DNA of 64,000 nucleotides. Origin: an uncultured Phycisphaeraceae bacterium (GTDB taxonomy: Bacteria > Planctomycetota > Phycisphaerae > UBA1845). This document shows positions 1 to 64,000 of this stretch, one piece after another. The stretch's first letter is position 1. Each line of letters opens with the position of its first letter. The translations under genes and the position numbers were made by a program. The stretch spans positions 14,334 through 78,333 of the forward strand of contig CAZBUJ010000010.1 in NCBI GenBank assembly GCA_964495075.1. Direction: 5' to 3'. The notes under the pieces were generated by a model that was not told the origin of the DNA, did no database searches, and saw only the letters and a list, made by a program, of their open reading frames with translations.

Positions 1-95
1 CTCGACTTGACCACCCGCGCGCGGGCCACCAGCAATGGTGGCAGAAACGCCAGCAGAATCACGAACACCGGCGCGATTTTCATCCACTTCGGCAT
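1..95 (-). CDS. Partial CDS (about 31 N-terminal aa, runs off the window). Membrane-anchored protein in the operon position expected for ActE of Alternative Complex III.
   Basis: Manual minus-strand translation from the ATG at 93-95 gives MPKWMKIAPVFVILLAFLPPLLVARARVVKS, a hydrophobic signal anchor. It starts 2 nt after the actD stop. The assignment rests on operon position only; no haem motif is visible in the fragment. Confidence 0.3.
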   Translation of the reverse strand, partial: MPKWMKIAPVFVILLAFLPPLLVARARVVKS

Positions 96-97
96 CA

Positions 98-664
98 CTA
101 CTCGTCCGTCACGGCTTCGACGGTCGTACCGCCTATCGACTGCAGGAACGTCCGCGTCCGATCACGGTCGAACTTCGGGTCCACCGCCTCAATGCTGATG
201 AAGAAACGGTCCGCCGTCACCCGCCGGAACCGCCGGCTGCGGAACAACGCATGGTACCACCTCGGCAGCCCGTTCAGGAGCAACATACCGAGGAACGACG
301 CGACCGCACTGAACAGGATCGTCAACTCGAACGTGACCGGGATGTTGGCCGGCAGCGAAAAGTACGGCTTTCCACTGATCAGGAACGGATAGTTGACCGC
401 GTTGGTCCACCACTGCAACGCCAGCCCGACCATCGCCCCGGTCAGCCCGGCTCCGAACACGATCAGCGGCAGCCGCGTCGCCTTCAGGCCCATCGCATCG
501 TTCAGCCCGTGCACGGGAAACGGCGTATGGCAGTCCCATCGTCGATACCCCGCGTCGCGGACCTTTTCGGCCGCTTCGATCAACGCGAGCGCCGACTCGA
601 ACTCCACGAGATAGCCCCACAGGGCGTCGTCAATGCCCGACTGGGATTCCGCGGCCCGCGTCAC
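98..664 (-). CDS. actD: Alternative Complex III subunit ActD (DUF3341 membrane protein)
   Basis: 188 aa. The N-terminal soluble part ([36 protein letters not shown]) followed by two TM helices and [13 protein letters not shown] matches my recollection of the DUF3341/ActD family. It overlaps actC by 4 nt in the conserved actABCD order. Confidence 0.8.
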
Positions 665-2142
665 GATTGCCCTCCTCTGTCATGGAGTCCTTCCACGTGC
701 AGCTCCGGCATGTCGCCCCAGTAGTCGCCCAGGCCGCGATGCTCGCCATGGACGAGTTGCGCCTGCGGCATGACGCTCTTCACTTCCGCCATCGCCACCA
801 TCGGCAGGTAGCGTACGAACAGCAGGAACATCGTGAAGAACAACCCGAAACTGCCGGCGAACGTCAGCATGTCCACGATCGTCGGCGAATAGTAGTCCCA
901 GCTCGACGGCAGGAAGTCCGCACTCAGCGAGGTGACCGTGATCACGAACCGCTCGAACCACATCCCGATGTTCACCACGATGGAGATGCCAAAGAGAATC
1001 CACACGTTCGACCGGCACTTTTTGAACCAGAACAGTTGCGGCGACAACACGTTGCACGTCACCATGATCCAGTATGCCCAGGCGTACGGGCCCAGCGCCC
1101 GGCTGACGAACGCAAATGCCTCGTACGGATTGCCGCCGTACCACGCGATGAAGAACTCGACCCCGTACGCGTAGCCCACCATCGAGCCGGTCACCAACAT
1201 GATCTTGGCCATGTTGTCCAGGTGCCGCATGGTGATAATCTCTTTCAGCCCGAAGAACTGCCGGGCCGGGACGATCAACGTCATCACCATCGCGAACCCG
1301 CTGAAGATGGCCCCGGCCACGAAGTACGGCGGGAAAATCGTGGTGTGCCAGCCGGGCACCTGCGCCACCGCGAAGTCGAAACTCACCACCGAGTGCACGC
1401 TCAACACCAGCGGCGTCGCCAGCGCCGCCAGCAGCAGGTACGCCCGCTCGTACCGCAACCACTGCCGGTTCGAACCGCGCCAGCCCAGCGCGAGGATGCC
1501 ATACGCAACCGCGCGGATTTTTGTCGTCGCCCGGTCCCGCAGCGTGGCCAGGTCCGGGATCATGCCCATGTACCAGAACATGGTGGAGACCAGGGCATAC
1601 GTGCCGACCGCGAACATGTCCCACAGCAGTGGGCTGCGGAAGTTCGGCCATATCTCCATCTGGTTCGGGTACGGCGCCATCCAGTATGCCACCCAGACGC
1701 GGCCGAGGTGAATGCCTGGAAAGATCCCCGCGCACATGACGGCGAAAATCGTCATCGCCTCGGCGAACCGGTTGATACTCGTCCGCCATTTCTGACGGAA
1801 CAGAAACAGGATCGCCGAGATCAACGTGCCCGCGTGACCGATCCCGACCCAGAACACGAAGTTGACGATCGCCCAGCCCCAGCCCACCGGGTTGTTCACC
1901 CCCCACACGCCGACGCCCGTGGCGAACAGGTACCCGATCATCAGGAACAACACGCCGGTCAGAGCCGACGAGCAGCCGAACGCCACGTACCACGCCTTGG
2001 GCGGCCGGCGCCGCTCCGCCAACCCGCAGACCGTGTCCGTCACGGTGGTGAAATCGTTTGCCCCCACGACCAGCGGCGCACGCCTGGTGGGATCTTCCAC
2101 CGTGTTGTCGATCGCAACCTGGTTGACCGGAACCGTCGTCAT
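661..2142 (-). CDS. actC: Alternative Complex III quinol-binding membrane subunit ActC (NrfD/PsrC-like polysulfide reductase family)
   Basis: 493 aa polytopic membrane protein with NrfD-like helices ([26 protein letters not shown]). It lies between actB and actD. Confidence 0.85.
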
Positions 2143-2187
2143 GGCTCTTGTCTCGTCACCCCGCGCTGCCGTCCCCGCCGCGCCGAC

Positions 2188-5100
2188 CTACCCGTGCGCC
2201 TGACCGTGATCGCCATCACCGGCCGGCGCCGCGGGCGGACTCGCGTCGAGCCCGGACCGCGGGTTGCGGATCCGCGCCGAATACTTCGTCCGCGGCTTGA
2301 TGTTCAATTCGTCCAGCAGCACGTACGCACGGTCGGCCGCGTGCGCCTTCGCCACCCGGCTCTTCGGATCGTTCAGATCGCCGAACACGATCGCGCGGGA
2401 CGGGCACGCCTGGCCACATGCCGGCGTGATTTCGCCGTCGGCGATCGGCCGGCCCTCGTTCCTCGCCGCGATCTTCACCGCCGAGATCCGCTGCACGCAG
2501 AACGTGCACTTCTCCATCACGCCGCGGCTGCGGGCCGTCACCTCCGGGTTCAACCCCAGTTTCTCGATGTCCTCCCGGTCCTTGTAGTTGTTGAACCAGT
2601 TGAATCGCCGAACCTTGTACGGACAGTTGTTGGAGCAGTACCGGGTCCCAATGCAACGATTGTACACCATGTCATTGAGCCCTTCCTGACTGTGAACCGT
2701 CGCGGCCACCGGGCACACCTGCTCGCACGGGGCGTTCTCACACTGCTGACACGCCACCGGCTGGTGCGCCACCGCAGGCGCGTCCACCGCGCCCTTGAAG
2801 TAGCGGTCGACGCGGATCCAGTGCATCTCCCGGCCACGGGACACTTCGTCCTTGCCGACCACCGGGATGTTGTTCTCCGCCTGGCACGCCACCACGCACG
2901 CGCTGCACCCGATGCACGCGTTCAAATCGATCGACACCGCCCAACGCGGCTTGTCGGGAAACGTATGCTCCTCCCATAGCGAAACCAGCGGCAACGGGTG
3001 ATGACCCGGCGGATGCTTCGCGAATTCGGGACGGTGCACGTACTCGGCCAGCGTCGCTTCACGCAGGATGCGGTTCGGCACCCGGGCCGCCTTCTCGGCG
3101 TCACCTACCCGCGACTCCATCGCATGGTGATCCTGCGTGGTGGCCAGTGGGTAGGTGCGGCCGGTCCGCGTCACCGTGACCCCGGTAGCCATGTGCATGC
3201 CCCGCGTCGCACGCAGCGCGTAGGTATTGAAACCCGTGCTTTCGCCGACCCGGCCGACCACCGTGCGGCCGTAGCCCAGCGGCAGCGTAACCGTGTCCGG
3301 GGCATGGCCGGGAAGTACGAAGGCCGCCATCTCCAACGACCGGCCGTTGCAGTCGATCTTGACCATGTCGCCCGATCGCACGTTCAGGCCTCGGGCCGTG
3401 GCGGGACTCATCAGGGCCGCGTTGTCCCAGGTCAGCTTGGTCAGCGGATCCGGCATCTCCTGAAGCCAGCCGTTGTTCGCGAAGCGGCCGTCGTAGACGC
3501 TCGCGTCCGGCCGGAACACCACTTCGATCGGCGCTGTCGGCCAGCTCATCAGTGCGGACAGCCCCGCCACCCATTCGCCGGTCACCGGCTTCTGGTTCAG
3601 CGGCGGCCGTTTCTGGTCGATCACCGCGCCGTTGCACAGCGATTCCGCCCACAAGTTCTCGAAGCCCTTCCCCGCCCGTTCACTCACGCCCTTGAACGTC
3701 TCGCGGACGATATCATAGGGCTTGACCGTCTTTTCTCCGGCCAGCACGGCCACCAGTTCCAGCGGCGTCCGCCCGCCGTACAGCGGCTCGATGATCGGCT
3801 GGACGATACTGAAGGTGAGGTCGTGGCTACGGGCGTCGCCCCACGACTCGAGGTAGTGCGCCCGCGGAACGTGCCACGTGCACGCAACGGCCGTTTCGTT
3901 CTCGTACTCGCCGAGATGAATCGTCATGGCCACCAGCCCCAGACGCCGGTCGAATTCCAGGTCGGCCGGGGCGTCGAAGACCGGGTTGCCGCCGAGAATC
4001 ACCAGCGTATCGACTTGGCCGTCCGCCATCGCCGACGACAGCTTGGCGATCGCCGCGTCGTGCGACAGCCGGTCCGCGTCCGGCTCGGGCAGGTACCACA
4101 CCGTCTTGTTGGTGTTGCCCAGCGCATCGTTCAACAGCGCGACCAGCGCGTGCACCTCGGCCGGCTGACGTGGCCCCACCGCGATGGCGCCGCGCCCCGG
4201 GTTGGCCTGCAGGTCCTCGGCCATCGCTTCCAGTACCGCGGTCTGGTGCGACAGGTCATCCGGAATGCTCGCGGCGAGTTGCCGGACCTCGTCCGGCAGC
4301 TTCACGCCCCGTTCGGCCAGCATCGCGGCCAGCCGGGCCACCAGCTTGGGCACCAGCGTGGGATGGACGGCCAGTCGGTGATCGGCCATTCCGCCCGTGA
4401 TCGAGTAATCGCTTTCCGCCACGTAGAGCCGGTTCATCGGCTCGAGCGTGTCGGTCCGCTTGCCATCGCGGCGGATGCACCGGCCGGTGACGAACTCCCG
4501 GGCGTGCCGAACTGACGCCGGGTGGCTCCCGAGGAGGTCCTCGTCGAAGCTCACGATCACCACCGCATTGTCCAGCATCAAATGCGTGCGGTACGGTCGC
4601 CCCAGGGCCATCCAGGTCCCGAGCCGCTCGGCGTCCCGCGACACCGGCTCATACTCGAACCATTGCATGCCGGGGCATGCCTCGGCCAACCGCTCGCGGA
4701 GGCGGGCCAGGCTCGGCGACGACGACGCCTCACTCAGGACGCACAGTCCTTGCCCGCCCTGACTTCGCAGCGGGGCGAGCTTCGCGTTGAGCGCGTCAGT
4801 GAACGCCGTCCAGTCCCGGTTTACCGGCTTCCCGCCGACCCGCTCCACGATCGCCCGGCTGCGATCCGGGTCCCAGACGCCCAGCACGCCGGCCTGCGCG
4901 AACGCGTCCGTGGCCCCGGCGTTGTTCGGATGAGATGGATTGCCTTCGACCTTGATGGGTCGACCGTCATAAGCCGTCACCAGCAGGCCCTGGGCATGCC
5001 CGCCGAGATCCATTGCGGTCGCGTACTGCACCGGCACGCCCGGAATGCGGTGCTCCGGCCGCCGGGCGTACGGGGCGATCGTCTCCTTCGGCCAGCGGCA

Positions 5101-5304
5101 CCCGGTCAGGCCGGCCATCGCCATGGACGCCCCCATCAGCTTCAGGAACTGACGGCGGGACGACGATCGCAACAGCTCCGGTGCGAAGTTCGGGAACTCG
5201 TTCTCCACGAATTCCCGGAACTCCGGCGTGTCGGCCAGGTCGTCGAGACTGCGCCAGTACATGGCGCCGGGCTTTGTGTTTCCTACCGATGGCATGTACT
5301 GCAA
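2188..5304 (-). CDS. actB: Alternative Complex III subunit ActB: molybdopterin-oxidoreductase-like domain fused to a 4Fe-4S ferredoxin-type domain
   Basis: 1038 aa. Twin-arginine signal SRRQFLKLMGASMAMAGLTGC. C-terminal Cys clusters CIGCSACVVACQAENN, CQQCENAPCEQVCP, CIGTRYCSNNCPYKVR and CTFCVQR. Confidence 0.9.
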   Translation of the reverse strand: MQYMPSVGNTKPGAMYWRSLDDLADTPEFREFVENEFPNFAPELLRSSSRRQFLKLMGASMAMAGLTGCRWPKETIAPYARRPEHRIPGVPVQYATAMDLGGHAQGLLVTAYDGRPIKVEGNPSHPNNAGATDAFAQAGVLGVWDPDRSRAIVERVGGKPVNRDWTAFTDALNAKLAPLRSQGGQGLCVLSEASSSPSLARLRERLAEACPGMQWFEYEPVSRDAERLGTWMALGRPYRTHLMLDNAVVIVSFDEDLLGSHPASVRHAREFVTGRCIRRDGKRTDTLEPMNRLYVAESDYSITGGMADHRLAVHPTLVPKLVARLAAMLAERGVKLPDEVRQLAASIPDDLSHQTAVLEAMAEDLQANPGRGAIAVGPRQPAEVHALVALLNDALGNTNKTVWYLPEPDADRLSHDAAIAKLSSAMADGQVDTLVILGGNPVFDAPADLEFDRRLGLVAMTIHLGEYENETAVACTWHVPRAHYLESWGDARSHDLTFSIVQPIIEPLYGGRTPLELVAVLAGEKTVKPYDIVRETFKGVSERAGKGFENLWAESLCNGAVIDQKRPPLNQKPVTGEWVAGLSALMSWPTAPIEVVFRPDASVYDGRFANNGWLQEMPDPLTKLTWDNAALMSPATARGLNVRSGDMVKIDCNGRSLEMAAFVLPGHAPDTVTLPLGYGRTVVGRVGESTGFNTYALRATRGMHMATGVTVTRTGRTYPLATTQDHHAMESRVGDAEKAARVPNRILREATLAEYVHRPEFAKHPPGHHPLPLVSLWEEHTFPDKPRWAVSIDLNACIGCSACVVACQAENNIPVVGKDEVSRGREMHWIRVDRYFKGAVDAPAVAHQPVACQQCENAPCEQVCPVAATVHSQEGLNDMVYNRCIGTRYCSNNCPYKVRRFNWFNNYKDREDIEKLGLNPEVTARSRGVMEKCTFCVQRISAVKIAARNEGRPIADGEITPACGQACPSRAIVFGDLNDPKSRVAKAHAADRAYVLLDELNIKPRTKYSARIRNPRSGLDASPPAAPAGDGDHGQAHG

Positions 5305-5933
5305 TCCGTGGATGGATTGACGTTGTAACTCTGGATCATCGCTTGCCGCTCCGTCTCTTTCATGTTGGCCGGATCAAAGGCCAGGTCGAAGATCTTATCC
5401 CGCGGGCACAGGTGCGGCTCCGGGTTCCGGTGACACGCCAGGCACCAGCCCATGCTCAGGGTGTGGACCTGGTACACCGTCTCCATCTTGTCCACCCGCC
5501 CGTGGCACGAAACGCATCCGATGCCGCGCTGCACATGGGCGCTGTGGTTGAAATAGACGTAGTCCGGAAGGTCGTGGACGCGAACCCATTCGACCGGCAG
5601 GCCGGTCTCGTAGCTGCGTCGTACGGCCTGCAGCTTCTCGCTGTCCGGCAGAATGCCGGCGTGACAGTTCATGCAGGTTTGCGTCGGCGGGATGGCCGCA
5701 TGCGCCGCCCACTCAACCGTATTGTGGCAATAGCGGCAGTCGAGCCCCAGCTGATCGACGTGGACGGCATGACTGTACGGAACGGGCTGCGCCGGCTGAT
5801 AGCCCACGTCGGTGGTGCGTGGCGACGCGGCGAGCGCGAACACGCCCAGCGCGTAGACTGGCCCGCCGATCAGCCCTACGGCCAACCCGGGCTTGAGTAG
5901 GTTCACCCACTTTGGGAAAACGTGCATGCTCAT
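5283..5933 (-). CDS. actA: Alternative Complex III pentahaem cytochrome c subunit ActA
   Basis: Five CxxCH motifs (CRYCH, CMNCH, CVSCH, CLACH, CSTCH) and an N-terminal TM anchor. The maximal ORF runs to 6041. I place the start at the ATG at 5933 (MSMHVFPKWVNLL), just before the anchor; this start is uncertain. Confidence 0.85.
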   Translation of the reverse strand: MSMHVFPKWVNLLKPGLAVGLIGGPVYALGVFALAASPRTTDVGYQPAQPVPYSHAVHVDQLGLDCRYCHNTVEWAAHAAIPPTQTCMNCHAGILPDSEKLQAVRRSYETGLPVEWVRVHDLPDYVYFNHSAHVQRGIGCVSCHGRVDKMETVYQVHTLSMGWCLACHRNPEPHLCPRDKIFDLAFDPANMKETERQAMIQSYNVNPSTDCSTCHR

Positions 5934-6297
5934 CAGCAGCTCGGTCAGCAGTAACTCAATCAGCCCACGCGTACGGGAGACATGCCCCTCATCCACCGTC
6001 GCCAAGGGCCGGATCGTAACTTGCGTCACAAACCCGGTCAAGCACGCGTCTTACGGCTCATTCGCCGCCGCCGAAGCGGCGCGCAAACACCGTTCTCGGC
6101 GGAATCGCTTCAGCAAAGCCGTATTCATGGTGCCGCTATCGTGACATATTCCATGTATTGGTGAAGAGACGTCGCCGCCCGCTTGTCGCGTATCCGACAT
6201 AGCTTGCGCGAACAAGGAGCACCCACGAAGACCGAGTGGCGACCGTCCGATGCCCCGTTCTTTCGTCTTCGTTTCCGAACGCGGCGGTCGTTCCGTC

Positions 6298-7272
6298 TCA
6301 CGACTCCGCGGTGTGATCGATGCCCCAGGTGCTGCGGACCACGAACTCCGGGCGGTCCTTGGTCTCGCCGTAGACGCGCCCGACGTACTCGCCGATGATC
6401 CCTAACGACAGCAGTTGAATGCCGCCCATGAACAAAACGACCACCATCAGTGACGCGTAGCCCGGAACATCGACTCCCTTGATCAGGGTTCGCAGGATGA
6501 GAAACAGACCGTACAGAAACGCAAGCATCGCGATGACACCGCCCACGTAGCTCCAGACCCGAAGCGGCACCGTGGAGAACGACGTGATCCCGGTCAGCGC
6601 AAAGTTCCAACGCTTCCACACGCTCCATTTGGTGTGGCCGGCCGTCCGCTTGGGACGGGTGAAGTATACGTAGGCACGACGAAAACCGATCCAGGAGAAC
6701 AGTCCTTTCATGAAGCGGCTCTTTTCACGGATCCGATTGAGCTGGCGGACCACGCGCCGGTCGAGAAGACAATAATCGCCGGCATTCTCGGTGAGTTGGT
6801 ACAAGGCGATCTTGTTGAAGACCCGATAGAAGGCCGCGGCCGTGAACCGCTGAAAAGTCGAGTCCTCGGGACGGGCCTTCCTCACCGCCAATACTACTTC
6901 CGCCCCCGCCTCCCATTTCTCCAGCATTTCGGTCAGAATCTCCGGCGGGTCCTGGAGGTCGACGTCCATGGGTACGACCGCTCGACCCGTGGCGTACCGT
7001 AACCCCGCCGTCAACGCCAACTCCTTGCCGAAGTTCCGCGCAAGGCTCACGATCCGGATGCGCGGGTCCTCCTCGTGCCGCGCGACGAGCATTGCCAACG
7101 TGCGATCCGAGCTGCCGTCGTCCACGCAAAGGATCTCATAGGACCGATGGAGACCGTCAAGAAACGGGACGACGCGATCAAAGAAGCAGTCGATCGCGTC
7201 CTGCTCATCGAACATCGGGACGATGATTGTCAAGTCCACGACGTGTTCCGTGTTGTCCTGGCCGCTGGACAT
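6298..7272 (-). CDS. Family 2 glycosyltransferase, GtrB / polyprenyl-phosphate sugar synthase-like, with two C-terminal TM helices
   Basis: 324 aa. GT-A signature IIVPMFDEQDAI...ILCVDDGSSDRT, a DxD-type VDLQDPPE, and C-terminal TM helices typical of GtrB/ArnC-like enzymes. Confidence 0.85.
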   Translation of the reverse strand: MSSGQDNTEHVVDLTIIVPMFDEQDAIDCFFDRVVPFLDGLHRSYEILCVDDGSSDRTLAMLVARHEEDPRIRIVSLARNFGKELALTAGLRYATGRAVVPMDVDLQDPPEILTEMLEKWEAGAEVVLAVRKARPEDSTFQRFTAAAFYRVFNKIALYQLTENAGDYCLLDRRVVRQLNRIREKSRFMKGLFSWIGFRRAYVYFTRPKRTAGHTKWSVWKRWNFALTGITSFSTVPLRVWSYVGGVIAMLAFLYGLFLILRTLIKGVDVPGYASLMVVVLFMGGIQLLSLGIIGEYVGRVYGETKDRPEFVVRSTWGIDHTAES

Positions 7273-7476
7273 CTGGCGTTCCTTCTAGCGGCTGGCAGCC
7301 GGGCGGCTGCGGTTCACGACCGTGGTGGGCTCGACGCGTCGTGATGCCTGGGGAATGCCCGTTCCGGTCGTTGACGACAACATCTTCGGCTCCACCGCGT
7401 TTGGCGATGGGCCACGATATACCATACTTATTGATACACCCCGATACAAGCAGAGGCGGTTCCGCGCGCGGTGCAC

Positions 7477-9591
7477 TCACTCAGCGGGCGCCGGACGCGG
7501 AGCCCGATCGTCGATCGACCCGCCGACGTCGGTATCGACGGCCGGACCGCCGCCGGGGATCAGCCGGTACACGGTGGCGTTGTCATCGGCATAGACCACC
7601 TCGAACAGGGCCGGATCGCGAAACTGATCCAGCGAGCCGAACCGCTCCCGCTCGATGCGGCCGACCAGCACGTACTCGATGCCCCACCGCGCGAGCAGTT
7701 CATGGGCGACCTCGCTCGCGTTGGTGGTGAACGCCCGCTCGACGTCGGCCATGGCGCAATCCATTCGGGCCGGGTCGAGCGGCTGGAACACAACCACGTG
7801 CGGACACTCGGGATCCAGCACGCCCAGCGGCCGGTCGATCAGGGCCGCCAGATCCACCCGCCGGAGTGGATCGCCCTGAACCACCGCGTCGGGCGGCGTC
7901 TGCTCACGCAGATACGCCAGCGCGCCCGCGTCGACCATGGCCGAACGGCGCTCGATCAGTCGGCGCCCGGCGGTAGCGGGTACTTCGTACAACCCCACCG
8001 AAAGCCCCGTCGTCACACCAACAACGATCACCGGCCACCGCAACCACCGAACCGACGGCCGAACGTACGCCGGCGTCAACAGGGCGCCGGCCACGACGGC
8101 GGCCAACGCCGCTGCCGGGATCCCGCCCACCCGCAGACCATAATCGATCTTGTTGACGTCGCTGCGAATCAGGAAACAGGCCGCCACGCCGAACACCGCG
8201 GAGATCGTCAGCAACTGCGTTCCCGCATTCGACAAAAGCCGCTTCCACACCTGCCGGGTCACGAACAGGCACGCCAGTGCCCCGAGCCCCAGATCAACGA
8301 TCAGAATCCACGGCGCGTCCAGGAAGTTCGCGATCGGCCCGGGCGGAACCAGGCGACCCAGCACCGCGTAGGGAAAACGATCCCATTGCATCGTGAGCCC
8401 GCCTTCGTAACGGCTGTTCATGACGGCGCACTGGTAGGCCTGCAAACCCGTGAGGAGCAGGCCGATCACCGTCATGGCCCCGATGGCCGCGAGCAGACGC
8501 CCGGCGCGGCCGCCCTCCATCCTCGCCTCGCGGATGACGCGGACGACGAGGAACACGGCGGCCGCCGGGAACACGACGATGGCCACGTGGACGCTGCTGC
8601 CGAACAGCGCCGCACCCGCCAGCGGGGCGACCACCACCCACCACTTCTGGTCCGGCGCGTGCCATAGCCAGTACGCGCAGAGAAGTAGCGCCACGCCGGC
8701 CAGCACATGCTGCGGACACCAGAAGTACTGGGTGATCACATTGGGAAACCGCCACGCGACAGGCGACCATGCGTCGAGCGTTACCACCATGACACCACTG
8801 GTGAGGAAGCGAAGGGCGACGGGCAGGATGTCGAAGCCGCCGACCACACTGACGCACGCCGCGCTCAACAGCGCGCCGCGGTCCGATTCGAGCACAGCCC
8901 GAGCGATTAGAAAGACCAGGACAATGAACACCGCGGCCTCCGCGGCGGCGATGAGCCCGAACACAAACGCGATCGACACCGCATTGCCGGTGATGGTCCG
9001 GATCGCGGCCGGCACGAGATACGCGTAGTGATAGTAGTAGTAGGGCGTGTTCGACTCGGCGGCGTAGAAGACGTTGTGCAGGGGGAGCGGGTGCCGCCCC
9101 AGCGAACACATCACCGCGTGATGCTTCAGGTAATCGTGGGCTCGCGTCGTCGTGACGCCACCGGCCGCGTAGGGAAGCCAGAACGACGCAAATACCGCGC
9201 CGCCCGTCCAGAGCACCAGCGCGAGCAAAATCAACCGAACCCGCCGCGACGGCGCCGGCGACGGCGGCGCCGAGGGACGCCTCCACGAAAACACGATGAG
9301 CAGCAGATCGACGACCGACACCGCCGCCACAATCACCCACCGGTTGTTCGTGAGCAGGTAGACCCACGTCAGCACCACCGGGATGAACACGAGCGACGCC
9401 GCGACGGCCACCGGCCCCGCCCCGGCCGCACGGTCCACGCCTCCGAGCGATCTGACCAGAGACCGCCCCGGCAACCAGGCAAACAACACCAGGGCGGCCG
9501 GTAACGCGAGCCAGGGCACCGTCGTCACGCACCCCGCCACGGACGCCACCAGCAAAATGAGATCAAAGGCCGGGTTCTGGCGACGATGCAC
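7477..9591 (-). CDS. Large polytopic membrane protein with a C-terminal soluble domain; candidate GT-C-fold glycosyltransferase
   Basis: 704 aa with many hydrophobic helices. The C-terminal tail (WGIEYVLVGRIERERFGSLDQFRDPALFEVVYADDNATVYRL) resembles the tails of PMT_2/ArnT-like GT-C proteins. Family not confirmed. Confidence 0.6.
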   Translation of the reverse strand: MHRRQNPAFDLILLVASVAGCVTTVPWLALPAALVLFAWLPGRSLVRSLGGVDRAAGAGPVAVAASLVFIPVVLTWVYLLTNNRWVIVAAVSVVDLLLIVFSWRRPSAPPSPAPSRRVRLILLALVLWTGGAVFASFWLPYAAGGVTTTRAHDYLKHHAVMCSLGRHPLPLHNVFYAAESNTPYYYYHYAYLVPAAIRTITGNAVSIAFVFGLIAAAEAAVFIVLVFLIARAVLESDRGALLSAACVSVVGGFDILPVALRFLTSGVMVVTLDAWSPVAWRFPNVITQYFWCPQHVLAGVALLLCAYWLWHAPDQKWWVVVAPLAGAALFGSSVHVAIVVFPAAAVFLVVRVIREARMEGGRAGRLLAAIGAMTVIGLLLTGLQAYQCAVMNSRYEGGLTMQWDRFPYAVLGRLVPPGPIANFLDAPWILIVDLGLGALACLFVTRQVWKRLLSNAGTQLLTISAVFGVAACFLIRSDVNKIDYGLRVGGIPAAALAAVVAGALLTPAYVRPSVRWLRWPVIVVGVTTGLSVGLYEVPATAGRRLIERRSAMVDAGALAYLREQTPPDAVVQGDPLRRVDLAALIDRPLGVLDPECPHVVVFQPLDPARMDCAMADVERAFTTNASEVAHELLARWGIEYVLVGRIERERFGSLDQFRDPALFEVVYADDNATVYRLIPGGGPAVDTDVGGSIDDRAPRPAPAE

Positions 9592-10948
9592 GATGCATGA
9601 CTCCTACAGTCTCGCGTTCCGCCACGACGCACCGGGTGACGCGGCGGGCGGCCACGAGTAACAGCAGCGTTACCAGCAGTATGCAGTAGGTTTGATGCGG
9701 CAGGAGCACGGAGTTGGACCACCAGGTCCGCAGCGCGCCGGGCGGCATGAGCCGGAGCAGCGTGGCCACGCCGGGAACCAGGAACACCATCAGCAGAACG
9801 GTCACGCCGCGAGCCGGCCAGCGACACCGCGAGTCATTCCACGCGCCCAGTGCCCAGGCGAGCGGAATCAAAAGCAGAACCGCCGAATAGAAACGGTTGT
9901 AGATCGGCAGCAGGGTGAGCGTGCTGATCAGGGCGAGATCGACCAGTTCCAGTTGCTCGGTTGCCGCCGGCCCGGCCCGACGCCGATGCCATCGCCATGC
10001 CACGACTGCCACCATCACCACGATCAGCCAGGGGAGGTACTTCGTCACCACGCCCCGCCCGAACCAGGTGCTCAGCACCGGCTGCAGATTAATCATGATG
10101 AAACGTTCCGGCCGGTCCGGCGCGAAGGATCCGGTGCCCTCGCTGTGTTGACCGATCTCGTCCTGCTGGAACAGGTCCACGTTTCGGGGCCACGCCTCGC
10201 GCCACTCGACGTTCGCCAACTCGAACCGGTAGACGGCGATCAGCATGACAAGGGCGAAGACCACAGCGCCGCTGATCCCGACGCGCACGCACCGCCGGAC
10301 GCTGATCAGGTACCACAGCGCCAAGACAATGAAAAACGTCGGTCGAAACGTGGCCGCCGCCGCGAATACGGCGCCGGCGGCGTACTGATGTCGCTGCCGC
10401 ATGAGCCATACGCCGCACAGCAACAAGGTCATGGCGGTGAGGGCGTGCTGGCCTTGCGAGATGGTCGTGTGCAACGGCGCCCACGCCACGACGAGCAGAA
10501 CGAACGCCGCGCCCGCCCAACCGGTCGGCACCTGACCAGGGAACAGGCGATACAGCAGCCAGACGATGACTGCCGCCAGCACGACATTGCCGATCAACAC
10601 CAGCACGTTGGCGACCGGATAAGAAAACACCGAAAGCAGGGCGAACCACGGCAGCGAACACGGCGGATTGATCAGCATCTGAACATAACCGTCGGGTGGA
10701 CCGCCGTGCTCACGAAAAGTCCGGACGAGTACGGGCATATCGTAGGGGTCTTCCCCCGCCCACCAGGCTGCCCCCGCGGCGTAGAACACCGGGAGGTCGG
10801 GACAGACACGAACCAGACACCGCCGCGGGCCGCGGTAGCCGAAGTACGCCAGCGCCAGGGCGAACAGGAGGACGTAGACGCCGATCAACACTCGTCGGCG
10901 AGACGTGCCCGGACCGGTCGGTACTGTCGGTTCTACGCCCGGGTCCAT
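9563..10948 (-). CDS. Polytopic membrane protein, DUF2029/GT87-like candidate glycosyltransferase
   Basis: About 11 or more TM helices with an early periplasmic loop (GEDPYDMPVL...INPPCSLPWF) reminiscent of GT87/DUF2029. The maximal ORF reaches 11113. The ATG at 10948 (MDPGVEPTV) is a more plausible start. Confidence 0.5.
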   Translation of the reverse strand: MDPGVEPTVPTGPGTSRRRVLIGVYVLLFALALAYFGYRGPRRCLVRVCPDLPVFYAAGAAWWAGEDPYDMPVLVRTFREHGGPPDGYVQMLINPPCSLPWFALLSVFSYPVANVLVLIGNVVLAAVIVWLLYRLFPGQVPTGWAGAAFVLLVVAWAPLHTTISQGQHALTAMTLLLCGVWLMRQRHQYAAGAVFAAAATFRPTFFIVLALWYLISVRRCVRVGISGAVVFALVMLIAVYRFELANVEWREAWPRNVDLFQQDEIGQHSEGTGSFAPDRPERFIMINLQPVLSTWFGRGVVTKYLPWLIVVMVAVVAWRWHRRRAGPAATEQLELVDLALISTLTLLPIYNRFYSAVLLLIPLAWALGAWNDSRCRWPARGVTVLLMVFLVPGVATLLRLMPPGALRTWWSNSVLLPHQTYCILLVTLLLLVAARRVTRCVVAERETVGVMHRASSPEPGL

Positions 10949-11447
10949 GGCGACACTGCGTTCGTCGAAGAGCGGCCGCCGGTCGCGAACCGCGGCGTGG
11001 CCAGGCTTCTCCGGCCGGTCGCATGACGGGGCGAGGAACGATGCGTCACGCCGCTCTCCTGCAAGAAAGGTGAAACTCGGAGACCGCGGGGCCCGTCGCG
11101 GGACAAACCCCACCGCGGCAGTCTAGTCAATGCCACCCCCGCCCGCAAATCAGCCCACGAGAAAACCGTGCCACTGCACGGCGGTGACGGTCCGCCCCAT
11201 CGACCGCCTCCCGGAACATGGAGCCCATTCGGCGGCCGCGCTCTACTGCTCGTCTGCTGCTCTACTGTCTCGGCCGAAGGTCGAAGCGCGAGGCGGGTCT
11301 CACGCGCCGCCTGCTCGAACGCCGCCAGGCGATCCACCCCGTGCATCGAATACGGGCCGAACGCATGCGCGGTCATCACACGCATACGATCATCCGGCCG
11401 TTGTACCGTTTCGTGGTCTCCAGCGGGGGGCAAGGTCCGCCCATTCT

Positions 11448-11984
11448 CTAGGCGAAAGGCCAAGGGAACGTCGAGCTACTCATTGGCGGGGCCGGCTGAT
11501 CGCTGTTGGCGATCAAGCGGGCGATCTTCCAGGTGCCGTCCGGCTGTCGCTTGACAATGAACAAGGATATGCCGCTGTCTTCGAGCGGTTCGCCGCCGGC
11601 CTTGGGCGTGGCTGTCAACGTGTAGGTGCTGCGGTAGAACGCCCAGTCGCCGGCCACTTCGACCTCGAGCAGCTCGCCCTCGCCCTTGATGGTGTACTCG
11701 TCGAACACGGATTGATACAGGGCGTTGATCTCGTCTTTGCCGATCACCGCGGGGCGGTTCTGCGGCATCAATACCGGGTCATCCGTCCAGAGGGCGGTCA
11801 GCGCGGCGGCATCGCCGGCCAGCCACGCATCGTGCCATACCTCGGTCAGCCGCGTGATCGCCCTCACGTCTTCCGCGTGGTCGCTCGGTCCGGCGTCCGG
11901 CACCGGCCGGGGTTGGGCGAAGCGACAGGACGCCCCCAAAAGCAGCAGGGCCATCAACCCCGCTATGGATGTGTACACTTCCAT
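11448..11984 (-). CDS. SnoaL-like / DUF4440 (NTF2-fold) lipoprotein
   Basis: 178 aa. Lipobox-like LLLGASC. ITRLTEVWHDAWLAGDAAALTALWTDDPVLMPQN...GTWKIARLIANSD is typical of DUF4440/YybH-type proteins. Confidence 0.65.
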   Translation of the reverse strand: MEVYTSIAGLMALLLLGASCRFAQPRPVPDAGPSDHAEDVRAITRLTEVWHDAWLAGDAAALTALWTDDPVLMPQNRPAVIGKDEINALYQSVFDEYTIKGEGELLEVEVAGDWAFYRSTYTLTATPKAGGEPLEDSGISLFIVKRQPDGTWKIARLIANSDQPAPPMSSSTFPWPFA

Positions 11985-12164
11985 TGGACGTGCCTCCCCA
12001 GCGGATTATCGCCGGATCGCCGATGCTCGCAAGATCACCGCCATCCACCGCGGTTGACGGCCCGCGTACGTCCCGCTCCCCGTGTCCTCCGTTTCGCCGA
12101 CGGGAACGGGCGTGTGTAGCAAGCGTGCACGGCACGGGGGCCGCTCGCGCCTTGAGCGGCCTGT

Positions 12165-12584
12165 TTGTGGTATCGTATCTGCATGCGACGGGCCCGAACA
12201 CGGCGGATTCTGAAGTGGGTGGGGCTGGCTGCGAGCGTGCCGCTCCTCGCGGCCTGGACAGTCCTTCCGAGCAGCACGTTCACCTTGTTCGGCTCGCCGG
12301 CGATCCGCCTGGAACGGGGCTTGGCCATGCCACACCGGGTGTTCACCATTGTGCACATCGACGGGCCCGAGTACCGTCTCGGCTGCATCAACCTCCCGAA
12401 GTTTATGCACGTCGCCGTGCCGTTCTGGCTCGCGTTCGTACCGGTCGCCGTCCCGACCGCCATCCTCTGGTACCGCGATCGCCGGCCACCAAAGGGGCAT
12501 TGTCAGAACTGCGGATACGATCTAACCGGCAACGTGTCGGGCGTGTGTGCGGAGTGCGGGGAGGCACTCTCGCGGCGTGCGTAG
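12165..12584 (+). CDS. Small membrane protein with C-terminal zinc ribbon (CxxCGYDLxG...CxxCG)
   Basis: 139 aa with two TM segments. The C-terminus GHCQNCGYDLTGNVSGVCAECG is, as I recall, a motif common in planctomycetal hypothetical proteins. Confidence 0.5.
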   Translation: MWYRICMRRARTRRILKWVGLAASVPLLAAWTVLPSSTFTLFGSPAIRLERGLAMPHRVFTIVHIDGPEYRLGCINLPKFMHVAVPFWLAFVPVAVPTAILWYRDRRPPKGHCQNCGYDLTGNVSGVCAECGEALSRRA

Positions 12585-13420
12585 AGGCGATTGGACCAGT
12601 TGCGCACGCGCTCACAGGAAAGAACTGAACAAGGCTTGCGCTGGACGGCGTTCTGCTGGTCCTGATTGCCGGGTGCGCCGGTTCGCAGAGGGTGGCATGC
12701 GACGTCAAGGAGTTGTCGCAAGACGACATCCAGGCTCTGGGAGACACCCTCGGCCTTTCCCTTTCAGACGGTAATGCGCCGGACGCGTGGGAGTCAGGTG
12801 GCTTGGAGTTCATTCGCGGAGGGCAATGGTGTCGGGCGGCGTACTTCTCGACGGGCGGTTGTTTGGGCTCTGCTCGCGTGGGTTTCTTCGAGGAAGCAGG
12901 ACTCCTCAGGGAAACGCGGCACACGGGGCCGGACGCGGACGACGAAGCCAAAGCGGCCGAAGCCCTCACCGCCGAATGGTGGGAGGCCTGAACGCAGGAG
13001 AGCTCGGACCGGGTGGAGGCCGAACTCGACGACTGAAAACTCCCCTGCGACGAGCCCTACCAGCCACCGGTATCCGTTCGGCAACGGAGCCTCGATATCG
13101 TCGGCACCTGGCGTACCCATGGCGGTCTCGAGGGGAGCAGCCTCACGATCGAGCGGGCCGACGACGTGGGGTACGTCGTATCGTTTTCCGCCTACGGCTG
13201 TCTCGACCACTGGCGTTTGGAGCGGTACGGCGATTATCAGGACTGCATGCTGGTCTGTGCAGGCAATTCCGGGCATGCGTTCTATCTGGGTTCCACGCTG
13301 ACCCTGCGGACGTGGAACATCGAGACCGGCCGGCGCCGAGTGAGAAGCGGGGCCGCAACCCCCCCCCAGTCTTTGCTCTCTACTTTTTACTTTCGCCCTT
13401 CTCGGCCGAAGGCCGCGGCG

Positions 13421-15868
13421 TCAATCGAACAGGCCGTGCAGGAACCAGCCGCCGTGGTGGTCGCGGTAGAGCCAGAACCGCTGGCCTGATGCCGTCGTCA
13501 CCCGGAAGTAGTCGCGCTGAATGTGCTCGCCACGCCACCAGCCGGTTTCGATCCGTTCCGGGCCGATCGACTCCACCACGTCATGCGACCGCCCTTGCCA
13601 GGTGAATCGGGCCGGCGGCCCGGCCGGCAGCAGGGCCACCACGGACACCTCCATCGCCCGACGCCACAACCGCACCGGACGCCCCCGCACCGCCGACTCC
13701 CCCCTCCCCACCGCACCCGCGCCGGTACCCGTTCTTTCCACTGCGCCCGCACTCGAGACCTTCCGCCCGGCCACCTCATTTTCACGGGGCACGCTCGCGG
13801 CGACGCCATCCTCGCGGGACCTCGATAAACGGGATGCACTGGCGCGCCTTTTCGACGCACGGTCCCTCGGCGTAGGGGACTCGATCGCATTATCCACCAT
13901 GGCGCCATCTGGCATCGCGCCTTCCCGCGCTGTGGAGGACGCCGTCGCGCGACCCGTCACTGCACCATCTGGCGTCGCGTCGCTCCGCGCCGGGCGGGAC
14001 GCCGACCTGCGTGCCCTCGCCGAACGAGATCCTGTCGTTGGGGATCCCGTCGTTTGATTCATGACCGGGCTGTATCGAAACGCCGCTTCGGGCTGATGTT
14101 CGCTCACCAACTCCGGGGAGACCACCCCATCAGGACCCAGCCGCACCGACAATCGATCCACCAGTTCCGCCAGGCCTTCCGCGTCCCGCTGGCCCGTTTC
14201 GAAGAACTCGTCCTGCCAGTCCGCCAGCGACTCGGTTTGCCGGGTCCACACCTGAACCGTGTGCACCGGCGAGGGAACACGCCGTTGCTCGAACCGTGCG
14301 ACGGCCAGCGATCGCAGCCGCTTGACGGACCGCGTGGCCCGCGACATGTTGACCTCGAACGTGTAGGGCCCGCCCTCATCGCAATAGAGCGTCACGCAGA
14401 CCCGCCGCACACCCACCCCGCGAACTCCCAACTGCTCGCAGAACTCCGCGAACAGCCGGTCCAGCGCCTCCCCGACAATGTCCCGCCGTTCCGTGGAAAC
14501 CACGAACCGCAACCGACTTGTCACCGGGGGCGGTGGGCGAAACGGAGTCAGTAACTCGATCGCCTCACCCAGGACCTGGTCCAGCCGCAACAGCAATCCG
14601 TCGCCGAACCGCCGGGCCAGCGACGACCGCGGCAGGTGCAGTAACGCCTCCACTGTTTCCACCCCGACCGCGGCCAGCGACTCGACCGTCGCCCGATCCA
14701 CTCGCAACGACCACACCGGCAACGGGGCTAGCGCCGCCGCCGTTTGTCCCGGCTCGACCACCAGGGCGGCGTTCGGATGCGCGTGGGCGAGGGCCCAGGC
14801 CGCACCGGGCGTGTCGGCCACCGCCGCTCGCACCGAAAACCCCCGCCTCGCAACGCCCCGGTCCGAAACGTCCTGCTTCAAACGCCCCCGCACCGGAGGC
14901 TCCTGCCTCGATACGCCCTGCCCCAAAACGTTCTGCTCCGACACTCTCCGTTCCGTGTCACACTGCCCCCTCATGCCACCCTTCGCGTCCGGCCCGCCCG
15001 CACCGCCTTTCGCAATAGGACGGCCTGTCTCGCCGGGCCGACTCGCACCGGTCGCACCCGCCCCCGAAGGCGGCGCGCTGCAAGCGGCGCCGAAATCGGA
15101 GAAGGAAGCACCGCAGGCTTCCAGCCTGCCCTCGGTTGGATCGCCGCCAGGCGATCCACTTCGGTCGTCGACGTTCCGGCGTGTGCCCGCGCGGCGCTCG
15201 CTCGAATACGACGAACCGTTGTTCGGACCCGGCTTGCCACCACCATGCAGGTTGGAAGCCTGGGCTACTACCGTCCCCCCCGTCCGCCCACTTCTCCGCC
15301 GATCCGCCCAGTCACCATCGTCGTACGGCCGGGCTCCCCTGCTCTCGGCCGAAGGCCGCATTCTCCGCAGCCCTTCGATCGCCCGGGCGAGCAGGTTTGC
15401 CTCTCCCTGGAACAGCCGTTCGCAGCCGGTCACGTCCAGCAACAACGAGCGGTCGTCCGCGATGTGCACGATCGGAGAAAGGCAACCGGCCCATTCCGCC
15501 AGTGCTTCGAGCGCGCGACGATCCGCGTCCGCGTCATAATGTTGCGACTCGATCCCCGGAACCAGCGCGCGGGCTTCGGTCAGCGTCACGCCCCGCCGCA
15601 CCCCCAGACGAGCCGCCGCCCGATTCGCCTGAACCACCACCATCGTGCCACGCTGCTCCGTGACCACCACGACCGGCCGAGGCCCCGATTCCGGTTCTTC
15701 AGATTGCGACGCTTCCTTTCGTGATGTGTGCGATCCCGATTCGACACGCCCCGATCTGTTACGCCCCGATGCTCCCGATCCTGGCCCGCTAAGCCCCGAC
15801 CTGTCGCTCTCCAACGCCAGACGCTCGATCGACAACCATGGAATGTAGAGGCACAAAAACCGCCTCAT
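13421..15868 (-). CDS. imuB: ImuB, Y-family-polymerase-like accessory protein of the imuA-imuB-dnaE2 mutasome, with long low-complexity inserts
   Basis: The N-terminus MRRFLCLYIPWLSIERL and the C-terminus RFWLYRDHHGGWFLHGLFD match my recollection of ImuB termini. It lies directly downstream of an ImuA-like gene. At 815 aa it is much longer than the roughly 500 aa I recall as usual. Confidence 0.75.
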   Translation of the reverse strand: MRRFLCLYIPWLSIERLALESDRSGLSGPGSGASGRNRSGRVESGSHTSRKEASQSEEPESGPRPVVVVTEQRGTMVVVQANRAAARLGVRRGVTLTEARALVPGIESQHYDADADRRALEALAEWAGCLSPIVHIADDRSLLLDVTGCERLFQGEANLLARAIEGLRRMRPSAESRGARPYDDGDWADRRRSGRTGGTVVAQASNLHGGGKPGPNNGSSYSSERRAGTRRNVDDRSGSPGGDPTEGRLEACGASFSDFGAACSAPPSGAGATGASRPGETGRPIAKGGAGGPDAKGGMRGQCDTERRVSEQNVLGQGVSRQEPPVRGRLKQDVSDRGVARRGFSVRAAVADTPGAAWALAHAHPNAALVVEPGQTAAALAPLPVWSLRVDRATVESLAAVGVETVEALLHLPRSSLARRFGDGLLLRLDQVLGEAIELLTPFRPPPPVTSRLRFVVSTERRDIVGEALDRLFAEFCEQLGVRGVGVRRVCVTLYCDEGGPYTFEVNMSRATRSVKRLRSLAVARFEQRRVPSPVHTVQVWTRQTESLADWQDEFFETGQRDAEGLAELVDRLSVRLGPDGVVSPELVSEHQPEAAFRYSPVMNQTTGSPTTGSRSARARRSASRPARSDATPDGAVTGRATASSTAREGAMPDGAMVDNAIESPTPRDRASKRRASASRLSRSREDGVAASVPRENEVAGRKVSSAGAVERTGTGAGAVGRGESAVRGRPVRLWRRAMEVSVVALLPAGPPARFTWQGRSHDVVESIGPERIETGWWRGEHIQRDYFRVTTASGQRFWLYRDHHGGWFLHGLFD

Positions 15869-17075
15869 CGTCCAACCCCACCAAGAAGGGCCCCGCCGGC
15901 ATCCCTTCGCGAACTTTCAATAAACTCACCCGCACCGACCGAATCCCACGGGCCCCGACGGTCAGCCTCGGATTCGCATCCGGCTCGACTGGTACCGCCT
16001 CGATTGGGACCGGCTCCAACCCGATCCGCACCGCGGCAAAACTCCGCGGAACACTCCGCGAAAAACGCTCCCAGGCCTCAAAAGGCTCCCGTGCCCTTGA
16101 ACACCCCCGGATTCCTGAATGTTCCCCAACCCCAGGGTCACCGCACGCCTGCGAAGACCACGGGGAAGCTTGCCGCGGTTCTTTCCGCCCGTTCCGCGAC
16201 GCGTTCCCCGGTGCATGTCTCTGTGAGTTCCCCGGAGATTGCCGCGGCGCGATCCGGGGCGAGTGCCACTGGGCATTCGACTGGGCATTCCCCCCGGCAT
16301 TCCATTGTGGCCACCCCCACCGGGACCGGAGGATCACACCCAGGTTGCCCGCGCTCTCCGCCGCCAACTGCAACCGACGGGACTGACCGACCTCCAATCG
16401 GTCCAACCGGGCGATCACCGCCGCCACGGCCGGACACCGCAGACACTGATCCGCCGCCCAGACCGCATCCTTCAGGCAGCGCGGCCGGACCACGACGAGC
16501 TGATCCACCCGCAACCCCAACCGCTCGACCGCGGGGGGATAGAAATCGCCCGTCCCAAGACCCCCTGCTCCCCCCAAAAAAACCGGCCCGTCGACCAGCA
16601 CCACCGGACGTTCCGCCGCGGCCGCCCGACCGGCCAACCGCAGGGCAAACGACGTTGCCCCGACCCCCACCGCGCCCTCCAGAATCTCCGTCACCGCCCC
16701 CTTCGGCACCCCGCCAAAGGGCAACGCCGCATCCAACGCCTCCAACCCCGTGGCGACCACGGCGCGCCGATCCCCACGCCGCAGCCATAGAAAGCCAGAG
16801 CCAGCCTCGCCGTCACCCGACCGGTCCTCATCACCGCCGGGCCAACCGTCGGGGGACCCACCGTCGCGGGACCGGCCGTCGCGGGACCGGCCATCGTCGG
16901 ACCAGCCGCCACCCGCTCGCCCGCCACCGGGCCAATGGCTGTTAGGGCGGCAGCCGCCTTGCTGATAGTCGCGCAGCATCCACCGCAGCCGTTCCACCAC
17001 CTCGGCGGGGCCTCCCACGCGCATACCTTCCCCGTTGGCCCGGACTCCCGGCATTCCACGTCCTCCACGACTCAA
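15789..17075 (-). CDS. imuA: ImuA (RecA/SulA-like) SOS mutagenesis protein, extended
   Basis: Core ALPFGGVPKGAVTEILEG...FYPPAVERLGLRVDQLVVVRP...DAVWAADQCLRCPAVAAVIA...SRRLQLAAESAGNLGVILR matches the ImuA pattern. The start is uncertain: TTG at 17075, with internal ATGs downstream. It overlaps the imuB maximal ORF by 80 nt. Confidence 0.7.
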   Translation of the reverse strand: MSRGGRGMPGVRANGEGMRVGGPAEVVERLRWMLRDYQQGGCRPNSHWPGGGRAGGGWSDDGRSRDGRSRDGGSPDGWPGGDEDRSGDGEAGSGFLWLRRGDRRAVVATGLEALDAALPFGGVPKGAVTEILEGAVGVGATSFALRLAGRAAAAERPVVLVDGPVFLGGAGGLGTGDFYPPAVERLGLRVDQLVVVRPRCLKDAVWAADQCLRCPAVAAVIARLDRLEVGQSRRLQLAAESAGNLGVILRSRWGWPQWNAGGNAQSNAQWHSPRIAPRQSPGNSQRHAPGNASRNGRKEPRQASPWSSQACGDPGVGEHSGIRGCSRAREPFEAWERFSRSVPRSFAAVRIGLEPVPIEAVPVEPDANPRLTVGARGIRSVRVSLLKVREGMPAGPFLVGLDDEAVFVPLHSMVVDRASGVGERQVGA

Positions 17076-17087
17076 TTCAGTTCACAG

Positions 17088-17120
17088 ACCAAACATATAC
17101 CAAACATTGAGCGGTGTCAA
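17088..17120 (-). promoter_or_regulatory. Candidate sigma-70-type promoter of imuA overlapped by a 9-bp direct repeat (possible SOS/LexA-type operator)
   Basis: The gene strand reads TTGACA (17120-17115), a 17-nt spacer, then TATGTT (17097-17092). ATGTTTGGT occurs twice with an 11-bp period (plus strand ACCAAACAT at 17088-17096 and 17099-17107), covering the spacer and the -10 element. Confidence 0.4.
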
Positions 17121-17711
17121 GCGAGGTGAGCACTATTCCAGAGTTTATTGCAAGTACCTGTAAAAAATATAGTTAATACTGCACAATCGCCAGAGAAGTT
17201 GACGGGCTTTCCCGCCGGAAGGAGAACCACTGATTCAGCGATGATCAAACCAGTGCGAGTGGGGACTCGTGGCTCATCCGAGTCCGCCACCGCGGCCGGC
17301 CATGAGACACCCCGCCTCGCGATAACCACCGCCACAGCCACACACAGATCGGCAGGCGGACGTCCTCCGGCGCATTCAGCCACCCCGCGTCGGCCCGGCT
17401 CCCGCAATACCTGGTCAAGGCAGCCCCGATTCTCGGCGCGCGAACACAGGAGCAGAGCAACGGTGCACTGCCCCTGTGTTCATCGCACCCCACTCACCCA
17501 ACCGTCGCGACCGTTCGGGCCCGTGGCGGACCCGTGCTCTCACATACGAATGTCATGGCGGCCACCGCAGTGGACGGTCGATCGTCCATTGACCGGACGG
17601 TAGCCGCCCTACTAGCCCCAGCCAAGGCGGAAGCCCGCGGGTGTCCGGAACCCCAGCACCCACCGGGTCGAGCCTGCGATTCCGGTGGGTGGTGGCGGTT
17701 GGCCCGGCCCG

Positions 17712-18971
17712 TCACGGACCGGCCGACAGCGGGCCGGTCACCGATTCGGCCAAGCCGCGTCGCGAGCCCGCTCGAGCGGGCCGCGTCTCGACGGCCGGCG
17801 TGTAGCCGTCGGATAGGGTCTTCATGAACGCCACGATCGCGGCTTCCTCGTCCGGTGTCAGACCGAGGTCACCCAGTTCTTCCGTGTTGACGTTCTCCGC
17901 GACCTCCGGTGGCGGCCACTCGGCGACGTCACGCGTGTTGTAGAAGTGGACGATCTCCTCAAGCGTTTTGAAGAAGCCATTGTGCGCGTACGCCTTGGCG
18001 AAATCCGGGGAGGGCCGCCGATCCACGTTGCGGAGCGTCGGCACTTTGTGTTTGCCGAGTTGGGGTTCGACTACCTCAAACCCGAAGCCGGCCCGCATCA
18101 GGAACCCGCCCAGCCCGTGGTCGATCCAGGCCTCGCCGGCCGGGTTCCACCGGCGGGGCATCGCGTAGAACGGATTCTCGAGGTTCTTCGGTACCCCGAG
18201 GTTGTCGTAGGTGAAGTCGGTGAAGAGCGGCGGTTCGCCGTTCGGGCCCGGTGTACTCGGGTGGCACGCCGCGCAGTTGCCCTTGCCGGGATCGTTGAAC
18301 AGACTGAGCCCCCAGGCCTCCGGCTCGGTGAGTTCGGCCATGCCGGCCAGGTAATAATCGTACTTGGAGGAGAAGGGATTGACTTCCGGCGACCTTTCAT
18401 AGGCCGCGATGGCGCGGGCGATCCGCTCGTAGGTGCCCTCGACATCGTCAACGAAGTCGAGCGAGCCCGGTCCCCACACCTCTTCGAAGAAGTCGGCGTA
18501 GTCTGAATTCGCGACCTTGATGCATACCTGCATGGGGTGTGGGTTGTTCTGCTCGAGCGGATTCACAAACGGCCCCTGGGCCTGCTCGGCGAGCGGGTCG
18601 CCCAGCACCCACCCGGTCGCCCGGCCGTCCCAGAAAACACCGCCCACCCAGGTCTCCTCGTCCTCGTCGTAATACAGTACGGGGCTGTCGCCGGCGTACG
18701 ACGCGGCGGGCGGTTTGCGGTTGCCAAACCGTTCGTGCACCGCCCCGGGATACACGGCGCCGTGCGCGTTGAGTTCCGAGATCGGACCGGTGAAACCGAC
18801 TTCGGGACCGTGGCACGCGGCGCAGGATTGTCCCGGCGGCGTGGAGAGGTTCTCGTCAAAGAAAAGCAGCTTACCCAATTCTTCCAGCGGCGTAAGTTCC
18901 TGCGCCAGCGCGGGAATCGCGCCGATACTCAAACCGACCAGTAAACAAACTGTCATCCTGCTGTTCAACAT
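17712..18971 (-). CDS. Di-haem cytochrome c peroxidase (CCP/MauG family)
   Basis: Two CxxCH motifs (CAACHGP, CAACHPS), ELGKLLFFDENLS, and a signal peptide. The ATG at 18971 is preceded by GGAGG. The maximal ORF extends to 19100. Confidence 0.85.
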   Translation of the reverse strand: MLNSRMTVCLLVGLSIGAIPALAQELTPLEELGKLLFFDENLSTPPGQSCAACHGPEVGFTGPISELNAHGAVYPGAVHERFGNRKPPAASYAGDSPVLYYDEDEETWVGGVFWDGRATGWVLGDPLAEQAQGPFVNPLEQNNPHPMQVCIKVANSDYADFFEEVWGPGSLDFVDDVEGTYERIARAIAAYERSPEVNPFSSKYDYYLAGMAELTEPEAWGLSLFNDPGKGNCAACHPSTPGPNGEPPLFTDFTYDNLGVPKNLENPFYAMPRRWNPAGEAWIDHGLGGFLMRAGFGFEVVEPQLGKHKVPTLRNVDRRPSPDFAKAYAHNGFFKTLEEIVHFYNTRDVAEWPPPEVAENVNTEELGDLGLTPDEEAAIVAFMKTLSDGYTPAVETRPARAGSRRGLAESVTGPLSAGP

Positions 18972-19388
18972 GGCAATGCCTCCTTTCACAACCGAGTTCA
19001 GACGTGATCGGCCGGAAGCTCCCGGCGTACGGGACGACTGCAATCGCGCGCCCATCCGCCGAGGACAAGTGCGCGGAAGCAGCGACAGAAACGCTCGCAA
19101 TCGCAGCCGACTCCCGGCCCGACACTGACCACACTACTTGATTCCCGGTTCCGCGGACGGTCTATTAGAGTGGTCTAATCATTATGCCGTCCTGTTCAGC
19201 GCATCACCGCAGTACCGGCGTTCGACTACTCGATTCCGGGCGCGCCGTGTGCCATGAACGATGCACTCGGCCGCGGTTCGAAGATCCGAGACCACAGGTG
19301 CGGTTGGGTTCCGGCCCGTTGACCCGTACAATCAGCGGGTGGGTCGTAGGCCTGGCATGCGAACGACGTTGGCAACGGACATCTCGTC

Positions 19389-20090
19389 ATGGAAGCAATC
19401 GAGAGACCACGCGTGTTACTGGTGGAAGACGACGATGATGTGGCGAGCACGGTGCAGGATGCCTTGGCTGCCGCCAACATGCAGTCGGATCACGCAGGCA
19501 CGCTCGCCGCGGCGAAACAGCAGATGGACCATCGCGCGTATGACGCCGTCATCCTCGACCTGGGGCTTCCCGACGGGGATGGTCTGGAACTGGCGGACGC
19601 GTTGCGGCGCGACGGCAGCGAAATCCCCATCGTGATGTTGACGGCCCAGGCGTCGGTGCCCCAGCGCGTGAGCGGTTTCGCCCACGGGGCCGACGACTAC
19701 GTGTGCAAACCGTTCGCGGCCGAGGAACTCGTCGCCCGGCTTCAAGCATTGCTGAGGCGGGTCCGGTCCCAACAGCAACACGTTCTGCGGTACGCCGGCG
19801 TGGAGCTGGATCTGCTTAAACGGAGTCTTCTGGTCGACGGTGAGGAAACCGCGCTCTCGGATCGTGAAGCCGCGTTGCTCGCCTGCCTGATGCGGCACGC
19901 CGAACAACCACTGTCTCGCCACGAGCTGGCCCAGGAAGTGTGGGGGATCGACTCCGAGACCGACAGTGGCGTGGTCAACGTGTATGTCAATTATTTGCGC
20001 AACAAACTCGAGCAGGGCGATCGACGCACGCGACTGATCCACACCGTCCGCGGGGTGGGTTACGTGCTGTCCGACCGCGACCCCAACTAA
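19389..20090 (+). CDS. OmpR/PhoB-family response regulator (REC + winged helix)
   Basis: 233 aa. VLLVEDDDD, phospho-acceptor context AVILDLGLPDGDG, KPF, and a C-terminal winged-helix motif IHTVRGVGYVL. Confidence 0.9.
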   Translation: MEAIERPRVLLVEDDDDVASTVQDALAAANMQSDHAGTLAAAKQQMDHRAYDAVILDLGLPDGDGLELADALRRDGSEIPIVMLTAQASVPQRVSGFAHGADDYVCKPFAAEELVARLQALLRRVRSQQQHVLRYAGVELDLLKRSLLVDGEETALSDREAALLACLMRHAEQPLSRHELAQEVWGIDSETDSGVVNVYVNYLRNKLEQGDRRTRLIHTVRGVGYVLSDRDPN

Positions 20091-21997
20091 CACTCCGTCG
20101 TCTGCGAGTGAGTCACCCGCGGGCCGACCGGATCCGGCTCCGCCAGTGGAAGCCAGACACAAAACGTCGCACCCGCCTCGGGCCGGTTCCAGGCCTGAAT
20201 GACGCCACCCGCGTTCTTGACCGCCGCGTACACCACCGCCAGCCCCATGCCCCGGCTTCGCCGCTGTCCATGTTCCTTCGTGGTGACGAACGGCTCGAAC
20301 AGGCGCTCCTGCACGTCCGGGCTGATGCCGCAGCCGGTGTCGGACACGGTGAGAACGGCGTGCGTCGACGGCCCGTCCGTATCCGCGGCGGACGGCAGTT
20401 TGCCCGGCTGCACGGCAATACGGAGTTCTCCCCCCTCACCCATCGCCTCGCATGCATTTCGAGTGAGGTTCAGCACAATCTCTGTGAACTGATCACGGTC
20501 AATGATGACCGTCGCCGTGCGATCAAGGTCGGTCTCGAGCCGGGTCTTGTCGAACCAGGATTCGTCGAGCGATTCGAGAATCAACTCAACGGTGTCGCTC
20601 AGGTTCAGTCGCTCGGGATTGCCCGGGTCGCCGCCGGCGAAGGTGAGGAGCGTGCGCGACAGGCTGACCGCCTGGCCACACGCACGCAGGGCCTTGCCCG
20701 CCAACTCCGCCGATCGCCCATCGCCCAGCACCGAGTTCAACTGGGACAACGACGCAATGGCGCTGGTCAGCAGGCTGCTGAAGTCATGGGCGACCCCGCG
20801 GGCGAGCGTCACCGTCGCCTCCATCGCCTCGGTACGTCGAACTTGACGCTCGGAGCGCCGTTGCTCCGTAACATCACGGAGCACGATGGCCACGGCCATT
20901 CGCGCGCCCAAACGCAGGGGAAACGCGATCAAATCGACGATCAGCGCTCGCTGGGGATCCCCGCCGGCGTGCAGGCGGACGTCCGTCGCCCGCACCCGCT
21001 CCCCGTTGGCCAGCACCTGACCGATGACGTGCGACCAACTCAGGGCGTGATCCGCCGGCCAGAGCTTCACCAGCGACCGCCCCTCGCAATCGTGGGCGAT
21101 TCGGCCGAGGAGGCCCGTTTCCCCGTCGCGGCATTCGATAATCCGCGCCTGCTCGTCACAGATGATCATCGCGTCCCGCAGGTTATCGAACAGGGACCGG
21201 TACTTCGCCTCCGACACGCGCAGGTCCTCTTGCGTCTTGGTCAGCGTCTCCGCCATCCGGTTCATCGCGGCCCCCAGCGCACCCAGTTCGTCCTGCGACG
21301 AACCGGCGACGCGGTGAGCCAGATTGCCCCGCGCGAACTCATGCGTCGCTCTTTCCAGGTTCCGGATGGGCATCAGCACCCAGCGTCGCAGCAGAATCGT
21401 TCCCACCGCGACCAGCGTGACTCCAATGACCGCGATGACGGAAGCGCACAGCAGCACCTGCGTGTTGGTGGCCACCACCGCGTCCACGGCAGCCGACCGC
21501 GAATCGTCGAGCATCCGCTGGACTTGCTTGAGTTGCAGGTCGAGCGCGGGCGCCAGTTCACGCTCGATTCGTTCCTGGTACAGTTGCCGGGCCGCATCGG
21601 CCCGAGAGTCGCCCGCCAGCGCGACGCATTCCCCGAATGCCGAGCGAAGCTGCGCCGTCAAGCCCAGGATCTGCTCGGCACAGCTGCCCTGATCCTGGCC
21701 GAGCGTGAACTGAGCCACTTGCCGCAGCTCATCGAAGTACGCCTCTCGTTGGGCCTCGTAACGTTTGTCCGCCCGGCCCAGCCCGGTCAGTATTTCGTGC
21801 AGTTGGACCTGCTGCTGCCGGATGCCGAGTCGCAGCCGCTCGATCCAATCCGCCTCGACGTGGGTTCGTTGGACGCTGGTCAGCGCCCCTTCCACGTGCA
21901 GGCGGACGGCGTACACCGTAACCCCGGTGGCGAGTGTCGCGAACCCGGCAAACGCCGCAAGCAGCCAGGTTAGTCTGCGTTGAAGGCTCATGACCAC
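20087..21997 (-). CDS. Sensor histidine kinase (TM, HAMP, PAS, HisKA, HATPase_c)
   Basis: 636 aa. HAMP (PIRNLERATHEFARGNLAHRV), PAS (EAKYRSLFDNLRDAMIICD), H-box (VAHDFSSLL), N-box (NLTRNACEAM), DTGCGI and GMGLAVV. Convergent with the response regulator; the two stop codons overlap. Confidence 0.85.
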   Translation of the reverse strand: MVMSLQRRLTWLLAAFAGFATLATGVTVYAVRLHVEGALTSVQRTHVEADWIERLRLGIRQQQVQLHEILTGLGRADKRYEAQREAYFDELRQVAQFTLGQDQGSCAEQILGLTAQLRSAFGECVALAGDSRADAARQLYQERIERELAPALDLQLKQVQRMLDDSRSAAVDAVVATNTQVLLCASVIAVIGVTLVAVGTILLRRWVLMPIRNLERATHEFARGNLAHRVAGSSQDELGALGAAMNRMAETLTKTQEDLRVSEAKYRSLFDNLRDAMIICDEQARIIECRDGETGLLGRIAHDCEGRSLVKLWPADHALSWSHVIGQVLANGERVRATDVRLHAGGDPQRALIVDLIAFPLRLGARMAVAIVLRDVTEQRRSERQVRRTEAMEATVTLARGVAHDFSSLLTSAIASLSQLNSVLGDGRSAELAGKALRACGQAVSLSRTLLTFAGGDPGNPERLNLSDTVELILESLDESWFDKTRLETDLDRTATVIIDRDQFTEIVLNLTRNACEAMGEGGELRIAVQPGKLPSAADTDGPSTHAVLTVSDTGCGISPDVQERLFEPFVTTKEHGQRRSRGMGLAVVYAAVKNAGGVIQAWNRPEAGATFCVWLPLAEPDPVGPRVTHSQTTEC

Positions 21998-22024
21998 AGT
22001 CGCCCCTGCGCGTCGCAGGACGCG

Positions 22025-22873
22025 CTAACGGCGAACCTCCGCCTGGTAAACCCAGTCCCACTGCTCCGCGCCAGGATGTTGGGTGGACGAGACATGCCCC
22101 CCGACGAACACAACGTTGGTGTACCCGCCATGGCGCTTCGAGGGAAACCAGTACCGCCCGTCTGAGTACGGACCCTCGTCGTCCACCGCGGGCGGTGGCG
22201 CCGCATAGAACGGTTCCAGCCCTCGCCCCACGGCCGCCTCGCCATCGACATCCATGAGTAACGGGACGTACGGATGCTGGAGGACGTCGACCCTGACACG
22301 CGTGGCCGCGGCGGGGGCGAGAACGAGCCGACCCATGAACTCGACCGTGGCCCGATACAGCCGCATGTTGGCTCCCAAGGTGACGGCCTCCGGGGGCTCG
22401 ATCGCGGCCCGGCTGCACGGCAATCCGGCCCGCCGGGTGAGTTGGGAGGCGCCGGCCGGGCACAACATGGCTTCCCGGGACGCCTTCATCGTCGCCGTGG
22501 CGACGCCCGGCACGTCCCAGTACTCATCAATGCGATACAAGTAGTCCAGAAAATCGTTGATGTAGAAGCGGTTCGGACCGAGCGCCTGGCTGTCGCCCTG
22601 CCCTCCGGGCGTATTGCCCTCCGCATACAATTGGAACTCGAACGCCACCGTTCGCAGGTTCGACGAGCACTTGAGTTTCTTCATCCGACTGCGAGCGGAC
22701 GAGAGTGATGGCAGCAGGATGGACAACAGAATGGCAATCATCGTCACGACGACCAGCAGTTCAAGCAGCGTGAAACCGGCCCCTTGGCGTCGACCTCGCC
22801 TGATGGGGCAGGCGCCGCGGCGGGGATGCCCTTGCCCGGCCCGGTCAAACTGAGATGCGGCTTCCCCAGTCAC
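22025..22873 (-). CDS. DUF1559 protein with prepilin-type N-terminal cleavage/methylation domain
   Basis: GFTLLELLVVVTMIAILLSILLPSL is followed by a DUF1559-like body ending in a region similar to the H-X9-DG motif (HGGYTNVVFVGGHV). This family is strongly expanded in Planctomycetota. Confidence 0.85.
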   Translation of the reverse strand: MTGEAASQFDRAGQGHPRRGACPIRRGRRQGAGFTLLELLVVVTMIAILLSILLPSLSSARSRMKKLKCSSNLRTVAFEFQLYAEGNTPGGQGDSQALGPNRFYINDFLDYLYRIDEYWDVPGVATATMKASREAMLCPAGASQLTRRAGLPCSRAAIEPPEAVTLGANMRLYRATVEFMGRLVLAPAAATRVRVDVLQHPYVPLLMDVDGEAAVGRGLEPFYAAPPPAVDDEGPYSDGRYWFPSKRHGGYTNVVFVGGHVSSTQHPGAEQWDWVYQAEVRR

Positions 22874-22926
22874 GCGTCGATACCTCTGCTACTCGCCGGG
22901 AGGCCGCCCGGCCATCGGTCTCACGG

Positions 22927-24570
22927 CTATTGATGCTCACAACCCGGCCCCGTCCCGCGGACGAGCATGCGTACGACGTCCGCGCTGTCCACGTCCCCAT
23001 CGGTGTCCAGATCCACAAGGCGACAGGGGGTCGATTCGATCGGTACCTCGGGCCCGGCGAAGCACCGCTGGGCAGTCGAGAAATCGGTGAGATCCACGTC
23101 ATGATCGCCATCGACATCGCCGGGAACGCTGACCAGGAGAACATCGATGTCATCCACCACGCCATCGTGGTTCACGTCAAACACACTGAAGTTCGCAGGA
23201 AACCCGCTCAGGACGACGCTTCCGGTGCCGCCCCCCTCGTCATCGATGAATCGTTCGATCCTTCGCACATCACCCGTGTCCGCCTCGCCATCGCCGTTGA
23301 CGTCGCCTCGCAAGCCGTCCGGGTGAATGTCCGTCCAGACGAAGTACTCGCCGGACGGATCAGGTGCGGTGTAACTGGTCCCCAGGATGACGTTCACCGC
23401 CCACGCGCCAGGCACCAGAAAGTCTTCCGGTTGTTTGTGTTCCCACTCGATGATGATGTGTTCCTCGGGGAGACCGGTCGGGAACTCACTGAGAAAGACG
23501 GCACTGAGGTGCAGATCGACCAGAGCCTCGTGGACGGAGAACTGGTTGGACGGATCGAAATCGGGCGGTTCGGGCGGCTCGCCTCGCATGGCCGCCGCCG
23601 CCTCGTTCGTCAGGGGGAACACCAGCGACAGAACCGTGGTGTCGTCGGACGGGTCGTGCGCGAACCGCAGCACGCAAGGGGGCTCGTAGGCGCCGGGGGC
23701 GCCGCCGCCCTGGGCCAGACTGAACGGCTCGTACCCGTGGGCCCGATGGAACCACGGCCCCTCAATCTCCCAGGCTTCGCCGGGCTCGAATTCGAGATCG
23801 CCGTCTCCACTGACAACCGTTACATCGCCGGCCCCGAACGCGCCCCCGAGCAAGGCGAGGTGGAACTCCTCTCCGCTGCGATCGACAAAGGGACGCGTCA
23901 TGAAATCACCGTCAAACGCCGAGGCATCCAGCGCGAACCGGTCCTCGAGCGATTCCACCGCGGGCTTGCTGCCGAACCGCACGGCATTCCCTACATATCG
24001 GAACTCCGGCGCCTCCAGTTCACCACCGGTTTCCTCGTCGACATCCATATCGAACTCGACGAATCCATAGACGGGATTATCGCCGTAGGCGAACGGATCG
24101 AAGACCGAGGGAGCCGACGGACCGGGTGGATTCACCAACCCGTCGACGCGCAAATCGAGGCGCAGGAAGAGGCCCTCCGGCGCATATTCGCCCTCGAAAA
24201 GGTCGCCCGTGGGTTCGGCAGGGCTCCACGAGCCGATGGAGAGTTGGAGCAGGTCGATGGGGCGGTGCGTGGCGGGGTCGAAGGGGAGACTCCCGTCGGC
24301 ATCGGTTGGTCGCAGTAACCAGTCGTGGCGCGGATCCTCGAGGCAAACGACCCCGGCGGGATCCGCGTGGACCGCCGCCGCCCCCATCGCCAGGCCGATC
24401 AGTACGAGCGAAGCCAGCCGGGGGGGCCGCCCACGTCCGATATCGGCCGCTGGCCGAGAACCGCTCGTGATCCCAGACCCGTGCGGACCAGTGCGCCGTG
24501 ACACGCCGCTCGGCGACAATCTCGACTCGTCGCCCACCCCCGGCCCTTCGATCCCACCCATCATGACCAT
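22927..24570 (-). CDS. Secreted protein with C-terminal dockerin/EF-hand-like Asp-rich repeats
   Basis: 547 aa. Signal-like LASLVLIGLAMGAAAVHA. C-terminal repeats DVNGDGEAD, DVNHDGVVDDIDVLL, GDVDGDHDVDLTDF and DLDTDGDVDSADVV. The start is uncertain. Confidence 0.6.
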   Translation of the reverse strand: MVMMGGIEGPGVGDESRLSPSGVSRRTGPHGSGITSGSRPAADIGRGRPPRLASLVLIGLAMGAAAVHADPAGVVCLEDPRHDWLLRPTDADGSLPFDPATHRPIDLLQLSIGSWSPAEPTGDLFEGEYAPEGLFLRLDLRVDGLVNPPGPSAPSVFDPFAYGDNPVYGFVEFDMDVDEETGGELEAPEFRYVGNAVRFGSKPAVESLEDRFALDASAFDGDFMTRPFVDRSGEEFHLALLGGAFGAGDVTVVSGDGDLEFEPGEAWEIEGPWFHRAHGYEPFSLAQGGGAPGAYEPPCVLRFAHDPSDDTTVLSLVFPLTNEAAAAMRGEPPEPPDFDPSNQFSVHEALVDLHLSAVFLSEFPTGLPEEHIIIEWEHKQPEDFLVPGAWAVNVILGTSYTAPDPSGEYFVWTDIHPDGLRGDVNGDGEADTGDVRRIERFIDDEGGGTGSVVLSGFPANFSVFDVNHDGVVDDIDVLLVSVPGDVDGDHDVDLTDFSTAQRCFAGPEVPIESTPCRLVDLDTDGDVDSADVVRMLVRGTGPGCEHQ

Positions 24571-24997
24571 TCACCTCCGGTACCTGTCATTCTATCAACG
24601 CCGCCCCCCCAAAGCGACGGCGTTAAACCGGGGATCACAGGCCGGTAAGCGTGCCGGGAACACACCGCCCTCGGTACGTAAGAACGGCGGGCTGGTCAGG
24701 CCGCGAACTATCGAAGCGGGCAGGACCCGGCCCATGGGCTGGCCGCCCTGCGCTCGCGCGTTTGGCAACCGGCGAAACGCATCCCGGTGGCGTTGGTCGG
24801 GCTCGACTTGAGTCGCACACCCGAATGCGCCACCCGCTGCGCGAAGGCGAAGTGAACAATCTGCCGCACGAGCCACCCCGTTCGGAAGCTCATCGCAATT
24901 CGGCGGCGGAGGGAGCCGGCCCCACCGTCTGCGGTGCGCCCCTCGCCCGCTTTCGGCATGACGCACGGTTCAGCGTGTGCGAAGCGTCTGCCGGACG

Positions 24998-25594
24998 TCA
25001 GCGCATCTCGTCGAACGGACCCGCCGGGCCGACGACCCAAGCGTCCCCCTGTTCCACCCGACGCACGATCTCCGACGCGCCCCCCCGCTCGCCCCGCAGG
25101 TCCCGCAGCAACTGCTCGAAACTTCGGAACAGAACCGGATGCCGCACCTCCGCCGCGATCTCCACCAGCGGCACCAGCACGAACGACCGATGCTGCATAC
25201 GCGGATGCGGCACCACCAGGTTCGGCTCTTTACGAACGCAATCGCCGTACGTCAACAGATCGATGTCCAGCGTCCGCGGCCCGTCGACCACCGTTCGCTT
25301 CCGCCCGAGCCGGTCCTCGATCCGCAGCCCGCATTCCAGGAGCGCTTCCGGCCCGCCATCCGTCTCCACCGCCACCACCGCATTGAGAAACGACCCCTGA
25401 TCCACCGGCCCGCCCACCGGCGACGTCTCGTACACGCTCGACACCCGCAACAACCGGACGCCCGGCTCGTCGGCCAGCCGACGCACACCCTCCCGCAAGT
25501 AGCCCAAACGGTCCCCCAGATTGGAGCCCAGGGCCAGAAGCGCCGTCACCAACGGGGATGGATCCGAATTGTCACAACTTGTCGCCGGCTGCAT
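24998..25594 (-). CDS. folK: 2-amino-4-hydroxy-6-hydroxymethyldihydropteridine diphosphokinase (HPPK)
   Basis: ALLALGSNLGDR...YETSPVG...GPRTLDIDLL...VVPHPRMQHRSFVLVPL are canonical HPPK motifs. Confidence 0.85.
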   Translation of the reverse strand: MQPATSCDNSDPSPLVTALLALGSNLGDRLGYLREGVRRLADEPGVRLLRVSSVYETSPVGGPVDQGSFLNAVVAVETDGGPEALLECGLRIEDRLGRKRTVVDGPRTLDIDLLTYGDCVRKEPNLVVPHPRMQHRSFVLVPLVEIAAEVRHPVLFRSFEQLLRDLRGERGGASEIVRRVEQGDAWVVGPAGPFDEMR

Positions 25595-25798
25595 GACTCC
25601 TCAGTCTATCCGATCCCTCGCGGTCGCCCCATCCCCGTCTGCCGTGACGTCGAGCCCCGCCAGTCGCGATCATGCTTGCCGGCCGCTTCAGCCGAAACAT
25701 AGAATGCCGGCGGTGGCCCGTGCCCAGACCGACCCGCCTCGGGGAGAACGGAGTCACCCTGAAGCCGACGCCGCGGAACCGACGGGAGCGACCACAAC

Positions 25799-26482
25799 GT
25801 GCCTCAAACCTTCACCAGTACGACGGCCCGGGCGGTTCATATGAAGAGCCAGGCCAAGCAGCAGTTTGACGCCTGGGCGCGAACGTACGACCGATCCCTG
25901 CTCAACCACTTCCTCTTCCGCCCGGCCTACCGGATCTCCATGGAGGAGATCGCCAAATGGTACGAGGAGAACCAGCGGCCGTTCCGCGTGCTTGACATCG
26001 GCTCCGGCACCGGGTCCCTCGCCGGACTGCTCGCCGCCTCCCCGTGGCCGGTCTCCGTGGTCGGCACGGACTACTCGCCCGCCATGTGCGTGGAGGCCAT
26101 CGCGAAGGCCCGGCAGGCCGGGCACGCCGGGGATGCCGGCTTCGTCGCCGGCGACAGCGAACACCTGCCCTTCGCCGACGGCACATTCGACATCGTCACC
26201 TGCTCGAACTCCTTCCACCACTACCCGCACCAGGACGTCGCGGTCCGGGAGATGCGCCGCGTGCTCGCCCCGGGCGGACGGCTCATTCTCATCGACGGCT
26301 ACCGGGACAACATCATCGGCTTCGTCACCTTCGACGTCATCATCGATCACGTCGAGAAAAACGTCCACCACGCAACCTGGTCCCTGATCCACCGCTACTT
26401 TGAGGACGCCGGCTTCAAGAACATGCGACGCCGAAAGACCGGGTTCTGGATGCCCCTGCTGGCCACCATCGGCGATGCCTGA
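25799..26482 (+). CDS. Class I SAM-dependent methyltransferase (Methyltransf_11-like)
   Basis: Motif I VLDIGSGTGSL, then FDIVTCSNSFHH and PGGRLILID. Substrate unknown. Confidence 0.8.
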   Translation: MPQTFTSTTARAVHMKSQAKQQFDAWARTYDRSLLNHFLFRPAYRISMEEIAKWYEENQRPFRVLDIGSGTGSLAGLLAASPWPVSVVGTDYSPAMCVEAIAKARQAGHAGDAGFVAGDSEHLPFADGTFDIVTCSNSFHHYPHQDVAVREMRRVLAPGGRLILIDGYRDNIIGFVTFDVIIDHVEKNVHHATWSLIHRYFEDAGFKNMRRRKTGFWMPLLATIGDA

Positions 26483-26610
26483 CCCGGTCTCGCCACCGTG
26501 GGACACTGACCGGCGCTCGTGGGGGCGAACGCCCCGTTCCCATCGCACGCAAAAAGCGGCTACACTCGCCCGCTGCGGGATCGGTTCCCCTGCTGCGATG
26601 GTGCACCCTG

Positions 26611-27330
26611 ATGAACTACTTCGCCCATGCCACCCTCGTCCTCGCCCACGACCGGCCACTGACCACCGCCGGGGCGATCCTGCCTGATCTGATCCGCTAC
26701 GCCGGCCCGCGCCGCGCGCACAAGCCGCTGGATTGGGCCGACGTGGCCGACCCGACGGTGGACGGCTCCAGCGAAACCCGCTCCCCACGCGTGCGCGAGC
26801 AGTTCGAGCAGGTCGCCGACGGCGTCCGCAACCACCTCGCCGCCGACGCCGTGTTCCACACTTCCAAGCCCTTCCTCAGCGCGCTGCACGCGTTGAACCG
26901 GTTCATCCACGACAAAACGCCGGTGCTCGCCGACCACTGGACCCGCTGGCTCCTGCCGCACGTCGTCGTCGAACTGGTGCTCGACCGGCTGCTGGTGCGG
27001 GTCGACCCGGCCGGCGCCGAACTCTGCTATCACGCCATCGACACCCTCCGCCGCAGCGAGGTGTTCGACCGCATCTGCGACCGCTATCACGTCGACCCGG
27101 CCGTCACCGACGCCCTCCTGACCCAATGGGTCACCAACCGCCGCCTCCACAGCTACGACACCAACGAGGGCATCAGCCGAGCCATCGAGCGGACCCTCGG
27201 CGGCCACGGTCGCCGTGTCATCGCCGACGGCGAGGCGAAGGCGTTCGCCCTCCTCCTCGACCACACGGAATCGCTGATTGGTGAGCCGTATCGATTGCTA
27301 CCGCCGATGGGTGAAACAGGGCGGCGTTGA
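26611..27330 (+). CDS. ACP phosphodiesterase (AcpH/DUF479)-like protein
   Basis: The N-terminus MNYFAHATLVLAH resembles AcpH MNFLAHLHLAH, and the His/Asp-containing helices are in similar order. The similarity is weak and judged by eye. Confidence 0.4.
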   Translation: MNYFAHATLVLAHDRPLTTAGAILPDLIRYAGPRRAHKPLDWADVADPTVDGSSETRSPRVREQFEQVADGVRNHLAADAVFHTSKPFLSALHALNRFIHDKTPVLADHWTRWLLPHVVVELVLDRLLVRVDPAGAELCYHAIDTLRRSEVFDRICDRYHVDPAVTDALLTQWVTNRRLHSYDTNEGISRAIERTLGGHGRRVIADGEAKAFALLLDHTESLIGEPYRLLPPMGETGRR

Positions 27331-28910
27331 TGCCTACTCAGCCACGTGCTACGATCCCGCCCGACCGGCGGACGCGGCCCAGACCAACGAGGAATGCCTT
27401 GGACAGCAGATTCAAAGAAGAACGCACCAAAAAGCTCGAGAGAATCCGTGAACTCGGGATCGATCCGTACGGGCACCGCTACCCCGATATCAATGCCATC
27501 TGCGCCGTGCGGCAGCGCGGCGAGGCCCTGCACCTCGACGCCGGCCAGATCGCCGACGCCGAGCGGTGCCGCGTGGCCGGCCGCATCATGCTCCACCGGC
27601 CCATGGGCAACCTGGTCTTCCTCACCCTCCAGGACGGCACGGGCCGGATCCAGATCGGGCTCTCCAAGCGGGCCCTCAAAGACGACTGGCCGGTCATCAA
27701 GCTCCTCGACCTGAGCGACATCATCGGCGTCGAAGGGGCGATCGGCACCACCAAGACGGGCGAGCTGACCGTCTGGGCCGACAACTTCGTCATGCTCACC
27801 AAGGCCCTCCAGCCCCCGCCCGAAAAATGGCACGGGCTGACCGACGTCGAGATCCGCTACCGCCGCCGGTACGTGGACCTGTTCGCCAACCCCGAGGTGC
27901 GAGACGTCTTCCGGCAGCGCAGCGCGATCATCCAGGCCGTCCGCGATTACCTCGTCGGCTTGGACTACGTGGAGGTCGAGACGCCGGTGCTCCAGCCGAT
28001 TTACGGGGGCGCCGCCGCCCGACCGTTCACCACCCACCACAACACGCTCGACATGGAGCTGTACCTGCGGATCAGCCCCGAGCTCTATCTCAAGCGGCTG
28101 CTGGTGGGGGGCATGGACCGCGTCTTCGAGTTCTCCCGCAACTTCCGCAACGAAGGCATCAGCACCCAGCACAACCCCGAGTTCACGCTGCTCGAACTCT
28201 ACGAGGCGTACGCCGACTACAACGTGATGATGGAGCGGGTCGAGCAGATGACGGCCGCCGCCATCGAGCGAATCGGCGGTGGAACGCGACGGACCTTCGC
28301 CGGTACGGACCTGGATTTTGCAGTCCCCTGGCCTCGCCGCAAATACGCCGACCTGTTCCGCGAGTACGTGGGGGTGCCCATGACCGACGTCGCGGCGGTC
28401 CGGGCCAAGGCCAGCGAGCGGGAGCTCGACCACCAGTCCATGGCCGACGCCGTGGTGGTCAACGAGCTGTTCGGAACCTGCGTGGAGCCCCACCTGGTGC
28501 AGCCGGTCTTCGTGTGCGACTACCCGGCCGAGATCTGCGCGCTGACCAAGCGCCACCCGGACGACCCCTCGCTTGCTCTGCGCTTCGAGGCGTTCGTGAG
28601 CGGCATGGAGATCGGCAACGCGTACACCGAACTGAACAACCCGCGAATCCAGCGGGAGAACTTCGCCCGAAAGCTCGACGGCGAAGGCGACGAGACAATG
28701 GCGGTGATGGACGAGGACTTCATCACTGCCCTGGAGTACGGGATGCCGCCCGCCGGCGGGCTCGGCGTCGGCATCGACCGCCTGGTCATGGTTCTGACCG
28801 ACAGCCCCAGCATTCGCGACGTGATCCTGTTCCCGCTCCAGAAACCGCAACGCGGCCCGGACGTGTCAGCAGAGCGGGACGCCCGGGGAGAGAGCGACAG
28901 GGATGTATAA
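27327..28910 (+). CDS. lysS: Lysine--tRNA ligase, class II
   Basis: 527 aa. OB-fold N-domain, motif 2 FRNEGISTQHNPEFTLLE, motif 3 GGLGVGIDRLVMVL. Confidence 0.9.
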   Translation: MMPTQPRATIPPDRRTRPRPTRNALDSRFKEERTKKLERIRELGIDPYGHRYPDINAICAVRQRGEALHLDAGQIADAERCRVAGRIMLHRPMGNLVFLTLQDGTGRIQIGLSKRALKDDWPVIKLLDLSDIIGVEGAIGTTKTGELTVWADNFVMLTKALQPPPEKWHGLTDVEIRYRRRYVDLFANPEVRDVFRQRSAIIQAVRDYLVGLDYVEVETPVLQPIYGGAAARPFTTHHNTLDMELYLRISPELYLKRLLVGGMDRVFEFSRNFRNEGISTQHNPEFTLLELYEAYADYNVMMERVEQMTAAAIERIGGGTRRTFAGTDLDFAVPWPRRKYADLFREYVGVPMTDVAAVRAKASERELDHQSMADAVVVNELFGTCVEPHLVQPVFVCDYPAEICALTKRHPDDPSLALRFEAFVSGMEIGNAYTELNNPRIQRENFARKLDGEGDETMAVMDEDFITALEYGMPPAGGLGVGIDRLVMVLTDSPSIRDVILFPLQKPQRGPDVSAERDARGESDRDV

Positions 28911-30468
28911 GCTCTTCCTGACACTTCGCTACCTGTTACGCCGACGCATCGCGGCGGTCGCGGTGATCGGCGTCTGGCTCTGCGTGGCTCTCGTGCTCAT
29001 CGTCATCAGCGTGATGGGCGGTTTCCTGGAGATGGTCAAGGAACGATCGCGCGGCCTGCTCAGCGACCTGATCATGGACAACCAGACGCTCCAGGGATTC
29101 CCCTACTACGAGGAATTCATCGACGAGATGAAGCTGAAACTGCCCGACGTCGTCGACATCGCCACGCCCGCCATCTACAACTACGGCATCATCCGGGTGA
29201 AGGACATCAACTTCACCAAGCCCGTCCAGGTGATCGGGATCCGGCTGGACGACTACATCCGCGTCAATGACTTTGGCCGCGCACTGTTCTACAACAAGTA
29301 CTACCCCGGCACCACCACGCTCGGCGCGCAACGCATGCCCATGGCCGGCTTCAACGAGAAAGGCGAGCCGGTCCTGCCGCCCGAGTACCGCGAAGCGCTG
29401 GCCGCGTACGAGGCCGAGAACCCCGGAGCTCTCCGCCAGGACAAGAACCGGACAACCCCGCGATCGGAGTCACCCGATGGTATCGGCATCTTCCACCGCT
29501 CGTTCGGGCTCCCCGGGTATGACGGCGACGAGCTGCCGGGCATCATCCTGGGCACCGATCTGATCAACTCGCGGACCGACCGGGGGACCTACAAACGCGA
29601 GTTCTGGCGCGGGTGGGAGATCATCCTGACCCTGCTGCCCATGACCCAGGAAGGCGTCATCTCGGCCACCGGGGCCACCACCGTCGCCATGCGCTACATC
29701 GACGACTCGTACACGCGGGTCTTCGACATAGACAAACTGTGCGTCTACGTCGACTTCGAGCTGCTGCAGCGGTATCTCCACATGGACGCCCAGGAACTCG
29801 TCGACGGGGGGGAAACGCCGCCCCGCGCGTCGCAGATCCTGATCAAGCTCAAGGACGGGGTCGACGCCTACAAGGCCAAGGAACAGATCGAAGCGCTGTG
29901 GGCCCGGTTCTACGCCCGACTGGCCCCGTCCCTCTCGCTGATGGACGACCGGATGATGGCCCGCGCCTCCGTCGAAACGTGGCAGGAGCGGCAGATCGAA
30001 TACATCAGCGCCGTCGAAAAGGAAAAGGTCCTGATGCTGATCCTCTTTGCCCTGATCAGCCTGGTGACCGTCGCCCTGATCGGCTGCATCTTCTACATGA
30101 TCGTCGTCCAGAAGACGCGGGACATCGGCATCATCAAGAGCGTGGGGGCGTCCGCGTCGGGCGTGGCCAGCATCTTCATCGGCTACGGGGCCGCGATCGG
30201 GATCGTCGGGTCGATCCTCGGCAGCATCACCGGGGCGGTGTTCGTCTACTACATCAACGACATCCAGGACCGGCTGGCCCAGTTCAACCCCAACCTGCGG
30301 GTTTGGGATCCCAAGGTATACGCCTTCGACCGGATTCCGAACGTGGTGAACGCGGACGAGGTCGTCGTCATCTTCCTGATCGCCGTGGCGGCATCGATGC
30401 TCGGGGCGTTGATCCCGGCCATCCTGGCCGCCCGGGTCTGGCCGGTGAAAGCACTGCGCTATGAGTAA
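28903..30468 (+). CDS. ABC transporter permease, LolC/E / FtsX (MacB-type) family
   Basis: 521 aa. An N-terminal TM helix, a large periplasmic domain, and a C-terminal FtsX-type three-helix bundle (DIGIIKSVGAS). It overlaps the downstream ATPase gene. Confidence 0.8.
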   Translation: MYKLFLTLRYLLRRRIAAVAVIGVWLCVALVLIVISVMGGFLEMVKERSRGLLSDLIMDNQTLQGFPYYEEFIDEMKLKLPDVVDIATPAIYNYGIIRVKDINFTKPVQVIGIRLDDYIRVNDFGRALFYNKYYPGTTTLGAQRMPMAGFNEKGEPVLPPEYREALAAYEAENPGALRQDKNRTTPRSESPDGIGIFHRSFGLPGYDGDELPGIILGTDLINSRTDRGTYKREFWRGWEIILTLLPMTQEGVISATGATTVAMRYIDDSYTRVFDIDKLCVYVDFELLQRYLHMDAQELVDGGETPPRASQILIKLKDGVDAYKAKEQIEALWARFYARLAPSLSLMDDRMMARASVETWQERQIEYISAVEKEKVLMLILFALISLVTVALIGCIFYMIVVQKTRDIGIIKSVGASASGVASIFIGYGAAIGIVGSILGSITGAVFVYYINDIQDRLAQFNPNLRVWDPKVYAFDRIPNVVNADEVVVIFLIAVAASMLGALIPAILAARVWPVKALRYE

Positions 30469-31156
30469 GTTCATCCTGACCGCCAGCAACGTGCACAAGT
30501 CCTACATGATGGGCCCGGGCCCGCTGCACGTCCTGCGCGGCGCCTCGCTGAAGGTGGTCGCCGGGGAACTGGTCGCCATCATGGGGGCGAGCGGGTCGGG
30601 CAAGAGCACGCTGCTGCACATTCTCGGCGCCCTGGATCTGCCGGACAAAGGCCAGGTCACCTTTGACGGAATCGACGTGTTTCGTCAGTCCGGCGCGGCC
30701 CGCGACCGCATGCGTAACCGCAACGTCGGGTTCGTGTTCCAGTTCTATCACTTGCTGCCTGAGTTGGACGTCCTGGAGAACATCTTGTTCCCGTCCATGG
30801 TCAAGCACTCCGTGTGGTCTTGGACGCACGGCGGGCGCGAGGCCCGCGAACACGCACGGGAGGTGCTGACCCGGGTGGGACTCGGCGAGCGCATGCACCA
30901 CCGCCCCAACGAACTATCCGGCGGCGAGCGGCAGCGGGCGGCCATCGCCCGGGCCATCGTCAACCGGCCGGAGCTGCTGCTGGCCGACGAACCTACCGGC
31001 AACCTCGACGCCCACACCGGCCAGGGCATCCTCGACGTCCTGCTCGACCTCAACCAGGTCGGACAGACCATCGTCATCGTCACCCACGACCCCAACGTCG
31101 CCGCCCTCGCCCACCGCTGCGTCCAGCTCGTCGATGGCCGGATCGCCGACAAGTAG
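30461..31156 (+). CDS. ABC transporter ATP-binding protein, LolD/MacB-like
   Basis: Walker A GASGSGKST, signature LSGGERQR, Walker B LLLADEPT, H-loop VTHD. Confidence 0.9.
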   Translation: MSKFILTASNVHKSYMMGPGPLHVLRGASLKVVAGELVAIMGASGSGKSTLLHILGALDLPDKGQVTFDGIDVFRQSGAARDRMRNRNVGFVFQFYHLLPELDVLENILFPSMVKHSVWSWTHGGREAREHAREVLTRVGLGERMHHRPNELSGGERQRAAIARAIVNRPELLLADEPTGNLDAHTGQGILDVLLDLNQVGQTIVIVTHDPNVAALAHRCVQLVDGRIADK

Positions 31157-31278
31157 CACGCCGTCGCGCCAAAGGCCACTGCTCCGCCGCCGACCGCAGC
31201 GCAGAAAGCGAAATCATGAGCATGCCATGCGAGCGACACGGCGCGAAGATGGAGTTCATTCAGCGCACACCCATTCGG

Positions 31279-32016
31279 CTACAGACATGCAGCATACGTT
31301 CGCACGTGAGCCGAAAGGGATCGCAAGAAGTGGAAAGGCCCCACCTCGGGGTTGGGTGTGGTGAACGTACCATTGAGCGAGCCATGTTCGGCCGGGCTCA
31401 AGATAAGACAAGCGGCATCATATAGCCGTTCACGCACGAGCCTCAGACAGAGTAGCTCATACCGCTCTGCATAAGATGAATCCTTGAACTCCGCAAACAC
31501 GGGAAAGTGAGGCTCCTTAACTCCCACTGGTTTGACGGAACCTGGGGCTTCCTCAAGAAGCATGAAATAACCGAGCCATGGCCTCGGTGAACCCTCAAAG
31601 GCTCCCTCTCGATATGCCGTCCAGAAGTCTTGAGCGTTACCAATCGCCTCTTCCGTTCGATTATTCGCGTTGTTTCCGAACGATCCAACCTGTGATTTCA
31701 ATTCAATGCAGGCAAGAATCTTGTGCTCCCCGACGACCAGCAAGTCCCACTCTTTAGTTGGACGGAAGAAACCTGGTAAATAACGAGTGTTCTTGTTGCG
31801 GTAATAGATGCTTGCTTCCGCAATACCGGCCTCTCTCGCGACTTCTGCGAATAACTCAACGAAGCCGTCAAGTTGCTTTCCCCCGGTTACCGCACCTCTC
31901 GTCCCCGCGTCCTTTACTCCCGTCTTTTCGCCCTGCCGTCGCTGTTGCGATAACCGAGCCGCCCAGAAGTACAGAACAGCCTTGGCCACTCGGCCATGGA
32001 CGTCCTCGTCGTTCAT
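31279..32016 (-). CDS. Type II restriction endonuclease, PaeR7I/XhoI family
   Basis: 245 aa. AVTGGKQLDGF, WDLLVV, IELKSQVGSFGNNANNRTEEAIG, PWLGYFMLLE and SYAERYELLCLRLVRERLY match my recollection of PaeR7I-family sequences. It overlaps the upstream methyltransferase gene by 4 nt. GC is visibly lower here. Confidence 0.8.
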   Translation of the reverse strand: MNDEDVHGRVAKAVLYFWAARLSQQRRQGEKTGVKDAGTRGAVTGGKQLDGFVELFAEVAREAGIAEASIYYRNKNTRYLPGFFRPTKEWDLLVVGEHKILACIELKSQVGSFGNNANNRTEEAIGNAQDFWTAYREGAFEGSPRPWLGYFMLLEEAPGSVKPVGVKEPHFPVFAEFKDSSYAERYELLCLRLVRERLYDAACLILSPAEHGSLNGTFTTPNPEVGPFHFLRSLSAHVRTYAACL

Positions 32017-33005
32017 CGTTCTACCTGAATGTCATACTTGCTGAACAATCCTGCCGACTCCTTCTCGACCCGCCGCTGGGCCAGCGACAGATAATCTGGG
32101 TCCACCTCGATCCCGATGCTGTTTCTTCCCGCATGCATCGCAGCGACTGTTGTCGTTCCCGTCCCAACAAACGGGTCCAGTACCGTGTCGCCCACGAAGC
32201 TGAACATTCGAATGAGGCGATCGGCCAGTGCTAACGGATAGGGGGCTGGGTGCTTGCGAGTCGACGCGCCAGTCAGGCCCATCCAGACTTGTTGGAACCA
32301 CTCCTTGTGTTCATCCGCCGCGATCACACTCATGATGCGAGTAGCCTCTGCTGGTCGTCGATAGCCGCCTGGCTTTCGTTCCATGAGAATAAACTCAATG
32401 TCATTCTTGACGACGGAGTTAGGCTCGTACGGTTTGCCAAGAAAGCCAGCCCCATTTCCTTCGGCTTCGTAGACGGCATTGGCGATTTTGTTCCAGATAA
32501 TCGGCGCGAGATTATCGAATCCGATGCGGCGGCAAGCCTCCTGAATGGAGGCATGTAGCGGCACCACGGTGTGCCGCCCGTTGTTCTTGCGACGTGCTAG
32601 GCAGACGTCTCCCACAACGCACACGAGACGCCCTCCTGGTACCAAAGCGCGAAAACACTGGCGCCAGACCTTGTTCAGTTCGCCAAGAAACCGTTCGTAA
32701 TCCTCTACGTGTCCAAGCTGATTCTCAGACGCGTTATACTCCTTGAGTGTCCAGTAGGGAGGAGATGTCACGACAAGATGAATGCTCTCCGGTTCTAAGT
32801 GCATTTGCCGCGCATCTCCCAGGCTGATGACATGGCGGGTTGGAAAACTCTGAATCGCCGCGCGGATTGCGCCAATCGCCTTGGGGTCTTTTGCGATGCG
32901 AGGGATGCCACGCTGCGAGTCCTGCAAGTCACGGAGGTGTTGGGGCACTAGCTGTGCAAGCCCGGCAGGCGTCGTTTCGAATTTTCGTACTTTCGTTTCT
33001 GGCAT
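32013..33005 (-). CDS. DNA methyltransferase (beta-class N6-adenine/N4-cytosine), cognate of the adjacent endonuclease
   Basis: 330 aa. The catalytic motif TSPPYW comes before the AdoMet motif DPFVGTGTT (order IV...I, which is beta class). Confidence 0.85.
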   Translation of the reverse strand: MPETKVRKFETTPAGLAQLVPQHLRDLQDSQRGIPRIAKDPKAIGAIRAAIQSFPTRHVISLGDARQMHLEPESIHLVVTSPPYWTLKEYNASENQLGHVEDYERFLGELNKVWRQCFRALVPGGRLVCVVGDVCLARRKNNGRHTVVPLHASIQEACRRIGFDNLAPIIWNKIANAVYEAEGNGAGFLGKPYEPNSVVKNDIEFILMERKPGGYRRPAEATRIMSVIAADEHKEWFQQVWMGLTGASTRKHPAPYPLALADRLIRMFSFVGDTVLDPFVGTGTTTVAAMHAGRNSIGIEVDPDYLSLAQRRVEKESAGLFSKYDIQVER

Positions 33006-33477
33006 AACGCGCTGAGATTATTGCCTGGTGGGCGGCGACGTCAAGTCATGGTCAGGAACCGGCAAGCGTTGCAGATCCTGCACACATCACGTTTCGGAGA
33101 CCGCGATCGTACAATCCACATCACTCGTGCGCTTAAGTGCAAGTACGGCTGGACGGGATTCCCGGAGAGCGGTGGGGCGAGGCGCGGCTTTCGGCCACGT
33201 CCGCGCCCGACCGAGCGACGAGACGACGACCCTACCGCCTCCCGATCCCGGTGAGCTGCATTCGGCGGGACGCCGCCGCTTCCATCCTCGTCGCCGAGTC
33301 AGTCGCGTATCGTCAGCTCAAATGCCCTTAGGCCAGCGCTCATAAGGCAGAGGCCGCTCTGCCGGTGCGCGGCGGAAGACCACAGCTCGGCGTCCCAACG
33401 AACGAGCCCACGGGCCGGAACTCGTGGGCTTGCGTTTGGTTCTATTGTGGCGTCCCGTTCTCGCGGCGAAAGAGACC

Positions 33478-34584
33478 TCAGCGCCGCGTGCGGTACCGCG
33501 GGTGCGGCGGCGAACGCTTGAGGTACGACCGCTTGAGCTTGCCGACCGTCTCGAGCCGCCGTTCGGCCATCAGGTCCGCCGCCCGCGCGGTGGAGATCCC
33601 TTCCCGGTCGGCGATGTTGAAGATCGCGTGGATCGTGTTGTAGATCTTGCTGACCATGCGGGTCGCCCGATCCTTGGAGTAGGCTTCCAACTCCACGAAC
33701 ACGTTCATCAGCCCGCCCGCGTTGATCGCGTAATCCGGGGCGTAAAGGATCCCCCGCTTGCGGAGCATGTCGCCCATCTCCGGCGTCTCGAGCTGATTGT
33801 TCGCCGCACCGGCCACCACTGAACACTTGAGCTGCTCCACCGTGTTCGGGTTGATCGTCGCGCCGAGCGCACACGGACAATACACGTCGCAATCGACGGC
33901 GTAGATGTCGTCCGGCTTCACGATCGTCACGTTCTTCAGACCTTCGATCGCTTCCTTGCACCGCTGCTCGTTGATGTCGCACACGTACAGGGTCACGCCG
34001 GCCTCGGACAGGCTGCGGGCCAGGTGAACGCCAACGTGCCCCATGCCCTGGATGGCGACCGTCAGGTCCCGGAGCTTCTTGTCCGGGAGCTTGCGCTCGA
34101 CACACGCTTCGATGCCCCGGAACGTGCCGTACGCCGTGAAGGGGGACGGGTCGCCGCTGCCGCCGTGGAACTCCCCCACACCCACCACGTTCGACGTCTC
34201 CATGAACACGTATTCCATGTCATCGACCGTGGTGCCGACGTCCTCGGCCGTGATGTAACGCCCGTTGAGACTCTCGATGTATCGCCCCAACGAGCGGAAC
34301 AGACCCTCGGACTTGTCCTTTTCGGGGTCACCCATGATGACCGTCTTGCCACCGCCCAGGTTGAGCCCCGACACGGCGGCCTTGTAGGTCATGCCTTTCG
34401 ATAATCGAAGAGCGTCCAGGAGGGCGGCGTCGTCGGACTTGTACGTCCACATCCGAGATCCCCCCAAAGCCGGACCGAGATGGGTGTTGTGTATGGCAAT
34501 GATCGCCCGCAGCCCGACATTGGGATCACTGCATAGCACGACCTGTTCGTGACCCATCTCATTGATGAGGTCGAAGTTGAGCAT
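33478..34584 (-). CDS. Leucine (Glu/Leu/Phe/Val family) dehydrogenase
   Basis: 368 aa. LGPALGGSRMW, KGMTYKAAVSGLNLGGGK (catalytic Lys region), and Rossmann motif GMGHVG. It looks closest to Leu/Phe dehydrogenases. Confidence 0.85.
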   Translation of the reverse strand: MLNFDLINEMGHEQVVLCSDPNVGLRAIIAIHNTHLGPALGGSRMWTYKSDDAALLDALRLSKGMTYKAAVSGLNLGGGKTVIMGDPEKDKSEGLFRSLGRYIESLNGRYITAEDVGTTVDDMEYVFMETSNVVGVGEFHGGSGDPSPFTAYGTFRGIEACVERKLPDKKLRDLTVAIQGMGHVGVHLARSLSEAGVTLYVCDINEQRCKEAIEGLKNVTIVKPDDIYAVDCDVYCPCALGATINPNTVEQLKCSVVAGAANNQLETPEMGDMLRKRGILYAPDYAINAGGLMNVFVELEAYSKDRATRMVSKIYNTIHAIFNIADREGISTARAADLMAERRLETVGKLKRSYLKRSPPHPRYRTRR

Positions 34585-34980
34585 GTTGGTGCCCTCCGAA
34601 ATGGATAGACAATCGCAGGTTCTGATCAGCCGACCCCGCCTGTCTGCGGCGTCAACGAGTGGACGGGGTCCCGCGCGCAGCCGCGCCGGAAAAATACGAT
34701 ACTAGGCGGTCCTGCCAATTGTTGCAACCGCCGCGGACCGACTCCGCGACGGCGCCTGCCTGCACGTTCCGCGCCGCGCCGAACGGACGCGCAAGCCGCC
34801 ACATCAACGCGCGGAACGACGCCCATTGACCTCCGCACCTCCCCTCATCACGCCCGCCACCCATACCGGCTGCGGGAAATTCCGCGACCCCCCGCGCGCC
34901 GCCACACGGCCGACCCACCCGCGCGCCGATTGCTTCACCGCCGCCGCCAACCGACCGATACACCTCCTGGAGTTGACGCC

Positions 34981-35151
34981 ATGGTCAGATGGAAGTACCT
35001 GTCTCTCGGCTCGGTCATCGGGGCCGGCGTGCTCGGATTCCTCCGCGTCGTCGCCAACGAAATCCTCGCCGTCGAAAAGAAACTCCGGCTCCTCGAAGCG
35101 GAGGAAGAAGCACGCCGCGAACGGGCCAGGAAGTGGGGAGAGGCCGCCTGA
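34981..35151 (+). CDS. Small single-pass membrane protein with a charged coiled tail, hypothetical
   Basis: MVRWKYLSLGSVIGAGVLGFLRVVANEILAVEKKLRLLEAEEEARRERARKWGEAA. Codon usage is plausible for this genome. No homology recognised. Confidence 0.35.
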   Translation: MVRWKYLSLGSVIGAGVLGFLRVVANEILAVEKKLRLLEAEEEARRERARKWGEAA

Positions 35152-35306
35152 CCGCTCACGCGGATACGGACCGAACCCCGCACCGCCACGGCCCGAATCG
35201 CCCCGCCGCGCATTGTTGACTTGCCGTTAGGCCCAACTTAGAGTGAATTTATCGGGCCCACGGCAGGGGATGGCCGGTCGGTGGGGCGGCGGAATGGGAG
35301 AGGACT

Positions 35307-36368
35307 ATGCGATCGCATCCGGTTCGATTCTCGAAGATACGCACGCTCGTGGTGGTGTTCGCGGTGCTGGCCATTCTCGGCGGCGCAGGACTCATCGCCC
35401 TCGGCGTCAGGGAAACCCTGCGAAGCGGGCTGACCCCGTCGGGCGGCGTGCCGTTGATCGCGGCCGGCCTGGCGACCATCGCGGTCGCCTTCGCGGCCGT
35501 CGCCATGACCTGGCTCCTGGTGAAAATCGAGTCGCACACCAACCGCCAATACAACCAGCTCATCGACCTGTGCGATCTCATCAAGAACGAGGCGAACGTC
35601 CTCTCCTCCATCGCCCAGAGCAGCCGGATCTCGGAGGCCGTCAAGTCCATCACCGGACGCGAAGAAGAGCGGGAGGCCCTCCGCGCCGCCATCCGCGAAG
35701 ACATTTCCCGCGAGGACTGGGAAGCCGCCCTCTACCTCGTCGATCAGATGGAGCAGCGGTTCGGGTACCACGACGAGGCGGAACGACTGCGCCGTCAGGT
35801 CATTGACGAACGCACCAGCGACATGCGCAACCGGTTGAACGAAGCGCTGGGACGCATCGAAGAGCACTGGGCCGCCTACGAATGGGACCGCGCCGCCCAG
35901 GAAATCCAGCGACTGTTGCGGGCGCTGCCCGACGACAAGCACACCCGACGCCTCCCCGAAGAACACCAGAAACGGCGCGAGGCCCGCAAGCAGGAACTGC
36001 TGGCCGCCTGGCGAGACGCCGTCCGCCCCTCCTCCGCCCAGGAGGACGACATGGACCTCGACAAGGCCATCGCCGTGCTCACCGAACTCGACCCCTATTT
36101 AACGCGGGAAGAAGCCCGCGCCCTGGAAGAGTCGGCCCGCGGCGTGTTCCGGGCCAAGCTGGCCCGGTTCGGCATGCAGTTCGAGCTGGCGGTCAAAGAC
36201 CAGCGATGGCGCCAGGCCCTCGAAATCGGGGTCCAGATCATCGAGGAGTACCCCAATTCCACCATGGCCCAGCAGGTGCGCGAGATGGAAGGGGTGCTCC
36301 GGCAGCGCGCCGGACTGACCGGCGACGTCGAGGTCACCGTCCACCCCGCCCCGGCGTCCGATAACTAG
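35307..36368 (+). CDS. Membrane-anchored (2 TM) helical/TPR-like protein, hypothetical
   Basis: 353 aa. Two N-terminal TM helices followed by about 260 aa of charged helical sequence. Confidence 0.55.
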   Translation: MRSHPVRFSKIRTLVVVFAVLAILGGAGLIALGVRETLRSGLTPSGGVPLIAAGLATIAVAFAAVAMTWLLVKIESHTNRQYNQLIDLCDLIKNEANVLSSIAQSSRISEAVKSITGREEEREALRAAIREDISREDWEAALYLVDQMEQRFGYHDEAERLRRQVIDERTSDMRNRLNEALGRIEEHWAAYEWDRAAQEIQRLLRALPDDKHTRRLPEEHQKRREARKQELLAAWRDAVRPSSAQEDDMDLDKAIAVLTELDPYLTREEARALEESARGVFRAKLARFGMQFELAVKDQRWRQALEIGVQIIEEYPNSTMAQQVREMEGVLRQRAGLTGDVEVTVHPAPASDN

Positions 36369-36605
36369 CCCGGGTGCCCCGCTCCACCCCGTAACGCCCG
36401 CGACCCGCACGGGACGCCCGCCGCGCCGACCACGCATTTACTCTTTAAACCGACCCGATAATCGGCCGATACGCCTGAGACCGGTCCACCGGGAACTGGG
36501 CGTGCCCCCGGCCGGTCCCGTGCGGTCCGAGAAACTTGCCCGACCGTGCTATCGAATTTTACGCTGTGAACTGACGGTTGGGGAACTGAGGTCTCTGGAT
36601 GGCTT

Positions 36606-37988
36606 GTGATGGCGGCTGCAATCCAAGGGGGCCGACCACGCCGAACGCTCGGCCAGTGGATCCGGGCGTCGGTTCTCGGTCTACAATGCAAATCCACCGT
36701 GCTCGTCGTCGCCCTGACGCTCTGCGTGGCGACCGTCGTGGGCGGACTGTTCGTTCACTTCGCCGGACGCCTCACCGCGAAGAACCAGGAACGACACGCC
36801 ACCCAGCTTTGCGCCGGATTGGCCCAACTGGCCGCCGATGCCCTCGCCCAGCGGGACTGGCCGCACCTGCAGCGAGTCGCCAACAAATTCGCCAGCGGTG
36901 ACCCGCTCATCTTCGTCTCCTTCTGCGATGCGCAGGGCCGGTCGTGGGCATCCGCGTCCCGGAACGACCTGCCGATCGACCCGGCCTGGCTCCAGCTCGG
37001 GGAGGACGCCCGCCGAACGGTGGGCCAGCCTCTGCTCCGCTACGAGCATCCGGGCGTCCCGACCTTCCTCGACGTCAGCTACCCCATCAACCGAGCACTG
37101 GCGGCCACCGACGGTGGGCCCAGCCCACTGCTCGGGTACGTGCGAGTCGGCTTCAATGTCGATCCCACGCTGAAGGAGTTCGCGGGGGTGATGGATCTCG
37201 TTTCCGGCATCGCCCTGGTGGTCGTCCTCATCACGATCCCGTTCGCGTTCCTCGTCGTCCGGCAGATCGTGGTGCCGCTCAACGAGCTGTCGCTCACGGC
37301 CGAGAAGCTTGCCCAGGGCGACCGGTCCGCCCGCTCCCGCGTGAGCCGGACCGACGAGATCGGACAACTCGCCCGGTCGTTCAACCACATGGCGGACGAG
37401 ATCGATCGCAACGAAAAGAAGATCACGGCCATGAACGCGGACCTTGAGGAACGGGTCCGCGATCGCACCCGGCAGTTGAAGGAGATGGCAGCCCGCGATC
37501 CGCTCACCGGCCTCTACAACCGGCGCCACGTGGACGAGGTCCTCGCCCGCAGCTTCGCCGAAGCCAAGCGCTACGGGCACCCCCTTTCCTGCCTGATGAT
37601 CGATCTCGACAACTTCAAGGCGGTCAACGACCGGTTCGGCCACCATGCCGGGGACCAGGCGTTGATGCTGGCCGCGGACACCGTTTCGGGCGAGTTGCGG
37701 GCGTCGGACATCGCGGCACGCTTCGGCGGCGACGAATTCGTCGTCCTGCTGCCCCACGCCGAGCAGGAACAGGCGGCCGTGCTGGCCCGGCGGATCGCCG
37801 ACCGGTTCGCGAGCAACATCCGGGCCGCGCTGCCGACGCTCCGTACGCGATTGAGCATCGGAATCGCCAGTCTGGGCGACGGCGACGCGGATCGTCCGGA
37901 GGGCCTGGTACGAGCCGCCGACCGCGCCCTCTACGCCGCCAAGCAGCGCGGGCGCAATCGCATCGAAATCTCGCGAGTCCCCGTATAA
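36606..37988 (+). CDS. Diguanylate cyclase (TM sensor, HAMP, GGDEF) with an RxxD I-site
   Basis: HAMP (LNELSLTAEKLAQGD...IGQLARSFNHMADEI) and an active site RFGGDEFVVLL preceded by RASD five residues upstream. Confidence 0.85.
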   Translation: MMAAAIQGGRPRRTLGQWIRASVLGLQCKSTVLVVALTLCVATVVGGLFVHFAGRLTAKNQERHATQLCAGLAQLAADALAQRDWPHLQRVANKFASGDPLIFVSFCDAQGRSWASASRNDLPIDPAWLQLGEDARRTVGQPLLRYEHPGVPTFLDVSYPINRALAATDGGPSPLLGYVRVGFNVDPTLKEFAGVMDLVSGIALVVVLITIPFAFLVVRQIVVPLNELSLTAEKLAQGDRSARSRVSRTDEIGQLARSFNHMADEIDRNEKKITAMNADLEERVRDRTRQLKEMAARDPLTGLYNRRHVDEVLARSFAEAKRYGHPLSCLMIDLDNFKAVNDRFGHHAGDQALMLAADTVSGELRASDIAARFGGDEFVVLLPHAEQEQAAVLARRIADRFASNIRAALPTLRTRLSIGIASLGDGDADRPEGLVRAADRALYAAKQRGRNRIEISRVPV

Positions 37989-38151
37989 TTCTGTAAGCAC
38001 GCCCGCGAATACACGGGTGTCGGAGCGGTGGCGCCCGACGCATATGCGGTTCTGCGACGCCCTTTCTAATCGCAGCCGCGGACGTTGTGTGTTATGGTTT
38101 CAGTGGGCGGGCGAACCGCCCCCCAGGACTCCCGAATGGCGGTGATCGACG

Positions 38152-38562
38152 ATGTGGACGGAAGTCGGAAAATTCGTCGGCGGCAAGGTCCTGACGGCCG
38201 TACTGGTCGTCGGCGTGTTTGCCAGTGGATTTTGGTTCTACAGGCATCCGGAGCAGCTCCAGGCCATCTGGGGCGTGCTGAAATCGGTGCTCGCCTGGCT
38301 GGGATTCGTGATTGTCCTGCCCTGGGCCCTCTTTTTCGTGGTGGCCTGGGTCCGGCGGTTCGACAGCAACGCCGCCGCCGCCGCCATGCTGATTGCGTAT
38401 CTGCTGCTGGACGTGCTGGCCGCCCTGTACCTCGCCGGCTGGCACGTGAGCGGGGCCCTGACTTGGACCGTGCTGGTCCTTGGCTTCCTTGCAGCAGGAG
38501 TTTATAATTTCCTGGCCTGTGAGACGATCGACAACCGGCTCGAATCGTCCGAGGGCCTGTAA
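38152..38562 (+). CDS. Four-TM small membrane protein, hypothetical; first gene of the ESCRT-III/Vps4-like cluster
   Basis: 136 aa with four clear hydrophobic helices. It ends 22 nt upstream of the kinase ORF. Confidence 0.5.
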   Translation: MWTEVGKFVGGKVLTAVLVVGVFASGFWFYRHPEQLQAIWGVLKSVLAWLGFVIVLPWALFFVVAWVRRFDSNAAAAAMLIAYLLLDVLAALYLAGWHVSGALTWTVLVLGFLAAGVYNFLACETIDNRLESSEGL

Positions 38563-38625
38563 CGCCCGCGGTGGGAACGACGGGTGGACAGGGCCGAGCC
38601 GGCACAGAATAGGGAGGACCTGGCG

Positions 38626-39645
38626 ATGGTCAGCCTGAAAGCAGGCGACCGAATCAGCAACTACCTGCTCGAGGAGCTGGTGGGGACGGGCAGCTTCGCC
38701 CAGGTGTGGAGAGCCCGCCATCATACCCTTGACAAGGTCGTCGCGATCAAAGTCCTGACCGACCAGCAGTACGTTCGGAACTTCCGGCAGGAAGGGGTGG
38801 TCGTCCACGGACTGCGGCACCCCAACATCGTGCGGGTCGAGGACATTGACGCGTACGATGATCCGCCGTATCTGATCATGGAACTTGTGGACGGGCCCTC
38901 CTTGCGGAGGGTGATCGATGCCCACCCGGACGGATTGCCCATCCCCGCGTGCCAGACGGTGTTTGGCGGGTTGTGCAAGGCCCTTTCGTTTGCCCACGAG
39001 AACGGTTTGATCCATCGGGACATCAAGCCGGCCAACATTCTGCTCAACCATCGCGAAGACGATCTGACCACGCTGACGGAGCAGGCGGTCAAGGTGGGCG
39101 ATTTCGGCCTGGGCCGCACCGGCGGCGTGACCACCGCATCCATCATGCAGTCGGGCAGCCTTCAGACGGAAGAGGGCCGAAGCATCGCCGGCACCCTCGC
39201 GTACATGTCGCCCGAGCAGAAGGAGGGCGGGGCCGTGGACGCGCGGAGTGACCTCTATGCGTGCGGCATTGTCCTGTTCGAGATGCTGACGGGCAGTCGA
39301 CCGGCCGGAGTGGAGATCCCCAGTTCCGTGCGTTCGGACGTCCCTCCGGTCCTGGACGAGGCCTTTCGTCGCTGCTACACGCGGCTGGATCGCCGTGTCG
39401 CCTCCGCCGGTGACCTGCTCGACATCGTGCGGCGTACCGGTCCGTCGGGGCCGGCGGCGGCCGGCGGGGGGCTGACGTGCCCGTCGTGCCACGGGCGCGT
39501 CGCCGGTGGAGACCAGTTCTGCACCCACTGCGGATACCAGTTGGTCGAGTCGGTGCCGCGCTGTCCGTCGTGCCACGCGTTTGTCAATCGCACTGACCGG
39601 TACTGCATTTTCTGTGGGACGCAGTTGCAGAGAACCGGCGAGTAG
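38626..39645 (+). CDS. Ser/Thr protein kinase with a C-terminal double zinc ribbon
   Basis: GTGSFAQVW, VAIKVL, HRDIKPANILL, DFGLG and TLAYMSPEQ. C-terminus CPSCHGRVAGGDQFCTHCG...CPSCHAFVNRTDRYCIFCG. The ATG at 38626 is preceded by GGGAGGA. The maximal ORF starts with GTG at 38584. Confidence 0.85.
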   Translation: MVSLKAGDRISNYLLEELVGTGSFAQVWRARHHTLDKVVAIKVLTDQQYVRNFRQEGVVVHGLRHPNIVRVEDIDAYDDPPYLIMELVDGPSLRRVIDAHPDGLPIPACQTVFGGLCKALSFAHENGLIHRDIKPANILLNHREDDLTTLTEQAVKVGDFGLGRTGGVTTASIMQSGSLQTEEGRSIAGTLAYMSPEQKEGGAVDARSDLYACGIVLFEMLTGSRPAGVEIPSSVRSDVPPVLDEAFRRCYTRLDRRVASAGDLLDIVRRTGPSGPAAAGGGLTCPSCHGRVAGGDQFCTHCGYQLVESVPRCPSCHAFVNRTDRYCIFCGTQLQRTGE

Positions 39646-39662
39646 CATCGGGATCGAGTGAG

Positions 39663-39920
39663 ATGGCGTCGTGGATCTTCATCATCTTCGCGATCGTCCT
39701 CGTGGCCGGGCTCGTGCTCACCGCGGTGCTCATGATCATGTTCATCGTTCATAGCGCCAAGCGGTCGTTGTCGGGACAATCGCCGCGCCAGCCGGCCGGC
39801 CCCGCCCGACGCGTTGGTGACCGACGGGCGAATGTTGACCGGATTTGTCCGAATGATCATTGTAGGCATCCGAACCGGTCGGATGCCCTCTATTGCGGCC
39901 AGTGCGGACGGCGGTTGTAA
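39663..39920 (+). CDS. Small single-TM protein with a C-terminal zinc ribbon
   Basis: 85 aa. TM helix WIFIIFAIVLVAGLVLTAVLMIMFIV, then CPNDHCRHPNRSDALYCGQCG. Confidence 0.5.
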   Translation: MASWIFIIFAIVLVAGLVLTAVLMIMFIVHSAKRSLSGQSPRQPAGPARRVGDRRANVDRICPNDHCRHPNRSDALYCGQCGRRL

Positions 39921-39923
39921 ACG

Positions 39924-41396
39924 TTGACCGATTCATCGAGCGGACAATCCGGCCGGCTGAACGCGGACGCGGCGGAGACCCTTCGGGTCGAGACGGAGTT
40001 TCTGTCCGGCGTGGAGGCCAACCTCGAGGCCGCCAAGGGCGGGCTGTTGCCCGGCGATCGCTGGCGTGCCGTGCGGGACGACGAGAGCGACGCCTTGCGG
40101 GCGATGATGGCCTCCCGGCGGATGTACGACCGCGAGTTGCTCAAGCAGCTCCCGCACAACCGGCGGATCGTGGTCCAGGGCTCGCAGCGTCGCTGGCTCC
40201 TGTTCCGCCGTCCGACCGAGGTGGCCATTGCCACCGTGGTGGCACCGTTTGAGCACTTGCTGACGCCCGAGTCGACCACCGCACCCCCGGTCACGCTCGG
40301 CGAGTTGACCGCCCACGTGCGCGGGCTGGTGGGCGAGGCCAAGGTGCCGCACGTTGTCGGCGTCTGTTCGCCCAGCGGATTCGCCGACGACGTGCGGGAG
40401 ACGCGCCTGGACATGCCGAACGTCACCATCGTGCTGGTCGAGCCGCGGGCGGGCGGCGGGTGGACCATCGCGACGCCCGGCGGAACCCAGGTCTCGGAGA
40501 ACATCCGAAAGCTGTACGACCCCGAGGCGATTAGCCAGAAGGTGACCCGGGCGCTGCGGGAGATCGAACACCGCCGGGTCGACCTGTTGACGGGCGGGCT
40601 GTCGGCCGCGTCGATCGCCGCGGGCACCGGGCTGCCCGAAGGAGTGGTCATGTTGGCCTTCAAGAAGGTGGCGGGCGAAGACACCGAGCTGCGCGTGACC
40701 CGCCGCTCGGGACATGTGGTGCTCTACCGCGGAGCGCCATCACGGTCGCAGGAGAGTAGTGCCATGAACGTCGTCGATCGCATCCGCGCACTGTTTTCAT
40801 CGGAAGGCGACGAAGCCCAGAAGATCAACGTGCTGGCCGAGCGACGGGCCAACCTCGCCCAACGCCGCGATCGGCTCTACGAGGACATCGGCAAGCTGGA
40901 AAAACGCGAGGCCGAGCTGCTCAATGAAGGACGGACGTCCAAATCGCAGGTCACCCGCCGGCGGCTGGCCGCCCAGCTGGGGCAGCTTCGCAAGGACATC
41001 GCGCGGCAGAACACGACCGCCAACATGCTGAATCAGCAGATCAACATCCTCAGCACCGACATCCACAACCTCACGCTGATCCAGCAAGGCCAGATGGCCA
41101 GCCTGCCCAATACCGAGGAACTGACCGAGAACGCGGTCAAAGCCGAGGAAATGCTCGAAACCCTCCGGGCCGACGCGGACATGGTCGCCGGCCTGGAAAC
41201 AGGACTGGCCGACGTGGCGACCAGCGACGAAGAACTGGCCATTCTCAAGGAGTTCGACGAGCCGGAGGCACCGAGGCAAACGGCCAGCGCCGACAGCGCG
41301 GCGGAACGCGAGGTGATGCGCGAGTTCGACCAACCGCAAGAAGAGGCGAGGCCAGAGAAGAACGCAGGGAAGCAACGGGCCGACCCGGAGGCGTGA
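39924..41396 (+). CDS. Fusion protein: unknown N-terminal domain (about 270 aa, possibly ending in a winged helix) plus a C-terminal ESCRT-III/Snf7-like helical domain
   Basis: The region from about aa 275 (MNVVDRIRALFSSEGDEAQKINVLAERRANLAQRRDRLYEDIGKLEKREAELLNEG...LRKDIARQNTTANMLNQQINILSTDIHNLTLIQQG...TENAVKAEEMLETLRADADMVAGLE) follows the Snf7 helix pattern, with a basic hairpin and then an acidic tail. The tail carries the repeated motifs LAILKEFDEPE and REVMREFDQPQ. Confidence 0.6.
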   Translation: MTDSSSGQSGRLNADAAETLRVETEFLSGVEANLEAAKGGLLPGDRWRAVRDDESDALRAMMASRRMYDRELLKQLPHNRRIVVQGSQRRWLLFRRPTEVAIATVVAPFEHLLTPESTTAPPVTLGELTAHVRGLVGEAKVPHVVGVCSPSGFADDVRETRLDMPNVTIVLVEPRAGGGWTIATPGGTQVSENIRKLYDPEAISQKVTRALREIEHRRVDLLTGGLSAASIAAGTGLPEGVVMLAFKKVAGEDTELRVTRRSGHVVLYRGAPSRSQESSAMNVVDRIRALFSSEGDEAQKINVLAERRANLAQRRDRLYEDIGKLEKREAELLNEGRTSKSQVTRRRLAAQLGQLRKDIARQNTTANMLNQQINILSTDIHNLTLIQQGQMASLPNTEELTENAVKAEEMLETLRADADMVAGLETGLADVATSDEELAILKEFDEPEAPRQTASADSAAEREVMREFDQPQEEARPEKNAGKQRADPEA

Positions 41397-41441
41397 GCGA
41401 TCCGTCCCGCAAGCCCGACGAGACACCGCGAAGGTACAACG

Positions 41442-42050
41442 ATGGACTTCTTCGACTGGCTGACCAAGCGAAAGAAACCGCTGTCCGAAATGTCGCGAGC
41501 CGAACTCCGGCGGCAGGAGCTGCTGCTGGAGAAAGACCGCACGCAACTGCTCAACAAGGTCACCAAGCTGGCCAAGGCCAAGCAGGAGCTGTTCGAACGC
41601 GGGGCCGGTGAGAAGACCCCCGAAGTCCGGCGCATCCTGGCCCAGGAGTTCGAACTGAAGACCACCGAGCAGCTCATGCTCTCCCGGCAACTCAATATCC
41701 GCAGCAAGGAGATGATGACCGTCTCCCGGCTGCGGATGCTCCGCGAGAACGCCGAGCGGGCGGCCAGTACCGGCGGCAAGCTCGGCCTGATCAACGAAAA
41801 GGACATGCTGCGCCTCGGACGCCTCATCGAGAACGACTCGATCAAGGCCGAAGCGTACCAGGAGCGTCTCGACGAGATCCTCTCGATGGGGGCGGAAGTG
41901 GACGAAGGGGCCGCCGGGCTGTCCGAGGCCGGTCAGTCCGTGCTCGACATCTGGGACAAGATGGACGCCGGCGCCATCGCGGACTCGCGGGAAGCGTTTG
42001 AGGAAGCGGATCGACGCGTCCGGGAGCAGGCCAGTCCGGCCGAGGAGTAG
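41442..42050 (+). CDS. ESCRT-III/Snf7 (PspA-superfamily)-like protein
   Basis: 202 aa. N-terminus MDFFDWLTKRKKP, a basic helical hairpin in the first half, and an acidic C-terminal half. The length and charge asymmetry are typical of ESCRT-III subunits. Confidence 0.65.
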   Translation: MDFFDWLTKRKKPLSEMSRAELRRQELLLEKDRTQLLNKVTKLAKAKQELFERGAGEKTPEVRRILAQEFELKTTEQLMLSRQLNIRSKEMMTVSRLRMLRENAERAASTGGKLGLINEKDMLRLGRLIENDSIKAEAYQERLDEILSMGAEVDEGAAGLSEAGQSVLDIWDKMDAGAIADSREAFEEADRRVREQASPAEE

Positions 42051-42056
42051 CCCATC

Positions 42057-42257
42057 ATGGCGGGATCGCAACCACTGCGTCGATCCGTCAACAACCGTGT
42101 CATCGCCGGGGTGGTGGGAGGCGTCGCCGAGCACTTCGGCCTGGACGCCACCCTGTTGAGGGTGGTCTACGTGCTGGCGAGTGTGCTGTCGGCGGCGTTC
42201 CCGGGTATGCTGGTCTACCTCATCTGCTGGTTGATCATCCCCGAGCGCGAGTATTAG
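42057..42257 (+). CDS. PspC-domain membrane protein
   Basis: 66 aa. LRRSVNNRVIAGVVGGVAEHFGLDATLLRVVYVLASVLSAAFPGMLVYLICWLIIPE is a canonical PspC domain. Confidence 0.8.
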   Translation: MAGSQPLRRSVNNRVIAGVVGGVAEHFGLDATLLRVVYVLASVLSAAFPGMLVYLICWLIIPEREY

Positions 42258-42322
42258 GCAACCAGACCGTCGTGCAGAAACCGGGGAGCCCCGGTCGTCC
42301 GCGCGAAACGCGAGCGGAACTC

Positions 42323-42922
42323 ATGGCACTATTCAAGTCAGCGGAAGAGCGGCGGATTGAACGCGACATCAAGATCCGGCAGGGCATCCGCCGGATCGAG
42401 AAGGCCATTCGCGAGCAGAACAAGTTCGCGGACGAGTTCATCAAGAACGCCCAGCGGGCCAGGAAAATGGGCGACAACGCCCAGTACAAGTTCATCCGCA
42501 ACTCGCTCAAGAAAACAGCCGCCGTCAAGCGGGCCCTCGAGCGGCAGTTGCTCTCGGTCAAAAACGCCCTGCTCATCAAGCGGCAGGCCGAGGCGTCCGC
42601 CGACTTCGCCCAGTGCATGGGCACGATGGCCACCGAGATCGGCAAGCTGTTTGGCGAGACCGACCTGCTCAAGACCCAGGCCGATTGGGAGAAGGCCATG
42701 GTCCAGTCGCAGTCGATGGAGGAACGGATGTCGATGTTCCTCGACACCATCGAGGACATCGCCGCCGAAGACACCGAGGCCGCTGAACTGGTCACCGACG
42801 AAGAGATCGACCGCATGATCGAGGCCGAACAGGAAGCCGAGCACCAGAAAGAGCTGGGAAAACTCGCGAACCTGCGAGCGGAGCTGGACTCCTTGAAAGG
42901 CGAAGGCGAGAAGCAGAAGTGA
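42323..42922 (+). CDS. ESCRT-III (Vps2/CHMP1-2-like) protein with a C-terminal amphipathic MIM-like helix
   Basis: 199 aa from the ATG at 42323 (MALFKSAEERRIERDIKIRQGIRRIEKAIREQNKF...). The order basic N-half, acidic C-half (DTIEDIAAEDTEAAELVTDEEIDRMIEAEQEAE), then terminal KLANLRAELDSLKG parallels CHMP-type subunits. The maximal ORF starts with GTG at 42272. Confidence 0.7.
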   Translation: MALFKSAEERRIERDIKIRQGIRRIEKAIREQNKFADEFIKNAQRARKMGDNAQYKFIRNSLKKTAAVKRALERQLLSVKNALLIKRQAEASADFAQCMGTMATEIGKLFGETDLLKTQADWEKAMVQSQSMEERMSMFLDTIEDIAAEDTEAAELVTDEEIDRMIEAEQEAEHQKELGKLANLRAELDSLKGEGEKQK

Positions 42923-42927
42923 GCGGT

Positions 42928-43128
42928 AATGACAAATTACAAATTACTAATTACTAATGAACATGGCGGCAGAGCGGGTATCGGCAAATGGATATACGAA
43001 TAATTGGATGCAAGGGCCGGGAAGCGAGATGTGCCGGTGTGCGCCCTCCTAATGGGCCATACACAACAATTGACAATAGCTCCGTTGCGTCGCCTCATTC
43101 GTAATTAGTAATTGGTAATTAGTAATTC
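42928..43128. repeat. AT-rich imperfect inverted repeat (about 33-bp arms, each about four tandem heptamers of AATTACN / GTAATTN) flanking a core of about 135 bp
   Basis: The left arm at 42928-42960 reads aatgacAAATTACAAATTACTAATTACTAATGA. The right arm at 43096-43128 reads TCATTCGTAATTAGTAATTGGTAATTAGTAATTc. About 29 of 33 positions are complementary by my hand alignment. The repeat ends 11 nt before the Vps4-like ATG. Confidence 0.7.
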
Positions 43129-43139
43129 ACCTGCGTCCC

Positions 43140-44258
43140 ATGACCGTGTCCTTTTCAACCTTCGAGCGTCTCAAGACCAAGGGCGTCTGCGCCTACAAGA
43201 AGGGCGAGTACAACTCGGCCAAATCGTACCTCATCGAGGCCGCCGAATGCATGGTCGAGCTGGCGGAGAAGGCGCCATCGGCCGAAGTGCGCCGTCAGCG
43301 CGAGGAGATTGCGGCCGAGCTGATCGACCTGGCTCGCGATTGCGAACGATACAAGACCTCGCCACCCCGGCGGCGGCAGGCCGCACGGGAACGCGACGAC
43401 GACAGCGGCCGCGACGCCTCCGACTGGATCCTGAAGGAGAAGCCCGACTTCGGCTTCGACCATATCGCCGGCCTCGATGACGTCAAAGAGGAAATCCGGC
43501 TCAAGATGATCTACCCGTTCAACCACCCGGAACTCGCCCGGAAGTACGGGATCGGGGTCGGCGGCGGCGTGCTCCTCTACGGGCCGCCCGGCACGGGCAA
43601 AACCATGATGGCCAAGGCCGTCGCCCACGAGGTCGAGGCGACCTTCTTCGTCATCAGCCCCGCCCAGGTGCTGAGCAAATGGGTCGGCGAGGCGGAGCAG
43701 AACATCCAGAAACTCTTCGACGCCGCCACGAGTGAGGCGAAATCAGTCATCTTCATCGACGAGATCGAGGCCCTCGTCCCGCGGCGTAAGTCGGACGGGT
43801 CGAGCGTCATGCAACGCGTGGTCCCCCAGATCCTCCAGGAGCTGGAAGGATTCGACCGGAAGGGGGACCGGGCCCTATTATTTGTCGGAGCCACCAACAA
43901 GCCGTGGATGCTGGACGAGGCCATGCTGCGGCCCGGTCGGTTCGACACGCGAATCTACCTGGGCTTGCCCGACCCGCCGGCGTTGTACCGGCTATTGGAG
44001 ATCTACTTCGGCGACCGCCCGCTGTCCGACGACGTCGACTTCAGCCGCCTGTGCGACGGGCTCGACGGCTACAGCGGCGCCGACATCAAGAACATCGCGC
44101 AACAGGCGGCGGCCATCCCGTTTATGGAATCGGTGGCCGGAGCGGAGCCGCGCCCGATCGCGATGAAGGACATCGAAAAGGTGATCGAAAGTACCCCGCC
44201 TTCGGTCAAGCAATCGGACCTCGTGCGGTTCGAGAAGTTCGACAGCACGGGTCGATGA
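43140..44258 (+). CDS. MIT-domain AAA+ ATPase, Vps4-like (meiotic-clade AAA)
   Basis: 372 aa. An N-terminal three-helix, MIT-like region (KGVCAYKKGEYNSAKSYLIEAAECMVELAEKAPSAEVRRQREEIAAELIDLARDCERYK). Walker A GPPGTGKT, Walker B IFIDEIE, second region of homology ATNKPWMLDEAMLRPGRFD. The C-terminus STPPSVKQSDLVRFEKFDSTG resembles the Vps4/katanin/spastin tail. Confidence 0.85.
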   Translation: MTVSFSTFERLKTKGVCAYKKGEYNSAKSYLIEAAECMVELAEKAPSAEVRRQREEIAAELIDLARDCERYKTSPPRRRQAARERDDDSGRDASDWILKEKPDFGFDHIAGLDDVKEEIRLKMIYPFNHPELARKYGIGVGGGVLLYGPPGTGKTMMAKAVAHEVEATFFVISPAQVLSKWVGEAEQNIQKLFDAATSEAKSVIFIDEIEALVPRRKSDGSSVMQRVVPQILQELEGFDRKGDRALLFVGATNKPWMLDEAMLRPGRFDTRIYLGLPDPPALYRLLEIYFGDRPLSDDVDFSRLCDGLDGYSGADIKNIAQQAAAIPFMESVAGAEPRPIAMKDIEKVIESTPPSVKQSDLVRFEKFDSTGR

Positions 44259-44342
44259 CCCGGGGCGACACCGCAGACGAAAGGAAGCGCTTCGGCGGCG
44301 ACCAAGGTGACCGAACGGGCGACGGCGGCCGGAGGTAAGACG

Positions 44343-46100
44343 ATGACAGCCAGGTTCGATGCCAAGCGCCTGTTCAACGACGTGGACGCCGTGGCGGCCG
44401 TGGTGCCGGCATCGGAGGTCTTCTCGCTACTGACGCGTGCGCTTGATCTTCCGCCCGCGTGGGCGGCCCTCGTCGGCGACGTCCAAGGGGGGCAGCGGTT
44501 CTTCGCGCCCGGTGAGGTCGTACCGCGCGAAAACGCCGATGAGCTGCTCCTCGTACGCGTCACGCCGATCGACCTCCGCGTCCAGGAATCCGGCCTCGTC
44601 TCCCGCGACAAGTACCAGTTCGATGCGGAAGTCCGCGTCCGGGTCGCGCTCATCGCCGATCGCGGGGAACTCAGCTCGTTTCAGAACACCGCGCTGGGCA
44701 GCAAGCGGACGGCCACCAGCGACACGTTGGCCCAACTCCTCCGTCCCGACATCCGGTCCGCCCTCATCGACGTGGTCGGCGAGTCGAACGCGGAGACACT
44801 GATCACCGATGCCGACCGCCACACCTGGTCCGACCGGCTGAACGCGGCACTCAAGCCGGTCTGTTTCCGCGCCGGCCTGGCCGTCGACGCGGCCCCGTCG
44901 GTGCGCTTCGATTCGCCGACGTTCCGGCAGGTGCGCGTGTCGCAGGAACAGACGGCCCGCCATCAGGCCGAGCACCAGGCACGCCGACAACTGGAGCAGG
45001 CCATCGAAGCGGCACAGGTCGAACACCTCGACCACCTCGAGAGCCTGCTGGCCCGGTTGAAGGACGCCGCCGACTCCTCACCGGACGTGGAACTGCCGGA
45101 GCTCATGCGTACCTTCTCGCAACGAGAGCGCGGCGAGATGTACGAGGCGCTGTTCGCGGCGGATTCGGTGCAGGCCACACGGTGGATCGTGGTGGCCACC
45201 AGCGACGGGCTTTACTGGTTCGACCCGGCATCGCCGGGCGAACCGGCCCGCGCCGTCGACGTCGTGCCGGAGGTCGGCGGGATTCGAAGCGTGCACTGTC
45301 TGCGTTCGTCCGCGAGTGATCAGCGACTGTTGCTCGGCGCCGCCCGTGGCGTGTACGAGTTCGTGCCCGAGGGCACGGATCCGGCTGCGATCTATGTCGC
45401 CGATCGGCAGCGCGAGGTCCGCGGCGGGTTCAACGCGGTCGCGCTGGCCGGCCGCCAACTCTGGGCGTCGCACTCGGAACTCGGCCTGGTCCGCTGGGAT
45501 CGCACGGCGCCGGACCGACCGGAGCCCGTTCTCGAATCGCAAACCCAAGCCGCCCGCGCGGTGCGCGGCGTGCTGTTCCACGAAGGGAAGATCTGGGTCT
45601 CGCTCGACGACCGGGTCGCGTCGCTGCCCGCCGATGCTCCCGGGTCCGAGCCCGATTGGTATACCGGCAGCGAGGCGACGATCACGGCCCTGGCCGTCAC
45701 GCCGGGCGGCGTGCTGGGCGGCACCGCGGACGGCCGGATCCTGCACTGGCGGTTCGACGAACCCCGGGCCCCGCAGACGCTGCACACCGGAAACCGGCGT
45801 TCGGTCGAGTCGATCCACGTGCTCAGCACCGGCGGCGTCGATCGCCTCTTCTTCACCGACACGTCGCTGGCCGTCCACGCCCGGGTGCGGGGCGATTCGT
45901 TTACGTGCCGTTACGAGGCGGGCGGCCAGACGTTGCGGCGGGTGGAGGTCATGCCGGACCTGATCGTGGCCACCAATGACGTGCGCGATCGCCTGGTCTG
46001 CTGGTCGCCGTCCAGACCCGACCAGCCCCGCGCGGTCATCCCCGTCGCCCGGCTGACCCACCATTCCGTACAGGATGTCTGCCTCGTGCCGACGGCGTGA
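44343..46100 (+). CDS. SPFH/Band-7-like N-domain, coiled coil, and C-terminal beta-propeller-like domain protein
   Basis: The N-domain pattern (LLLVRVTPIDLRVQ...FDAEVRVRVALI...LAQLLRPDIRSALIDVVGESNAETLIT...AGLAVDAAPSVRFDSPTF) resembles SPFH. It is followed by a Gln/Glu/Arg-rich coiled coil and about 300 aa of repetitive beta-rich sequence. An alternative GTG start lies at 44307. Confidence 0.55.
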   Translation: MTARFDAKRLFNDVDAVAAVVPASEVFSLLTRALDLPPAWAALVGDVQGGQRFFAPGEVVPRENADELLLVRVTPIDLRVQESGLVSRDKYQFDAEVRVRVALIADRGELSSFQNTALGSKRTATSDTLAQLLRPDIRSALIDVVGESNAETLITDADRHTWSDRLNAALKPVCFRAGLAVDAAPSVRFDSPTFRQVRVSQEQTARHQAEHQARRQLEQAIEAAQVEHLDHLESLLARLKDAADSSPDVELPELMRTFSQRERGEMYEALFAADSVQATRWIVVATSDGLYWFDPASPGEPARAVDVVPEVGGIRSVHCLRSSASDQRLLLGAARGVYEFVPEGTDPAAIYVADRQREVRGGFNAVALAGRQLWASHSELGLVRWDRTAPDRPEPVLESQTQAARAVRGVLFHEGKIWVSLDDRVASLPADAPGSEPDWYTGSEATITALAVTPGGVLGGTADGRILHWRFDEPRAPQTLHTGNRRSVESIHVLSTGGVDRLFFTDTSLAVHARVRGDSFTCRYEAGGQTLRRVEVMPDLIVATNDVRDRLVCWSPSRPDQPRAVIPVARLTHHSVQDVCLVPTA

Positions 46101-46336
46101 GCCGCCGGCCGCCACCGTTCAGTGCCATCGCCCAACTGCCGCCCTGCTCTTGGGGCCGGATTCGGGGGTTATGCCCTCACGCCTCGGCTCGGCCACCAGA
46201 TCGCCGTCGTGCCTCCCCACGATACCCAAACCCTCCGTGTCACCCGACCCGTCAATAATGGTGCGCCAGAGAACGTTACCCTCCGCATCGAACCGGGCGA
46301 GCCGGAGCTTCCGCCGGTCCGAACTGCCGCCGGCGG

Positions 46337-46531
46337 TTAGCCGGTGACGGCAAACCCGCCGTCGGCGGTGGCCGTCACGGTATTCACGACATCCGTCTCG
46401 CTACCTCCACAGGTCAACGCGTACACCGCACACTCGTCCGCCGTCGCGACCATCGTCTGGGACAACACACGCAGCAGATCCGTGTCACCATCCTGGTCAT
46501 CTGTCGGTCCTCCATTCTCGAGATTCGCCAT
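46337..46531 (-). CDS. Possible small ORF (64 aa), acidic N-half and Cys/Thr/Gly-rich C-half
   Basis: MANLENGGPTDDQDGDTDLLRVLSQTMVATADECAVYALTCGGSETDVVNTVTATADGGFAVTG. Third-position GC is about 70% by hand count, compatible with coding. No homology recognised. The longer 144-aa ORF upstream looks non-coding. Confidence 0.25.
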   Translation of the reverse strand: MANLENGGPTDDQDGDTDLLRVLSQTMVATADECAVYALTCGGSETDVVNTVTATADGGFAVTG

Positions 46532-46864
46532 ACGGTTTCGGCGGGAAGATCGGGTTGCAGAAGTGCCCTCCCGTGGGGGCCATGCGCCGACTCCCACCAC
46601 TACTGCGGGGCAAACCGCACGCAGAGACCCTTCGCCTGGCACTTGGACCCGTGTGATCCGAGCGACAGCCGCAGACCTCCCGGACGCACGCTCTCTCCCC
46701 AATTCACTGATACGTCGGGTGCGGCCAGCGCTCCCGCGACCGCCGGAGTCAATTGCGCACACGTTGAGCAACAGTCGGACTGAACGCCCGCTCGCGGCGG
46801 TGCGTCATCAAGCCGTGCTGTCGACAGCCGGTATGAAGCGATGATCCAGAATCAGGTTACGCGA

Positions 46865-48142
46865 TCAATGAGGCTCATGACGGCTTGGTGAATCTGTGCC
46901 GTTCATCGGCACCGAATCCCCGCCAATACGGAGGAACTTCATCAACGGCTTCATGGTCAAGCCCTGCGCGATGAGCGAGAACATGATCACCATGAAGCCG
47001 GAAATCAGCAGCACGGGACGAAAGGCGTCCAGGGCCGGGTGCCTGGGCAGGCCCAGCAGCAACGCGATCGGAATCGACCCTCGCAGTCCGCCCCAGAACA
47101 GAATGTGCGACCACCGCCACGGACGATGCGTCCCCCGCAGATTAAGCACCCAATACAACGGGTACACCGCCACCGCCCGGGCCGCTACGAACGCCAGGAC
47201 AGCCACCAGGATCGGCCGTGCGTTCGCCGAAATGTCATGCCGCGTCACTTCCTGCAACTCCAGCCCGATCAGAATGAACAGCACCGAGTTGATCAAGAAA
47301 TCAACCGACCCGAAAAACGTCTCCACCGTGTCGGTGGCCTGGGTGCTCATCGACAGCCGCCGCCCGTAGTTGCCGATCATCAGCCCGGCCAGCACCGTCG
47401 CGATCACACCCGACACGTGCACGACTTCGGCCAGCCAGAACGAGCCGTAGGCGGCCACCAGGCAGATCGCGTTCTCCAGCAGGTGGTCCTCCAGCTTCAG
47501 CAGCATCCAGTGGGCCGCCAGCCCGATGACCAGCCCCAGCAAGAATCCGCCCGCCGCCACTTTGACGAACTCGAGCACCGCGTACGACGCGTGAAACTCG
47601 GCCCCGCTGACCACCATCTGCAGGATGATCGTGAAGATCACCACCCCGACCCCGTCGTTGAACAGTGATTCGCCCTCGACCAGGTACCGAAGATCCTGCG
47701 GGGCGTTGGCCTCCTTGAAAATCGCCAGCACGCTTACCGGGTCCGTGGGTGAGATCAGCGATCCGAACAGCAACGCGATCAGCCACGCCGACACGCCGCC
47801 CAGCCAGAAGTACATCCCGCCGATGACGAACGTCGAAATCAGTACGCCGAGAACGGCGAAGGTCAGAATCGGCCACAAGTGGCTCAGCAGGCGGTTCAAT
47901 TCCATGTGCAGCGCGCCGTGGAACAACAGCGGCGGCAACATTACGAAGAAGATCAGGTCCTTGCTGAACCCGGTCTCCGCGATCGCCGGCCCGACCCCGG
48001 CCAACGCGACCGCCAGCCCGACCACCGTCAGCGCCACCGTGTACGGAACGTGGGCGATCCACTTCGCCAGCGTGCCGACCAGGCACGCCACCAGTAGCAG
48101 TCCTACGTAAATCCCCGTCGCGTGCTGAATCGGATGATCCAT
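46865..48142 (-). CDS. Na+/H+ antiporter, CPA1 (NhaP-type)
   Basis: About 425 aa from the ATG at 48142 (MDHPIQHATGIYVGLLL). About 12 TM helices, PTDPVSV and ESLFNDG motifs typical of CPA1 exchangers. Confidence 0.85.
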   Translation of the reverse strand: MDHPIQHATGIYVGLLLVACLVGTLAKWIAHVPYTVALTVVGLAVALAGVGPAIAETGFSKDLIFFVMLPPLLFHGALHMELNRLLSHLWPILTFAVLGVLISTFVIGGMYFWLGGVSAWLIALLFGSLISPTDPVSVLAIFKEANAPQDLRYLVEGESLFNDGVGVVIFTIILQMVVSGAEFHASYAVLEFVKVAAGGFLLGLVIGLAAHWMLLKLEDHLLENAICLVAAYGSFWLAEVVHVSGVIATVLAGLMIGNYGRRLSMSTQATDTVETFFGSVDFLINSVLFILIGLELQEVTRHDISANARPILVAVLAFVAARAVAVYPLYWVLNLRGTHRPWRWSHILFWGGLRGSIPIALLLGLPRHPALDAFRPVLLISGFMVIMFSLIAQGLTMKPLMKFLRIGGDSVPMNGTDSPSRHEPH

Positions 48143-48340
48143 GAAGCCCTGTTCCGGTTCCCGCGGCTGATCGAAGGCCGGGCACCAAGTGGATTCGCTG
48201 CACTCGCGCCGTATTGTGGCGGAAACCTGCCTGCCCACAAGGTGGATTCGGGCATCCGCCCCCTGGCCAGCCGCATCACCGGTCCGACGTGTGCGTGGGG
48301 CCTCTACGAACCGGGTGGCGTGCGGTCTGACCGATCGCCA

Positions 48341-48904
48341 CTATGCGCACCCGCCGCAACCCTCGCCCGCCTCGCGCTCCGCGTCCGGAAGTAGCCCCAG
48401 TCGCTCGACCTGGCCCGTGGAGAGCCGATTCCGCGCCACTTCGTCCGCGTCGTTCGCCTCGTGGCAGTGCGGACATTCGCACCCGTTGGCCAACCCTGCC
48501 TCATCCGTGGCGGCCAGCTCGCCGCACCAGTCGCAACGGAAGTAGATCGCATCATACGCGGCATGGTCGTCCACCAGCGAACCCAGCACGTCGATCTCTT
48601 CCCCGCAATGCGGACACGCCTGTTCCGTACCGGCGGCCGCCGCGTCGAAACGGGCCTGCTCATCACAGAACGGACAAATCAGGAAGATCATGCCCGGTTC
48701 GTCCTCCGCGGCCCCGATCGACGCGTCGCCGGACACGTCCGCACCATCCGCGCTCTCCCGGCTTGCCAGCCATCGCTCGGTCTCGGTCGGCAAGGCGATG
48801 AAGGTGTGGCACTGCGAACACTCCACCGTCGTACCGGCCGCGATTCCCGGGTATCGGCCGACCGCGCCGCACGCCGAGCAAGCCATCTCGATCTCGTCCG
48901 CCAT
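48341..48904 (-). CDS. Acidic protein with four zinc-ribbon (CxxC...CxxC) modules, hypothetical
   Basis: From the ATG at 48904: CSACG...CSQCH, CPFCD...CPHCG, CDWCG...CPHCH, and a terminal CGGC. Confidence 0.55.
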   Translation of the reverse strand: MADEIEMACSACGAVGRYPGIAAGTTVECSQCHTFIALPTETERWLASRESADGADVSGDASIGAAEDEPGMIFLICPFCDEQARFDAAAAGTEQACPHCGEEIDVLGSLVDDHAAYDAIYFRCDWCGELAATDEAGLANGCECPHCHEANDADEVARNRLSTGQVERLGLLPDAEREAGEGCGGCA

Positions 48905-49005
48905 TGCATCGCTCCCTGCCACATTATCCGCGCCGGCACGCCGCCGGGCCGGCCACGACGATTGTCGCGGTCCTCCCGTTCCCATACAATCCCGCACGAA
49001 GAGGA

Positions 49006-49962
49006 TCAGCCGCCCGGCTCAGCGGTGCGCTTGAGTTGCCCTAGCAGATCCCGGATCCTCCCCACCGGAAACTCGGTCAGGATCGCGTCGATGCGGCGCG
49101 CGAAGGCCTTGCGGCCAAGCCCCTGGTGCAGCCGGCAGTGCAGGGGCAGTGCCAACCTTTTATCCCAAATAGCATTAGGATCGAATTCGTACGGATGGCA
49201 ATACATCACGGCGGGCTGGCCTCGGGCCTCGATCCGCCGAAGCCCCCACCGGATCAGTGGTAACGGCAACAGGCGATAGTATCCGCCGCCGCCAAGCGGA
49301 ACGCGCCCCCAGGGAACGACATCCAGGGTCGCCACCGGCAACTCGATCAACTCCGCCCCCGACCGGCACCGCAAACGATGCGGACCGGGATACCAGCCCC
49401 GGATCCCGTAGCCGCGGATCCGCATTGGAAAGACCGACGAGTCCACGCGGAACCCCTCTTCGGCGAGGACGTCCAGGGCCCAGGCCGTCCGCTCGGTCAA
49501 TGAAAATCGGGGCGCGCGATACGCGGTGACCGGCCGCCCGATCGAATCTTCCACCGCCGCCTTGGCCCGCGCGATGTCGGCCCGAAAGGCCCGCGGGGCC
49601 TGCCGGGTGATCTCCGTGTGGTCGTAGCCGTGCGTCTGCACTTCGTGCCCGCAGCGGTCCAGCTCACGCACGAAGTCCGGCGAATGCTCCGCCAGGTTGC
49701 CGAGCACGAAAAACGTGGCCCGCACGTCGCAGCAGGCCAGCAGATTGAGCAAGCGATCCGCCCCGGCCCGGAACCGGTGGGACGCCGGCCGACCACCTCC
49801 CAGCACGGACTGGTGCCAATCCTCCAGGTCGACGGTCAGGGCATGGCGGGGGCCGCCCCCGGGGACCATCCTCAACGGGGCCATGGCCACCCCCTCCACC
49901 GGTGTCTCGCGCCAGCGGGTCGGCGTTGCGTCGCGTGTCGTGATGGGCAGCGAATCGACCAC
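49006..49962 (-). CDS. Polysaccharide deacetylase family protein with a DUF3473-type C-terminus (the subfamily often linked to exopolysaccharide/PEP-CTERM loci)
   Basis: ALTVDLEDWHQS, ATFFVLGNLAE, GHEVQTHGYDH, YRAPRFS, GGGYYRLLP and YCHPYEFDP. Confidence 0.8.
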   Translation of the reverse strand: MVDSLPITTRDATPTRWRETPVEGVAMAPLRMVPGGGPRHALTVDLEDWHQSVLGGGRPASHRFRAGADRLLNLLACCDVRATFFVLGNLAEHSPDFVRELDRCGHEVQTHGYDHTEITRQAPRAFRADIARAKAAVEDSIGRPVTAYRAPRFSLTERTAWALDVLAEEGFRVDSSVFPMRIRGYGIRGWYPGPHRLRCRSGAELIELPVATLDVVPWGRVPLGGGGYYRLLPLPLIRWGLRRIEARGQPAVMYCHPYEFDPNAIWDKRLALPLHCRLHQGLGRKAFARRIDAILTEFPVGRIRDLLGQLKRTAEPGG

Positions 49963-50185
49963 CGGTCGGCCTGCCTCGCGTTACCTTGATGAACCCGCCG
50001 TCGACCGGGCACGGTGACCGGCCTGCGGTACGCCTACTGAACCGTCGTCCGCCGGCGGGGCCTGTCTTGAGAATCTTCTGAAGTGAGCGGGATGTCGGGG
50101 GCCGCCGGTGTCGCCGGCCGACGAGGCGGTGATAGCGCCGGTTGCTGCCAAGCGTCGTGCGGACGCGACGGACCTGGCCAGCCGC

Positions 50186-50761
50186 CTACTTCTTCCTTTT
50201 TTTGGCCTTGGCTTTTTTCGCCCTCGCCGCCTTGGTCGCCTTTTTGGCCGTGGTGACGGTTTTTGCCTTCACGACCTTCTTCACCGTCTTCTTGACGGCT
50301 TTCTTGGTTGTCTTGGTCGCCTTGGTCTTGGTCGTTTTCTTGGCGGTCGCCTTCTTCGCGGTCTTCTCCTTGGCGACCGCGACTTTCGGTTTGGGCCCAC
50401 GAATGATCGATGGCGTGAGCGGCTTCTTGGGGGCTTTCACTCTGGCGGCCGCCTTCTTCGACTTGCTCGGCTCGGGGATGGGCTCCGGCTTCCACCGGTT
50501 CTTGGTATCGGGCGGTGGCGGCACCGTATCATCGATGGCGGACACCAACAGCCCGGTGTAATACCCCTCGGCTTGAAGCCGTTCCATCTGCGCGTCGGCG
50601 TCTTTCTTGTCCACGCATTTTAGCAGGGTGAGCGTCAAGCCATCGGCATAGCCGGTCAGCTTCCAGGCGAACGCGGGCGGCTCCTTCTTTTTCGCGGCGG
50701 GGCTCGCCGACGTCTCGGTACCGCTGTTTTCTTCTGTCTTTTCTCTGGGTTCGTTTTCCAC
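50186..50761 (-). CDS. Protein with a small globular N-domain and a Lys/Ala/Thr-rich histone-H1-like C-terminal tail
   Basis: 191 aa. The C-terminal 80 or so aa read KPKVAVAKEKTAKKATAKKTTKTKATKTTKKAVKKTVKKVVKAKTVTTAKKATKAARAKKAKAKKRKK. Confidence 0.6.
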   Translation of the reverse strand: MENEPREKTEENSGTETSASPAAKKKEPPAFAWKLTGYADGLTLTLLKCVDKKDADAQMERLQAEGYYTGLLVSAIDDTVPPPPDTKNRWKPEPIPEPSKSKKAAARVKAPKKPLTPSIIRGPKPKVAVAKEKTAKKATAKKTTKTKATKTTKKAVKKTVKKVVKAKTVTTAKKATKAARAKKAKAKKRKK

Positions 50762-50911
50762 GGTCGGACCTGTCTGCCTAATTCGCCCAAGCTGATGACT
50801 GTTGTGCGGGGATGACGTCTTCCTTGGCGCTGACGGTGGTCCGCCACGGCAACTGTGGCGGGGTGCGCCAGCTTGATCCTAGGGATCACGCCAGCGCCTG
50901 TCCAGGGTCAT

Positions 50912-50985
50912 CGCGCCCGGGAGGACTCGAACCTCCAACCTACTGGTTCGAAGCCAGCCACTCTATCCAATTGAGCTACGGGCGC
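50912..50985 (-). tRNA. tRNA-Arg (anticodon TCG), 74 nt, CCA not encoded
   Basis: Hand-folded cloverleaf: acceptor GCGCCCG/CGGGCGC, D arm GCTC-AATTGGATA-GAGT, anticodon stem GCTGG/CCAGT with loop CTTCGAA, variable loop AGGTT, T arm GGAGG-TTCGAGT-CCTCC, discriminator G. Confidence 0.85.
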
Positions 50986-51445
50986 TTCGCGCCGCTCGAC
51001 CGGCCGCCGCGATCGATCGGCCGATAGGCGACCCAGGACTGGGTTCCGACGCGTATTATATGAATTTGTTCCCGCCGTGCCACCTCGCCACGCCGGTCAT
51101 ATTGACAGTTACCCCGGCATCAGGCTTCCGCACCACTGGAACCGGTCATCGGATGCCCATCGGCCGAACCGCCGGAAAAGATGCGCCAAAGAACGCCGCC
51201 GATCTGGGCGACGCGGTGACGACGGGGACGCTCGCGTGGCTCGCCGGCTGGCTCGCCGGCGTCGATCCACAATCTGATCACCACCCGATCCCAACCGTGG
51301 CGCGACCGCGCCCGGCAGCGCCCGACAACGCCGCCATCCCCGTGGGCGCACTCGCCGAACTCGATACGGAAACCATGACGTCGACGATCCCGCAGCGCTC
51401 CGTTTGCCCGCGGAGCGCCGAGTCGGCCGACGGCCGGAGTGCGGG

Positions 51446-52528
51446 CTAGGGCGACGCCGGCACGGTCGGACAGCCGATCTGCTCGCGTAGCTGCTTCGCC
51501 TCCGGGTGGTCCGGGTGGGTGTCCAGCAGGGAGTCCACCGCAATACAGGCGTCCTCCTTCCGACCGACCGCATACTGCAATCGAGCCGTCTCCAGCAGCA
51601 GTTCGGGCGGCGTGTTGGGCGCGGTGTTCGTCACGCCCTGCTCGAGAATCGCCACCGCCTGATGCCAGGCCATCAACCGCCCAAGATCCGCCTGGTCCTG
51701 GATCACGTGAGCCATGGCGATGTAGGTGTTCGCCTGTTCGGGCATGACGGCCTGCCGGGTCTGCAGGATGCCGAGCCGGAGCCCCAGCATCTCGTTCAGC
51801 TTCATCAGCTTGGGCCGGTCGAACGGCGCTTCCCGGATGGCGGCGCGAGCCAGTTCCACCGCCCGCTGGGACGAAACATCCGCCTCCTCGTAGTTTTTCA
51901 TTTGCAGCAGCGTCTGGGCGAGGATGGCTTGGGCGGCCAGGCTGGGCTCCTCGTCCAGCTCGATCGCTTGCCGCGCGTGCTGCGCGGCATCCTCAAGCAT
52001 CTTCTGAGCCAGCTTGACCCGCGCCAAACCCAGGTGAATGGACGGCTCCACCTTGTTGAGCTTCAGCGCCTCTTCGTACTTGGCCTGGGCAAGCTCGTAG
52101 TAGCTCCCCTGGGTCAGGATGTCCGCCAACAGCTTGAAGCCCAGCCAGTCATTACTGCCCACCCGGGTCGACGTGTACTCCCGAAGGTAGCCCATCGCCT
52201 CCCGGTACCGCCCTTGCAGGAGCAACACCCGCCCCAGGACGAACGTGCCATGCGCGTTGGTTGGATCCTTGGCCAGAACATACTGCGCGAGCTGGTACGC
52301 CTTCTGGGCGGCCACGGTCGCTTCCGGACCGCCCGCCTCCGCCTTTTCGATCGCCGTCAACGCGAGGGTCACCGCGTCTGGAACCGTCAGCGCCTCGGCG
52401 GGCGGCGCGTCGGCGGCCTCCTCGGCCGGGGCGGCTTCCGGCGTCTGTCCCAGCGCGACGGGCAACCCCGCGTTGAGCAGCAGGCCCGCCCCGATGATCC
52501 ATGTCAGCGCTGCTGATACCCTCGTCAT
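51446..52528 (-). CDS. Secreted TPR-repeat protein
   Basis: 360 aa with a signal peptide (AALTWIIGAGLLLNAGLPVALGQ) and repeated A/Y/L helical pairs typical of TPR. Confidence 0.7.
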   Translation of the reverse strand: MTRVSAALTWIIGAGLLLNAGLPVALGQTPEAAPAEEAADAPPAEALTVPDAVTLALTAIEKAEAGGPEATVAAQKAYQLAQYVLAKDPTNAHGTFVLGRVLLLQGRYREAMGYLREYTSTRVGSNDWLGFKLLADILTQGSYYELAQAKYEEALKLNKVEPSIHLGLARVKLAQKMLEDAAQHARQAIELDEEPSLAAQAILAQTLLQMKNYEEADVSSQRAVELARAAIREAPFDRPKLMKLNEMLGLRLGILQTRQAVMPEQANTYIAMAHVIQDQADLGRLMAWHQAVAILEQGVTNTAPNTPPELLLETARLQYAVGRKEDACIAVDSLLDTHPDHPEAKQLREQIGCPTVPASP

Positions 52529-52672
52529 GATTGTGCCTCCCCAGGTGCCTTCGCTCCTACGCCGCCGAGCCTCTCTTGGTTCACAGGGGCTCTTATCGTT
52601 GCCGCGCCAATCGAGTGGGTCAAGGCCGGCCCGGCGGTAGGTGGCCAGACGCGAATCGGCCGCGGGATGTGA

Positions 52673-53155
52673 TCAGCCCTCGAGGGACAGGGTGCAGCCG
52701 GTGGGGGCGCCGATCGGAGTCGGACCGTCTTCTTCCGCCGAACCGGACGACGCCTGCTGGCCGGCGCGTTCCTTGTTCACCTTGTCGATCAGCATGACCC
52801 ACGTCTCGCGCTGATAGCGCAGGATCTTCAGCACATCGTCGATGTCCTGCACACTGCGATTCACGCTGGCGTCGACCATCTTGCGGTACAGAAAGGCATA
52901 GATGGCCGACATGCGATCGCAAAGCTCCCGGTTGACTTCCGGCCGCAGCCCGTTCTGCATCTCGACGATGATCGCCTGGGCACGTGACAGCCGCAGGTAC
53001 GACGTCTCATAATCCTTGACTTCAATCGCGTCGCGGGCCTGGAGGGTGAACCGGATCGCGCCGTCGTACAGCATCAGGTGGAGCTGCTCCGGCGTGGCGG
53101 TCATGACCGCGTCGCGGAGATACGCGTTGGGCGGCGGATTGGGCATGACGCCCAA
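52673..53155 (-). CDS. fliS: Flagellar export chaperone FliS
   Basis: 160 aa. TATPEQLHLMLYDGAIRFTLQA...RAQAIIVEMQNGL...LCDRMSAIYAFLYRKMVDA matches the FliS four-helix pattern. It lies downstream of fliD. Confidence 0.85.
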   Translation of the reverse strand: MGVMPNPPPNAYLRDAVMTATPEQLHLMLYDGAIRFTLQARDAIEVKDYETSYLRLSRAQAIIVEMQNGLRPEVNRELCDRMSAIYAFLYRKMVDASVNRSVQDIDDVLKILRYQRETWVMLIDKVNKERAGQQASSGSAEEDGPTPIGAPTGCTLSLEG

Positions 53156-53234
53156 TACATCGGAGTCCGAATGACGCGATATGACGTAAAAATGAGGCTC
53201 GCGTGGTGCCCGGACGGCCGGGGCGGCCCCGTCA

Positions 53235-56200
53235 TCAGGATTGTCCGAACGACAGCGAGCTCAACGCGGAAAGCGACGACTGCTGCTGGCTCAGTTGGGC
53301 CAGGGCGGTCTCCAGGGCCTGGAACTGCCGCTCGAGCAGCGCCCGCTTGCCTTCCAGCAGGGCTTTTGTTGTTTCAATCCGACTGTTCAAGTCGTCCTCG
53401 CGCTTCTGGAGGGTGGCATTCTGGCGGTCGATCAGCCCGTCGCTGGAGCGAGTGATCTCGTCCAGCATCTCCTCCAGCACCGCGCCGATCCCGTCCTCGT
53501 CGTCGGTGAACAACTGCTCCACGATCTCCGGGCGTTCGGCATAGGCGTCGCGGAACGTCTCTTCGTCGAACTCCAGCCGGGCACCGCTGGTCAGCCGGAC
53601 CCCCACGTCGAACAAGCGGTTCAGCGCGGACGGGCCGGCATCGTACGGCTGAACCACCGCGCGGCTCAGCCGGTCCTGGATCCGGCGTACCGTGGCGTCG
53701 CCGAGCAGCACGCCCCGCGTCTCCGTCTCCGGGTCGAACGCGGTGTATTCGTCAATGCGATCCTGGACGTCGTTATACGTCGAGACGAAGCTCTTCAGGT
53801 CCGCCACGATCCGCTCGAGATCCTGCGTGACCGAAATGGAGACCGGGTCGTCGGAGGTGCCGATCAGGTTGAGGGTCACCCCCTCGATCACGTCGGACAC
53901 CGAGTTGCTCGAACTCGACACCACGATCGGGTTTGGCGACGTTCCGTCACCGAGGAAAAAGACCGCGTCACGCGCCTCGACCAGCGTCTGCGTGGCGAGT
54001 CCGGTCGCCCCGGCGTCGAAGATCAGCTCGCCCCGACTGCCCGACACGTCCGAGGTCAGGGTCAGGCGGTACGGACTGGACCCCGACCCGTCATTCAGCA
54101 CGGAGGCGCTGATCCGGCCGCCCGCATCGTTGATCTTGGCGACGACGTCGTTCAACGTATCGTCGGCGTCGATGTCGATGGAAAGCTCCATCGTGCCGTC
54201 GATGAACGATTCCCCGTCCTTCGCCGCGCCCGCGATGTGCAGGTCCACCGCGGTGCCGCCGTCCTCGTCGTCGACCCGAAGCCGCTCCTCGCCGCCCGCG
54301 CTGTCCGTGAGCACGATGCCGTCGCCCTGCTCGTTGATCGACGCCACCACATGCGACGCATCGGAGAACGCGTTGATCTGGCGTATGATGTCGCCCAGGG
54401 TGGTCAGCTGCTCCGAGATGTTGATGGTGAAACCGGCCCCCTGGCTGTTGGTCAGGCGCATCTTCCCCGCCCGCACCCCCTGACCGTAATTCATGTCCTC
54501 GAGACGAGTGGCCTCCGAGATGTACTGTAGCTGCACGTTGTCACCGTCGTGCACACCGTCGGCCGTTTCACCGAGCAGACCGAGATCCGCCGCCGTCGTG
54601 CTTCCGCTCTCTTCCACCCGAATGGCCCCGGAGGTCATCCCGGTCTCGTCCACGATCGCGATGCCGTTGCCGGCGTTGTTGATCTGGGCCCGGATCCGGG
54701 CGGTGCCGGCGCTACTATTGATCCGATCCAGCACGTCCTGCACCGTCTGGGCACCCGCCAGATCCACCACCGTTTGCGCCCCCGCCCGGTCCGAGATGCG
54801 AATGCTGCCGAGTGCCACCCCGCGTCCCCCGTTGAGCGACTGGAGCAACACCGTGTTCAGCCCGGCAATCAGGTCCCGCGACTGCGCCGAGAGGCCGCTG
54901 TGCTCGCCGGCGAGCCCGAGATCGGCGGCGGTGTGGGTCAGCGTGCCATCCGGCAACTCCACGCCTTCGACCGTGATGCCGCCGCCGCCGATCGTGTTGT
55001 ACGTCAGTCGGATCCCGTTGCCGGAGAGGGAGGCGGTGACCTCTCCCTCGTTCCCCTCGGCGTAGTTGATCGCCCGAATCACGTCGCCGACGGTGGCGAT
55101 GCGGAAGATGTCGCTGCCGGTCAGCGTCTGCTTGTCGACCTCGCCGGCGATCCCGAGATCGCGGGCCGCGAACCCGCTCACGTCCTCGATCTTCAGGGCG
55201 CGCCGCTGATCCTCCGGCGTCTCGGTCGTGTCCGAGATCATCAGGTAGTTGTTGGCCCGCGTCGCCCGCACCCCGACGTCCGCTTCGTTGATGAAGGTGA
55301 TCACGTCTTGAATCGTCCGGGCCGACGACAGGTCAATCTCGGCGGACGTCCCGCTGCGATCGGTGATCCGGATGATGCCGGGCGGACGACCGGTTCCGTC
55401 ATCCATCCGCACGCCGTTGCCACTATTGAGCTGCTCCAGCCGGGTCGTGTCGTCCAGGAAATCGGACAGGGAGACCGTGAACGACGTGTCCCCGCCGCCG
55501 GCGGTGATGCGGAAGTCCCCCGTCCCGGCGCGAACGTCACGCCGGACGCCGTTGCCGTCGTTGAGCGTCGACAGCAGCGTGGCGTCGGACAGGTGCACCA
55601 CGTCGGCCCCGTCGATGCGACCCGTCTCGCTCGTCCCGAGGATGCCCAGGTCGGACGCCGTGGCCCCGCCGGCGTACTCGCCGACCGTCAGTGTGCCCCC
55701 GTCCACGTTCTCCAGCACGATGCGATCGCCGGAGACCGACGCCTTCACGTTGATCAGCGACTGCTGGTTGATCGCGTCGAGCACGTCGTCGACGGTGATG
55801 GCCGCCGAGAGATCGACGACCGCCGTCACCGCGGTGTCGTCGCTTCCGGTCGTGATCGAGACGCGTCCCCGCCGGACGCCCTCTCCGCCATTAAGGCGAT
55901 CGAGCGAAGTGGTCGGGTTGAGCTTGCCCCGCCCGATTTCCACCGTCAGCGTGCCGGCCCCCACCGGCGTGGTGTCGGCGTCGGACAGCCCGCGGGCGAT
56001 CAATTGGTGATTGCTCACCAGCGAATGGACGCGAAACTGGTACGAGCCCGGCCGGGCACTGGAGCTCGTGATCGCCGTCATGACCGACTCGTCGCTGCTC
56101 GTGCTCTTGAAGGTCTGGAAGAACTGCGACTCGCCGAACCGGGACACGATTCCCTTCAGCGACGTGAGCCGGGCGGCCAGATCGGCGAACGCCGTCCGCT

Positions 56201-56330
56201 GGATCTGCAACGCCTGGACCCGCTCTTCCATGAGCGTGACCGGGCCGGAGGACGCGTTGATGTAAGCGTCGATGATGTCCTGCGTGGGCAGGCCGGACAG
56301 AAGACCGACGGAACTCGTAATGCCGCTCAT
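53235..56330 (-). CDS. fliD: Flagellar filament cap protein FliD (HAP2), unusually long, with internal repeat modules
   Basis: FliD N-terminus (ITSSVGLLSGLPTQDIIDAYINASSGPVTLMEERVQALQIQRTAF) and a C-terminal FliD_C-like coiled region. I prefer the ATG at 56330 (MSGITSS). The maximal ORF starts with GTG at 56393. Confidence 0.85.
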   Translation of the reverse strand: MSGITSSVGLLSGLPTQDIIDAYINASSGPVTLMEERVQALQIQRTAFADLAARLTSLKGIVSRFGESQFFQTFKSTSSDESVMTAITSSSARPGSYQFRVHSLVSNHQLIARGLSDADTTPVGAGTLTVEIGRGKLNPTTSLDRLNGGEGVRRGRVSITTGSDDTAVTAVVDLSAAITVDDVLDAINQQSLINVKASVSGDRIVLENVDGGTLTVGEYAGGATASDLGILGTSETGRIDGADVVHLSDATLLSTLNDGNGVRRDVRAGTGDFRITAGGGDTSFTVSLSDFLDDTTRLEQLNSGNGVRMDDGTGRPPGIIRITDRSGTSAEIDLSSARTIQDVITFINEADVGVRATRANNYLMISDTTETPEDQRRALKIEDVSGFAARDLGIAGEVDKQTLTGSDIFRIATVGDVIRAINYAEGNEGEVTASLSGNGIRLTYNTIGGGGITVEGVELPDGTLTHTAADLGLAGEHSGLSAQSRDLIAGLNTVLLQSLNGGRGVALGSIRISDRAGAQTVVDLAGAQTVQDVLDRINSSAGTARIRAQINNAGNGIAIVDETGMTSGAIRVEESGSTTAADLGLLGETADGVHDGDNVQLQYISEATRLEDMNYGQGVRAGKMRLTNSQGAGFTINISEQLTTLGDIIRQINAFSDASHVVASINEQGDGIVLTDSAGGEERLRVDDEDGGTAVDLHIAGAAKDGESFIDGTMELSIDIDADDTLNDVVAKINDAGGRISASVLNDGSGSSPYRLTLTSDVSGSRGELIFDAGATGLATQTLVEARDAVFFLGDGTSPNPIVVSSSSNSVSDVIEGVTLNLIGTSDDPVSISVTQDLERIVADLKSFVSTYNDVQDRIDEYTAFDPETETRGVLLGDATVRRIQDRLSRAVVQPYDAGPSALNRLFDVGVRLTSGARLEFDEETFRDAYAERPEIVEQLFTDDEDGIGAVLEEMLDEITRSSDGLIDRQNATLQKREDDLNSRIETTKALLEGKRALLERQFQALETALAQLSQQQSSLSALSSLSFGQS

Positions 56331-56397
56331 GCGAATCACTCCCGACAGCCGGGCGACCGGGCGCAGACCGGGCGCGACAGGCTGAGAAACCACATGG

Positions 56398-56405
56398 TTA
56401 TCGGC
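56398..56405 (-). promoter_or_regulatory. Exact sigma-28 (FliA) -10 consensus GCCGATAA on the gene strand upstream of fliD; the -35 is weak or absent
   Basis: The plus strand reads ttatcggc at 56398-56405. The expected TAAA 15 nt upstream is not present (it reads TTAG). The placement is only compatible with the ATG at 56330 as the fliD start. Confidence 0.3.
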
Positions 56406-56477
56406 AGAAACACGGCGGTTCTAAAGGGGATTCATTCACCTTCAGAACCGCCGCGAATCGGTAGGGGAAGCTGTCGA

Positions 56478-57896
56478 TCAACCACCCAGCAGAGTCAGCG
56501 CCGTCTGCGGCACCTGCTGGCTGATGTTCAGTGTCATCGAGTTCGCCTGAAGCAGGATCTGATCCCGGGTCAGGGCCGACACCTCGACGGCATAATCGGC
56601 GTCGCGGATCGCGGACTCGCTTGCCGTCACGTTCTCGAAGGCGATCTGCTGGCTGTTGATGTTGGTCTCCATTTTCTGCTTCTGGGCGGCTCCCAGCCGC
56701 CCCCGCATGCTGGAGACCTGGTTGATCGCCTCGGTGATGATGTTCTCGGCCGCGATGAAGTTGCCGCGGGCCACCTCGTACGCGCCGCCGCTGCGAATGT
56801 CGCTCAGGAAACCGGTGATCGTGTTGCCCAGGTTCGCCGTCGACGTCGAATCGATCCCCATATGAAGCTGGCCCTGGAGGTTGACCTGCGGCGTGATCTG
56901 GAACAGGGCCCCTCCGCCGGTGATGTAGAACGTGGACGTCGTGGTCTGCATGGCGAACGCGGACGTCAGGTAGAACCGGGCCTCCAGCCCCTGGGTTCGC
57001 GTGTCTGCCTGCAACCCGCTCGTGTAGGCCCGCTGCCCGTTCACGATAACGTTCGGATCGAACCCTTCGTCCCGCTGCGTCGTGCCCGTTGCGATGCTCG
57101 AGCCCATGAACGTGCCGTTGATTGACCGCACGCTCACGAAGGCGTCGCTGCCGAACTCCGTGCTCACCAGGACCAACGACCCGCCGGACACCGCCGCCCG
57201 GACTCCCGTCGCGTCGGTGATGCTGTTGATCGCGTCGCGAACTTCGGCCTGGGTGGACCCCGACTGGAACGACAGAATGTCCGTCCCCAGCCGACCCGAA
57301 AGCTCGATGGTCACCGCGCTGGTGGTCGTCGCGCCGAACGACATCTGGGCCAGCTCGGCCGCCGACTGCACCTCCACCACGACCCGCTTCGTCCCGCCTT
57401 CGGCGATGCGGGCCGCATAGACCGACGTATGGGCGAGTTGCGTCGTGTCGATGCTGCTGGCCTGGTACGCCATCGCCCCGCTCAACAGCTTCTTGCCGGC
57501 GAACGTCGTGGTATTCGCGATGCGGTCGATGCTCGACAGGATCGCATCGATCTCGAGCTGGTTGGCCTGCACTTCCTCGTCGGAGATGGCACCTTCGTTG
57601 GCGATTCCGAGCACCAGCCCCTTGAGGTCAAGCAGCAGCGAGGAGACCTCGTTCAGCGAGCCCTCGGCCACCGAGATGACGTTGATGGCCCGCTGGGTGT
57701 TCTTGATCGCGGCCGACAGGCCGCGGATCTCCTTCCGCAGGCTCTCGGAGGCAATCAGTCCGGCCGGGTCATCTTTTCCCCGGTTGATGCGCAGCCCCGT
57801 GGCCAGCCGTTCCAACCTCGTATACAGGTCGTTGGTGTTGCCGCGGAAACGCCCCATGGCAACGATGGCGGGAACATTGGTGTTGATGCGAGTCAT
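56478..57896 (-). CDS. fliC: Flagellin
   Basis: 472 aa. N-terminus MTRINTNVPAI...LATGLRINRGKDDPAGLIASESLR, and the C-terminus has conserved flagellin D0/D1 helices (SALTRDQILLQANSMTLNISQQVPQTALTLLG). Confidence 0.9.
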   Translation of the reverse strand: MTRINTNVPAIVAMGRFRGNTNDLYTRLERLATGLRINRGKDDPAGLIASESLRKEIRGLSAAIKNTQRAINVISVAEGSLNEVSSLLLDLKGLVLGIANEGAISDEEVQANQLEIDAILSSIDRIANTTTFAGKKLLSGAMAYQASSIDTTQLAHTSVYAARIAEGGTKRVVVEVQSAAELAQMSFGATTTSAVTIELSGRLGTDILSFQSGSTQAEVRDAINSITDATGVRAAVSGGSLVLVSTEFGSDAFVSVRSINGTFMGSSIATGTTQRDEGFDPNVIVNGQRAYTSGLQADTRTQGLEARFYLTSAFAMQTTTSTFYITGGGALFQITPQVNLQGQLHMGIDSTSTANLGNTITGFLSDIRSGGAYEVARGNFIAAENIITEAINQVSSMRGRLGAAQKQKMETNINSQQIAFENVTASESAIRDADYAVEVSALTRDQILLQANSMTLNISQQVPQTALTLLGG

Positions 57897-58083
57897 AGCA
57901 TCCTCCGTGACAATGCGGGCCGCCTGTTCCGCTCATGCCCGCGATCGCGCAGCCGTGCACGATCCAAACCCGTTTTTCGGCCGGCGAGCGATTCCACCGG
58001 ACGTCCGCCAGACCCGCCCCGCGATGGATCGAGCGCGGCGTCCGCAGACGCAGCGAGCATTATCGCTCGACGCCGTACAGCGC

Positions 58084-58111
58084 ATTTCGTCCGGCCGATA
58101 AGGGCCCTTTA
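58084..58111 (-). promoter_or_regulatory. Conserved 28-nt block upstream of flagellin gene 1; candidate sigma-28-like promoter (TAAAGGGC-N12-GACGAAAT on the gene strand)
   Basis: 21 of 28 positions are identical to the block at 59977-60004. The gene strand reads TAAAGGGCCCTTATCGGCCGGACGAAAT, about 190-215 nt upstream of the ATG at 57896. Confidence 0.3.
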
Positions 58112-58262
58112 CTTAATTCCCGGTCCTTGCAGTAGATAGGAACTTATGGGACCTCCTCGCCAACCCGGGGCCGATAACGCCCCCAGTCCGTTCAACGAAA
58201 ACGCCCGCCGCCGGTCGAAACCGGCGCCGGGCGCCTGCTGCGATCCCTCAACGCGGCCGGCT

Positions 58263-59684
58263 TTACCCGAGTAGCTGCAATGCGTTCTGCGGCAACTGGT
58301 TGGCCAGCTGCAGCGACAGAATGTTCGACTGCACCAGGATCTGCGCCCGGGACAATGAACTCGTCTCGACGGCGAAGTCCGTGTCGCGGATCGCACTCTC
58401 GGCTGCCGCCGTATTCTCGAACGCCACCTGCAGCGAGTTGATCGTCGTCTGCAGCGTGTCCTTCTGGAACGCACCGATCCGACCGCGGAGGGACGAGATC
58501 TGGTCCTGTGCCTTGCGCACGATCCGCTGCGCGTTCAGGTAGTTGCGGCTGTGCACGTCGTTGGTCTGACCGCGGGACAGCGTCGACAGTCGGCCGATGA
58601 CATCGTCACCCAGCGACGCCGTGGTAACGGAACCGATGCCGATCGTTTCCCGCCCGATCAGACCCACCTCGGGCGAGATGGCGAATTTCGCGCCGCCGCC
58701 CGTGACGTAGAACGTGGCCGCCGCCGACGTGTTCTGCGAGAACGCCGCCGACAACGACAGGTCGAGTGACAGGGAGCCGGAAACCACCGACGCTTCCAGG
58801 CCGCGGGTGGTGGCGGTGAACCCGTTGATGGTCACCGTCGGATCCACGCCAGTATCGGTGACCACGCCACCGGTCGGCGTGAAGTCGCCCGTCAGGACCT
58901 GGATCTCGACCAGGGCGTCGCTGCCGTAGTTCGTGCTGTTCAAATACAGCGTCCCCCCGGCCGCCGAGGCGGTCACCCCGGTCAGCTCTTGGGAGGAGTT
59001 GATCGCAGTAGCCATGTCGCTCAACGTGGTGCCGGAGGCAAAGCTCAACACGTCGGCCCCGTACTCACCGCGAACCTCGAGCGTGGTGGCCGACTGCAGC
59101 GCACCGCCCGCACCGCCGCCGAGCCCGGAGAGCCGGGCCGTCTGGGCCGAGGCCAGCACCTGCACGGTGACGGTCCGGGCGGCCCCGTCGGGGACCTTGG
59201 CGGAGTTGATCTGGAGAGCCGCGATCTGCGAACTGTTCACCGAGGAGGTCGTGAAATCGTAGTTCCCGTCGAGCAGCTTCTCGCCGTTGAACGCGGTGGT
59301 GCCTGAGATCCGATTGATCGACGACAGGATCGTGTCGATCTGGAGCTGGTTTGCGTCCCGCTCGCTGTCGGACAGCCCCGCTTCGTTGGCGCTGCGATCG
59401 ATCAGGTCCTCCAGTTCGAGGAGTAGCGCGTTGACCTCGGCCAGGGCCGCTTCCGCGATGCCCACCACGTGGTCGGCCCGATTGGCGTTGTTGATCGCCG
59501 CGGTGATCGCAATCTTGGAGGCCCGCAGGCCCTCGGATGCGATCAGGCCCGCCGGGTCGTCCTTGCCCGTGTTGATTCGCACGCCCGTGCTCAGGCGGTC
59601 CAGGGCCGTCGTCAAGGACAGGTTGTTGGCGTCGAGCGTTCGCCTGGCAATGAGGTTCTGGACATTCGTGTTGATGCGAGTCAT
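58263..59684 (-). CDS. fliC: Flagellin (second paralogue)
   Basis: The ATG at 59684 gives MTRINTNVQNLIARRTL...GVRINTGKDDPAGLIASEGLR. The C-terminus is LSRAQILVQSNILSLQLANQLPQNALQLLG. The maximal ORF extends to 59744. Confidence 0.9.
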   Translation of the reverse strand: MTRINTNVQNLIARRTLDANNLSLTTALDRLSTGVRINTGKDDPAGLIASEGLRASKIAITAAINNANRADHVVGIAEAALAEVNALLLELEDLIDRSANEAGLSDSERDANQLQIDTILSSINRISGTTAFNGEKLLDGNYDFTTSSVNSSQIAALQINSAKVPDGAARTVTVQVLASAQTARLSGLGGGAGGALQSATTLEVRGEYGADVLSFASGTTLSDMATAINSSQELTGVTASAAGGTLYLNSTNYGSDALVEIQVLTGDFTPTGGVVTDTGVDPTVTINGFTATTRGLEASVVSGSLSLDLSLSAAFSQNTSAAATFYVTGGGAKFAISPEVGLIGRETIGIGSVTTASLGDDVIGRLSTLSRGQTNDVHSRNYLNAQRIVRKAQDQISSLRGRIGAFQKDTLQTTINSLQVAFENTAAAESAIRDTDFAVETSSLSRAQILVQSNILSLQLANQLPQNALQLLG

Positions 59685-59976
59685 GACGGTTCGTGCCTCC
59701 AAACGCGTCTTCGTATCCGCCGGCCGGCTCGATGGGAGCGCCATCGATGCAGTTCACCGCGACGGATGGTTTGACGGTGCCGTCAGGGCGATGCTGACTG
59801 ACGGCGGGCTCGTGCATCCGAGTATGTTGAGCGGACGACCGTACCCGTTGCCGATCACGTCCGCTGCCGAATCTGGCGAGTAAATCTCCTGTCCAGCGCC
59901 GCGGCGATCGGCGCCTTGCGTCGCAGCTCCCGTTGTCCGCCATCGGCAGCCGGGACACCGCGCGTTGACTCTGCTC

Positions 59977-60004
59977 GGATCGTCGCACCGATAAGGCCCC
60001 TTTA
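59977..60004 (-). promoter_or_regulatory. Conserved 28-nt block upstream of flagellin gene 2; candidate sigma-28-like promoter (TAAAGGGG-N12-GACGATCC on the gene strand)
   Basis: The gene strand reads TAAAGGGGCCTTATCGGTGCGACGATCC, about 295-320 nt upstream of the ATG at 59684. It is a paralogue of the block at 58084-58111. Confidence 0.3.
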
Positions 60005-60310
60005 GGTGTTTCCCCGCGGCCGGAAACCGGCGGTTGGACACCGCACCGATATCGGGACCAAGCCGGGATTCCCATAAACCGCCGCAATGGAATCAGACCC
60101 GATCAGGCTCGGCTATTACCGGACAAGCCCTCGGCGGCGTCCCAAAACCGAAGGGCCAAAATTTTTGACGGCAAGACCGCTTTTATCGCGTACAGCCGCC
60201 CGATGACGGCCATGACAAACCCGCAGGCGCGAGATTCCCGGCCACGACCGTAAACATCCAAATGGAGAGTGGATGGAAAGACATTCTGGCGACAAGGCAA
60301 GGCGAGAAGA

Positions 60311-61141
60311 CTACGAGGAACGCAACGCGTCCTCCAACGTGGTACGCGCATCCGTCCGGGCGTCACGGTACTTCACGATCACCGCCGCGTAGATCGCGAT
60401 GCCCCGCGCAGCGGCAAAGTCACCGGACGCTGCCCGTGTTCCAGACACCACCACCGCGCCCGGCGGAATCGTCAATACGCCGTCCATCGGCTCGATGCGA
60501 CACTCGTGGACCAGGTCGATCACCGGCGTCGATGACGCCAACACGACGCCGGCCGCCAGGACGGCACCGCGACCGACACGCACGCCTTCGTAGACGCCGC
60601 AGTTCCCGCCGATGAACGCGTGGTCCTCCACGATTACCGGCAACGCACCGACCGGCTCCAACACGCCACCGATCTGCGCCGCGGCGGACACGTGAACGCC
60701 GCGCCCCACCTGCGCGCACGAACCGATCAACGCATGACTGTCGATCATCGAATCGGCGTCGACGTATGCCCCCACGTTTATGTACGCCGGCGGCATGATC
60801 ACCACGTCGGCGCCGACGTGGGCGCCCCGGCGAATCGTCGTGCCGCCGGGAACCACCCGGACGCCCGGCGGACACTCGGTCTGCGGGAACAGCAGGTCGC
60901 GGTCCCGATAGGGAAACACGTCGCCGGTCAGATCCATGTTGTCCGCCAGGCGAAAGACCTGAAGGATCCCCTCTTTCACACGGCGATCGACCACCCAGTG
61001 GCCATCTCCGCCCGGATGGGCCGCACGCAACTCACCACGCTGCAACGCATCGAGAAACGCACGGCACGCCTCGCGCGACTGGGGCACGGACCCGGTCGAC
61101 GCGTCACGCCCCGGCGACGGCGGAGTGACGTTGATTGGCAT
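60311..61141 (-). CDS. dapD: 2,3,4,5-tetrahydropyridine-2,6-dicarboxylate N-acyl(succinyl)transferase
   Basis: Left-handed beta-helix hexapeptide repeats (GAHVGADVVIMPPAYINVGAYVDADSMIDSHALIGSCAQVGRGVHVSAAAQIGG) and a DapD-like N-domain. It lies downstream of dapB-dapA. The start at the ATG at 61141 is chosen by eye. Confidence 0.8.
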   Translation of the reverse strand: MPINVTPPSPGRDASTGSVPQSREACRAFLDALQRGELRAAHPGGDGHWVVDRRVKEGILQVFRLADNMDLTGDVFPYRDRDLLFPQTECPPGVRVVPGGTTIRRGAHVGADVVIMPPAYINVGAYVDADSMIDSHALIGSCAQVGRGVHVSAAAQIGGVLEPVGALPVIVEDHAFIGGNCGVYEGVRVGRGAVLAAGVVLASSTPVIDLVHECRIEPMDGVLTIPPGAVVVSGTRAASGDFAAARGIAIYAAVIVKYRDARTDARTTLEDALRSS

Positions 61142-62057
61142 CGCTTGCCCCCCGTTGAACAATCTGCGTGGTCTCGATAACTCTCGCCTGCTGCAACGCC
61201 GCCCGGACCGCGGCATGATGCGGCTCGAGCAACGTCGTCATCGGCGTCCGCAGCACGTTCGCGATCAACCCCATCTCCGCCATTGCGAACTTGACCGGGA
61301 TCGGATTGGATTCGATGAAGTTCGCCTTCATCAACCCGAACAACTGCCCGTGCAGCTCCGCAGCCGTCGCCCGGTCGCCGCCGAGGGCCGCCCGGACCAG
61401 CGACACGAACGCGGCGGGCACCTCGTTCGAGATTACGGCGATCACACCGTCCGCCCCCAACGCGATCATCGGGAGGGCCAACGAATCCTCGCCCGACAGC
61501 ACGGTGAACCGATCCGGCCGCCCACGCAGAATCGCCGCCGCCTGATCCAGGTCGGCCACCGCCTGCTTCACCGCGACGAAACGCGAATCCTCGGCGAGTT
61601 GGAGCACCGTCTCCGGCGCCATCGTGACACTCGTCCGCGAGGGCACGTTGTAGAGAATCACGGGCCGGTCCGTCGCGTCCGCCACCGCGTGGAAATGATC
61701 GACCAGTCCCTGCTGCGTGGGCTTGACGTAATACGGCGTGACGTGCAGCAACGCGTCAGCCCCGGCCCGGACACAATCCCGGGACAACGCGACGGCCTGC
61801 GCCGTCCGATTACTCCCCGCACCGGCGATCACCGGCACCCGCCCCGCCGCCGCCGCCACCACCGCCTCGACGACGTGGACATGCTCCTCTGGCTCCATCG
61901 CCGCCGCTTCACCGGTGGTCCCGCAGGCCACGACGCCGGCCACGCCCGCGTCCACCTGCCGGTCCACCAGCCGGGCCATGGCCGGCCCGTCAAACGAACC
62001 GTCCGCGTGAAAGGGTGTCACCAGTGCGGTGAAGACTCCGGTCAGCCGTTCGTCCAT
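61104..62057 (-). CDS. dapA: 4-hydroxy-tetrahydrodipicolinate synthase
   Basis: 317 aa. GVFTALVTPF, GTTGEAAAM, YNVPSRT and the lysine-containing motif region VAVKQA. Confidence 0.9.
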   Translation of the reverse strand: MDERLTGVFTALVTPFHADGSFDGPAMARLVDRQVDAGVAGVVACGTTGEAAAMEPEEHVHVVEAVVAAAAGRVPVIAGAGSNRTAQAVALSRDCVRAGADALLHVTPYYVKPTQQGLVDHFHAVADATDRPVILYNVPSRTSVTMAPETVLQLAEDSRFVAVKQAVADLDQAAAILRGRPDRFTVLSGEDSLALPMIALGADGVIAVISNEVPAAFVSLVRAALGGDRATAAELHGQLFGLMKANFIESNPIPVKFAMAEMGLIANVLRTPMTTLLEPHHAAVRAALQQARVIETTQIVQRGASDANQRHSAVAGA

Positions 62058-62755
62058 GTTCCGGCCCTTTCCAGAAAGCGATCAAAATCCACCAGCCCGA
62101 TCGGCCGGTCGCGGTAGAGCCACTCCGCGGCCCGAATCGCACCCAGGGCAAACACCTCGGGCGATCGCGCCGAGTGAGTGATCGTAAGCGTCTCGGCGTG
62201 CCCCTCGAAAATCAGCGTGTGCTCGCCCGGCTGATTGCCGTGCCGCAACGCCGCCACCGGAAGATCGGACGCCGCACCCGCCTCCTCCAGCACCGACGCC
62301 AACATGCGGGCGGTGCCGGACGGCGCGTCACGCTTCGACCGATGATGGCGCTCGACCAGCGCCGGCTCGAAACCCTCGATGTTACGCAGCAGCAGACCGG
62401 CCTGCCGGACCAGCCGCTTCATCACCGCGATCCCGATCGAGAAGTTGGCCGCGACCAGCAGCGAGGCCCCGGCCTCGCGGGCCACCGCGTCCAGCGACCG
62501 GGGATCCCAGCCGGTCGTCCCGCTCACCACCGGCACGCCCAACGCCAGCACGGTCCGGACGTTGCCTTCGGCCGCCTCCGGCTGCGTGAACTCGATCACG
62601 ACGTCCGGGGCCGTCGCCCGCACCGCGTCGGCCAGCGGCCGACCCGCCGCGTCGCCGTCCACGTCGATCTGATTGACAATGGTGTGTCCGAGGTCGCCGG
62701 CGACCGATGTCACCGCCCGCCCCATGCGCCCCAGTCCGACCACAACAATGTTCAT
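62042..62755 (-). CDS. dapB: 4-hydroxy-tetrahydrodipicolinate reductase
   Basis: 237 aa. N-terminal Rossmann motif MNIVVVGLGRMG, TTGW, and the catalytic motif ERHHRSKRDAPSGTA. Confidence 0.9.
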   Translation of the reverse strand: MNIVVVGLGRMGRAVTSVAGDLGHTIVNQIDVDGDAAGRPLADAVRATAPDVVIEFTQPEAAEGNVRTVLALGVPVVSGTTGWDPRSLDAVAREAGASLLVAANFSIGIAVMKRLVRQAGLLLRNIEGFEPALVERHHRSKRDAPSGTARMLASVLEEAGAASDLPVAALRHGNQPGEHTLIFEGHAETLTITHSARSPEVFALGAIRAAEWLYRDRPIGLVDFDRFLERAGTWTNG

Positions 62756-63361
62756 GCCCGACTCCGGAATGGATGGACGGTCGATTGTAGCGTGCGGAAC
62801 CGCCCTTGTCGCGCCTATTTATCGACCGTCGACCGACGACCGCCGCAGCGTTTTCGCCGCGCCACGACATCCCCCGCCCGACGCGATGCAACGGGGTCGC
62901 TTCACCTGCTCCCACCTACGCGGTACGCGGCTGAAGCCGTGCGGTGTGCCTCGGCCCATCCTGTTGCTGATCGCGTTGATGGGAGGCCTGACGCCGATCG
63001 GGTTCGCGTGGCGGTCGCCGAACCGCCGCCGATATGGATCGCCTGGGTCCGCTTCGGCACCGCGGGGATCCGGCTCCGGGCAACGGTGCGGGCACTTGGG
63101 CGGCGACTGGCGTACCGCGCCAAAGACCTGCGCTGGTTAATCGGACTCGGGCTCACTGAACTACCGGCGGTTCTACATCGTGCTCGCGAGATGGGAAACG
63201 ACCCGGGCGATGGTGGTCGTCAACGGGACGTCTCTCGTGACGGTCGCCGTCGAGTGGCTCTTCTGCGACGAACGGCTCCACCGTCTACTTCTTCGTGGGT
63301 GGGGCGCTGATTGTGGCCGCCAGTGACCTCGACGTTCTCGCCAACGTCCGGCGTCGACCCG

Positions 63362-64000
63362 TTACGGCCCACAGGTCAGCACGCGGCTCGCATCGGCGCG
63401 GAGCGTGTTCACCACGTCGCGCAACCCCTTGAACGCCTCCGGCGAAATGGTCTCCTGCGAGACGTCGATCGACTGGTGCACGCGAATGCCGCTCTCCGTG
63501 ACCTCCACCCGCTGACCCGCGCTCCCCCACGCGCCTTTGACCGTCGGCACGGTGGCCGGGAGGATGTCGGCCGACCACCCGTCGGGCAGCTCGACCATCA
63601 CGTTCACGTCCTGCACGAACCGGCCGGCCAGGCCGACGTCGGTCGCCCGATAGGACTGATCCAACGGCATGGGGAAGTCCGCCAGGCAGACCGGCCCGTC
63701 ACCCAGAACGAGGACGTGCTGTGATCCCGCCTTCACGAGAGGTTCTTTGGAGGCGACGTTGACGGTGGCCCGCAGCGATTCGTCCGACAGCGTTGCGATC
63801 ACGTGGCTGGTGACGTGAAACCCGCTGGCGATCCGGCCGACCAGCCGTTCGAGCAACCGTTCCTGCTGGCCGCTCGTCTCCAGCGCGGCCGGATCGTAGA
63901 ACGCGCCGGTGAGGTGGACCCGCCATTCGCCGGCGGCGTGACCGTCCCCGTCGATCGTGACTTTTCCGCTGACATACATCCGGCTGGTGGTTTTCTCACC
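63362..64000 (-). CDS. C-terminal portion of a larger protein of unknown function (reading frame open to the window edge)
   Basis: The frame stays open upstream of the M at 63979 (the codons read GEKTTSR). Codon usage matches the genome. No family recognised with confidence. Confidence 0.45.
   Translation of the reverse strand, partial: GEKTTSRMYVSGKVTIDGDGHAAGEWRVHLTGAFYDPAALETSGQQERLLERLVGRIASGFHVTSHVIATLSDESLRATVNVASKEPLVKAGSQHVLVLGDGPVCLADFPMPLDQSYRATDVGLAGRFVQDVNVMVELPDGWSADILPATVPTVKGAWGSAGQRVEVTESGIRVHQSIDVSQETISPEAFKGLRDVVNTLRADASRVLTCGP

Follow-up and report, generated by a model that had tools for sequence, protein, structure and literature searches.

Can a bacterium encode an ESCRT-III subunit of the Snf7 branch together with a MIT-AAA ATPase that would act on it? 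This question is raised by a locus of an uncultured Phycisphaeraceae bacterium, contained in a window of 64,000 nucleotides (the whole stretch of DNA that was analysed). According to recent reviews, bacteria are without such a pairing, a Vps4-like ATPase appearing to be absent in them (PMC7619361); on this view, bacterial ESCRT-III biology is that of PspA and Vipp1, without an unfoldase. A sequence-only reading of the ORF at 42323-42922 had proposed a CHMP-like protein with a MIM1-like tail, encoded next to such an ATPase. We estimate at about 60% the probability that this protein is an ESCRT-III subunit of the Snf7 branch, and not of the PspA/Vipp1 one, that works with the MIT-AAA ATPase as proposed below. 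The features of the locus on which the argument is built are the following.

38152..39920, + strand: conserved genes for a membrane protein of 136 aa, a Ser/Thr kinase that also has a double zinc ribbon, and a small zinc-ribbon membrane protein (Pfam Pkinase and DZR, synteny)
39924..41396, + strand: conserved protein of 490 aa whose C-terminal half is coiled coil (partner by synteny)
41442..42050, + strand: conserved 202-aa helical protein, a syntenic partner (synteny)
42057..42257, + strand: PspC-domain membrane protein of 66 aa, immediately upstream of the subunit gene (Pfam PspC, 1.7e-22)
42323..42922, + strand: putative ESCRT-III (Snf7/CHMP superfamily) subunit (translation, family profile, Pfam Snf7 in relatives)
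42323..42652, + strand: basic N-terminal half of the subunit with MxLFKS and predicted helices 7-49 and 52-110, the alpha1 / alpha2-3 hairpin (AF2, charge, orthologues)
42665..42850, + strand: predicted helix 115-149 (alpha4), acidic linker and alpha5-like DEEIDRMIEAE (AF2, charge, profile alignment)
42851..42901, + strand: MIM1-like C-terminal helix of residues 177-193, ELGKLANLRAELDSLKG, with EGEKQK after it (39 orthologues, family motif)
43140..44258, + strand: Vps4/CdvC-like AAA ATPase of 372 aa (Pfam AAA, Vps4_C, NCBIfam CdvC)
43140..43358, + strand: predicted MIT fold in the ATPase, a bundle of three helices at residues 5-21, 24-43 and 48-73 (AF2, Foldseek)
44307..46100, + strand: protein of 597 aa whose N-terminal region is of the SPFH/Band-7 type, encoded downstream of the ATPase (Pfam Band_7)

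The 199-aa protein quoted for the ORF is, with its stop codon, the exact translation of 42323-42922 on the + strand. There is a longer ORF from GTG 42272, but ATG 42323 is supported as the start because MxLFKS begins all homologues here and because a length of 199 aa also results from independent gene calls in two other assemblies; within this N-terminus, L3, F4 and K5 are invariant among 39 orthologues. The strong charge asymmetry that had been claimed is real, since residues 1-90 hold 25 K+R versus 11 D+E (net +14, pI 11.0) and residues 136-176, in the acidic C-terminal third, 2 K+R versus 15 D+E (net -13, pI 4.05), an arrangement equalled in about 1 in 10,000 residue permutations (p ~1e-4). 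A basic N-terminal half followed by an acidic C-terminal half is what is expected of ESCRT-III.

Taken alone, the subunit sequence gives no match in Pfam, NCBIfam or PDB searches, and against Pfam Snf7 it reaches only 11 bits (E 0.34), the cut-off being 27.3. As the single sequence was too weak, a family profile was built from 55 diverse relatives that are 23-63% identical to the subunit. With this profile the top solved structure is CHMP2A (E 1.7e-5, a HMMER match that carries a large composition-bias term), aligned in register over positions 12-147 versus 9-144, followed by CHMP3 (E 9e-4) and then by CdvB, CdvB2, Snf7 and CHMP1B. The ten best solved-structure matches are all ESCRT-III proteins with a consistent N-to-C register. 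Pfam Snf7 (PF03357) is matched by 33 of the 55 relatives, with a best E of 1.1e-7, any other Pfam family being matched by at most 3 of them, and a precomputed Snf7 annotation is present on 15 of 120 among the relatives listed. Snf7-family membership is recognized with the family profile and not with the subunit sequence alone. The CHMP-like identity first proposed is borne out at this profile level, and the searches show the subunit family to be homologous to ESCRT-III.

The AF2 model has the helix order expected of an ESCRT-III fold, a hairpin followed by shorter helices within about 200 aa, as the sequence-only reading had anticipated. Helices are predicted at residues 7-49, 52-110, 115-149 and 159-198, with a pLDDT of 69 overall and of 76-86 in the hairpin, the segment 143-152 falling below 50. 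Foldseek places CdvB and CHMP2A-CHMP3 best (probability up to 1.00, TM 0.50/0.67), with weak E-values for the whole-subunit model, 0.08 and above, that BAR-domain and other long helical proteins reach as well. The resemblance is closest to CHMP2A and CHMP3, of the eukaryotic Vps2/Vps24 class, whose matches to the profile rank first and extend over practically the entire core. Like them, the subunit is about 200 aa long and has a basic hairpin, an acidic C-terminal half and an EIDR-type alpha5 segment, the family segment "sdeeidrli" pairing with EMEIDRIL of CHMP3 in the profile alignment. They also share a terminal Leu-rich helix with MIM1 spacing and, presumably, a MIT-AAA ATPase as partner. 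Unlike CHMP2A and CHMP3, the subunit has a bacterial host, and identity amounts to only about 15-20%.

The gene downstream had been described as a MIT-AAA ATPase, and both halves of this description hold, the AAA part by Pfam and the MIT part as a fold predicted by AF2 and recognized by Foldseek. The protein has a single AAA cassette (one Pfam AAA domain, 1.9e-41) and a Vps4_C helix (30.1 bits versus a cut-off of 21.3), the combination that is expected of a Vps4-type ATPase. Among NCBIfam models CdvC comes first, if only narrowly, with 246.7 bits over residues 13-367 against an equivalog cut-off of 650; when the ATPase core is searched alone, CdvC scores 231.7, PAN 221 and CDC48 217.8. In PDB searches Cdc48/p97 comes first by total score, p97 is also on top when the C-terminal lid region is searched alone, and the second region of homology reads by eye as LRPGRFD (Cdc48/PAN-like) and not as RRF-K (Vps4-like). 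In view of the near-equal CdvC, PAN and CDC48 scores and of LRPGRFD, we call the protein Vps4-like, a term that implies orthology neither to Vps4/CdvC nor to Cdc48, PAN or FtsH. Sequence models do not detect Pfam MIT in it, the lone sequence-level MIT match being 2mpk at E 0.088. At the level of the predicted fold, the N-terminal bundle (pLDDT 85 overall, above 90 in the core) nevertheless appears to be a MIT domain: its top Foldseek matches are almost all MIT domains, from VPS4A/B, katanin p60, MITD1 and S. solfataricus Vps4, on which it superposes with TM 0.7-0.86 and an rmsd of 1.1-1.5 A.

Gene linkage between the two partners was surveyed in 80 Phycisphaerae species loci, 68 of which have enough downstream sequence to judge. 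The ATPase gene lies downstream of the subunit gene on the same strand in 57 loci (57/80, or 57/68 informative), at a distance of at most 300 bp in 28 of them, and is absent nearby in 11 loci whose sequence continues downstream for about 8 kb. The gap is 217 bp in the window, where the + strand has neither a terminator-like nor a promoter-like site, and ranges in other species from 9 bp to 3.7 kb. At locus L014, the insert between the two genes contains unrelated ORFs. Three divergent Planctomycetota loci all keep the order of a Snf7-like gene followed by an AAA gene (3/3), and a MIT-fold domain is encoded beside the Snf7-like gene in all lineages examined. The subunit-ATPase gene linkage is conserved across Planctomycetota.

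The link between the two proteins would be the C-terminal tail of the subunit, KLANLRAELDSLKG (residues 180-193). The MIM1 consensus is (D/E)xxLxxRLxxL(K/R). The last helix displays a stripe of leucines, L181/L184/L188/L191, followed by K192, and the earlier count of four matches to the six defined positions is exact (L184, L188, L191 and K192); the two departures are Arg at +1 (R185) instead of +3 and, at position 0, Leu (L181) instead of an acid. The same helix had been called amphipathic, which stands in a moderate form only, with a hydrophobic moment of 0.29-0.33 over residues 181-192, inside the range of MIM1 helices. Conservation of the terminal Leu/Arg/Lys pattern had been suggested as a check, and alignment of 39 orthologues shows L181, L184, A186, E187, L191 and K192 to be invariant. 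In the wider family, which is only about 31% identical overall, 34 of 61 representatives have a tail with [DE]xx[ILVM]xxx[ILVM]xx[ILVM], versus 4.2 +/- 2.1 when the tails are shuffled, an enrichment of about 8-fold, and this motif ends at a median of 8 residues before the C-terminus. The acid and the three hydrophobic positions of MIM1 are kept family-wide, and its Arg and Lys/Arg positions are not; the R at +1 and the K at position 11 of the subunit are replaced in the family consensus by Gly and Glu, a difference from the MIM1 of CHMP2A/CHMP3. The strict pattern occurs in only 2 of the 61 representatives and is not that of the subunit tail, so that the wording "MIM-like but not canonical" was accurate. 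As is expected of a MIM1, the tail is conserved among orthologues and comes at the very end of the protein, behind an acidic linker that should be flexible, the pLDDT being below 50 in the preceding segment 143-152.

The most serious competing explanation accepts the ESCRT-III homology and questions the function of this tail, which would be a polymer-contact or autoinhibitory helix, or else a binder of the 202-aa, 490-aa or SPFH protein, the ATPase recognizing the polymer in some other way. It draws on the departure from the strict MIM1 and on the unconserved Arg and Lys/Arg positions, on crenarchaeal CdvB, which uses MIM2 and is without MIM1 (PMC7240154), and on the existence of at least seven modes by which MIT domains bind their partners (PMC9477494). 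Against it, the motif is found past an acidic linker at the very place that MIM1 occupies in Vps2/24/46-class subunits, a very divergent family preserves the acid of MIM1 together with its 3-4-3 hydrophobic spacing and has a MIT-fold domain encoded alongside in all lineages examined, and Leu to Ile swaps are also found in the MIM1-like helices of Asgard archaea (PMC7240154). We regard this explanation as unlikely, albeit one to be kept in mind, and retain recruitment of the ATPase by the tail as the preferred hypothesis.

The other neighbours bear on the context in which the subunit would work. The PspC-domain gene is present in 50 of the 80 Phycisphaerae loci, and no PspC family is listed for any gene of the three divergent Planctomycetota loci, which keep the AAA gene; PspC would accordingly be an accessory of one class and the ATPase the constant partner. 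Downstream of the ATPase, the 597-aa protein carries Band_7 (4.6e-07, 30.5 bits versus a cut-off of 23.6); an SPFH/Band-7 protein is found in 46/80 loci, and in the divergent loci its place is taken by proteins of 620-670 aa. The kinase upstream of the subunit matches Pfam Pkinase (1.4e-39) and DZR, and the divergent loci are likewise flanked by a kinase and a similar membrane protein. The 202-aa and 490-aa proteins are present in 70/80 and 68/80 loci, respectively. By eye, the former and the C-terminal half of the latter look Snf7-like. Sequence comparisons did not confirm either as an ESCRT-III paralogue: for the 202-aa protein, hhalign against the subunit family gives a probability of 0.9% and no Pfam or PDB relation is found, and for the C-terminal half of the 490-aa protein hhalign gives 3.3%, with neither a PDB ESCRT-III match nor Pfam Snf7. 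HMM cross-searches of these two proteins against their positional equivalents in the divergent loci give no match.

Such a neighbourhood could also suggest that the subunit is a PspA/Vipp1-type envelope-stress effector acting with the adjacent PspC, the ATPase being an unrelated neighbour or a chaperone. PspC adjoins the subunit gene upstream (1.7e-22, 50/80 loci), an SPFH/Band-7 protein lies downstream, PspA being found together with SPFH proteins elsewhere among bacteria (PMC10936438, PMC11237479), and the association of PspC and SPFH is typical of Psp systems (PMC11237479). PspA and ESCRT-III moreover belong to one superfamily and fold class, so that some functions may overlap. The profile of the 55 relatives, however, matches only the CHMP/CdvB/Snf7 branch among solved structures, with no PspA or Vipp1 chain among its PDB matches at E up to 10; the recurrent Pfam match is Snf7, PspA_IM30 not being among the Pfam families listed for the relatives, and the subunit family has no PspA_IM30 or Vipp1 similarity at profile level. 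Divergent loci with no PspC listed still pair Snf7-like and AAA genes. The ATPase partner of PspA, PspF, is an NtrC-type transcription factor and not a MIT-AAA unfoldase (PMC7619361). On the profile and Pfam results, we reject PspA as the primary identity of the subunit and consider a Psp-type system at this locus quite improbable.

That the ESCRT-III resemblance is an artefact of coiled-coil composition in a generic charged helical protein appears highly improbable: the subunit sequence alone misses all curated models, BAR-domain and long helical proteins reach similar Foldseek E-values and the HMMER bias term is large, but the ten best solved-structure matches are all ESCRT-III in a consistent N-to-C register, Snf7 is found in 33/55 relatives (any other Pfam family in at most 3) and is precomputed on several of them, several domain-specific features, namely MxLF at the N-terminus, an alpha5-like segment with EIDR and a Leu helix at the C-terminus, occur together, and the linkage to the MIT-AAA ATPase is conserved.

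Among systems that pair ESCRT-III with a MIT-AAA ATPase, the locus resembles the archaeal Cdv system in being a prokaryotic operon with an ESCRT-III homologue and a MIT-AAA ATPase, in that CdvC heads the NCBIfam matches of its ATPase, and in counting CdvB and CdvB2 among the profile and fold matches of the subunit. It differs from Cdv in that CdvA was not found and in that the ATPase lies far under the CdvC equivalog cut-off (246.7 versus 650). Whereas a proline-rich MIM2 and a winged-helix extension are what CdvB uses to bind CdvC (PMC7240154), the Phycisphaerae subunit family has a helical, MIM1-like tail. Unlike in eukaryotic ESCRT, no ESCRT-I or ESCRT-II components are seen, and the genes nearby are those of PspC, an SPFH protein and a Ser/Thr kinase. 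Bacterial Snf7-clade proteins have occasionally been described near AAA+ ATPases, Vps4-like ATPases have been transferred to bacteria, and ATP-dependent membrane remodelling has been proposed for such associations (PMC11237479). The cases in that study comprise a Vps4-like ATPase whose snf7 has been displaced by a TPR/6TM gene, ABC-transporter operons containing a Snf7 that bears a TM segment, and a Snf7-RND transporter fusion; they differ from the locus described here in showing no architecture of MIM1-like tail, MIT-AAA ATPase, PspC, SPFH and kinase, and Planctomycetes are not mentioned.

For the preferred reading, ESCRT-III with its own MIT-AAA ATPase, we infer membrane binding and polymerisation of the subunit, binding of its tail to the MIT domain and ATP-driven disassembly. 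The basic hairpin (7-49 and 52-110) and the MxLF N-terminus would bind the cytoplasmic membrane and polymerise. The acidic C-terminal half, with alpha4 and DEEIDRMI, would pack on the hairpin when the protein is soluble or touch neighbour subunits in the polymer. The terminal helix, with its Leu/Ile stripe, would be exposed on the polymer and recruit the MIT-fold domain of the downstream ATPase, which would then extract subunits from the polymer, leading to remodelling or recycling.

As to the cellular role, the presence of PspC, SPFH and kinase genes nearby suggests that membranes are maintained or repaired. A more radical possibility is division in hosts devoid of FtsZ. FtsZ is wanting in the phylum Planctomycetota (PMC6952346). 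Phycisphaerae divide by binary fission nevertheless. That the subunit, the MIT-AAA ATPase and their helical, membrane, SPFH and kinase partners form a Cdv-like machinery driving or completing Planctomycetota division is a long shot.

Our literature search, which covered papers accessible without subscription, retrieved no published description of a Planctomycetota ESCRT-III/MIT-AAA system. What the locus brings is a putative Snf7-branch subunit with a MIM1-like tail that is genetically coupled to a gene for a predicted MIT-AAA ATPase across a whole bacterial class, and this coupling also extends to deeply divergent Planctomycetota. If the proposed reading is true, ATP-driven ESCRT-III remodelling would include bacteria. 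The MIM1-MIT mode of recognition has been thought to be an Asgard and eukaryotic trait since crenarchaeal CdvB is without MIM1 (PMC7240154), and its origin would be reopened. A phylum without FtsZ would also gain a concrete, testable candidate for the scission or repair of its membranes and, should the division role be true, a bacterial ESCRT-III/Vps4 division system.

Translation of positions 42323-42922 on the forward strand reproduces exactly the 199-aa protein of the sequence-only reading. A longer ORF could start from a GTG at 42272; however, the ATG at 42323 is the supported start, since all homologues have an MxLFKS N-terminus at that point and independent gene calls in two other assemblies also give 199 aa. 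The features of the locus are as follows (window coordinates), the last line giving the membrane proteins of three divergent Planctomycetota loci (L081-L083).

38152-38562: 136-aa membrane protein, C-terminal transmembrane segment …GFLAAGVYNFLAC…
38584-39645: Ser/Thr kinase, double zinc ribbon at its end
39663-39920: small membrane protein after the kinase, zinc ribbon at its end
42323-42922, forward strand: target, 199 aa followed by a stop codon
43140-44258, forward strand: partner ATPase, 372 aa, one AAA domain (1.9e-41)
44307-46100: 597-aa protein, SPFH/Band-7 N-terminal region
L081:11641-12495, L082:11831-12763 and L083:10613-11467: 284-310-aa membrane proteins

The proposal that the target is a CHMP-like subunit is borne out by its family. 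Taken as a single sequence, it has no match in Pfam, NCBIfam families or solved structures, with only E 0.34 against Pfam Snf7. At E ≤ 0.001, 1,662 relatives were found in a 90%-clustered protein collection, none with an informative name (mostly unnamed or "hypothetical protein", three with an evidently spurious JGI label); those named by organism come from metagenome-assembled Phycisphaerae or Planctomycetota genomes. When the representatives of 50%-identity clusters were searched exhaustively, 301 clusters passed E ≤ 0.001, many of them sharing only 23-40% identity with the target. Fifty-five full-length members were then aligned (mean column identity 31%) and used as a profile against the PDB and, member by member, in a Pfam scan. 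The best profile match is CHMP2A (E 1.7e-5, profile 12-147 against chain 9-144), followed by four CHMP3 entries (9e-4 to 3.6e-3), CdvB, CdvB2, Snf7 and CHMP1B; all of the top ten are ESCRT-III proteins in a shared register, and no PspA/Vipp1 chain appears among the profile matches to all PDB sequences, even at E 10. Furthermore, 33 of the 55 members match Pfam Snf7 (best E 1.1e-7) and at most three match any other family, and for some divergent relatives a Snf7 match had already been precomputed. The helix order of the AlphaFold2 model (7-49, 52-110, 115-149, 159-198; pLDDT 69 overall, 76-86 in the hairpin) is that of ESCRT-III, in agreement with the fold expected from the earlier reading, and Foldseek ranks CdvB and CHMP2A-CHMP3 first, with weak E-values (0.08 and above). 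Mainly from the profile, and with the predicted fold in support, we assign the target to the Snf7/CHMP/CdvB branch within the ESCRT-III superfamily. Among its distant relatives from the representative search, P0227, P0230, P0239 and P0258 (443-511 aa, 26-32% identical, matched over about 7-170, to 192 in P0258) have an FtsK/SpoIIIE ATPase domain at the C-terminus (E 1.6e-26 to 1.7e-09 in Pfam), a Snf7-like domain being thus fused to an FtsK-type ATPase.

The strong charge asymmetry ascribed to the target is real: residues 1-90 carry a net charge of +14 (pI 11.0) and residues 136-176 one of -13 (pI 4.05), a difference reached in about 1 in 10,000 residue permutations. Its tail, KLANLRAELDSLKG (residues 180-193), matches the MIM1 consensus (D/E)xxLxxRLxxL(K/R) at four of six positions (L184, L188, L191, K192), as had been counted. 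The hydrophobic moment is moderate (0.29-0.33), presumably close to that of MIM1 helices, a comparison we take as a lead only. Among 39 close orthologues, in which conservation over the whole protein is 88%, L181, L184, A186, E187, L191 and K192 are invariant and R185 nearly so. The tails of the divergent family are more telling: most members terminate in a helix, for example LDAEISKGIKQIEDELKG or IDNEIDQGLTEIEKELG, and 34 of 61 full-length representatives have [DE]xx[ILVM]xxx[ILVM]xx[ILVM] in their last 35 residues, against 4.2 ± 2.1 (maximum 12) in 200 shuffles of the tails. The family pattern retains the acid and three hydrophobic positions of MIM1 with their 3-4-3 spacing, and loses the Arg at position 6 (mostly Gly) and the Lys/Arg at position 11 (mostly Glu). 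Since, in addition, the strict pattern occurs in only two of the 61, the tail was rightly described as MIM1-like, non-canonical. MIM1 typifies the Vps2/24/46 class and is missing from crenarchaeal CdvB proteins, and Leu/Ile-rich MIM1-like helices occur in Asgard homologues (PMC7240154); MIT domains have at least seven ways of binding a partner (PMC9477494).

The downstream gene does encode the MIT-AAA ATPase that had been announced, the AAA domain being recognized by sequence and the MIT domain, which sequence models did not detect, by predicted fold. Indeed, residues 1-87 are modeled confidently by AlphaFold2 (pLDDT 85 overall, above 90 in the core) as a three-helix bundle (5-21, 24-43, 48-73), whose top Foldseek matches are almost all MIT domains (TM-scores 0.7-0.86, rmsd 1.1-1.5 Å, about 69 residues); those listed include VPS4B, VPS4A, yeast Vps4, S. 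solfataricus Vps4, katanin p60, MITD1, NRBF2, calpain-7 and chitin synthase. The Vps4_C helix scores 30.1 bits, above the Pfam cut-off of 21.3. The MIT-like bundle, single AAA cassette and Vps4_C helix thus give a predicted Vps4-like architecture of MIT domain, linker, AAA cassette and C-terminal helix. The top NCBIfam model is CdvC (246.7 bits over residues 13-367, where the equivalog cut-off is much higher, at 650); once the N-terminal 94 residues are removed, CdvC (231.7) is narrowly ahead of PAN (221) and CDC48 (217.8). Cdc48/p97 comes first in PDB searches because of its two cassettes; searched by itself, the C-terminal lid region also has p97 at the top, with katanin and the Vps4 proteins of archaea and yeast further down. 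By eye, the pore loop SKWVGE, which we take to be Vps4-like, and the second region of homology LRPGRFD, presumably Cdc48/PAN-like, serve as leads.

Gene order was compared across 80 species-level genomes (GTDB representatives) with target relatives 70-89% identical, labelled Phycisphaerae, Planctomycetota or uncultured bacterium with a single exception. The latter, a 558-kb contig labelled "Alphaproteobacteria bacterium" (L027, JANQQE010000024.1), has a locus fully syntenic with those of Phycisphaerae (79% identical) and is probably a mislabelled bin. The order is membrane protein, Ser/Thr kinase, small zinc-ribbon protein (not in every locus), 490-aa protein, 202-aa protein, PspC, target, ATPase and SPFH protein. 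In 57 loci the ATPase gene follows the target on the same strand, within 300 bp in 28 of them; as the sequence of 12 of the remaining 23 stops too early for a decision, linkage holds in 57 of 68 informative loci. Inserts of 0.3-3.7 kb separate the two genes in about half of the species, such as unrelated ORFs for a 241-aa and a 124-aa protein at L014:8610-10366, and the spot seems prone to insertions. [quoted passage not shown] In L081 (6787-7974) and L082 (6709-7995), a second AAA ATPase (395-428 aa, weak Vps4_C match) is encoded immediately upstream, so that the Snf7-like gene is flanked by two; by eye, the second region of homology in this extra ATPase (SRFEKK/SRFDKK) is nearer to Vps4 than that of the downstream ATPase. 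No PspC family is listed for these three loci, and PspC seems to have been added within Phycisphaerae. The constant core, shared by Phycisphaerae and divergent loci, is therefore the Snf7-like gene and the ATPase. GC content is typical of the window, and homologous loci sit in multi-megabase bacterial chromosomes.

Upstream, the 202-aa protein (41442-42050) and the C-terminal half of the 490-aa protein (40761-41396) are long, charged and helical and look Snf7-like by eye; profile, Pfam and PDB tests gave no support for homology in either case, and the likeness is no more than an impression. Downstream, the long C-terminal part of the 597-aa protein contains repeated Gly/Trp-containing segments suggestive of a beta-propeller, and one of the 620-670-aa proteins at the same position in divergent loci has a very weak WDR11 propeller match. 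The GFLAAGVYNFLAC segment resembles, by eye only, the C-terminus …GFLAAAIYNYIAC… of the 284-310-aa proteins, so a membrane component seems to travel with the Snf7-like/ATPase module. In place of zinc ribbons, the kinases of the divergent loci have either an RDD domain or no additional domain.

A Vps4-like ATPase has been reported as apparently absent in bacteria (PMC7619361). Occasional Snf7-clade proteins of bacteria, close to AAA+ ATPases, are on record, as are Vps4-like ATPases transferred to bacteria with displacement of snf7; that survey mentions neither Planctomycetes nor the present architecture (PMC11237479). Full-text searches of the literature open without subscription gave no published description of this Planctomycetota system.

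An ESCRT-III/Vps4 mechanism is the most likely one for both proteins. Starting from a homologue with a conserved tail beside an MIT-AAA ATPase, we infer that the basic hairpin would polymerize on the cytoplasmic membrane, that the polymer would display its C-terminal helices, and that the ATPase would bind these through its MIT domains and extract subunits. A more radical reading, a role in division, is in our view improbable; FtsZ is absent from all planctomycetes, and Phycisphaerae still divide by binary fission with an unknown driver (PMC6952346). SPFH proteins are also tied to bacterial PspA and some archaeal ESCRT systems (PMC10936438), and, judging from the PspC, SPFH and kinase genes nearby, the system of the target and its ATPase may act in membrane surveillance or repair.

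What the first reader, a model, noticed from the sequence alone, without database searches (positions are those of the whole stretch)
42928..43128. AT-rich inverted arrays of GTAATTN heptamers bracketing a 135-bp core immediately upstream of the Vps4-like gene
The 217-nt spacer between the CHMP-like gene and the ATPase gene stands out in a genome of roughly 70% GC. The left arm carries about four tandem copies of (A/T)AATTAC. The right arm carries four tandem copies of GTAATT(A/G/C), in inverse orientation. About 29 of 33 positions pair if the arms fold or synapse. The core contains a TTGACA hexamer (43070-43075) oriented toward the ATPase gene but no convincing -10 element. It also contains a 29-codon ORF of doubtful significance. 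I see four possible explanations. (a) An operator array for a DNA-binding protein that loops the DNA. (b) An invertible promoter segment bounded by inverted repeats, giving phase-variable expression of the ATPase. (c) A MITE-like insertion. (d) A long-range RNA stem that uncouples ATPase translation from the upstream genes. I see no recombinase in the window, which weakens (b).
Basis: seen in the sequence. Interest (0 to 1): 0.6.

Follow-up and report, generated by a model that had tools for sequence, protein, structure and literature searches.

The report
Palindromic spacer with heptamer-repeat arms
A roughly 200-base palindromic stretch, whose two arms are short runs of a 7-base repeat, sits between two genes of a membrane-remodelling operon in a planctomycete. 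It is a young, lineage-specific example of a common kind of bacterial simple-sequence repeat, and not a dedicated switch for the ATPase gene.

Summary
Arms 42928-42960 (AATTACN units) and 43095-43127 (GTAATTN units) are 29/33 complementary around a 134-nt core, in the lowest-GC 200 nt of a 65.5% GC Phycisphaerae window.

- **A known kind.** It is an inverted pair of heptanucleotide simple-sequence repeats.
- **Variable.** A sister strain has one unit fewer in each arm.
- **Lineage-specific.** A relative with a 91%-identical ATPase has only a 32-nt spacer. Relatives at 79-80% carry (GACATTN)x3 or x7 at the right arm's position. Others carry a mini-ORF or a toxin-antitoxin pair.
- **Generic.** The layout stop codon, (AATTACN)n, core, (NGTAATT)n, start codon recurs in Chloroflexota, Acidobacteriota, Bacteroidota, Planctomycetota and high-GC phages, beside unrelated genes and with no strand bias. 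Permuted control heptamers are just as abundant.
- **Negative results.** I found no recombinase or transposase in the ORFs scanned, no inverted-core allele, no sigma-70 promoter, no terminator and no Rfam match.

Most likely (about 0.4), the operon transcript folds it into a long interrupted hairpin running from the stop codon to 5 nt before the ATPase AUG. That hairpin would gate or couple ATPase translation, or serve as a processing site. A functionless slippage product or a MITE-like insertion remains possible. An invertible promoter is very unlikely.

The parts
42323..42922 (+). Upstream gene: a 199-aa coiled-coil protein, possibly ESCRT-III/Snf7-like. Its stop codon TGA is at 42920-42922.
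   Evidence: The exact protein is on record on two other contigs. Snf7 matches only at E=0.34 over nearly the full length. There is no PDB sequence match.
42923..43134 (+). Whole predicted hairpin. It starts at the base after the stop codon and ends 5 nt before the ATPase ATG.
   Evidence: RNA MFE is -72.2 kcal/mol, z=-3.0 against shuffles. The antisense strand gives -66.6, z=-2.5. DNA parameters give -35.7, z=-2.9.
42928..42960 (+). Left arm, read in heptamer units: AATGACa AATTACa AATTACt AATTACt AATGA.
   Evidence: One unit fewer in sister strain L003.
42961..43094 (+). A 134-nt core of unknown origin, 55% GC. Its ends pair with each other (GGCGGCAGAGCGG / CCGTTGCGTCGCC).
   Evidence: It is unique. 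There is no similarity to relatives' spacers (p>=0.24), to the rest of the window or to any fetched locus. There is no viral hit and no Rfam hit at E<=1. It differs by 3 substitutions from L003.
42957..43052 (+). Small ORF inside the core, 31 codons from the ATG at 42957 or 29 from 42963. Probably not a gene.
   Evidence: The three core substitutions against L003 fall in its last 8 codons, and two are non-synonymous (C>R, A>V). No gene was called here on the public contigs.
43070..43075 (+). TTGACA hexamer, similar to a -35 element, with no acceptable -10 partner.
   Evidence: Read from the sequence. The promoter scan finds no sigma-70-type site in the spacer. A TTGACA also overlaps the first unit of the GACATT array in relatives.
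43095..43127 (+). Right arm: TCATTc GTAATTa GTAATTg GTAATTa GTAATT. It corresponds in position to the (GACATTN)n array of sister species.
   Evidence: L003 has one unit fewer and one change at a seventh base. Relatives carry (GACATTN)x3 (L124-127) or x7 (L211) in front of a similar TCACNCGGCG..CC-ATG leader. Two public contigs of the same run end and begin inside this arm.
43140..44258 (+). Vps4-like AAA+ ATPase gene. There is no Shine-Dalgarno motif in the 12 nt between the right arm and the ATG.
   Evidence: Pfam AAA 1.9e-41 and Vps4_C 4.9e-07. It is 70-82% identical across Phycisphaerae.

Best explanation
What it is (identity confidence about 0.85): a young, lineage-specific palindromic intergenic element in a Phycisphaerae (Planctomycetota) genome. 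Its two arms are inverted arrays of a heptanucleotide simple-sequence repeat, (AATTACN)n on the left and (NGTAATT)n on the right, around a unique 134-nt core. Such arrays grow and shrink by replication slippage. They are a general, previously described feature of bacterial intergenic DNA, and convergent pairs are included in that description. The element is not a conserved part of the ESCRT-III-like/Vps4-like cluster.

How it most likely works (confidence about 0.4; every step here is inferred):
1. The genes from 39924 to 46100 are co-transcribed.
2. In that transcript the arms pair into a helix of about 40 bp, rich in A-U and interrupted roughly every 7 bp.
3. The helix closes off the core and brings the upstream UGA (42920-42922) next to the Shine-Dalgarno-less ATPase AUG (43140).
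4. The helix base covers positions -6 to about -20 of the ATPase start. Initiation therefore needs the base to be melted.
5. A ribosome terminating at the adjacent UGA would melt it, which gives translational coupling across a 217-nt spacer.
6. Alternatively or additionally, the long duplex is a processing or stabilising site of the RNase III type. That would separate the upstream mRNA from the ATPase-SPFH mRNA.
7. Gain or loss of units in one arm would put the helix out of register. This would explain why both arms differ by one unit between the two strains.
For: Shown:
- The arrays and their complementarity are real.
- The hairpin is predicted from 42923 to 43134 at -72.2 kcal/mol, z=-3.0.
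- All five genes lie on the same strand with gaps of 45, 6, 65, 217 and 48 nt. No sigma-70 promoter and no intrinsic terminator is found in the spacer.
- The sister strain L003 is 0.7-1.1% diverged in the flanking genes. It has lost or gained exactly one unit in each arm.
- The sister-species array varies from x3 to x7 units.
- Other heptamer arrays start right after stop codons in other spacers of the same operon in relatives: GAATACC, GAATTGC, ACCCTGA.
- The layout stop codon, (AATTACN)n, short core, (NGTAATT)n, start codon is seen in Chloroflexia L092 and L040, Hymenobacteraceae L109, Odoribacteraceae L081, Acidobacteria L028 and L046, and repeatedly within one high-GC phage contig (L284, L216).
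- Of 18 such pairs with both flanks called, 14 lie between co-directional genes and only 1 between divergent genes. They usually begin 0-14 nt after a stop codon.

Literature:
- Heptamer SSRs are over-represented in bacteria, and Xanthomonas has 70-75 convergent heptamer pairs per genome close to the 3' ends of genes (PMC4692102).
- A heptamer SSR in the H. influenzae hmw 5'-UTR forms one arm of a long hairpin cut by RNase III (PMC12721329).
Against: - No transcript data exist, so co-transcription, folding and any effect on expression are all inferred.
- The seventh-base positions are mostly not complementary between the arms: 3 of the 4 arm mismatches, and the same pattern in L092. A stem under strong selection would be expected to fix them.
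- Across 16 analogous elements the sense strand does not fold better than the antisense strand (7 better, 7 worse, 2 equal). Arrays show no sense-strand bias and no link between orientation and position. Nothing therefore points specifically to RNA rather than DNA.
- The element is absent from the relative with a 91%-identical ATPase (32-nt spacer) and from all more distant orthologues, so the operon works without it.
- The z-score for L003 is only -1.67.
- With 3-4 units per arm, slippage should be slow. Four contigs carrying the sister array all have 3 units.
Confidence: 0.45

Rival explanations
1. Functionless by-product. Heptamer slippage arrays and an unrelated piece of spacer DNA are simply tolerated between two genes. 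Any hairpin is incidental and has no regulatory consequence.
For: - The element is absent in the relative with a 91%-identical ATPase and in all other orthologues.
- This spacer is a hot spot for unrelated content: a Zn-ribbon mini-ORF, MNT/HEPN pairs and REP-like palindromes.
- Heptamer arrays of arbitrary AT-rich units are just as abundant.
- There is no strand bias.
- Seventh-base positions are unpaired between the arms.
- Flanking genes elsewhere are unrelated housekeeping genes.
Against: - Both arms changed by one unit in the same direction between two strains only about 1% apart.
- The arms are closely matched in length in many independent elements: 4/4, 6/6, 4/4, 3/3.
- Pairs of the AATTAC...GTAATT order outnumber the reverse order 15 to 6.
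- A duplex of about 40 bp ending 5 nt from a Shine-Dalgarno-less start codon can hardly be neutral for translation.
Confidence: 0.25
2. MITE-like non-autonomous mobile element. The roughly 200-bp unit, with 33-bp terminal inverted repeats made of heptamer units and a 134-nt core, was inserted as one piece into a formerly short spacer.
For: - There is presence/absence polymorphism. The spacer is 217 or 203 nt in two strains but 32 nt in the relative with a 91%-identical ATPase.
- The core has no homology to relatives' spacers. Its GC (55%) and the arms' GC (about 20%) are below the genome's 65.5%.
- The size and the inverted repeats fit a MITE.
Against: - No target-site duplication flanks the arms (TGAGCGGT | ... 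| CACCTGCG).
- There is no second copy of the core or arrays in the 64-kb window or in any fetched locus.
- No transposase was found in the ORFs scanned or next to analogous elements.
- The right arm sits where sister species already have a heptamer array followed by a similar leader. This points to growth in place.
- Relatives have other heptamer arrays in other spacers of the operon.
Confidence: 0.15
3. DNA-level protein-binding arrays, acting as an operator or as nucleoid-protein sites. A protein recognises the GTAATT hexamer on both arms and loops or silences the DNA upstream of the ATPase gene.
For: - Within the arrays the hexamer is kept while the seventh base varies.
- The arrangement is symmetric and independent of strand.
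- AT-rich islands in GC-rich genomes are typical targets of nucleoid-associated silencers. This rests on general knowledge and was not tested here.
Against: - No regulator gene is adjacent.
- The element is not conserved at the locus.
- The same arrays flank unrelated genes in many phyla and phages.
- Control heptamers are equally common.
- The apparent constancy of the hexamer in the scan hits is partly an ascertainment effect of the search pattern.
Confidence: 0.07
4. Promoter region. The TTGACA in the core together with the easily melted AT-rich right arm drives a separate ATPase-SPFH transcript. The number of units would set the promoter geometry, as in classical SSR promoter tuning.
For: - TTGACA is at 43070-43075.
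- Sister species have TTGACA fused to the first GACATT unit, after a hairpin and a T-run.
- The region has the lowest GC of the window.
Against: - No -10 element lies at 16-19 nt, and the scan finds no promoter.
- In the sister species the distance from TTGACA to the ATG changes by 28 nt (x3 against x7 units) without any visible -10.
- Only 1 of 18 analogous elements lies between divergent genes.
Confidence: 0.06
5. Invertible promoter segment (phase variation by site-specific inversion between the arms).
For: Inverted repeats flank a 134-nt segment that contains a -35-like hexamer pointing at the ATPase gene.
Against: - No recombinase is found among the 49 ORFs scanned.
- Three assemblies from two samples (the window, L002 and L003) have the same core orientation.
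- There is no complete promoter in the core.
- Analogous elements have cores of 12-30 nt, too short to carry a promoter.
- The arms are imperfect and mismatch every 7 bp.
Confidence: 0.02

Closest known systems
Long heptanucleotide simple-sequence repeats of bacteria (Mrazek et al. 2007, as summarised in PMC4679880 and PMC4692102; STRR repeats of cyanobacteria)
   Same: Tandem 7-nt units of about 3-6 copies. They are intergenic, vary in unit number between related strains and species, and are attributed to polymerase slippage.
   Different: The unit is AT-rich (GTAATTN), in a 65% GC planctomycete. Only one such site was seen in 64 kb, whereas classic cases have hundreds per genome.
Convergent GGGAATC heptamer pairs of Xanthomonas (Rehm et al. 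2015, PMC4692102)
   Same: Two short arrays of the same heptamer, most often about 4 units, on opposite strands close together. They are intergenic, lie nearer the 3' end of the upstream ORF, and differ in length between close relatives. A stem-loop or cruciform potential has been noted for them.
   Different: The Xanthomonas units are G-rich and can form G-quadruplexes. Here the units are AT-rich and the core between the arrays is long (134 nt).
hmw1A 5'-UTR heptamer repeat hairpin of Haemophilus influenzae (Rapun-Araiz et al. 2025, PMC12721329)
   Same: A 7-nt SSR just upstream of a start codon forms an arm of a long RNA hairpin that controls expression after transcription.
   Different: In hmw only one arm is the SSR, there are at least 11 units, phase variation is frequent, and both RNase III cleavage and the promoter have been shown. 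Here both arms are SSRs of about 4 units and nothing has been tested.
TAACTGA direct repeats upstream of start codons in Beggiatoaceae, Cyanobacteria and Bacteroidetes (MacGregor 2015, PMC4679880)
   Same: Short heptamer arrays a few nucleotides upstream of Shine-Dalgarno-less start codons. They are scattered across phyla and beside unrelated genes, and a role in translation has been proposed.
   Different: Those are mostly single direct arrays in the forward orientation. Here there is an inverted pair, and GTAATT arrays as a class show no strand bias.
REP/BIME intercistronic palindromes and MITEs
   Same: A palindromic repeat element of about 200 bp between co-directional genes, with presence/absence polymorphism.
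   Different: No multi-copy evidence, no target-site duplication, no associated transposase, and arms made of tandem repeats.
Invertible promoters (fimS of E. coli, Bacteroides invertons)
   Same: Inverted repeats flank a segment of 100-300 bp upstream of a gene.
   Different: No recombinase, no second orientation and no promoter inside. The arms are imperfect SSR arrays.

Membership tests
Heptanucleotide simple-sequence repeat (LSSR/STRR type) | Head-to-tail copies of a 7-nt unit, at least 3 copies, more than chance | tested here: met
   TRF finds period 7 with 4.4 copies in each arm. There are 6 pattern matches against 0.02 expected.
Heptanucleotide simple-sequence repeat (LSSR/STRR type) | Intergenic location | tested here: met
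   The arrays lie in the 217-nt spacer between the 199-aa gene and the ATPase gene.
Heptanucleotide simple-sequence repeat (LSSR/STRR type) | Unit-number polymorphism between related strains or species | tested here: met
   Window against L003 differs by one unit in each arm. The sister array has x3 (L124-127) against x7 (L211) units.
Heptanucleotide simple-sequence repeat (LSSR/STRR type) | Many arrays dispersed over the genome | tested here: inconclusive
   There is no other AT-rich heptamer array in the 64-kb window. The rest of the genome was not available. Relatives have other heptamer arrays in neighbouring spacers.
Convergent heptamer-array pairs (Xanthomonas type) | Two arrays of the same unit on opposite strands in close proximity, intergenic | tested here: met
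   The arms are 134 nt apart and 88% complementary.
Convergent heptamer-array pairs (Xanthomonas type) | G-rich unit able to form a G-quadruplex | tested here: not met
   The units are GTAATTN/AATTACN and the arms are 18-21% GC.
MITE | Terminal inverted repeats | tested here: met
   33-nt arms, 29/33 complementary.
MITE | Target-site duplication flanking the repeats | tested here: not met
   The flanks GTGAGCGGT and CACCTGCGT share no direct repeat.
MITE | Multiple copies in the genome | tested here: inconclusive
   There is no second copy of the core in the window, in about 600 fetched loci or in viral contigs. The whole genome could not be searched.
MITE | Absent from orthologous sites of relatives | tested here: met
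   The spacer is 32 nt in the relative with a 91%-identical ATPase. The 79-82% relatives have different content.
Invertible promoter (inverton) | Site-specific recombinase encoded nearby | tested here: not met
   Pfam scans of 49 ORFs of the window found no recombinase, integrase or transposase.
Invertible promoter (inverton) | Both orientations of the segment observed | tested here: not met
   The window, L002 and L003 all have the same orientation. Raw reads were not available.
Invertible promoter (inverton) | Functional promoter inside the segment | tested here: not met
   There is only a TTGACA, and the scan finds no -35/-10 pair. Non-sigma-70 promoters are not covered by the scan.
SSR-dependent 5'-UTR hairpin (hmw type) | The repeat tract forms an arm of a long hairpin next to the start codon | tested here: met
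   In silico only: the predicted stem runs 42923-43134 and the ATG is at 43140.
SSR-dependent 5'-UTR hairpin (hmw type) | The repeat tract is transcribed and cleaved by RNase III, and expression depends on unit number | not testable with these tools
   No transcriptome or biochemical data.
SSR-dependent 5'-UTR hairpin (hmw type) | Long tract (at least 11 units) with frequent phase variation | tested here: not met
   There are 3-5 units per arm. Four contigs from different samples carrying the sister array all have 3 units.
Described RNA family (Rfam 15) | Match to a covariance model | tested here: not met
   No hit at gathering score in the window apart from tRNA-Arg. No hit at E<=1 in 42850-43200.
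Intrinsic terminator | GC-rich stem followed by a T-run | tested here: not met
   There is no + strand terminator in 41300-44400. The right arm is followed by CACCTGCG.

The most novel reading that the evidence does not exclude
Hairpins with SSR arms may be an evolvable 'zipper' for operons. The two arrays would co-evolve in unit number, which is compensatory change at the level of whole repeat units. That would keep a helix bridging a stop codon and the next start codon, so that translational coupling or mRNA processing can be tuned by slippage. On this reading, heptamer palindromes with an AATT core form a coherent element class carried by phages and shared across Planctomycetota, Chloroflexota, Acidobacteriota, Bacteroidota and Cyanobacteria, rather than arising independently as slippage products.
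Probability: 0.1. Interest if true: 0.6.

Novelty: new member of a known kind. Interest (0 to 1): 0.3.

Why it matters
For this locus the result is mainly a correction. The striking AT-rich inverted arrays are not a conserved control element of the bacterial ESCRT-III-like/Vps4-like cluster. Close relatives lack them, so they should not be used to infer how that cluster is regulated.

More generally, the finding adds a planctomycete case and several phage cases to a little-studied phenomenon: heptamer repeat arrays that fill the space between a stop codon and the next start codon. It also gives one concrete, testable example in which both arms of a repeat-built hairpin changed together. If such hairpins really gate translation of Shine-Dalgarno-less genes, they would be a simple route by which operon expression ratios evolve quickly.

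Tried and rejected
1. **GTAATT arrays as a special cross-phylum motif.** The permuted controls GTTAAT and GATTAT hit the same limit. Abundance alone therefore says nothing. The only differences were more inverted pairs and more high-GC hosts for GTAATT.
2. **Strand-specific (RNA-level) signal.** Arrays show no sense-strand bias: 29 against 27 in genomes and 44 against 40 in viral contigs. There is no link between orientation and position near a stop or start codon (p=0.12 and p=0.32). There is no sense/antisense folding asymmetry across 16 elements.
3. **Constraint on the hexamer against the seventh base.** The analysis is confounded by the search pattern, and units outside the pattern are degenerate at all positions.
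4. **Homology of the core to relatives' spacers.** The MAFFT alignment looked suggestive, but local alignment scores are no better than shuffles.
5. **Metagenome scan for orthologous loci.** The degenerate patterns were generic AAA motifs and returned mostly unrelated ATPases. Only L129-L133 were orthologues, and none has heptamers.
6. **Core as a small protein gene.** The ORF has 29-31 codons, 2 of its 3 substitutions are non-synonymous, and it is not called on public contigs.
7. **Known ncRNA.** None was found.
8. **DNA of the closest 'empty-site' relative.** The sample file was too large to fetch, so only gene coordinates were obtained.
9. **Sigma-54 and ECF promoter motifs.** I looked for these by eye in the spacer and found no convincing match. 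This was my own reading, not a tool result.
Full report

Yes. The spacer between the stop codon at 42920-42922 and the ATG at 43140 is 217 nt.
- The repeat finder reports two 33-nt arms, 42928-42960 and 43095-43127, that are 88% complementary and 134 nt apart.
- Tandem Repeats Finder reports period-7 arrays of 4.4 copies in each arm.
- The two-unit pattern GTAATTNGTAATT, with up to 1 mismatch, occurs six times, all in the arms, against 0.02 expected.
- Seven of the eight GTAATT hexamers in 64 kb are in the arms.
- The region is the lowest-GC 200 nt of the window, at 44% against 65.5% overall.
- TTGACA at 43070-43075 and the small ORF are present.
- Three of the four arm mismatches fall on the variable seventh base of the units.

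**2. Context**

The genes from 39924 to 46100 are all on the + strand, with gaps of 45, 6, 65, 217 and 48 nt. In order they are:
- a 490-aa coiled-coil protein;
- a 202-aa protein;
- PspC;
- a 199-aa protein that matches Snf7 only at E=0.34;
- a clear AAA plus Vps4_C ATPase;
- an SPFH/Band-7 protein.

ATPase homologues at 70-82% identity are annotated as Phycisphaerae or Planctomycetota. The cluster is conserved in these relatives.

**3. The arms are variable simple-sequence repeats**

- A second strain (L003, a different sequencing run) is 0.7% and 1.1% diverged in the two flanking genes. Its spacer is 14 nt shorter, with one heptamer fewer in the left arm and one fewer in the right arm. It also has one change at a seventh base and three substitutions in the core.
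- Relatives with a 79-80% identical ATPase have no left arm and no core. Directly upstream of the ATG, in front of a similar leader (TCRCACGGCG..CC-ATG against TCACCTGCGTCCC-ATG), they carry (GACATTN)x3 in four contigs (L124-127) or x7 in L211.
- The right arm is therefore the local version of an older, variable heptamer array.
- In those relatives other spacers of the same operon also hold heptamer arrays that begin just after a stop codon: GAATACC, GAATTGC and ACCCTGA.

**4. The element is not conserved**

- The cluster member P0121 is 91% identical to the window's ATPase. On its contig only 32 nt separate the 199-aa gene from the ATPase gene (gene coordinates only, no DNA).
- An 82% relative has a 196-nt spacer with a Zn-ribbon-like mini-ORF and a GC-rich palindrome.
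- Relatives at 73-81% identity have a nucleotidyltransferase/HEPN pair inserted there.
- More distant orthologues have unrelated upstream sequence.
- The 134-nt core has no similarity to any of these spacers (p>=0.24 against shuffles), to the rest of the window or to any fetched locus. It is absent from viral contigs and matches no Rfam family.

**5. The same architecture elsewhere**

- Besides many cyanobacteria, the hits include Chloroflexia, Acidobacteria, Bacteroidota, Ignavibacteria and Planctomycetota.
- Many show the window's layout: stop codon, (AATTACN)n, a core of 12-119 nt, (NGTAATT)n, start codon. Examples are L092, L109, L081, L040, L028 and L046, plus several copies in one 58-60% GC phage contig (L284, L216).
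- The flanking genes are unrelated housekeeping or phage genes, and none is a transposase.
- Of 18 pairs with both neighbours called, 14 are between co-directional genes, 3 between convergent genes and 1 between divergent genes. The element usually begins 0-14 nt after a stop codon.
- AATTAC-first pairs outnumber GTAATT-first pairs 15 to 6.

**6. Controls that limit the claim**

Heptamer arrays are generic, and GTAATT is not a privileged motif. It only shows more inverted pairs and more high-GC hosts.
- There is no sense-strand bias, no relation between orientation and position, and no sense-over-antisense folding advantage.
- A test of hexamer constraint was confounded by the search pattern.

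This matches the literature:
- Heptamer SSRs are over-represented in bacteria and are attributed to polymerase slippage (Mrazek 2007, as cited in PMC4679880 and PMC4692102).
- Xanthomonas has 70-75 convergent heptamer pairs per genome near the 3' ends of ORFs (PMC4692102).
- TAACTGA arrays sit just upstream of start codons in Beggiatoaceae, Cyanobacteria and Bacteroidetes (PMC4679880).
- No paper in the held library contains GTAATT-array strings.

**7.

- *(b) Invertible promoter.* No recombinase, integrase or transposase was found in 49 ORFs of the window. The core has the same orientation in three assemblies from two samples (the window, L002 and L003). No sigma-70 promoter lies in the core. 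Analogous elements have cores too short for a promoter. This reading is very unlikely.
- *(c) MITE.* Absence from orthologous sites and the foreign-looking core support it. Against it, there is no target-site duplication and no second copy in the data available, and the right arm has a local precursor. It is possible but unproven.
- *(a) Operator.* There is no positive evidence.
- *(d) RNA stem.* This is the best functional reading. The spacer folds from 42923 to 43134 at -72.2 kcal/mol, z=-3.0, with no terminator or promoter signal in it.

**8. Proposed mechanism (inferred)**

In the polycistronic RNA the arms would form an A-U-rich helix of about 40 bp, interrupted roughly every 7 bp. Its base abuts the upstream UGA and ends 5 nt before the Shine-Dalgarno-less AUG. 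The helix would cover the upstream half of the ribosome-binding region. A ribosome terminating at the UGA would necessarily open the outer 10-12 bp and free exactly that region, which gives translational coupling across the long spacer. A duplex of this length is also a plausible RNase III-type processing site, as shown for the hmw heptamer-repeat hairpin (PMC12721329). The matched one-unit change in both arms between two strains is what would be expected if the helix register matters. It is a single observation, however.

Several points count against a selected RNA structure:
- the unpaired seventh bases;
- the lack of any strand-specific signal across the class;
- the weaker fold of the L003 allele (z=-1.67);
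- the absence of the element from close relatives.

**9. Verdict**

The finding is real but ordinary in kind. It is a young, lineage-specific palindromic element whose arms are inverted heptamer simple-sequence repeats. It is a new member of a known class, not a conserved regulator of the Vps4-like gene. I put about 0.85 on that identity and about 0.4 on the intercistronic-hairpin mechanism. The alternatives are a functionless by-product (0.25), a MITE-like insertion (0.15), DNA-level protein binding (0.07), a promoter (0.06) and an invertible switch (0.02).

Noticed in passing
window 43098-43120; L001 1-30; L002 6782-6804: Two public (Logan) contigs from the same sequencing run, SRR14802572, end and begin inside the right arm and overlap by only 23 nt. 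The arm contains no repeated 31-mer. The break could reflect mixed unit numbers in the sample or low coverage of AT-rich DNA.
   Followed up: partly
window 31279-33005 (- strand): A low-GC island encodes an XhoI-family restriction endonuclease (Pfam E=5e-79) and an N6/N4 DNA methyltransferase. This is probably an acquired type II restriction-modification system.
   Followed up: partly
window 38584-46100; L124-L128, L210, L211: A conserved Phycisphaerae gene cluster, in this order: Ser/Thr kinase with a zinc ribbon, a 490-aa coiled-coil protein, two proteins of about 200 aa (one weakly Snf7-like at E=0.34), PspC, a Vps4-like AAA ATPase and a roughly 590-aa SPFH/Band-7 protein. The ESCRT-III assignment of the small proteins is not established by sequence.
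   Followed up: partly
L128 2582-3568; L213/L214 609-1293; L215 717-1408: In several relatives a nucleotidyltransferase (NTP_transf_2) plus HEPN pair, resembling a toxin-antitoxin module, is inserted directly upstream of the ATPase gene. It occupies the same spot as the window's element, so this junction is an insertion hot spot.
   Followed up: no
L215 1440-1500; L210 1135-1160; L128 3935-3955; L212 2620-3015: GC-rich REP-like palindromes of the form GGTGGGCAnTGCCCACC recur next to the ATPase gene in relatives. L212 has three tandem copies of a roughly 128-nt unit containing such hairpins between the ATPase and SPFH genes.
   Followed up: no
L210 985-1135: The equivalent spacer of the 82% relative contains a possible small ORF with two CxxC pairs (...CADCGDTVSFPFAERGPVPGCPHCGNHVDVPDEKGA*), resembling a zinc ribbon.
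   Followed up: no
L125 5124-5154; L211 2016-2042; L128 802-849: Other heptamer arrays (GAATACC x4, GAATTGC x4, ACCCTGA x7) begin 3-5 nt after stop codons in other spacers of the same operon in relatives. Several units have the form GAATnnC.
   Followed up: partly
L284 1828-1847, 5825-5884, 9607-9665; L216 338-400; L321 2993-3060; L270 and L290: High-GC viral contigs (58-65% GC) carry several copies of (AATTACG)n arrays or AATTACG/CGTAATT hairpins placed immediately after stop codons and in front of the next gene's ribosome-binding site. Within one contig the loop and the downstream leader are also conserved.
   Followed up: partly
window 17050-17200: This is the second-lowest-GC stretch of the window (about 45%). 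It is an AT-rich intergenic region with no repeats and looks like an ordinary promoter region.
   Followed up: no
window 52673-59744 (- strand): Two adjacent flagellin genes (472 and 493 aa) and fliS lie in this planctomycete window. The window also holds alternative complex III (ActD) and NrfD-like genes at its start.
   Followed up: no

Follow-up and report, generated by a model that had tools for sequence, protein, structure and literature searches.

A MIT-AAA+ ATPase gene beside a Snf7-like gene in a conserved planctomycete cluster: a candidate bacterial ESCRT-III/Vps4-like module

According to the literature, a Vps4-like ATPase "appears absent in bacteria", and the bacterial ESCRT-III relatives PspA and Vipp1 must accordingly be regulated otherwise (PMC7619361); recent reviews likewise describe the pairing of ESCRT-III with a Vps4-type ATPase as lacking in bacteria. 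Bacterial 'MIT+Vps4-AAA-ATPase' genes have been reported, with Planctomycetes among the hosts (Ravi et al. 2024, PMC11237479). In their operons a TPR+6TM protein is said to have taken the place of snf7, or else PspA is the partner (PMC11237479). Links of SPFH proteins to PspA and to ESCRT are also documented (PMC10936438; PMC11237479), the association of B. subtilis PspA-YdjI being a known case (PMC10936438).

The window analysed here is a stretch of 64,000 nucleotides from an uncultured Phycisphaeraceae bacterium (assembly GCA_964495075.1, contig CAZBUJ010000010.1). An earlier note, made from the letters alone, had placed in it a Vps4-type AAA+ ATPase with a MIT-like N-terminal domain, next to ESCRT-III-like genes. 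The ORF and all the motifs quoted for it are present (Table 1). Together with the genes around it, it appears to form a bacterial ESCRT-III/Vps4-like membrane-remodelling module. We put the probability at roughly 0.6 that the ATPase is a MIT-recruited AAA+ unfoldase acting on polymers of the Snf7-like neighbour, and possibly also on those of two paralogous helical proteins.

Table 1. Features of the ATPase gene and of the surrounding cluster, numbered from the first letter of the window
Feature	Coordinates	Strand	Basis
HAMP-GGDEF diguanylate-cyclase-type protein	36606..37988	+	synteny; upstream edge of conserved cluster
136-aa predicted membrane protein	38152..38562	+	synteny, 48-76% identity
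Ser/Thr protein kinase with C-terminal double zinc ribbon	38584..39645	+	Pfam Pkinase 1.4e-39, DZR; synteny
85-aa protein	39663..39920	+	ORF, sequence; detected in some loci only
490-aa protein: unassigned N-terminal domain of ~275 aa, C-terminal domain paralogous to H202	39924..41396	+	hhalign
202-aa helical protein (H202)	41442..42050	+	synteny, weak Snf7 signals
PspC-domain membrane protein, 66 aa	42057..42257	+	Pfam PspC E=1.7e-22
Probable Snf7/ESCRT-III-family protein (H216), 199 aa	42323..42922	+	profiles, Pfam on relatives, AF2/Foldseek
Snf7-like protein, conserved amphipathic C-terminal helix, KELGKLANLRAELDSLK	42848..42898	+	conservation
MIT-AAA ATPase gene	43140..44258	+	ATG-started ORF, 372 aa
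Predicted MIT-fold three-helix domain, residues 5-72	43152..43355	+	AF2, Foldseek, profile
Pro/Arg/Asp-rich flexible linker TSPPRRRQAARERDDDSGRDASDW, residues 73-96	43356..43427	+	sequence; pLDDT
Walker A GPPGTGKT, residues 148-155	43581..43604	+	sequence, alignment
Pore loop 1 SKWVGEAE (aromatic-hydrophobic-Gly)	43674..43697	+	alignment
Walker B VIFIDEIE, residues 203-210	43746..43769	+	sequence
Sensor 1/second region of homology ATNKPWMLDEAMLRPGRFD, residues 251-269	43890..43946	+	alignment of 40 AAA modules
C-terminal helix after the lid, PSVKQSDLVRFEKFDSTGR (Pfam Vps4_C, residues 336-367)	44145..44255	+	Pfam, sequence
597-aa SPFH/Band-7 protein	44307..46100	+	Pfam Band_7 residues 77-237, E=4.6e-7

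Relatives of the ATPase fall into more than 120 protein clusters with 70-99% identity over the full length. Orthologues occur, in addition, at 48 GTDB genome loci, and the ORF is not a chance one. A scan for promoters and terminators gave nothing informative. As claimed, there is a single AAA cassette (Pfam, residues 144-275, E=1.9e-41). It is followed by AAA_lid_3 (residues 298-333) and by Vps4_C (30.1 bits; cut-off 21.3), and residues 354-372 make up the tail PSVKQSDLVRFEKFDSTGR. The catalytic set is intact and consists of Walker A and B, sensor 1, the arginine fingers and the aromatic pore loop. The best NCBIfam model is CdvC, at 246.7 bits over the full length (228.3 for the AAA part alone), which does not reach the equivalog cut-off of 650 bits. 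Residues 13-367 match profile positions 16-364 of 370, and the match is co-linear through the N-domain. PAN scores 220.9 bits and CDC48 217.5 bits. The earlier note had named pore-loop residues and a beta-domain as Vps4 features to look for. Pore loop 1 was found and the beta-domain was not: in the alignment the lid helices lead on to the C-terminal helix without an insertion, which is also the arrangement of archaeal CdvC.

AlphaFold2 models the N-terminal part of the ATPase as three helices (residues 5-21, 24-43 and 48-72), in agreement with the three that had been read from the sequence between residues 8 and 75, approximately. The pLDDT exceeds 90 over most of these helices and has a mean of 84.8 for the model. 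Residues 21-72 contain KGEYNSAKSYLIEAAECMVELAEK and EEIAAELIDLARDCERYK. From residue 71 on, in the linker, pLDDT is below 60, and the length and sequence of the linker vary across relatives. When the N-domain was compared with the PDB using Foldseek, nearly all top matches were MIT domains, namely those of VPS4B, VPS4A, S. solfataricus Vps4, yeast Vps4, MITD1, katanin p60, NRBF2 and calpain-7. The probability was 1.0 and TM values were 0.7-0.84. MITD1, katanin and Sso Vps4 superposed with an rmsd of 1.1-1.6 A, and the rmsd was mostly about 1.1-2.5 A to VPS4A/B, yeast Vps4 and katanin p60 (5.5 A for one VPS4B NMR model). Structural E-values were weak throughout (0.05-1), both for this domain and for the Snf7-like protein. 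A profile of the N-domain also matches the chitin-synthase MIT domain 2MPK (E=3.3e-5), helices 1 to 3 included. The Pfam MIT model (PF04212) gives no match to the window ATPase and matches a Firmicutes member of the family (E=3.2e-4). The N-terminal 96-101 residues alone, searched against Pfam and NCBIfam, gave no MIT and only TPR_2 (E=0.06). A generic TPR domain was considered and dropped, because the TPR matches reach helices 1-2 only, whereas the MIT matches take in helix 3 as well and make up most of the top fold matches. The predicted structure of the N-domain thus has the MIT fold, and the earlier claim of a MIT-like domain stands.

The AAA domain was placed in a distance-based tree of 40 sequences (neighbour-joining), sampled without FtsH, Msp1, Pex1/6, NSF or further AAA families of bacteria; long-branch attraction is therefore possible. 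It falls in a bacterial clade of Phycisphaerae, Planctomycetia and Firmicutes, and this family is sister to, and outside of, CdvC, Vps4, katanin and spastin. The grouping of the bacterial family with these four excludes Cdc48 D2, PAN and Cdc48 D1, with 100% bootstrap support under Kimura, gamma and p-distance and also without eukaryotes (88% on the core only). A grouping of the bacteria with Cdc48 D2 had 0% support when the full alignment was used and 4% when the core was used by itself. Monophyly of the reference set (CdvC, Vps4, katanin and spastin) received 41-77% with eukaryotic sequences and 100% for CdvC alone. The lid and C-terminal region, taken alone, carried no phylogenetic signal.

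Signature segments in the alignment of 40 AAA modules were mixed. ATNKPWMLDEAMLRPGRFD combines 'NKPW.LDE' of the CdvC/Vps4 type with 'RPGRFD' of the Cdc48/PAN type. The arginine-finger segment reads LRPGRFDTRIY in the window ATPase and in all bacterial relatives, and the two-residue deletion seen in CdvC (R--RFQKR), Vps4 (R--RFERR), katanin (R--RLEKR) and spastin (R--RFIKR) is absent from the ATPase. The pre-Walker-A loop is full-length in the bacterial family and lost in CdvC and Vps4. As judged from this alignment, the RPGRFD segment of the bacterial family appears to be the ancestral state. The pore loop corresponds to SKWLGE[SA]E in CdvC and SKWMGESE in Vps4; SKWVGESE is also found in one archaeal Cdc48 D2, so the motif is not exclusive to the Vps4 clade. 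Pairwise comparison was made as per-domain scores against verified references and gave 184-204 bits for Cdc48 D2, 174-190 for CdvC and 147-164 for Vps4, katanin and spastin. Ranking whole proteins in the PDB is misleading: by summed score, the first 60 places all go to p97/Cdc48 proteins, which have two cassettes. A Cdc48-like identity was rejected: the protein has one cassette and a MIT N-domain, and lies outside the Cdc48 D2 clade in the trees.

The tail had been put forward as diagnostic of the meiotic clade. This did not hold, as human p97 D2 aligns with it residue for residue (SVSDNDIRKYEMFAQT) and the Pfam Vps4_C model gives 23.8 bits for p97 D2, 27.9 for an archaeal Cdc48 D2 and only 19.1 for genuine CdvC. 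The assignment of the AAA domain to the meiotic clade was borne out in part: it groups with CdvC, Vps4, katanin and spastin, but as a sister and not nested among them, and its scores to Cdc48 D2 equal those to CdvC. Because RPGRFD is kept and the tail is common to p97/Cdc48 D2, strict membership of that clade is not established.

The 199-aa protein encoded upstream of the ATPase starts at the ATG at 42323 and not at the GTG at 42272, as determined from 33 orthologues. It probably belongs to the Snf7/ESCRT-III family, an assignment drawn from profile matches, from Snf7 matches in its relatives, from its fold, from the charges of its two halves and from a MIM1-like helix. Profiles of the family against the PDB gave CdvB (E=0.0016), CHMP3 (0.038) and CHMP2A (0.9) as top or near-top matches. 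Pfam Snf7 was the sole recurrent family and was found in 11 of 35 relatives (best E=1.9e-5), and two homologues (P0289 and P0353) carry a precomputed Snf7 annotation. The window protein itself has no Pfam match at E<=0.1. In the AlphaFold2 model, helices at residues 7-49, 52-110, 115-149 and 159-198 form a long alpha1-alpha2 hairpin (pLDDT 85-90) and then shorter helices. In Foldseek, CdvB in its semi-open and closed forms and CHMP2A come first, and hairpins of BAR and eisosome proteins come next. The net charge is +13 in the N-terminal half and -16 in the C-terminal half, which is the charge dipole of ESCRT-III. Identity across Phycisphaerae loci is 70-89%. Within the C-terminal amphipathic helix, L184, E187 and E196 are invariant, and conservation is 90% or higher at L181, R185, L188, L191 and K192; the Firmicutes equivalent is DLEIDRRLAELEK. 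The MIM1 consensus is (D/E)xxLxxRLxxL(K/R), and we consider this helix MIM1-like and a putative docking site for the MIT domain.

The claim of ESCRT-III-like neighbours was supported for the 199-aa protein, while the 202-aa and 490-aa proteins gave weak signals only. The 202-aa protein is 59-82% identical across loci, and its family comprises 142 representative clusters among 1.84 billion proteins. Of 58 members, no more than 2 matched Pfam Snf7, the better one at E=2.5e-4. Alignment with the 199-aa Snf7-like family by hhalign gave 13-35% probability with deeper profiles and was negative with shallow ones. Its net charge is +9/-13 and its N-terminal motif is MDFFDWLTKRKK. The 490-aa protein is kept in about 30 loci. 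Its C-terminal domain matches the 202-aa family with a probability of 97.4% (hhalign, E=1.1e-11, 170 columns), and from this match we take the two proteins to be paralogues of each other. Against the PDB, the profile of the 202-aa family had no match and that of this domain no significant ESCRT-III match, the single ESCRT-III entry for the latter being CdvB (E=1.6). Pfam PspA_IM30 (PF04012) matched neither the three helical proteins nor any of their relatives. An ESCRT-III homology of the 202-aa and 490-aa proteins is hinted at by these signals, and the 202-aa protein is possibly a second ESCRT-III-like subunit.

The cluster is kept in about 35 genomes, and in most loci the PspC gene sits between H202 and H216. 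The SPFH gene lies 3' of the ATPase gene in 40 of the 48 loci, never more than 535 bp away, and it does so also at loci that lack the helical genes; of all the partners it shows the tightest linkage to the ATPase. At about 10 Phycisphaerae loci SPFH is the one partner gene beside the ATPase and the adjoining 3-8 kb contain no helical genes, and at a Tepidisphaerales locus (L050) its partners are absent within 8 kb. The Snf7-like gene adjoins the ATPase gene in Phycisphaerae (about 35 loci), Planctomycetia and Firmicutes. Where the two are adjacent the gap is 9 bp to 3.7 kb; gaps of 0-30 bp were recorded in Planctomycetia and Pirellulaceae and of 10 bp in Firmicutes. A Planctomycetia locus (L053) also carries a kinase, SPFH-like genes occur in the distant loci L055 and L058, and the Firmicutes relatives L060 and L065 carry two AAA cassettes. 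Among the remaining products, the 597-aa protein has after Band_7 a long C-terminal region that, by sequence alone, looks coiled-coil and beta-rich. The sequence of the 85-aa protein suggests a hydrophobic segment at the N-terminus and, at the C-terminus, a Cys motif resembling a zinc ribbon, and the 136-aa membrane protein had no match in the family scan. The Ser/Thr kinase is presumed to be the regulator of the cluster.

We infer the following mode of action. Snf7-like subunits would bind the cytoplasmic membrane through the basic N-terminal hairpin and the hydrophobic MALFKS motif, and would polymerise there. Their acidic C-terminal region, ending in the MIM1-like helix, would dock on the MIT domain of the ATPase, which would be a hexameric-type classical AAA+ unfoldase. 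Using ATP, the ATPase would thread the subunit through its pore (SKWVG loop), and the polymer would be disassembled or remodelled, as Vps4 and CdvC do with ESCRT-III and CdvB. PspC could serve as membrane anchor or sensor and the SPFH-domain protein as a scaffold of membrane microdomains; together with the Ser/Thr kinase and the GGDEF protein, they would tie the module to the membrane and to signalling. The cellular role is most likely membrane remodelling, maintenance or repair.

The ATPase might instead serve mainly the downstream SPFH protein, as a quality-control unfoldase of microdomains, with the MIT domain as a generic helical adaptor and the Snf7-like protein as a separate stress effector. 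We regard this as doubtful, although the SPFH linkage is the most constant one and persists without the helical genes, and SPFH-like genes recur at distant loci. The retention of RPGRFD and the Cdc48 D2 scores equal to those of CdvC fit it as well, and a precedent exists in FtsH, which works with the SPFH proteins HflK/C. The immediate neighbour of the ATPase in Planctomycetia and Firmicutes is, however, Snf7-like and not SPFH, and the ATPase has neither a protease domain nor a transmembrane anchor. MIT domains, moreover, are known chiefly as binders of ESCRT-III tails (PMC9477494). An anti-phage defence module, with an IetA/TRIP13-type AAA+ effector or sensor and a kinase, is scarcely credible and was rejected. 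PADLOC IetA models do match the ATPase (97-119 bits), as does NCBIfam IteA (108.7 bits), and the PD-T4-6 and mad6 models match the kinase, but these are generic AAA and kinase likenesses, for the ATPase far under CdvC, PAN and Cdc48 at 217-247 bits. The helical, SPFH and PspC proteins match no PADLOC defence model, and the context of the cluster is stable and vertically conserved in many genomes, unlike typical defence islands.

FtsZ is missing from all planctomycetes, the binary fission of Phycisphaerae proceeds by an unexplained mechanism, and the canonical divisome genes ftsI, ftsW and mreB are dispensable in Planctopirus (PMC6952346). Seen against this background, the module could be all or part of an FtsZ-independent planctomycete cytokinesis, a Cdv analogue in which Snf7-like polymers constrict and the MIT-AAA ATPase drives their turnover; we think this improbable. 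The cluster is kept across Phycisphaerae and the gene pair across Planctomycetia lineages, the Snf7-like protein is unusually conserved, and kinase and c-di-GMP signalling genes are included, all of which would suit such a role. The same pair is nevertheless present in Firmicutes (Blautia-type gut bacteria), a phylum whose members have FtsZ, PspC and SPFH as neighbours suggest a part in envelope stress or repair, and the Tepidisphaerales locus is without the partners within 8 kb. Equally improbable in our judgement is a joint reading, by which the module would be the cytokinetic machinery of FtsZ-less Planctomycetota, or a core part of it, and the ATPase family a pre-archaeal Vps4 stem; the stem idea comes from the retained Cdc48-type sequence features and the sister position to CdvC/Vps4. 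Recent horizontal gain of an archaeal CdvC/Vps4, as in the reported 'MIT+Vps4-AAA-ATPase' class with snf7 displaced by a TPR+6TM protein, is very unlikely because of the ancestral indel states, namely the RPGRF segment and the full-length pre-Walker-A loop, the latter being lost in CdvC/Vps4. The bacterial family is sister to CdvC/Vps4 and not within it, and the neighbours are Snf7-like, PspC and SPFH, with no TPR+6TM protein, the reported examples being compared by description only.

The preferred reading remains that of a MIT-recruited unfoldase of Snf7-like polymers. A pairing of Snf7-family and MIT-AAA+ proteins in at least three bacterial lineages would qualify the claims of its absence from bacteria, and would offer a simple bacterial system for studies of ESCRT-III turnover. 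It would also bear on the question of an exclusively archaeal origin of Vps4 from Cdc48, since the bacterial ATPase family combines Vps4-type and Cdc48-type features. The module would be a concrete candidate for how FtsZ-less planctomycetes divide and shape complex membranes. If the Vps4-stem reading were true, the pairing of ESCRT-III with a dedicated ATPase would move back towards the last universal common ancestor.

Compared with known systems, the ATPase shares with the D2 modules of Cdc48, p97 and VAT its highest scores outside the family, RPGRFD and the C-terminal 'SV..DL..YE.F' helix; it differs in having one cassette, not two, and a MIT domain in place of the double-psi-barrel N-domain. 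The Psp/Vipp1 systems resemble the cluster in the PspC-domain protein, an ESCRT-III-superfamily effector and a probable role in membrane maintenance. Unlike in those systems, the effector family matches Snf7 (PF03357) and not PspA_IM30, the ATPase is a classical-clade MIT-AAA unfoldase and not the sigma-54 activator PspF, and no PspB or PspF was seen. With eukaryotic Vps4 and katanin the ATPase has in common the MIT fold and a classical-clade AAA architecture with a post-lid helix. Its partner resembles ESCRT-III in the alpha1-alpha2 hairpin, the charge dipole and an N-terminal 'M-x-LF-K', a motif like that of CHMP N-termini. Unlike eukaryotic Vps4, the ATPase has no beta-domain and no Vta1 site; its scores to Vps4, katanin and spastin are under those to Cdc48 D2, the indels of that clade are absent, and no ESCRT-0/I/II components were seen. 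The genes of Ravi et al. 2024 are likewise bacterial AAA+ genes of MIT+Vps4-type architecture, and the Clostridium PspA-linked double-AAA protein resembles the Firmicutes relatives with two cassettes (PMC11237479). As far as their descriptions allow comparison, those operons differ from the present cluster, which has a soluble Snf7-family partner, PspC and SPFH.

From the archaeal Cdv system the cluster differs in its bacterial host, in the attached PspC, SPFH and kinase genes, in having no CdvA and in a Snf7-like partner without winged-helix extension. The CdvB tail is reported to carry a proline-rich MIM2, whereas the tail of this partner looks MIM1-like. Genuine CdvC scores 335-398 bits to solved CdvC and the window ATPase at most about 190, in line with its place below the equivalog cut-off, and RRFQKRIY of CdvC is replaced by the RPGRFD segment. 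With archaeal CdvC (NF041006) the ATPase shares the order of MIT domain, linker, single AAA cassette, lid and C-terminal helix, without beta-domain, a near-identical length (372-373 aa), the motifs 'SKW.GE.E' and 'ATNKPW.LDE', and CdvC as its best NCBIfam model. As in the Cdv system, the ATPase gene lies beside a Snf7-family gene, the closest solved relatives of whose product are CdvB and CHMP2A/3.

The ATPase gene shows strong conservation: its full-length product shares 70-99 % identity with more than 120 protein clusters, mostly from metagenome-assembled genomes of Phycisphaerae/Planctomycetota, and orthologues were present at 48 loci among species-representative genomes. Judged by its nearest relatives, the window itself stems from an uncultured Phycisphaerae bacterium. 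All strings quoted in the earlier note were found in the ORF, together with the single AAA cassette it had described (Pfam AAA, residues 144-275, E = 1.9e-41). Pfam also placed an AAA lid at residues 298-333 and a Vps4_C match at residues 336-367 (30.1 bits, cut-off 21.3). Coordinates of this and the other features are collected in the table.

Features of the window and of compared loci (locus:position for the latter)
Feature	Position	Strand	Length	Remark
Ser/Thr kinase	38584-39645	+		C-terminal double zinc ribbon
85-aa protein	39663-39920	+	85 aa	zinc-ribbon-like Cys motif
Helical protein	39924-41396	+	490 aa
Helical protein	41442-42050	+	202 aa
PspC protein	42057-42257	+	66 aa
Snf7-like protein	42323-42922	+	199 aa	ATG start
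Snf7-like gene as in ORF listing	42272-42922	+	216 aa	GTG start
Spacer	42923-43139		217 bp	AT-rich
Inverted repeat, arms	42928-42960, 43095-43127		33 nt
MIT-AAA ATPase	43140-44258	+	372 aa	ATG start
SPFH protein	44307-46100	+	597 aa
Lys/Ala-tailed ORF	50186-50761	-	191 aa
tRNA-Arg(TCG)	50912-50985	-		sole tRNA gene of the window
Two-cassette protein (Bacillota)	L060:7992-9971
Two-cassette protein (Bacillota)	L065:7974-9947
Second, short AAA gene	L084:3952-4716	-	254 aa	weak Vps4_C match
DZR protein	L084:275-529		84 aa
SPFH-like protein (Thermoguttaceae)	L055:11266-13185		639 aa	coiled coil (read from sequence)

The N-terminal domain had been proposed to be MIT-like, as opposed to a generic TPR fold without MIT matches. 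In single-sequence searches, Pfam returned no MIT match for this domain, with TPR_2 alone at E = 0.06, and the top PDB match was to an oomycete chitin synthase MIT domain (2MPK, E = 0.33). When a profile of 20 N-domains, distant relatives included, was used, 2MPK rose to E = 3.3e-5 with all three helices aligned, and the calpain-7 MIT domain was also matched (E = 0.034). Designed TPR proteins aligned repeatedly in the profile search, to helices 1-2 only, and the TPR reading was rejected. AlphaFold2 modelled residues 1-85 as three helices (5-21, 24-43 and 48-72; mean pLDDT 84.8), and the Foldseek matches of this model in the PDB were nearly all MIT domains: human VPS4B and VPS4A, MITD1 (rmsd 1.2 A), S. 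solfataricus Vps4 (1.6 A), yeast Vps4, the katanin p60 N-domain (1.1 A), NRBF2, calpain-7 and chitin synthase. Probabilities were 1.0 and TM-scores 0.7-0.84, with weak E-values (0.06-1), as expected for a bundle of 70 residues. Positions 16-364 of the NCBIfam CdvC model aligned with residues 13-367 of the ATPase, the N-domain contributing about 18 bits beyond the AAA part alone. The Pfam MIT model matched a Firmicutes family member (E = 3.2e-4) and left the Phycisphaerae proteins unmatched. On these results, the MIT assignment stands and the generic TPR fold does not.

The C-terminal tail, which the earlier note had taken as diagnostic of the meiotic clade (the Vps4, katanin and spastin group), turned out not to be clade-specific. 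Human p97 D2 aligns with it residue for residue, and Pfam Vps4_C scored 23.8 bits for p97 D2, 27.9 for an archaeal Cdc48 D2 and 19.1 for a genuine CdvC. When the AAA module (residues 97-372) was used as the query, the scores were 184-204 bits for archaeal Cdc48 D2, 194 for p97 D2, 174-190 for CdvC, 181-183 for PAN, 164 for yeast Vps4, 150 for katanin and 147 for spastin; therefore, the meiotic clade is not favoured on raw similarity. The archaeal CdvC, Cdc48 and PAN references were taken from the genome scan and crenarchaeal CdvC and human p97 from PDB alignments; the sequences used for yeast Vps4 and for human spastin and katanin were confirmed against the PDB (about 2.1-2.2 bits per residue).

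A neighbour-joining tree of 40 AAA modules, with p97 D1 as the root, was drawn from 268 alignment columns using Kimura distances and 300 bootstrap replicates. The bacterial family, consisting of Phycisphaerae, Planctomycetia, a Blautia-type Firmicute and two-cassette Bacillota proteins, was monophyletic (99 %) and formed a 100 % clade with CdvC, Vps4, katanin and spastin, without Cdc48 D2, PAN and Cdc48 D1. Support for the reference meiotic set by itself was 67 %. The larger grouping was retained at 100 % with gamma and p-distances, without eukaryotic sequences and without distant bacteria, and at 88 % with the ATPase core alone. The mixed picture from tree and scores arises because the alignment mixes CdvC/Vps4-type motifs with unshortened segments: 'SKW.GE.E' and 'ATN[KR]PW.LD' are common to the bacterial family, CdvC and Vps4, whereas the 'RPGRF' segment and the full-length pre-Walker A loop kept by the bacterial family are both shortened in CdvC, Vps4, katanin and spastin. 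Like CdvC, the bacterial family has no beta-domain. We provisionally regard the bacterial family as sister to the Vps4 clade or as its stem lineage, outside the crown; the placement comes from a distance tree with thin sampling. In the two-cassette proteins of two Bacillota loci (L060 and L065; 657-659 aa), an MIT-like N-domain precedes the cassettes, both of which fall within the bacterial family, pointing to internal duplication.

The start of the Snf7-like gene was set from 33 orthologues at the ATG (MALFKS...), with which the GTG of the ORF listing disagrees. The protein shows 70-89 % identity throughout Phycisphaerae. The best PDB match of its family profile was CHMP3 (E = 0.038, helices alpha1-alpha4), and with a more diverse profile archaeal CdvB ranked first (E = 0.0016) and CHMP2A appeared as well. 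A precomputed Pfam Snf7 match exists for two distant homologues, and Snf7 was matched in 11 of the 35 family members scanned singly (best E = 1.9e-5), with no other Pfam family recurring in more than three of the 35. The window's own protein is without a Pfam match, so the Snf7 assignment rests on its family. AlphaFold2 predicted helices at 7-49, 52-110, 115-149 and 159-198 (hairpin pLDDT 85-90), and a fold search with this model ranked CdvB (both the semi-open and the closed form) and CHMP2A first, ahead of generic proteins with long hairpins. The two halves of the protein differ in net charge, at +13 (N-terminal) and -16 (C-terminal). A conserved amphipathic helix, KELGKLANLRAELDSLK, closes the protein; this helix and its Firmicutes counterpart, DLEIDRRLAELEK, resemble the MIM1 motif. 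Family-level comparisons and models thus indicate that the 199-aa protein is a member of the Snf7/ESCRT-III family.

The spacer between this gene and the ATPase is AT-rich against about 65 % G+C in the genome and likewise in the window. It carries an imperfect inverted repeat of AATTAC[T/A] heptads with arms 134 nt apart. The two-heptad pattern is matched 7 times when up to two mismatches are tolerated (chance expectation 0.01), and the RNA fold z-score is -2.9. The heptad motif was not found in any of 85 related loci, and the repeat may represent an operator or a small, strain-specific mobile element.

The 202-aa protein is a clear paralogue of the final 215 residues of the 490-aa protein (hhalign 97.4 %, E = 1.1e-11), and the same charge dipole is present in both. 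Snf7 was matched in two of 58 relatives (best 2.5e-4), profile-profile probabilities against the 199-aa family were 13-35 %, and PDB profile searches with both proteins gave no matches; the suggested link to Snf7 is weak. Every gene within 38152-46100 lies on the plus strand. The PspC-domain protein (E = 1.7e-22) sits between the helical genes, the SPFH/Band-7 protein is encoded downstream of the ATPase, and the upstream genes encode the kinase, small membrane proteins and a HAMP-GGDEF protein. Zinc-ribbon modules recur near the clusters: in the kinase, in the 85-aa protein and at the end of a Thermoguttaceae SPFH-like protein (both read from sequence), and in a DZR protein of a Planctomycetia-type locus (L084). 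Elsewhere in the window, an ORF with a long Lys/Ala-rich C-terminal tail like histone H1/Hc1-type nucleoid proteins adjoins the tRNA gene.

When the window proteins were searched by tblastn against 80 GTDB loci and three further loci, the entire cluster was present in about 30-35 Phycisphaerae loci, in the order 353-aa protein, GGDEF, 136-aa membrane protein, kinase, 85-aa, 490-aa, 202-aa, PspC, 199-aa, ATPase and SPFH. Where present upstream, the Snf7-like gene lay between 9 bp and 3.7 kb from the ATPase, and unrelated genes had been inserted, such as one of the 23S_rRNA_IVP family close to the Snf7-like gene at L002. A complete Phycisphaerae-type cluster (about 70 % identity) was also seen on a contig of 558 kb (JANQQE010000024.1, L027) that is assigned to an Alphaproteobacteria MAG, probably through mis-binning or mislabelling. 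At L084, the second AAA gene, and a 234-aa and a 490-aa gene opposite in strand to the Snf7-like/ATPase pair, suggest paralogous sets.

The analysis shows a modelled MIT-type fold, a classical AAA motor that is intact and has an aromatic pore loop, a neighbouring putative Snf7-family protein ending in a conserved helix, a membrane setting given by PspC and SPFH, and signalling genes. The mechanism proposed from these, drawn by analogy with Vps4 and CdvC and given a probability of 0.6, is that the MIT domain would dock onto the C-terminal helix of Snf7-like subunits once these have polymerised, the ATPase hexamer would thread and extract them, and the membrane-bound polymer would be remodelled or recycled. 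The tightest link is that between the ATPase and SPFH genes, which lie no more than 535 bp apart in 40/48 loci. In about 10 Phycisphaerae loci, such as L001/L041 (CP070827.1), L008, L017, L028, L034, L042 and L043, this pair stands alone, and the 3-8 kb upstream contain neither helical nor PspC genes. The main rival, that the SPFH protein is the true ATPase partner in the manner of FtsH with HflK/C, is considered rather unlikely. Among distant ATPase relatives (33-40 % identity, N-domain of the same kind), a Snf7-like homologue of about 200 aa directly adjoins the ATPase in Planctomycetia/Pirellulaceae (L052, L053, L057, L059 and L084; gaps 0-30 bp) and Firmicutes (L058 and L085; gaps 10-40 bp), often with 202-aa protein homologues and SPFH-like genes nearby. 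Because it repeats across phyla, this adjacency argues most strongly that the Snf7-like protein and the ATPase work together.

A role of the module in cytokinesis would be attractive for planctomycetes without FtsZ (PMC6952346), but we hold it improbable, as the Snf7-like/ATPase pair also occurs in Firmicutes and the cluster context is stress-type. A recent transfer of the ATPase from archaea was judged very unlikely, and we give still less credence to an anti-phage defence module. Remodelling of a Snf7-like polymer by the ATPase is the reading we prefer.

According to a 2025 review, a Vps4-like ATPase appears absent from bacteria (PMC7619361). We found no description in the open-access literature of bacteria in which a single-cassette MIT-AAA gene is paired with a gene for a soluble Snf7-family protein. 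Ravi et al. 2024 listed bacterial 'MIT+Vps4-AAA-ATPase' genes, with Planctomycetes among the hosts, and read them as transfers from Archaea (PMC11237479). They also listed a double-AAA protein of Clostridium encoded beside PspA (PMC11237479), to which the two-cassette Bacillota proteins may correspond. In their operons, a TPR+6TM protein was described as displacing snf7 (PMC11237479).
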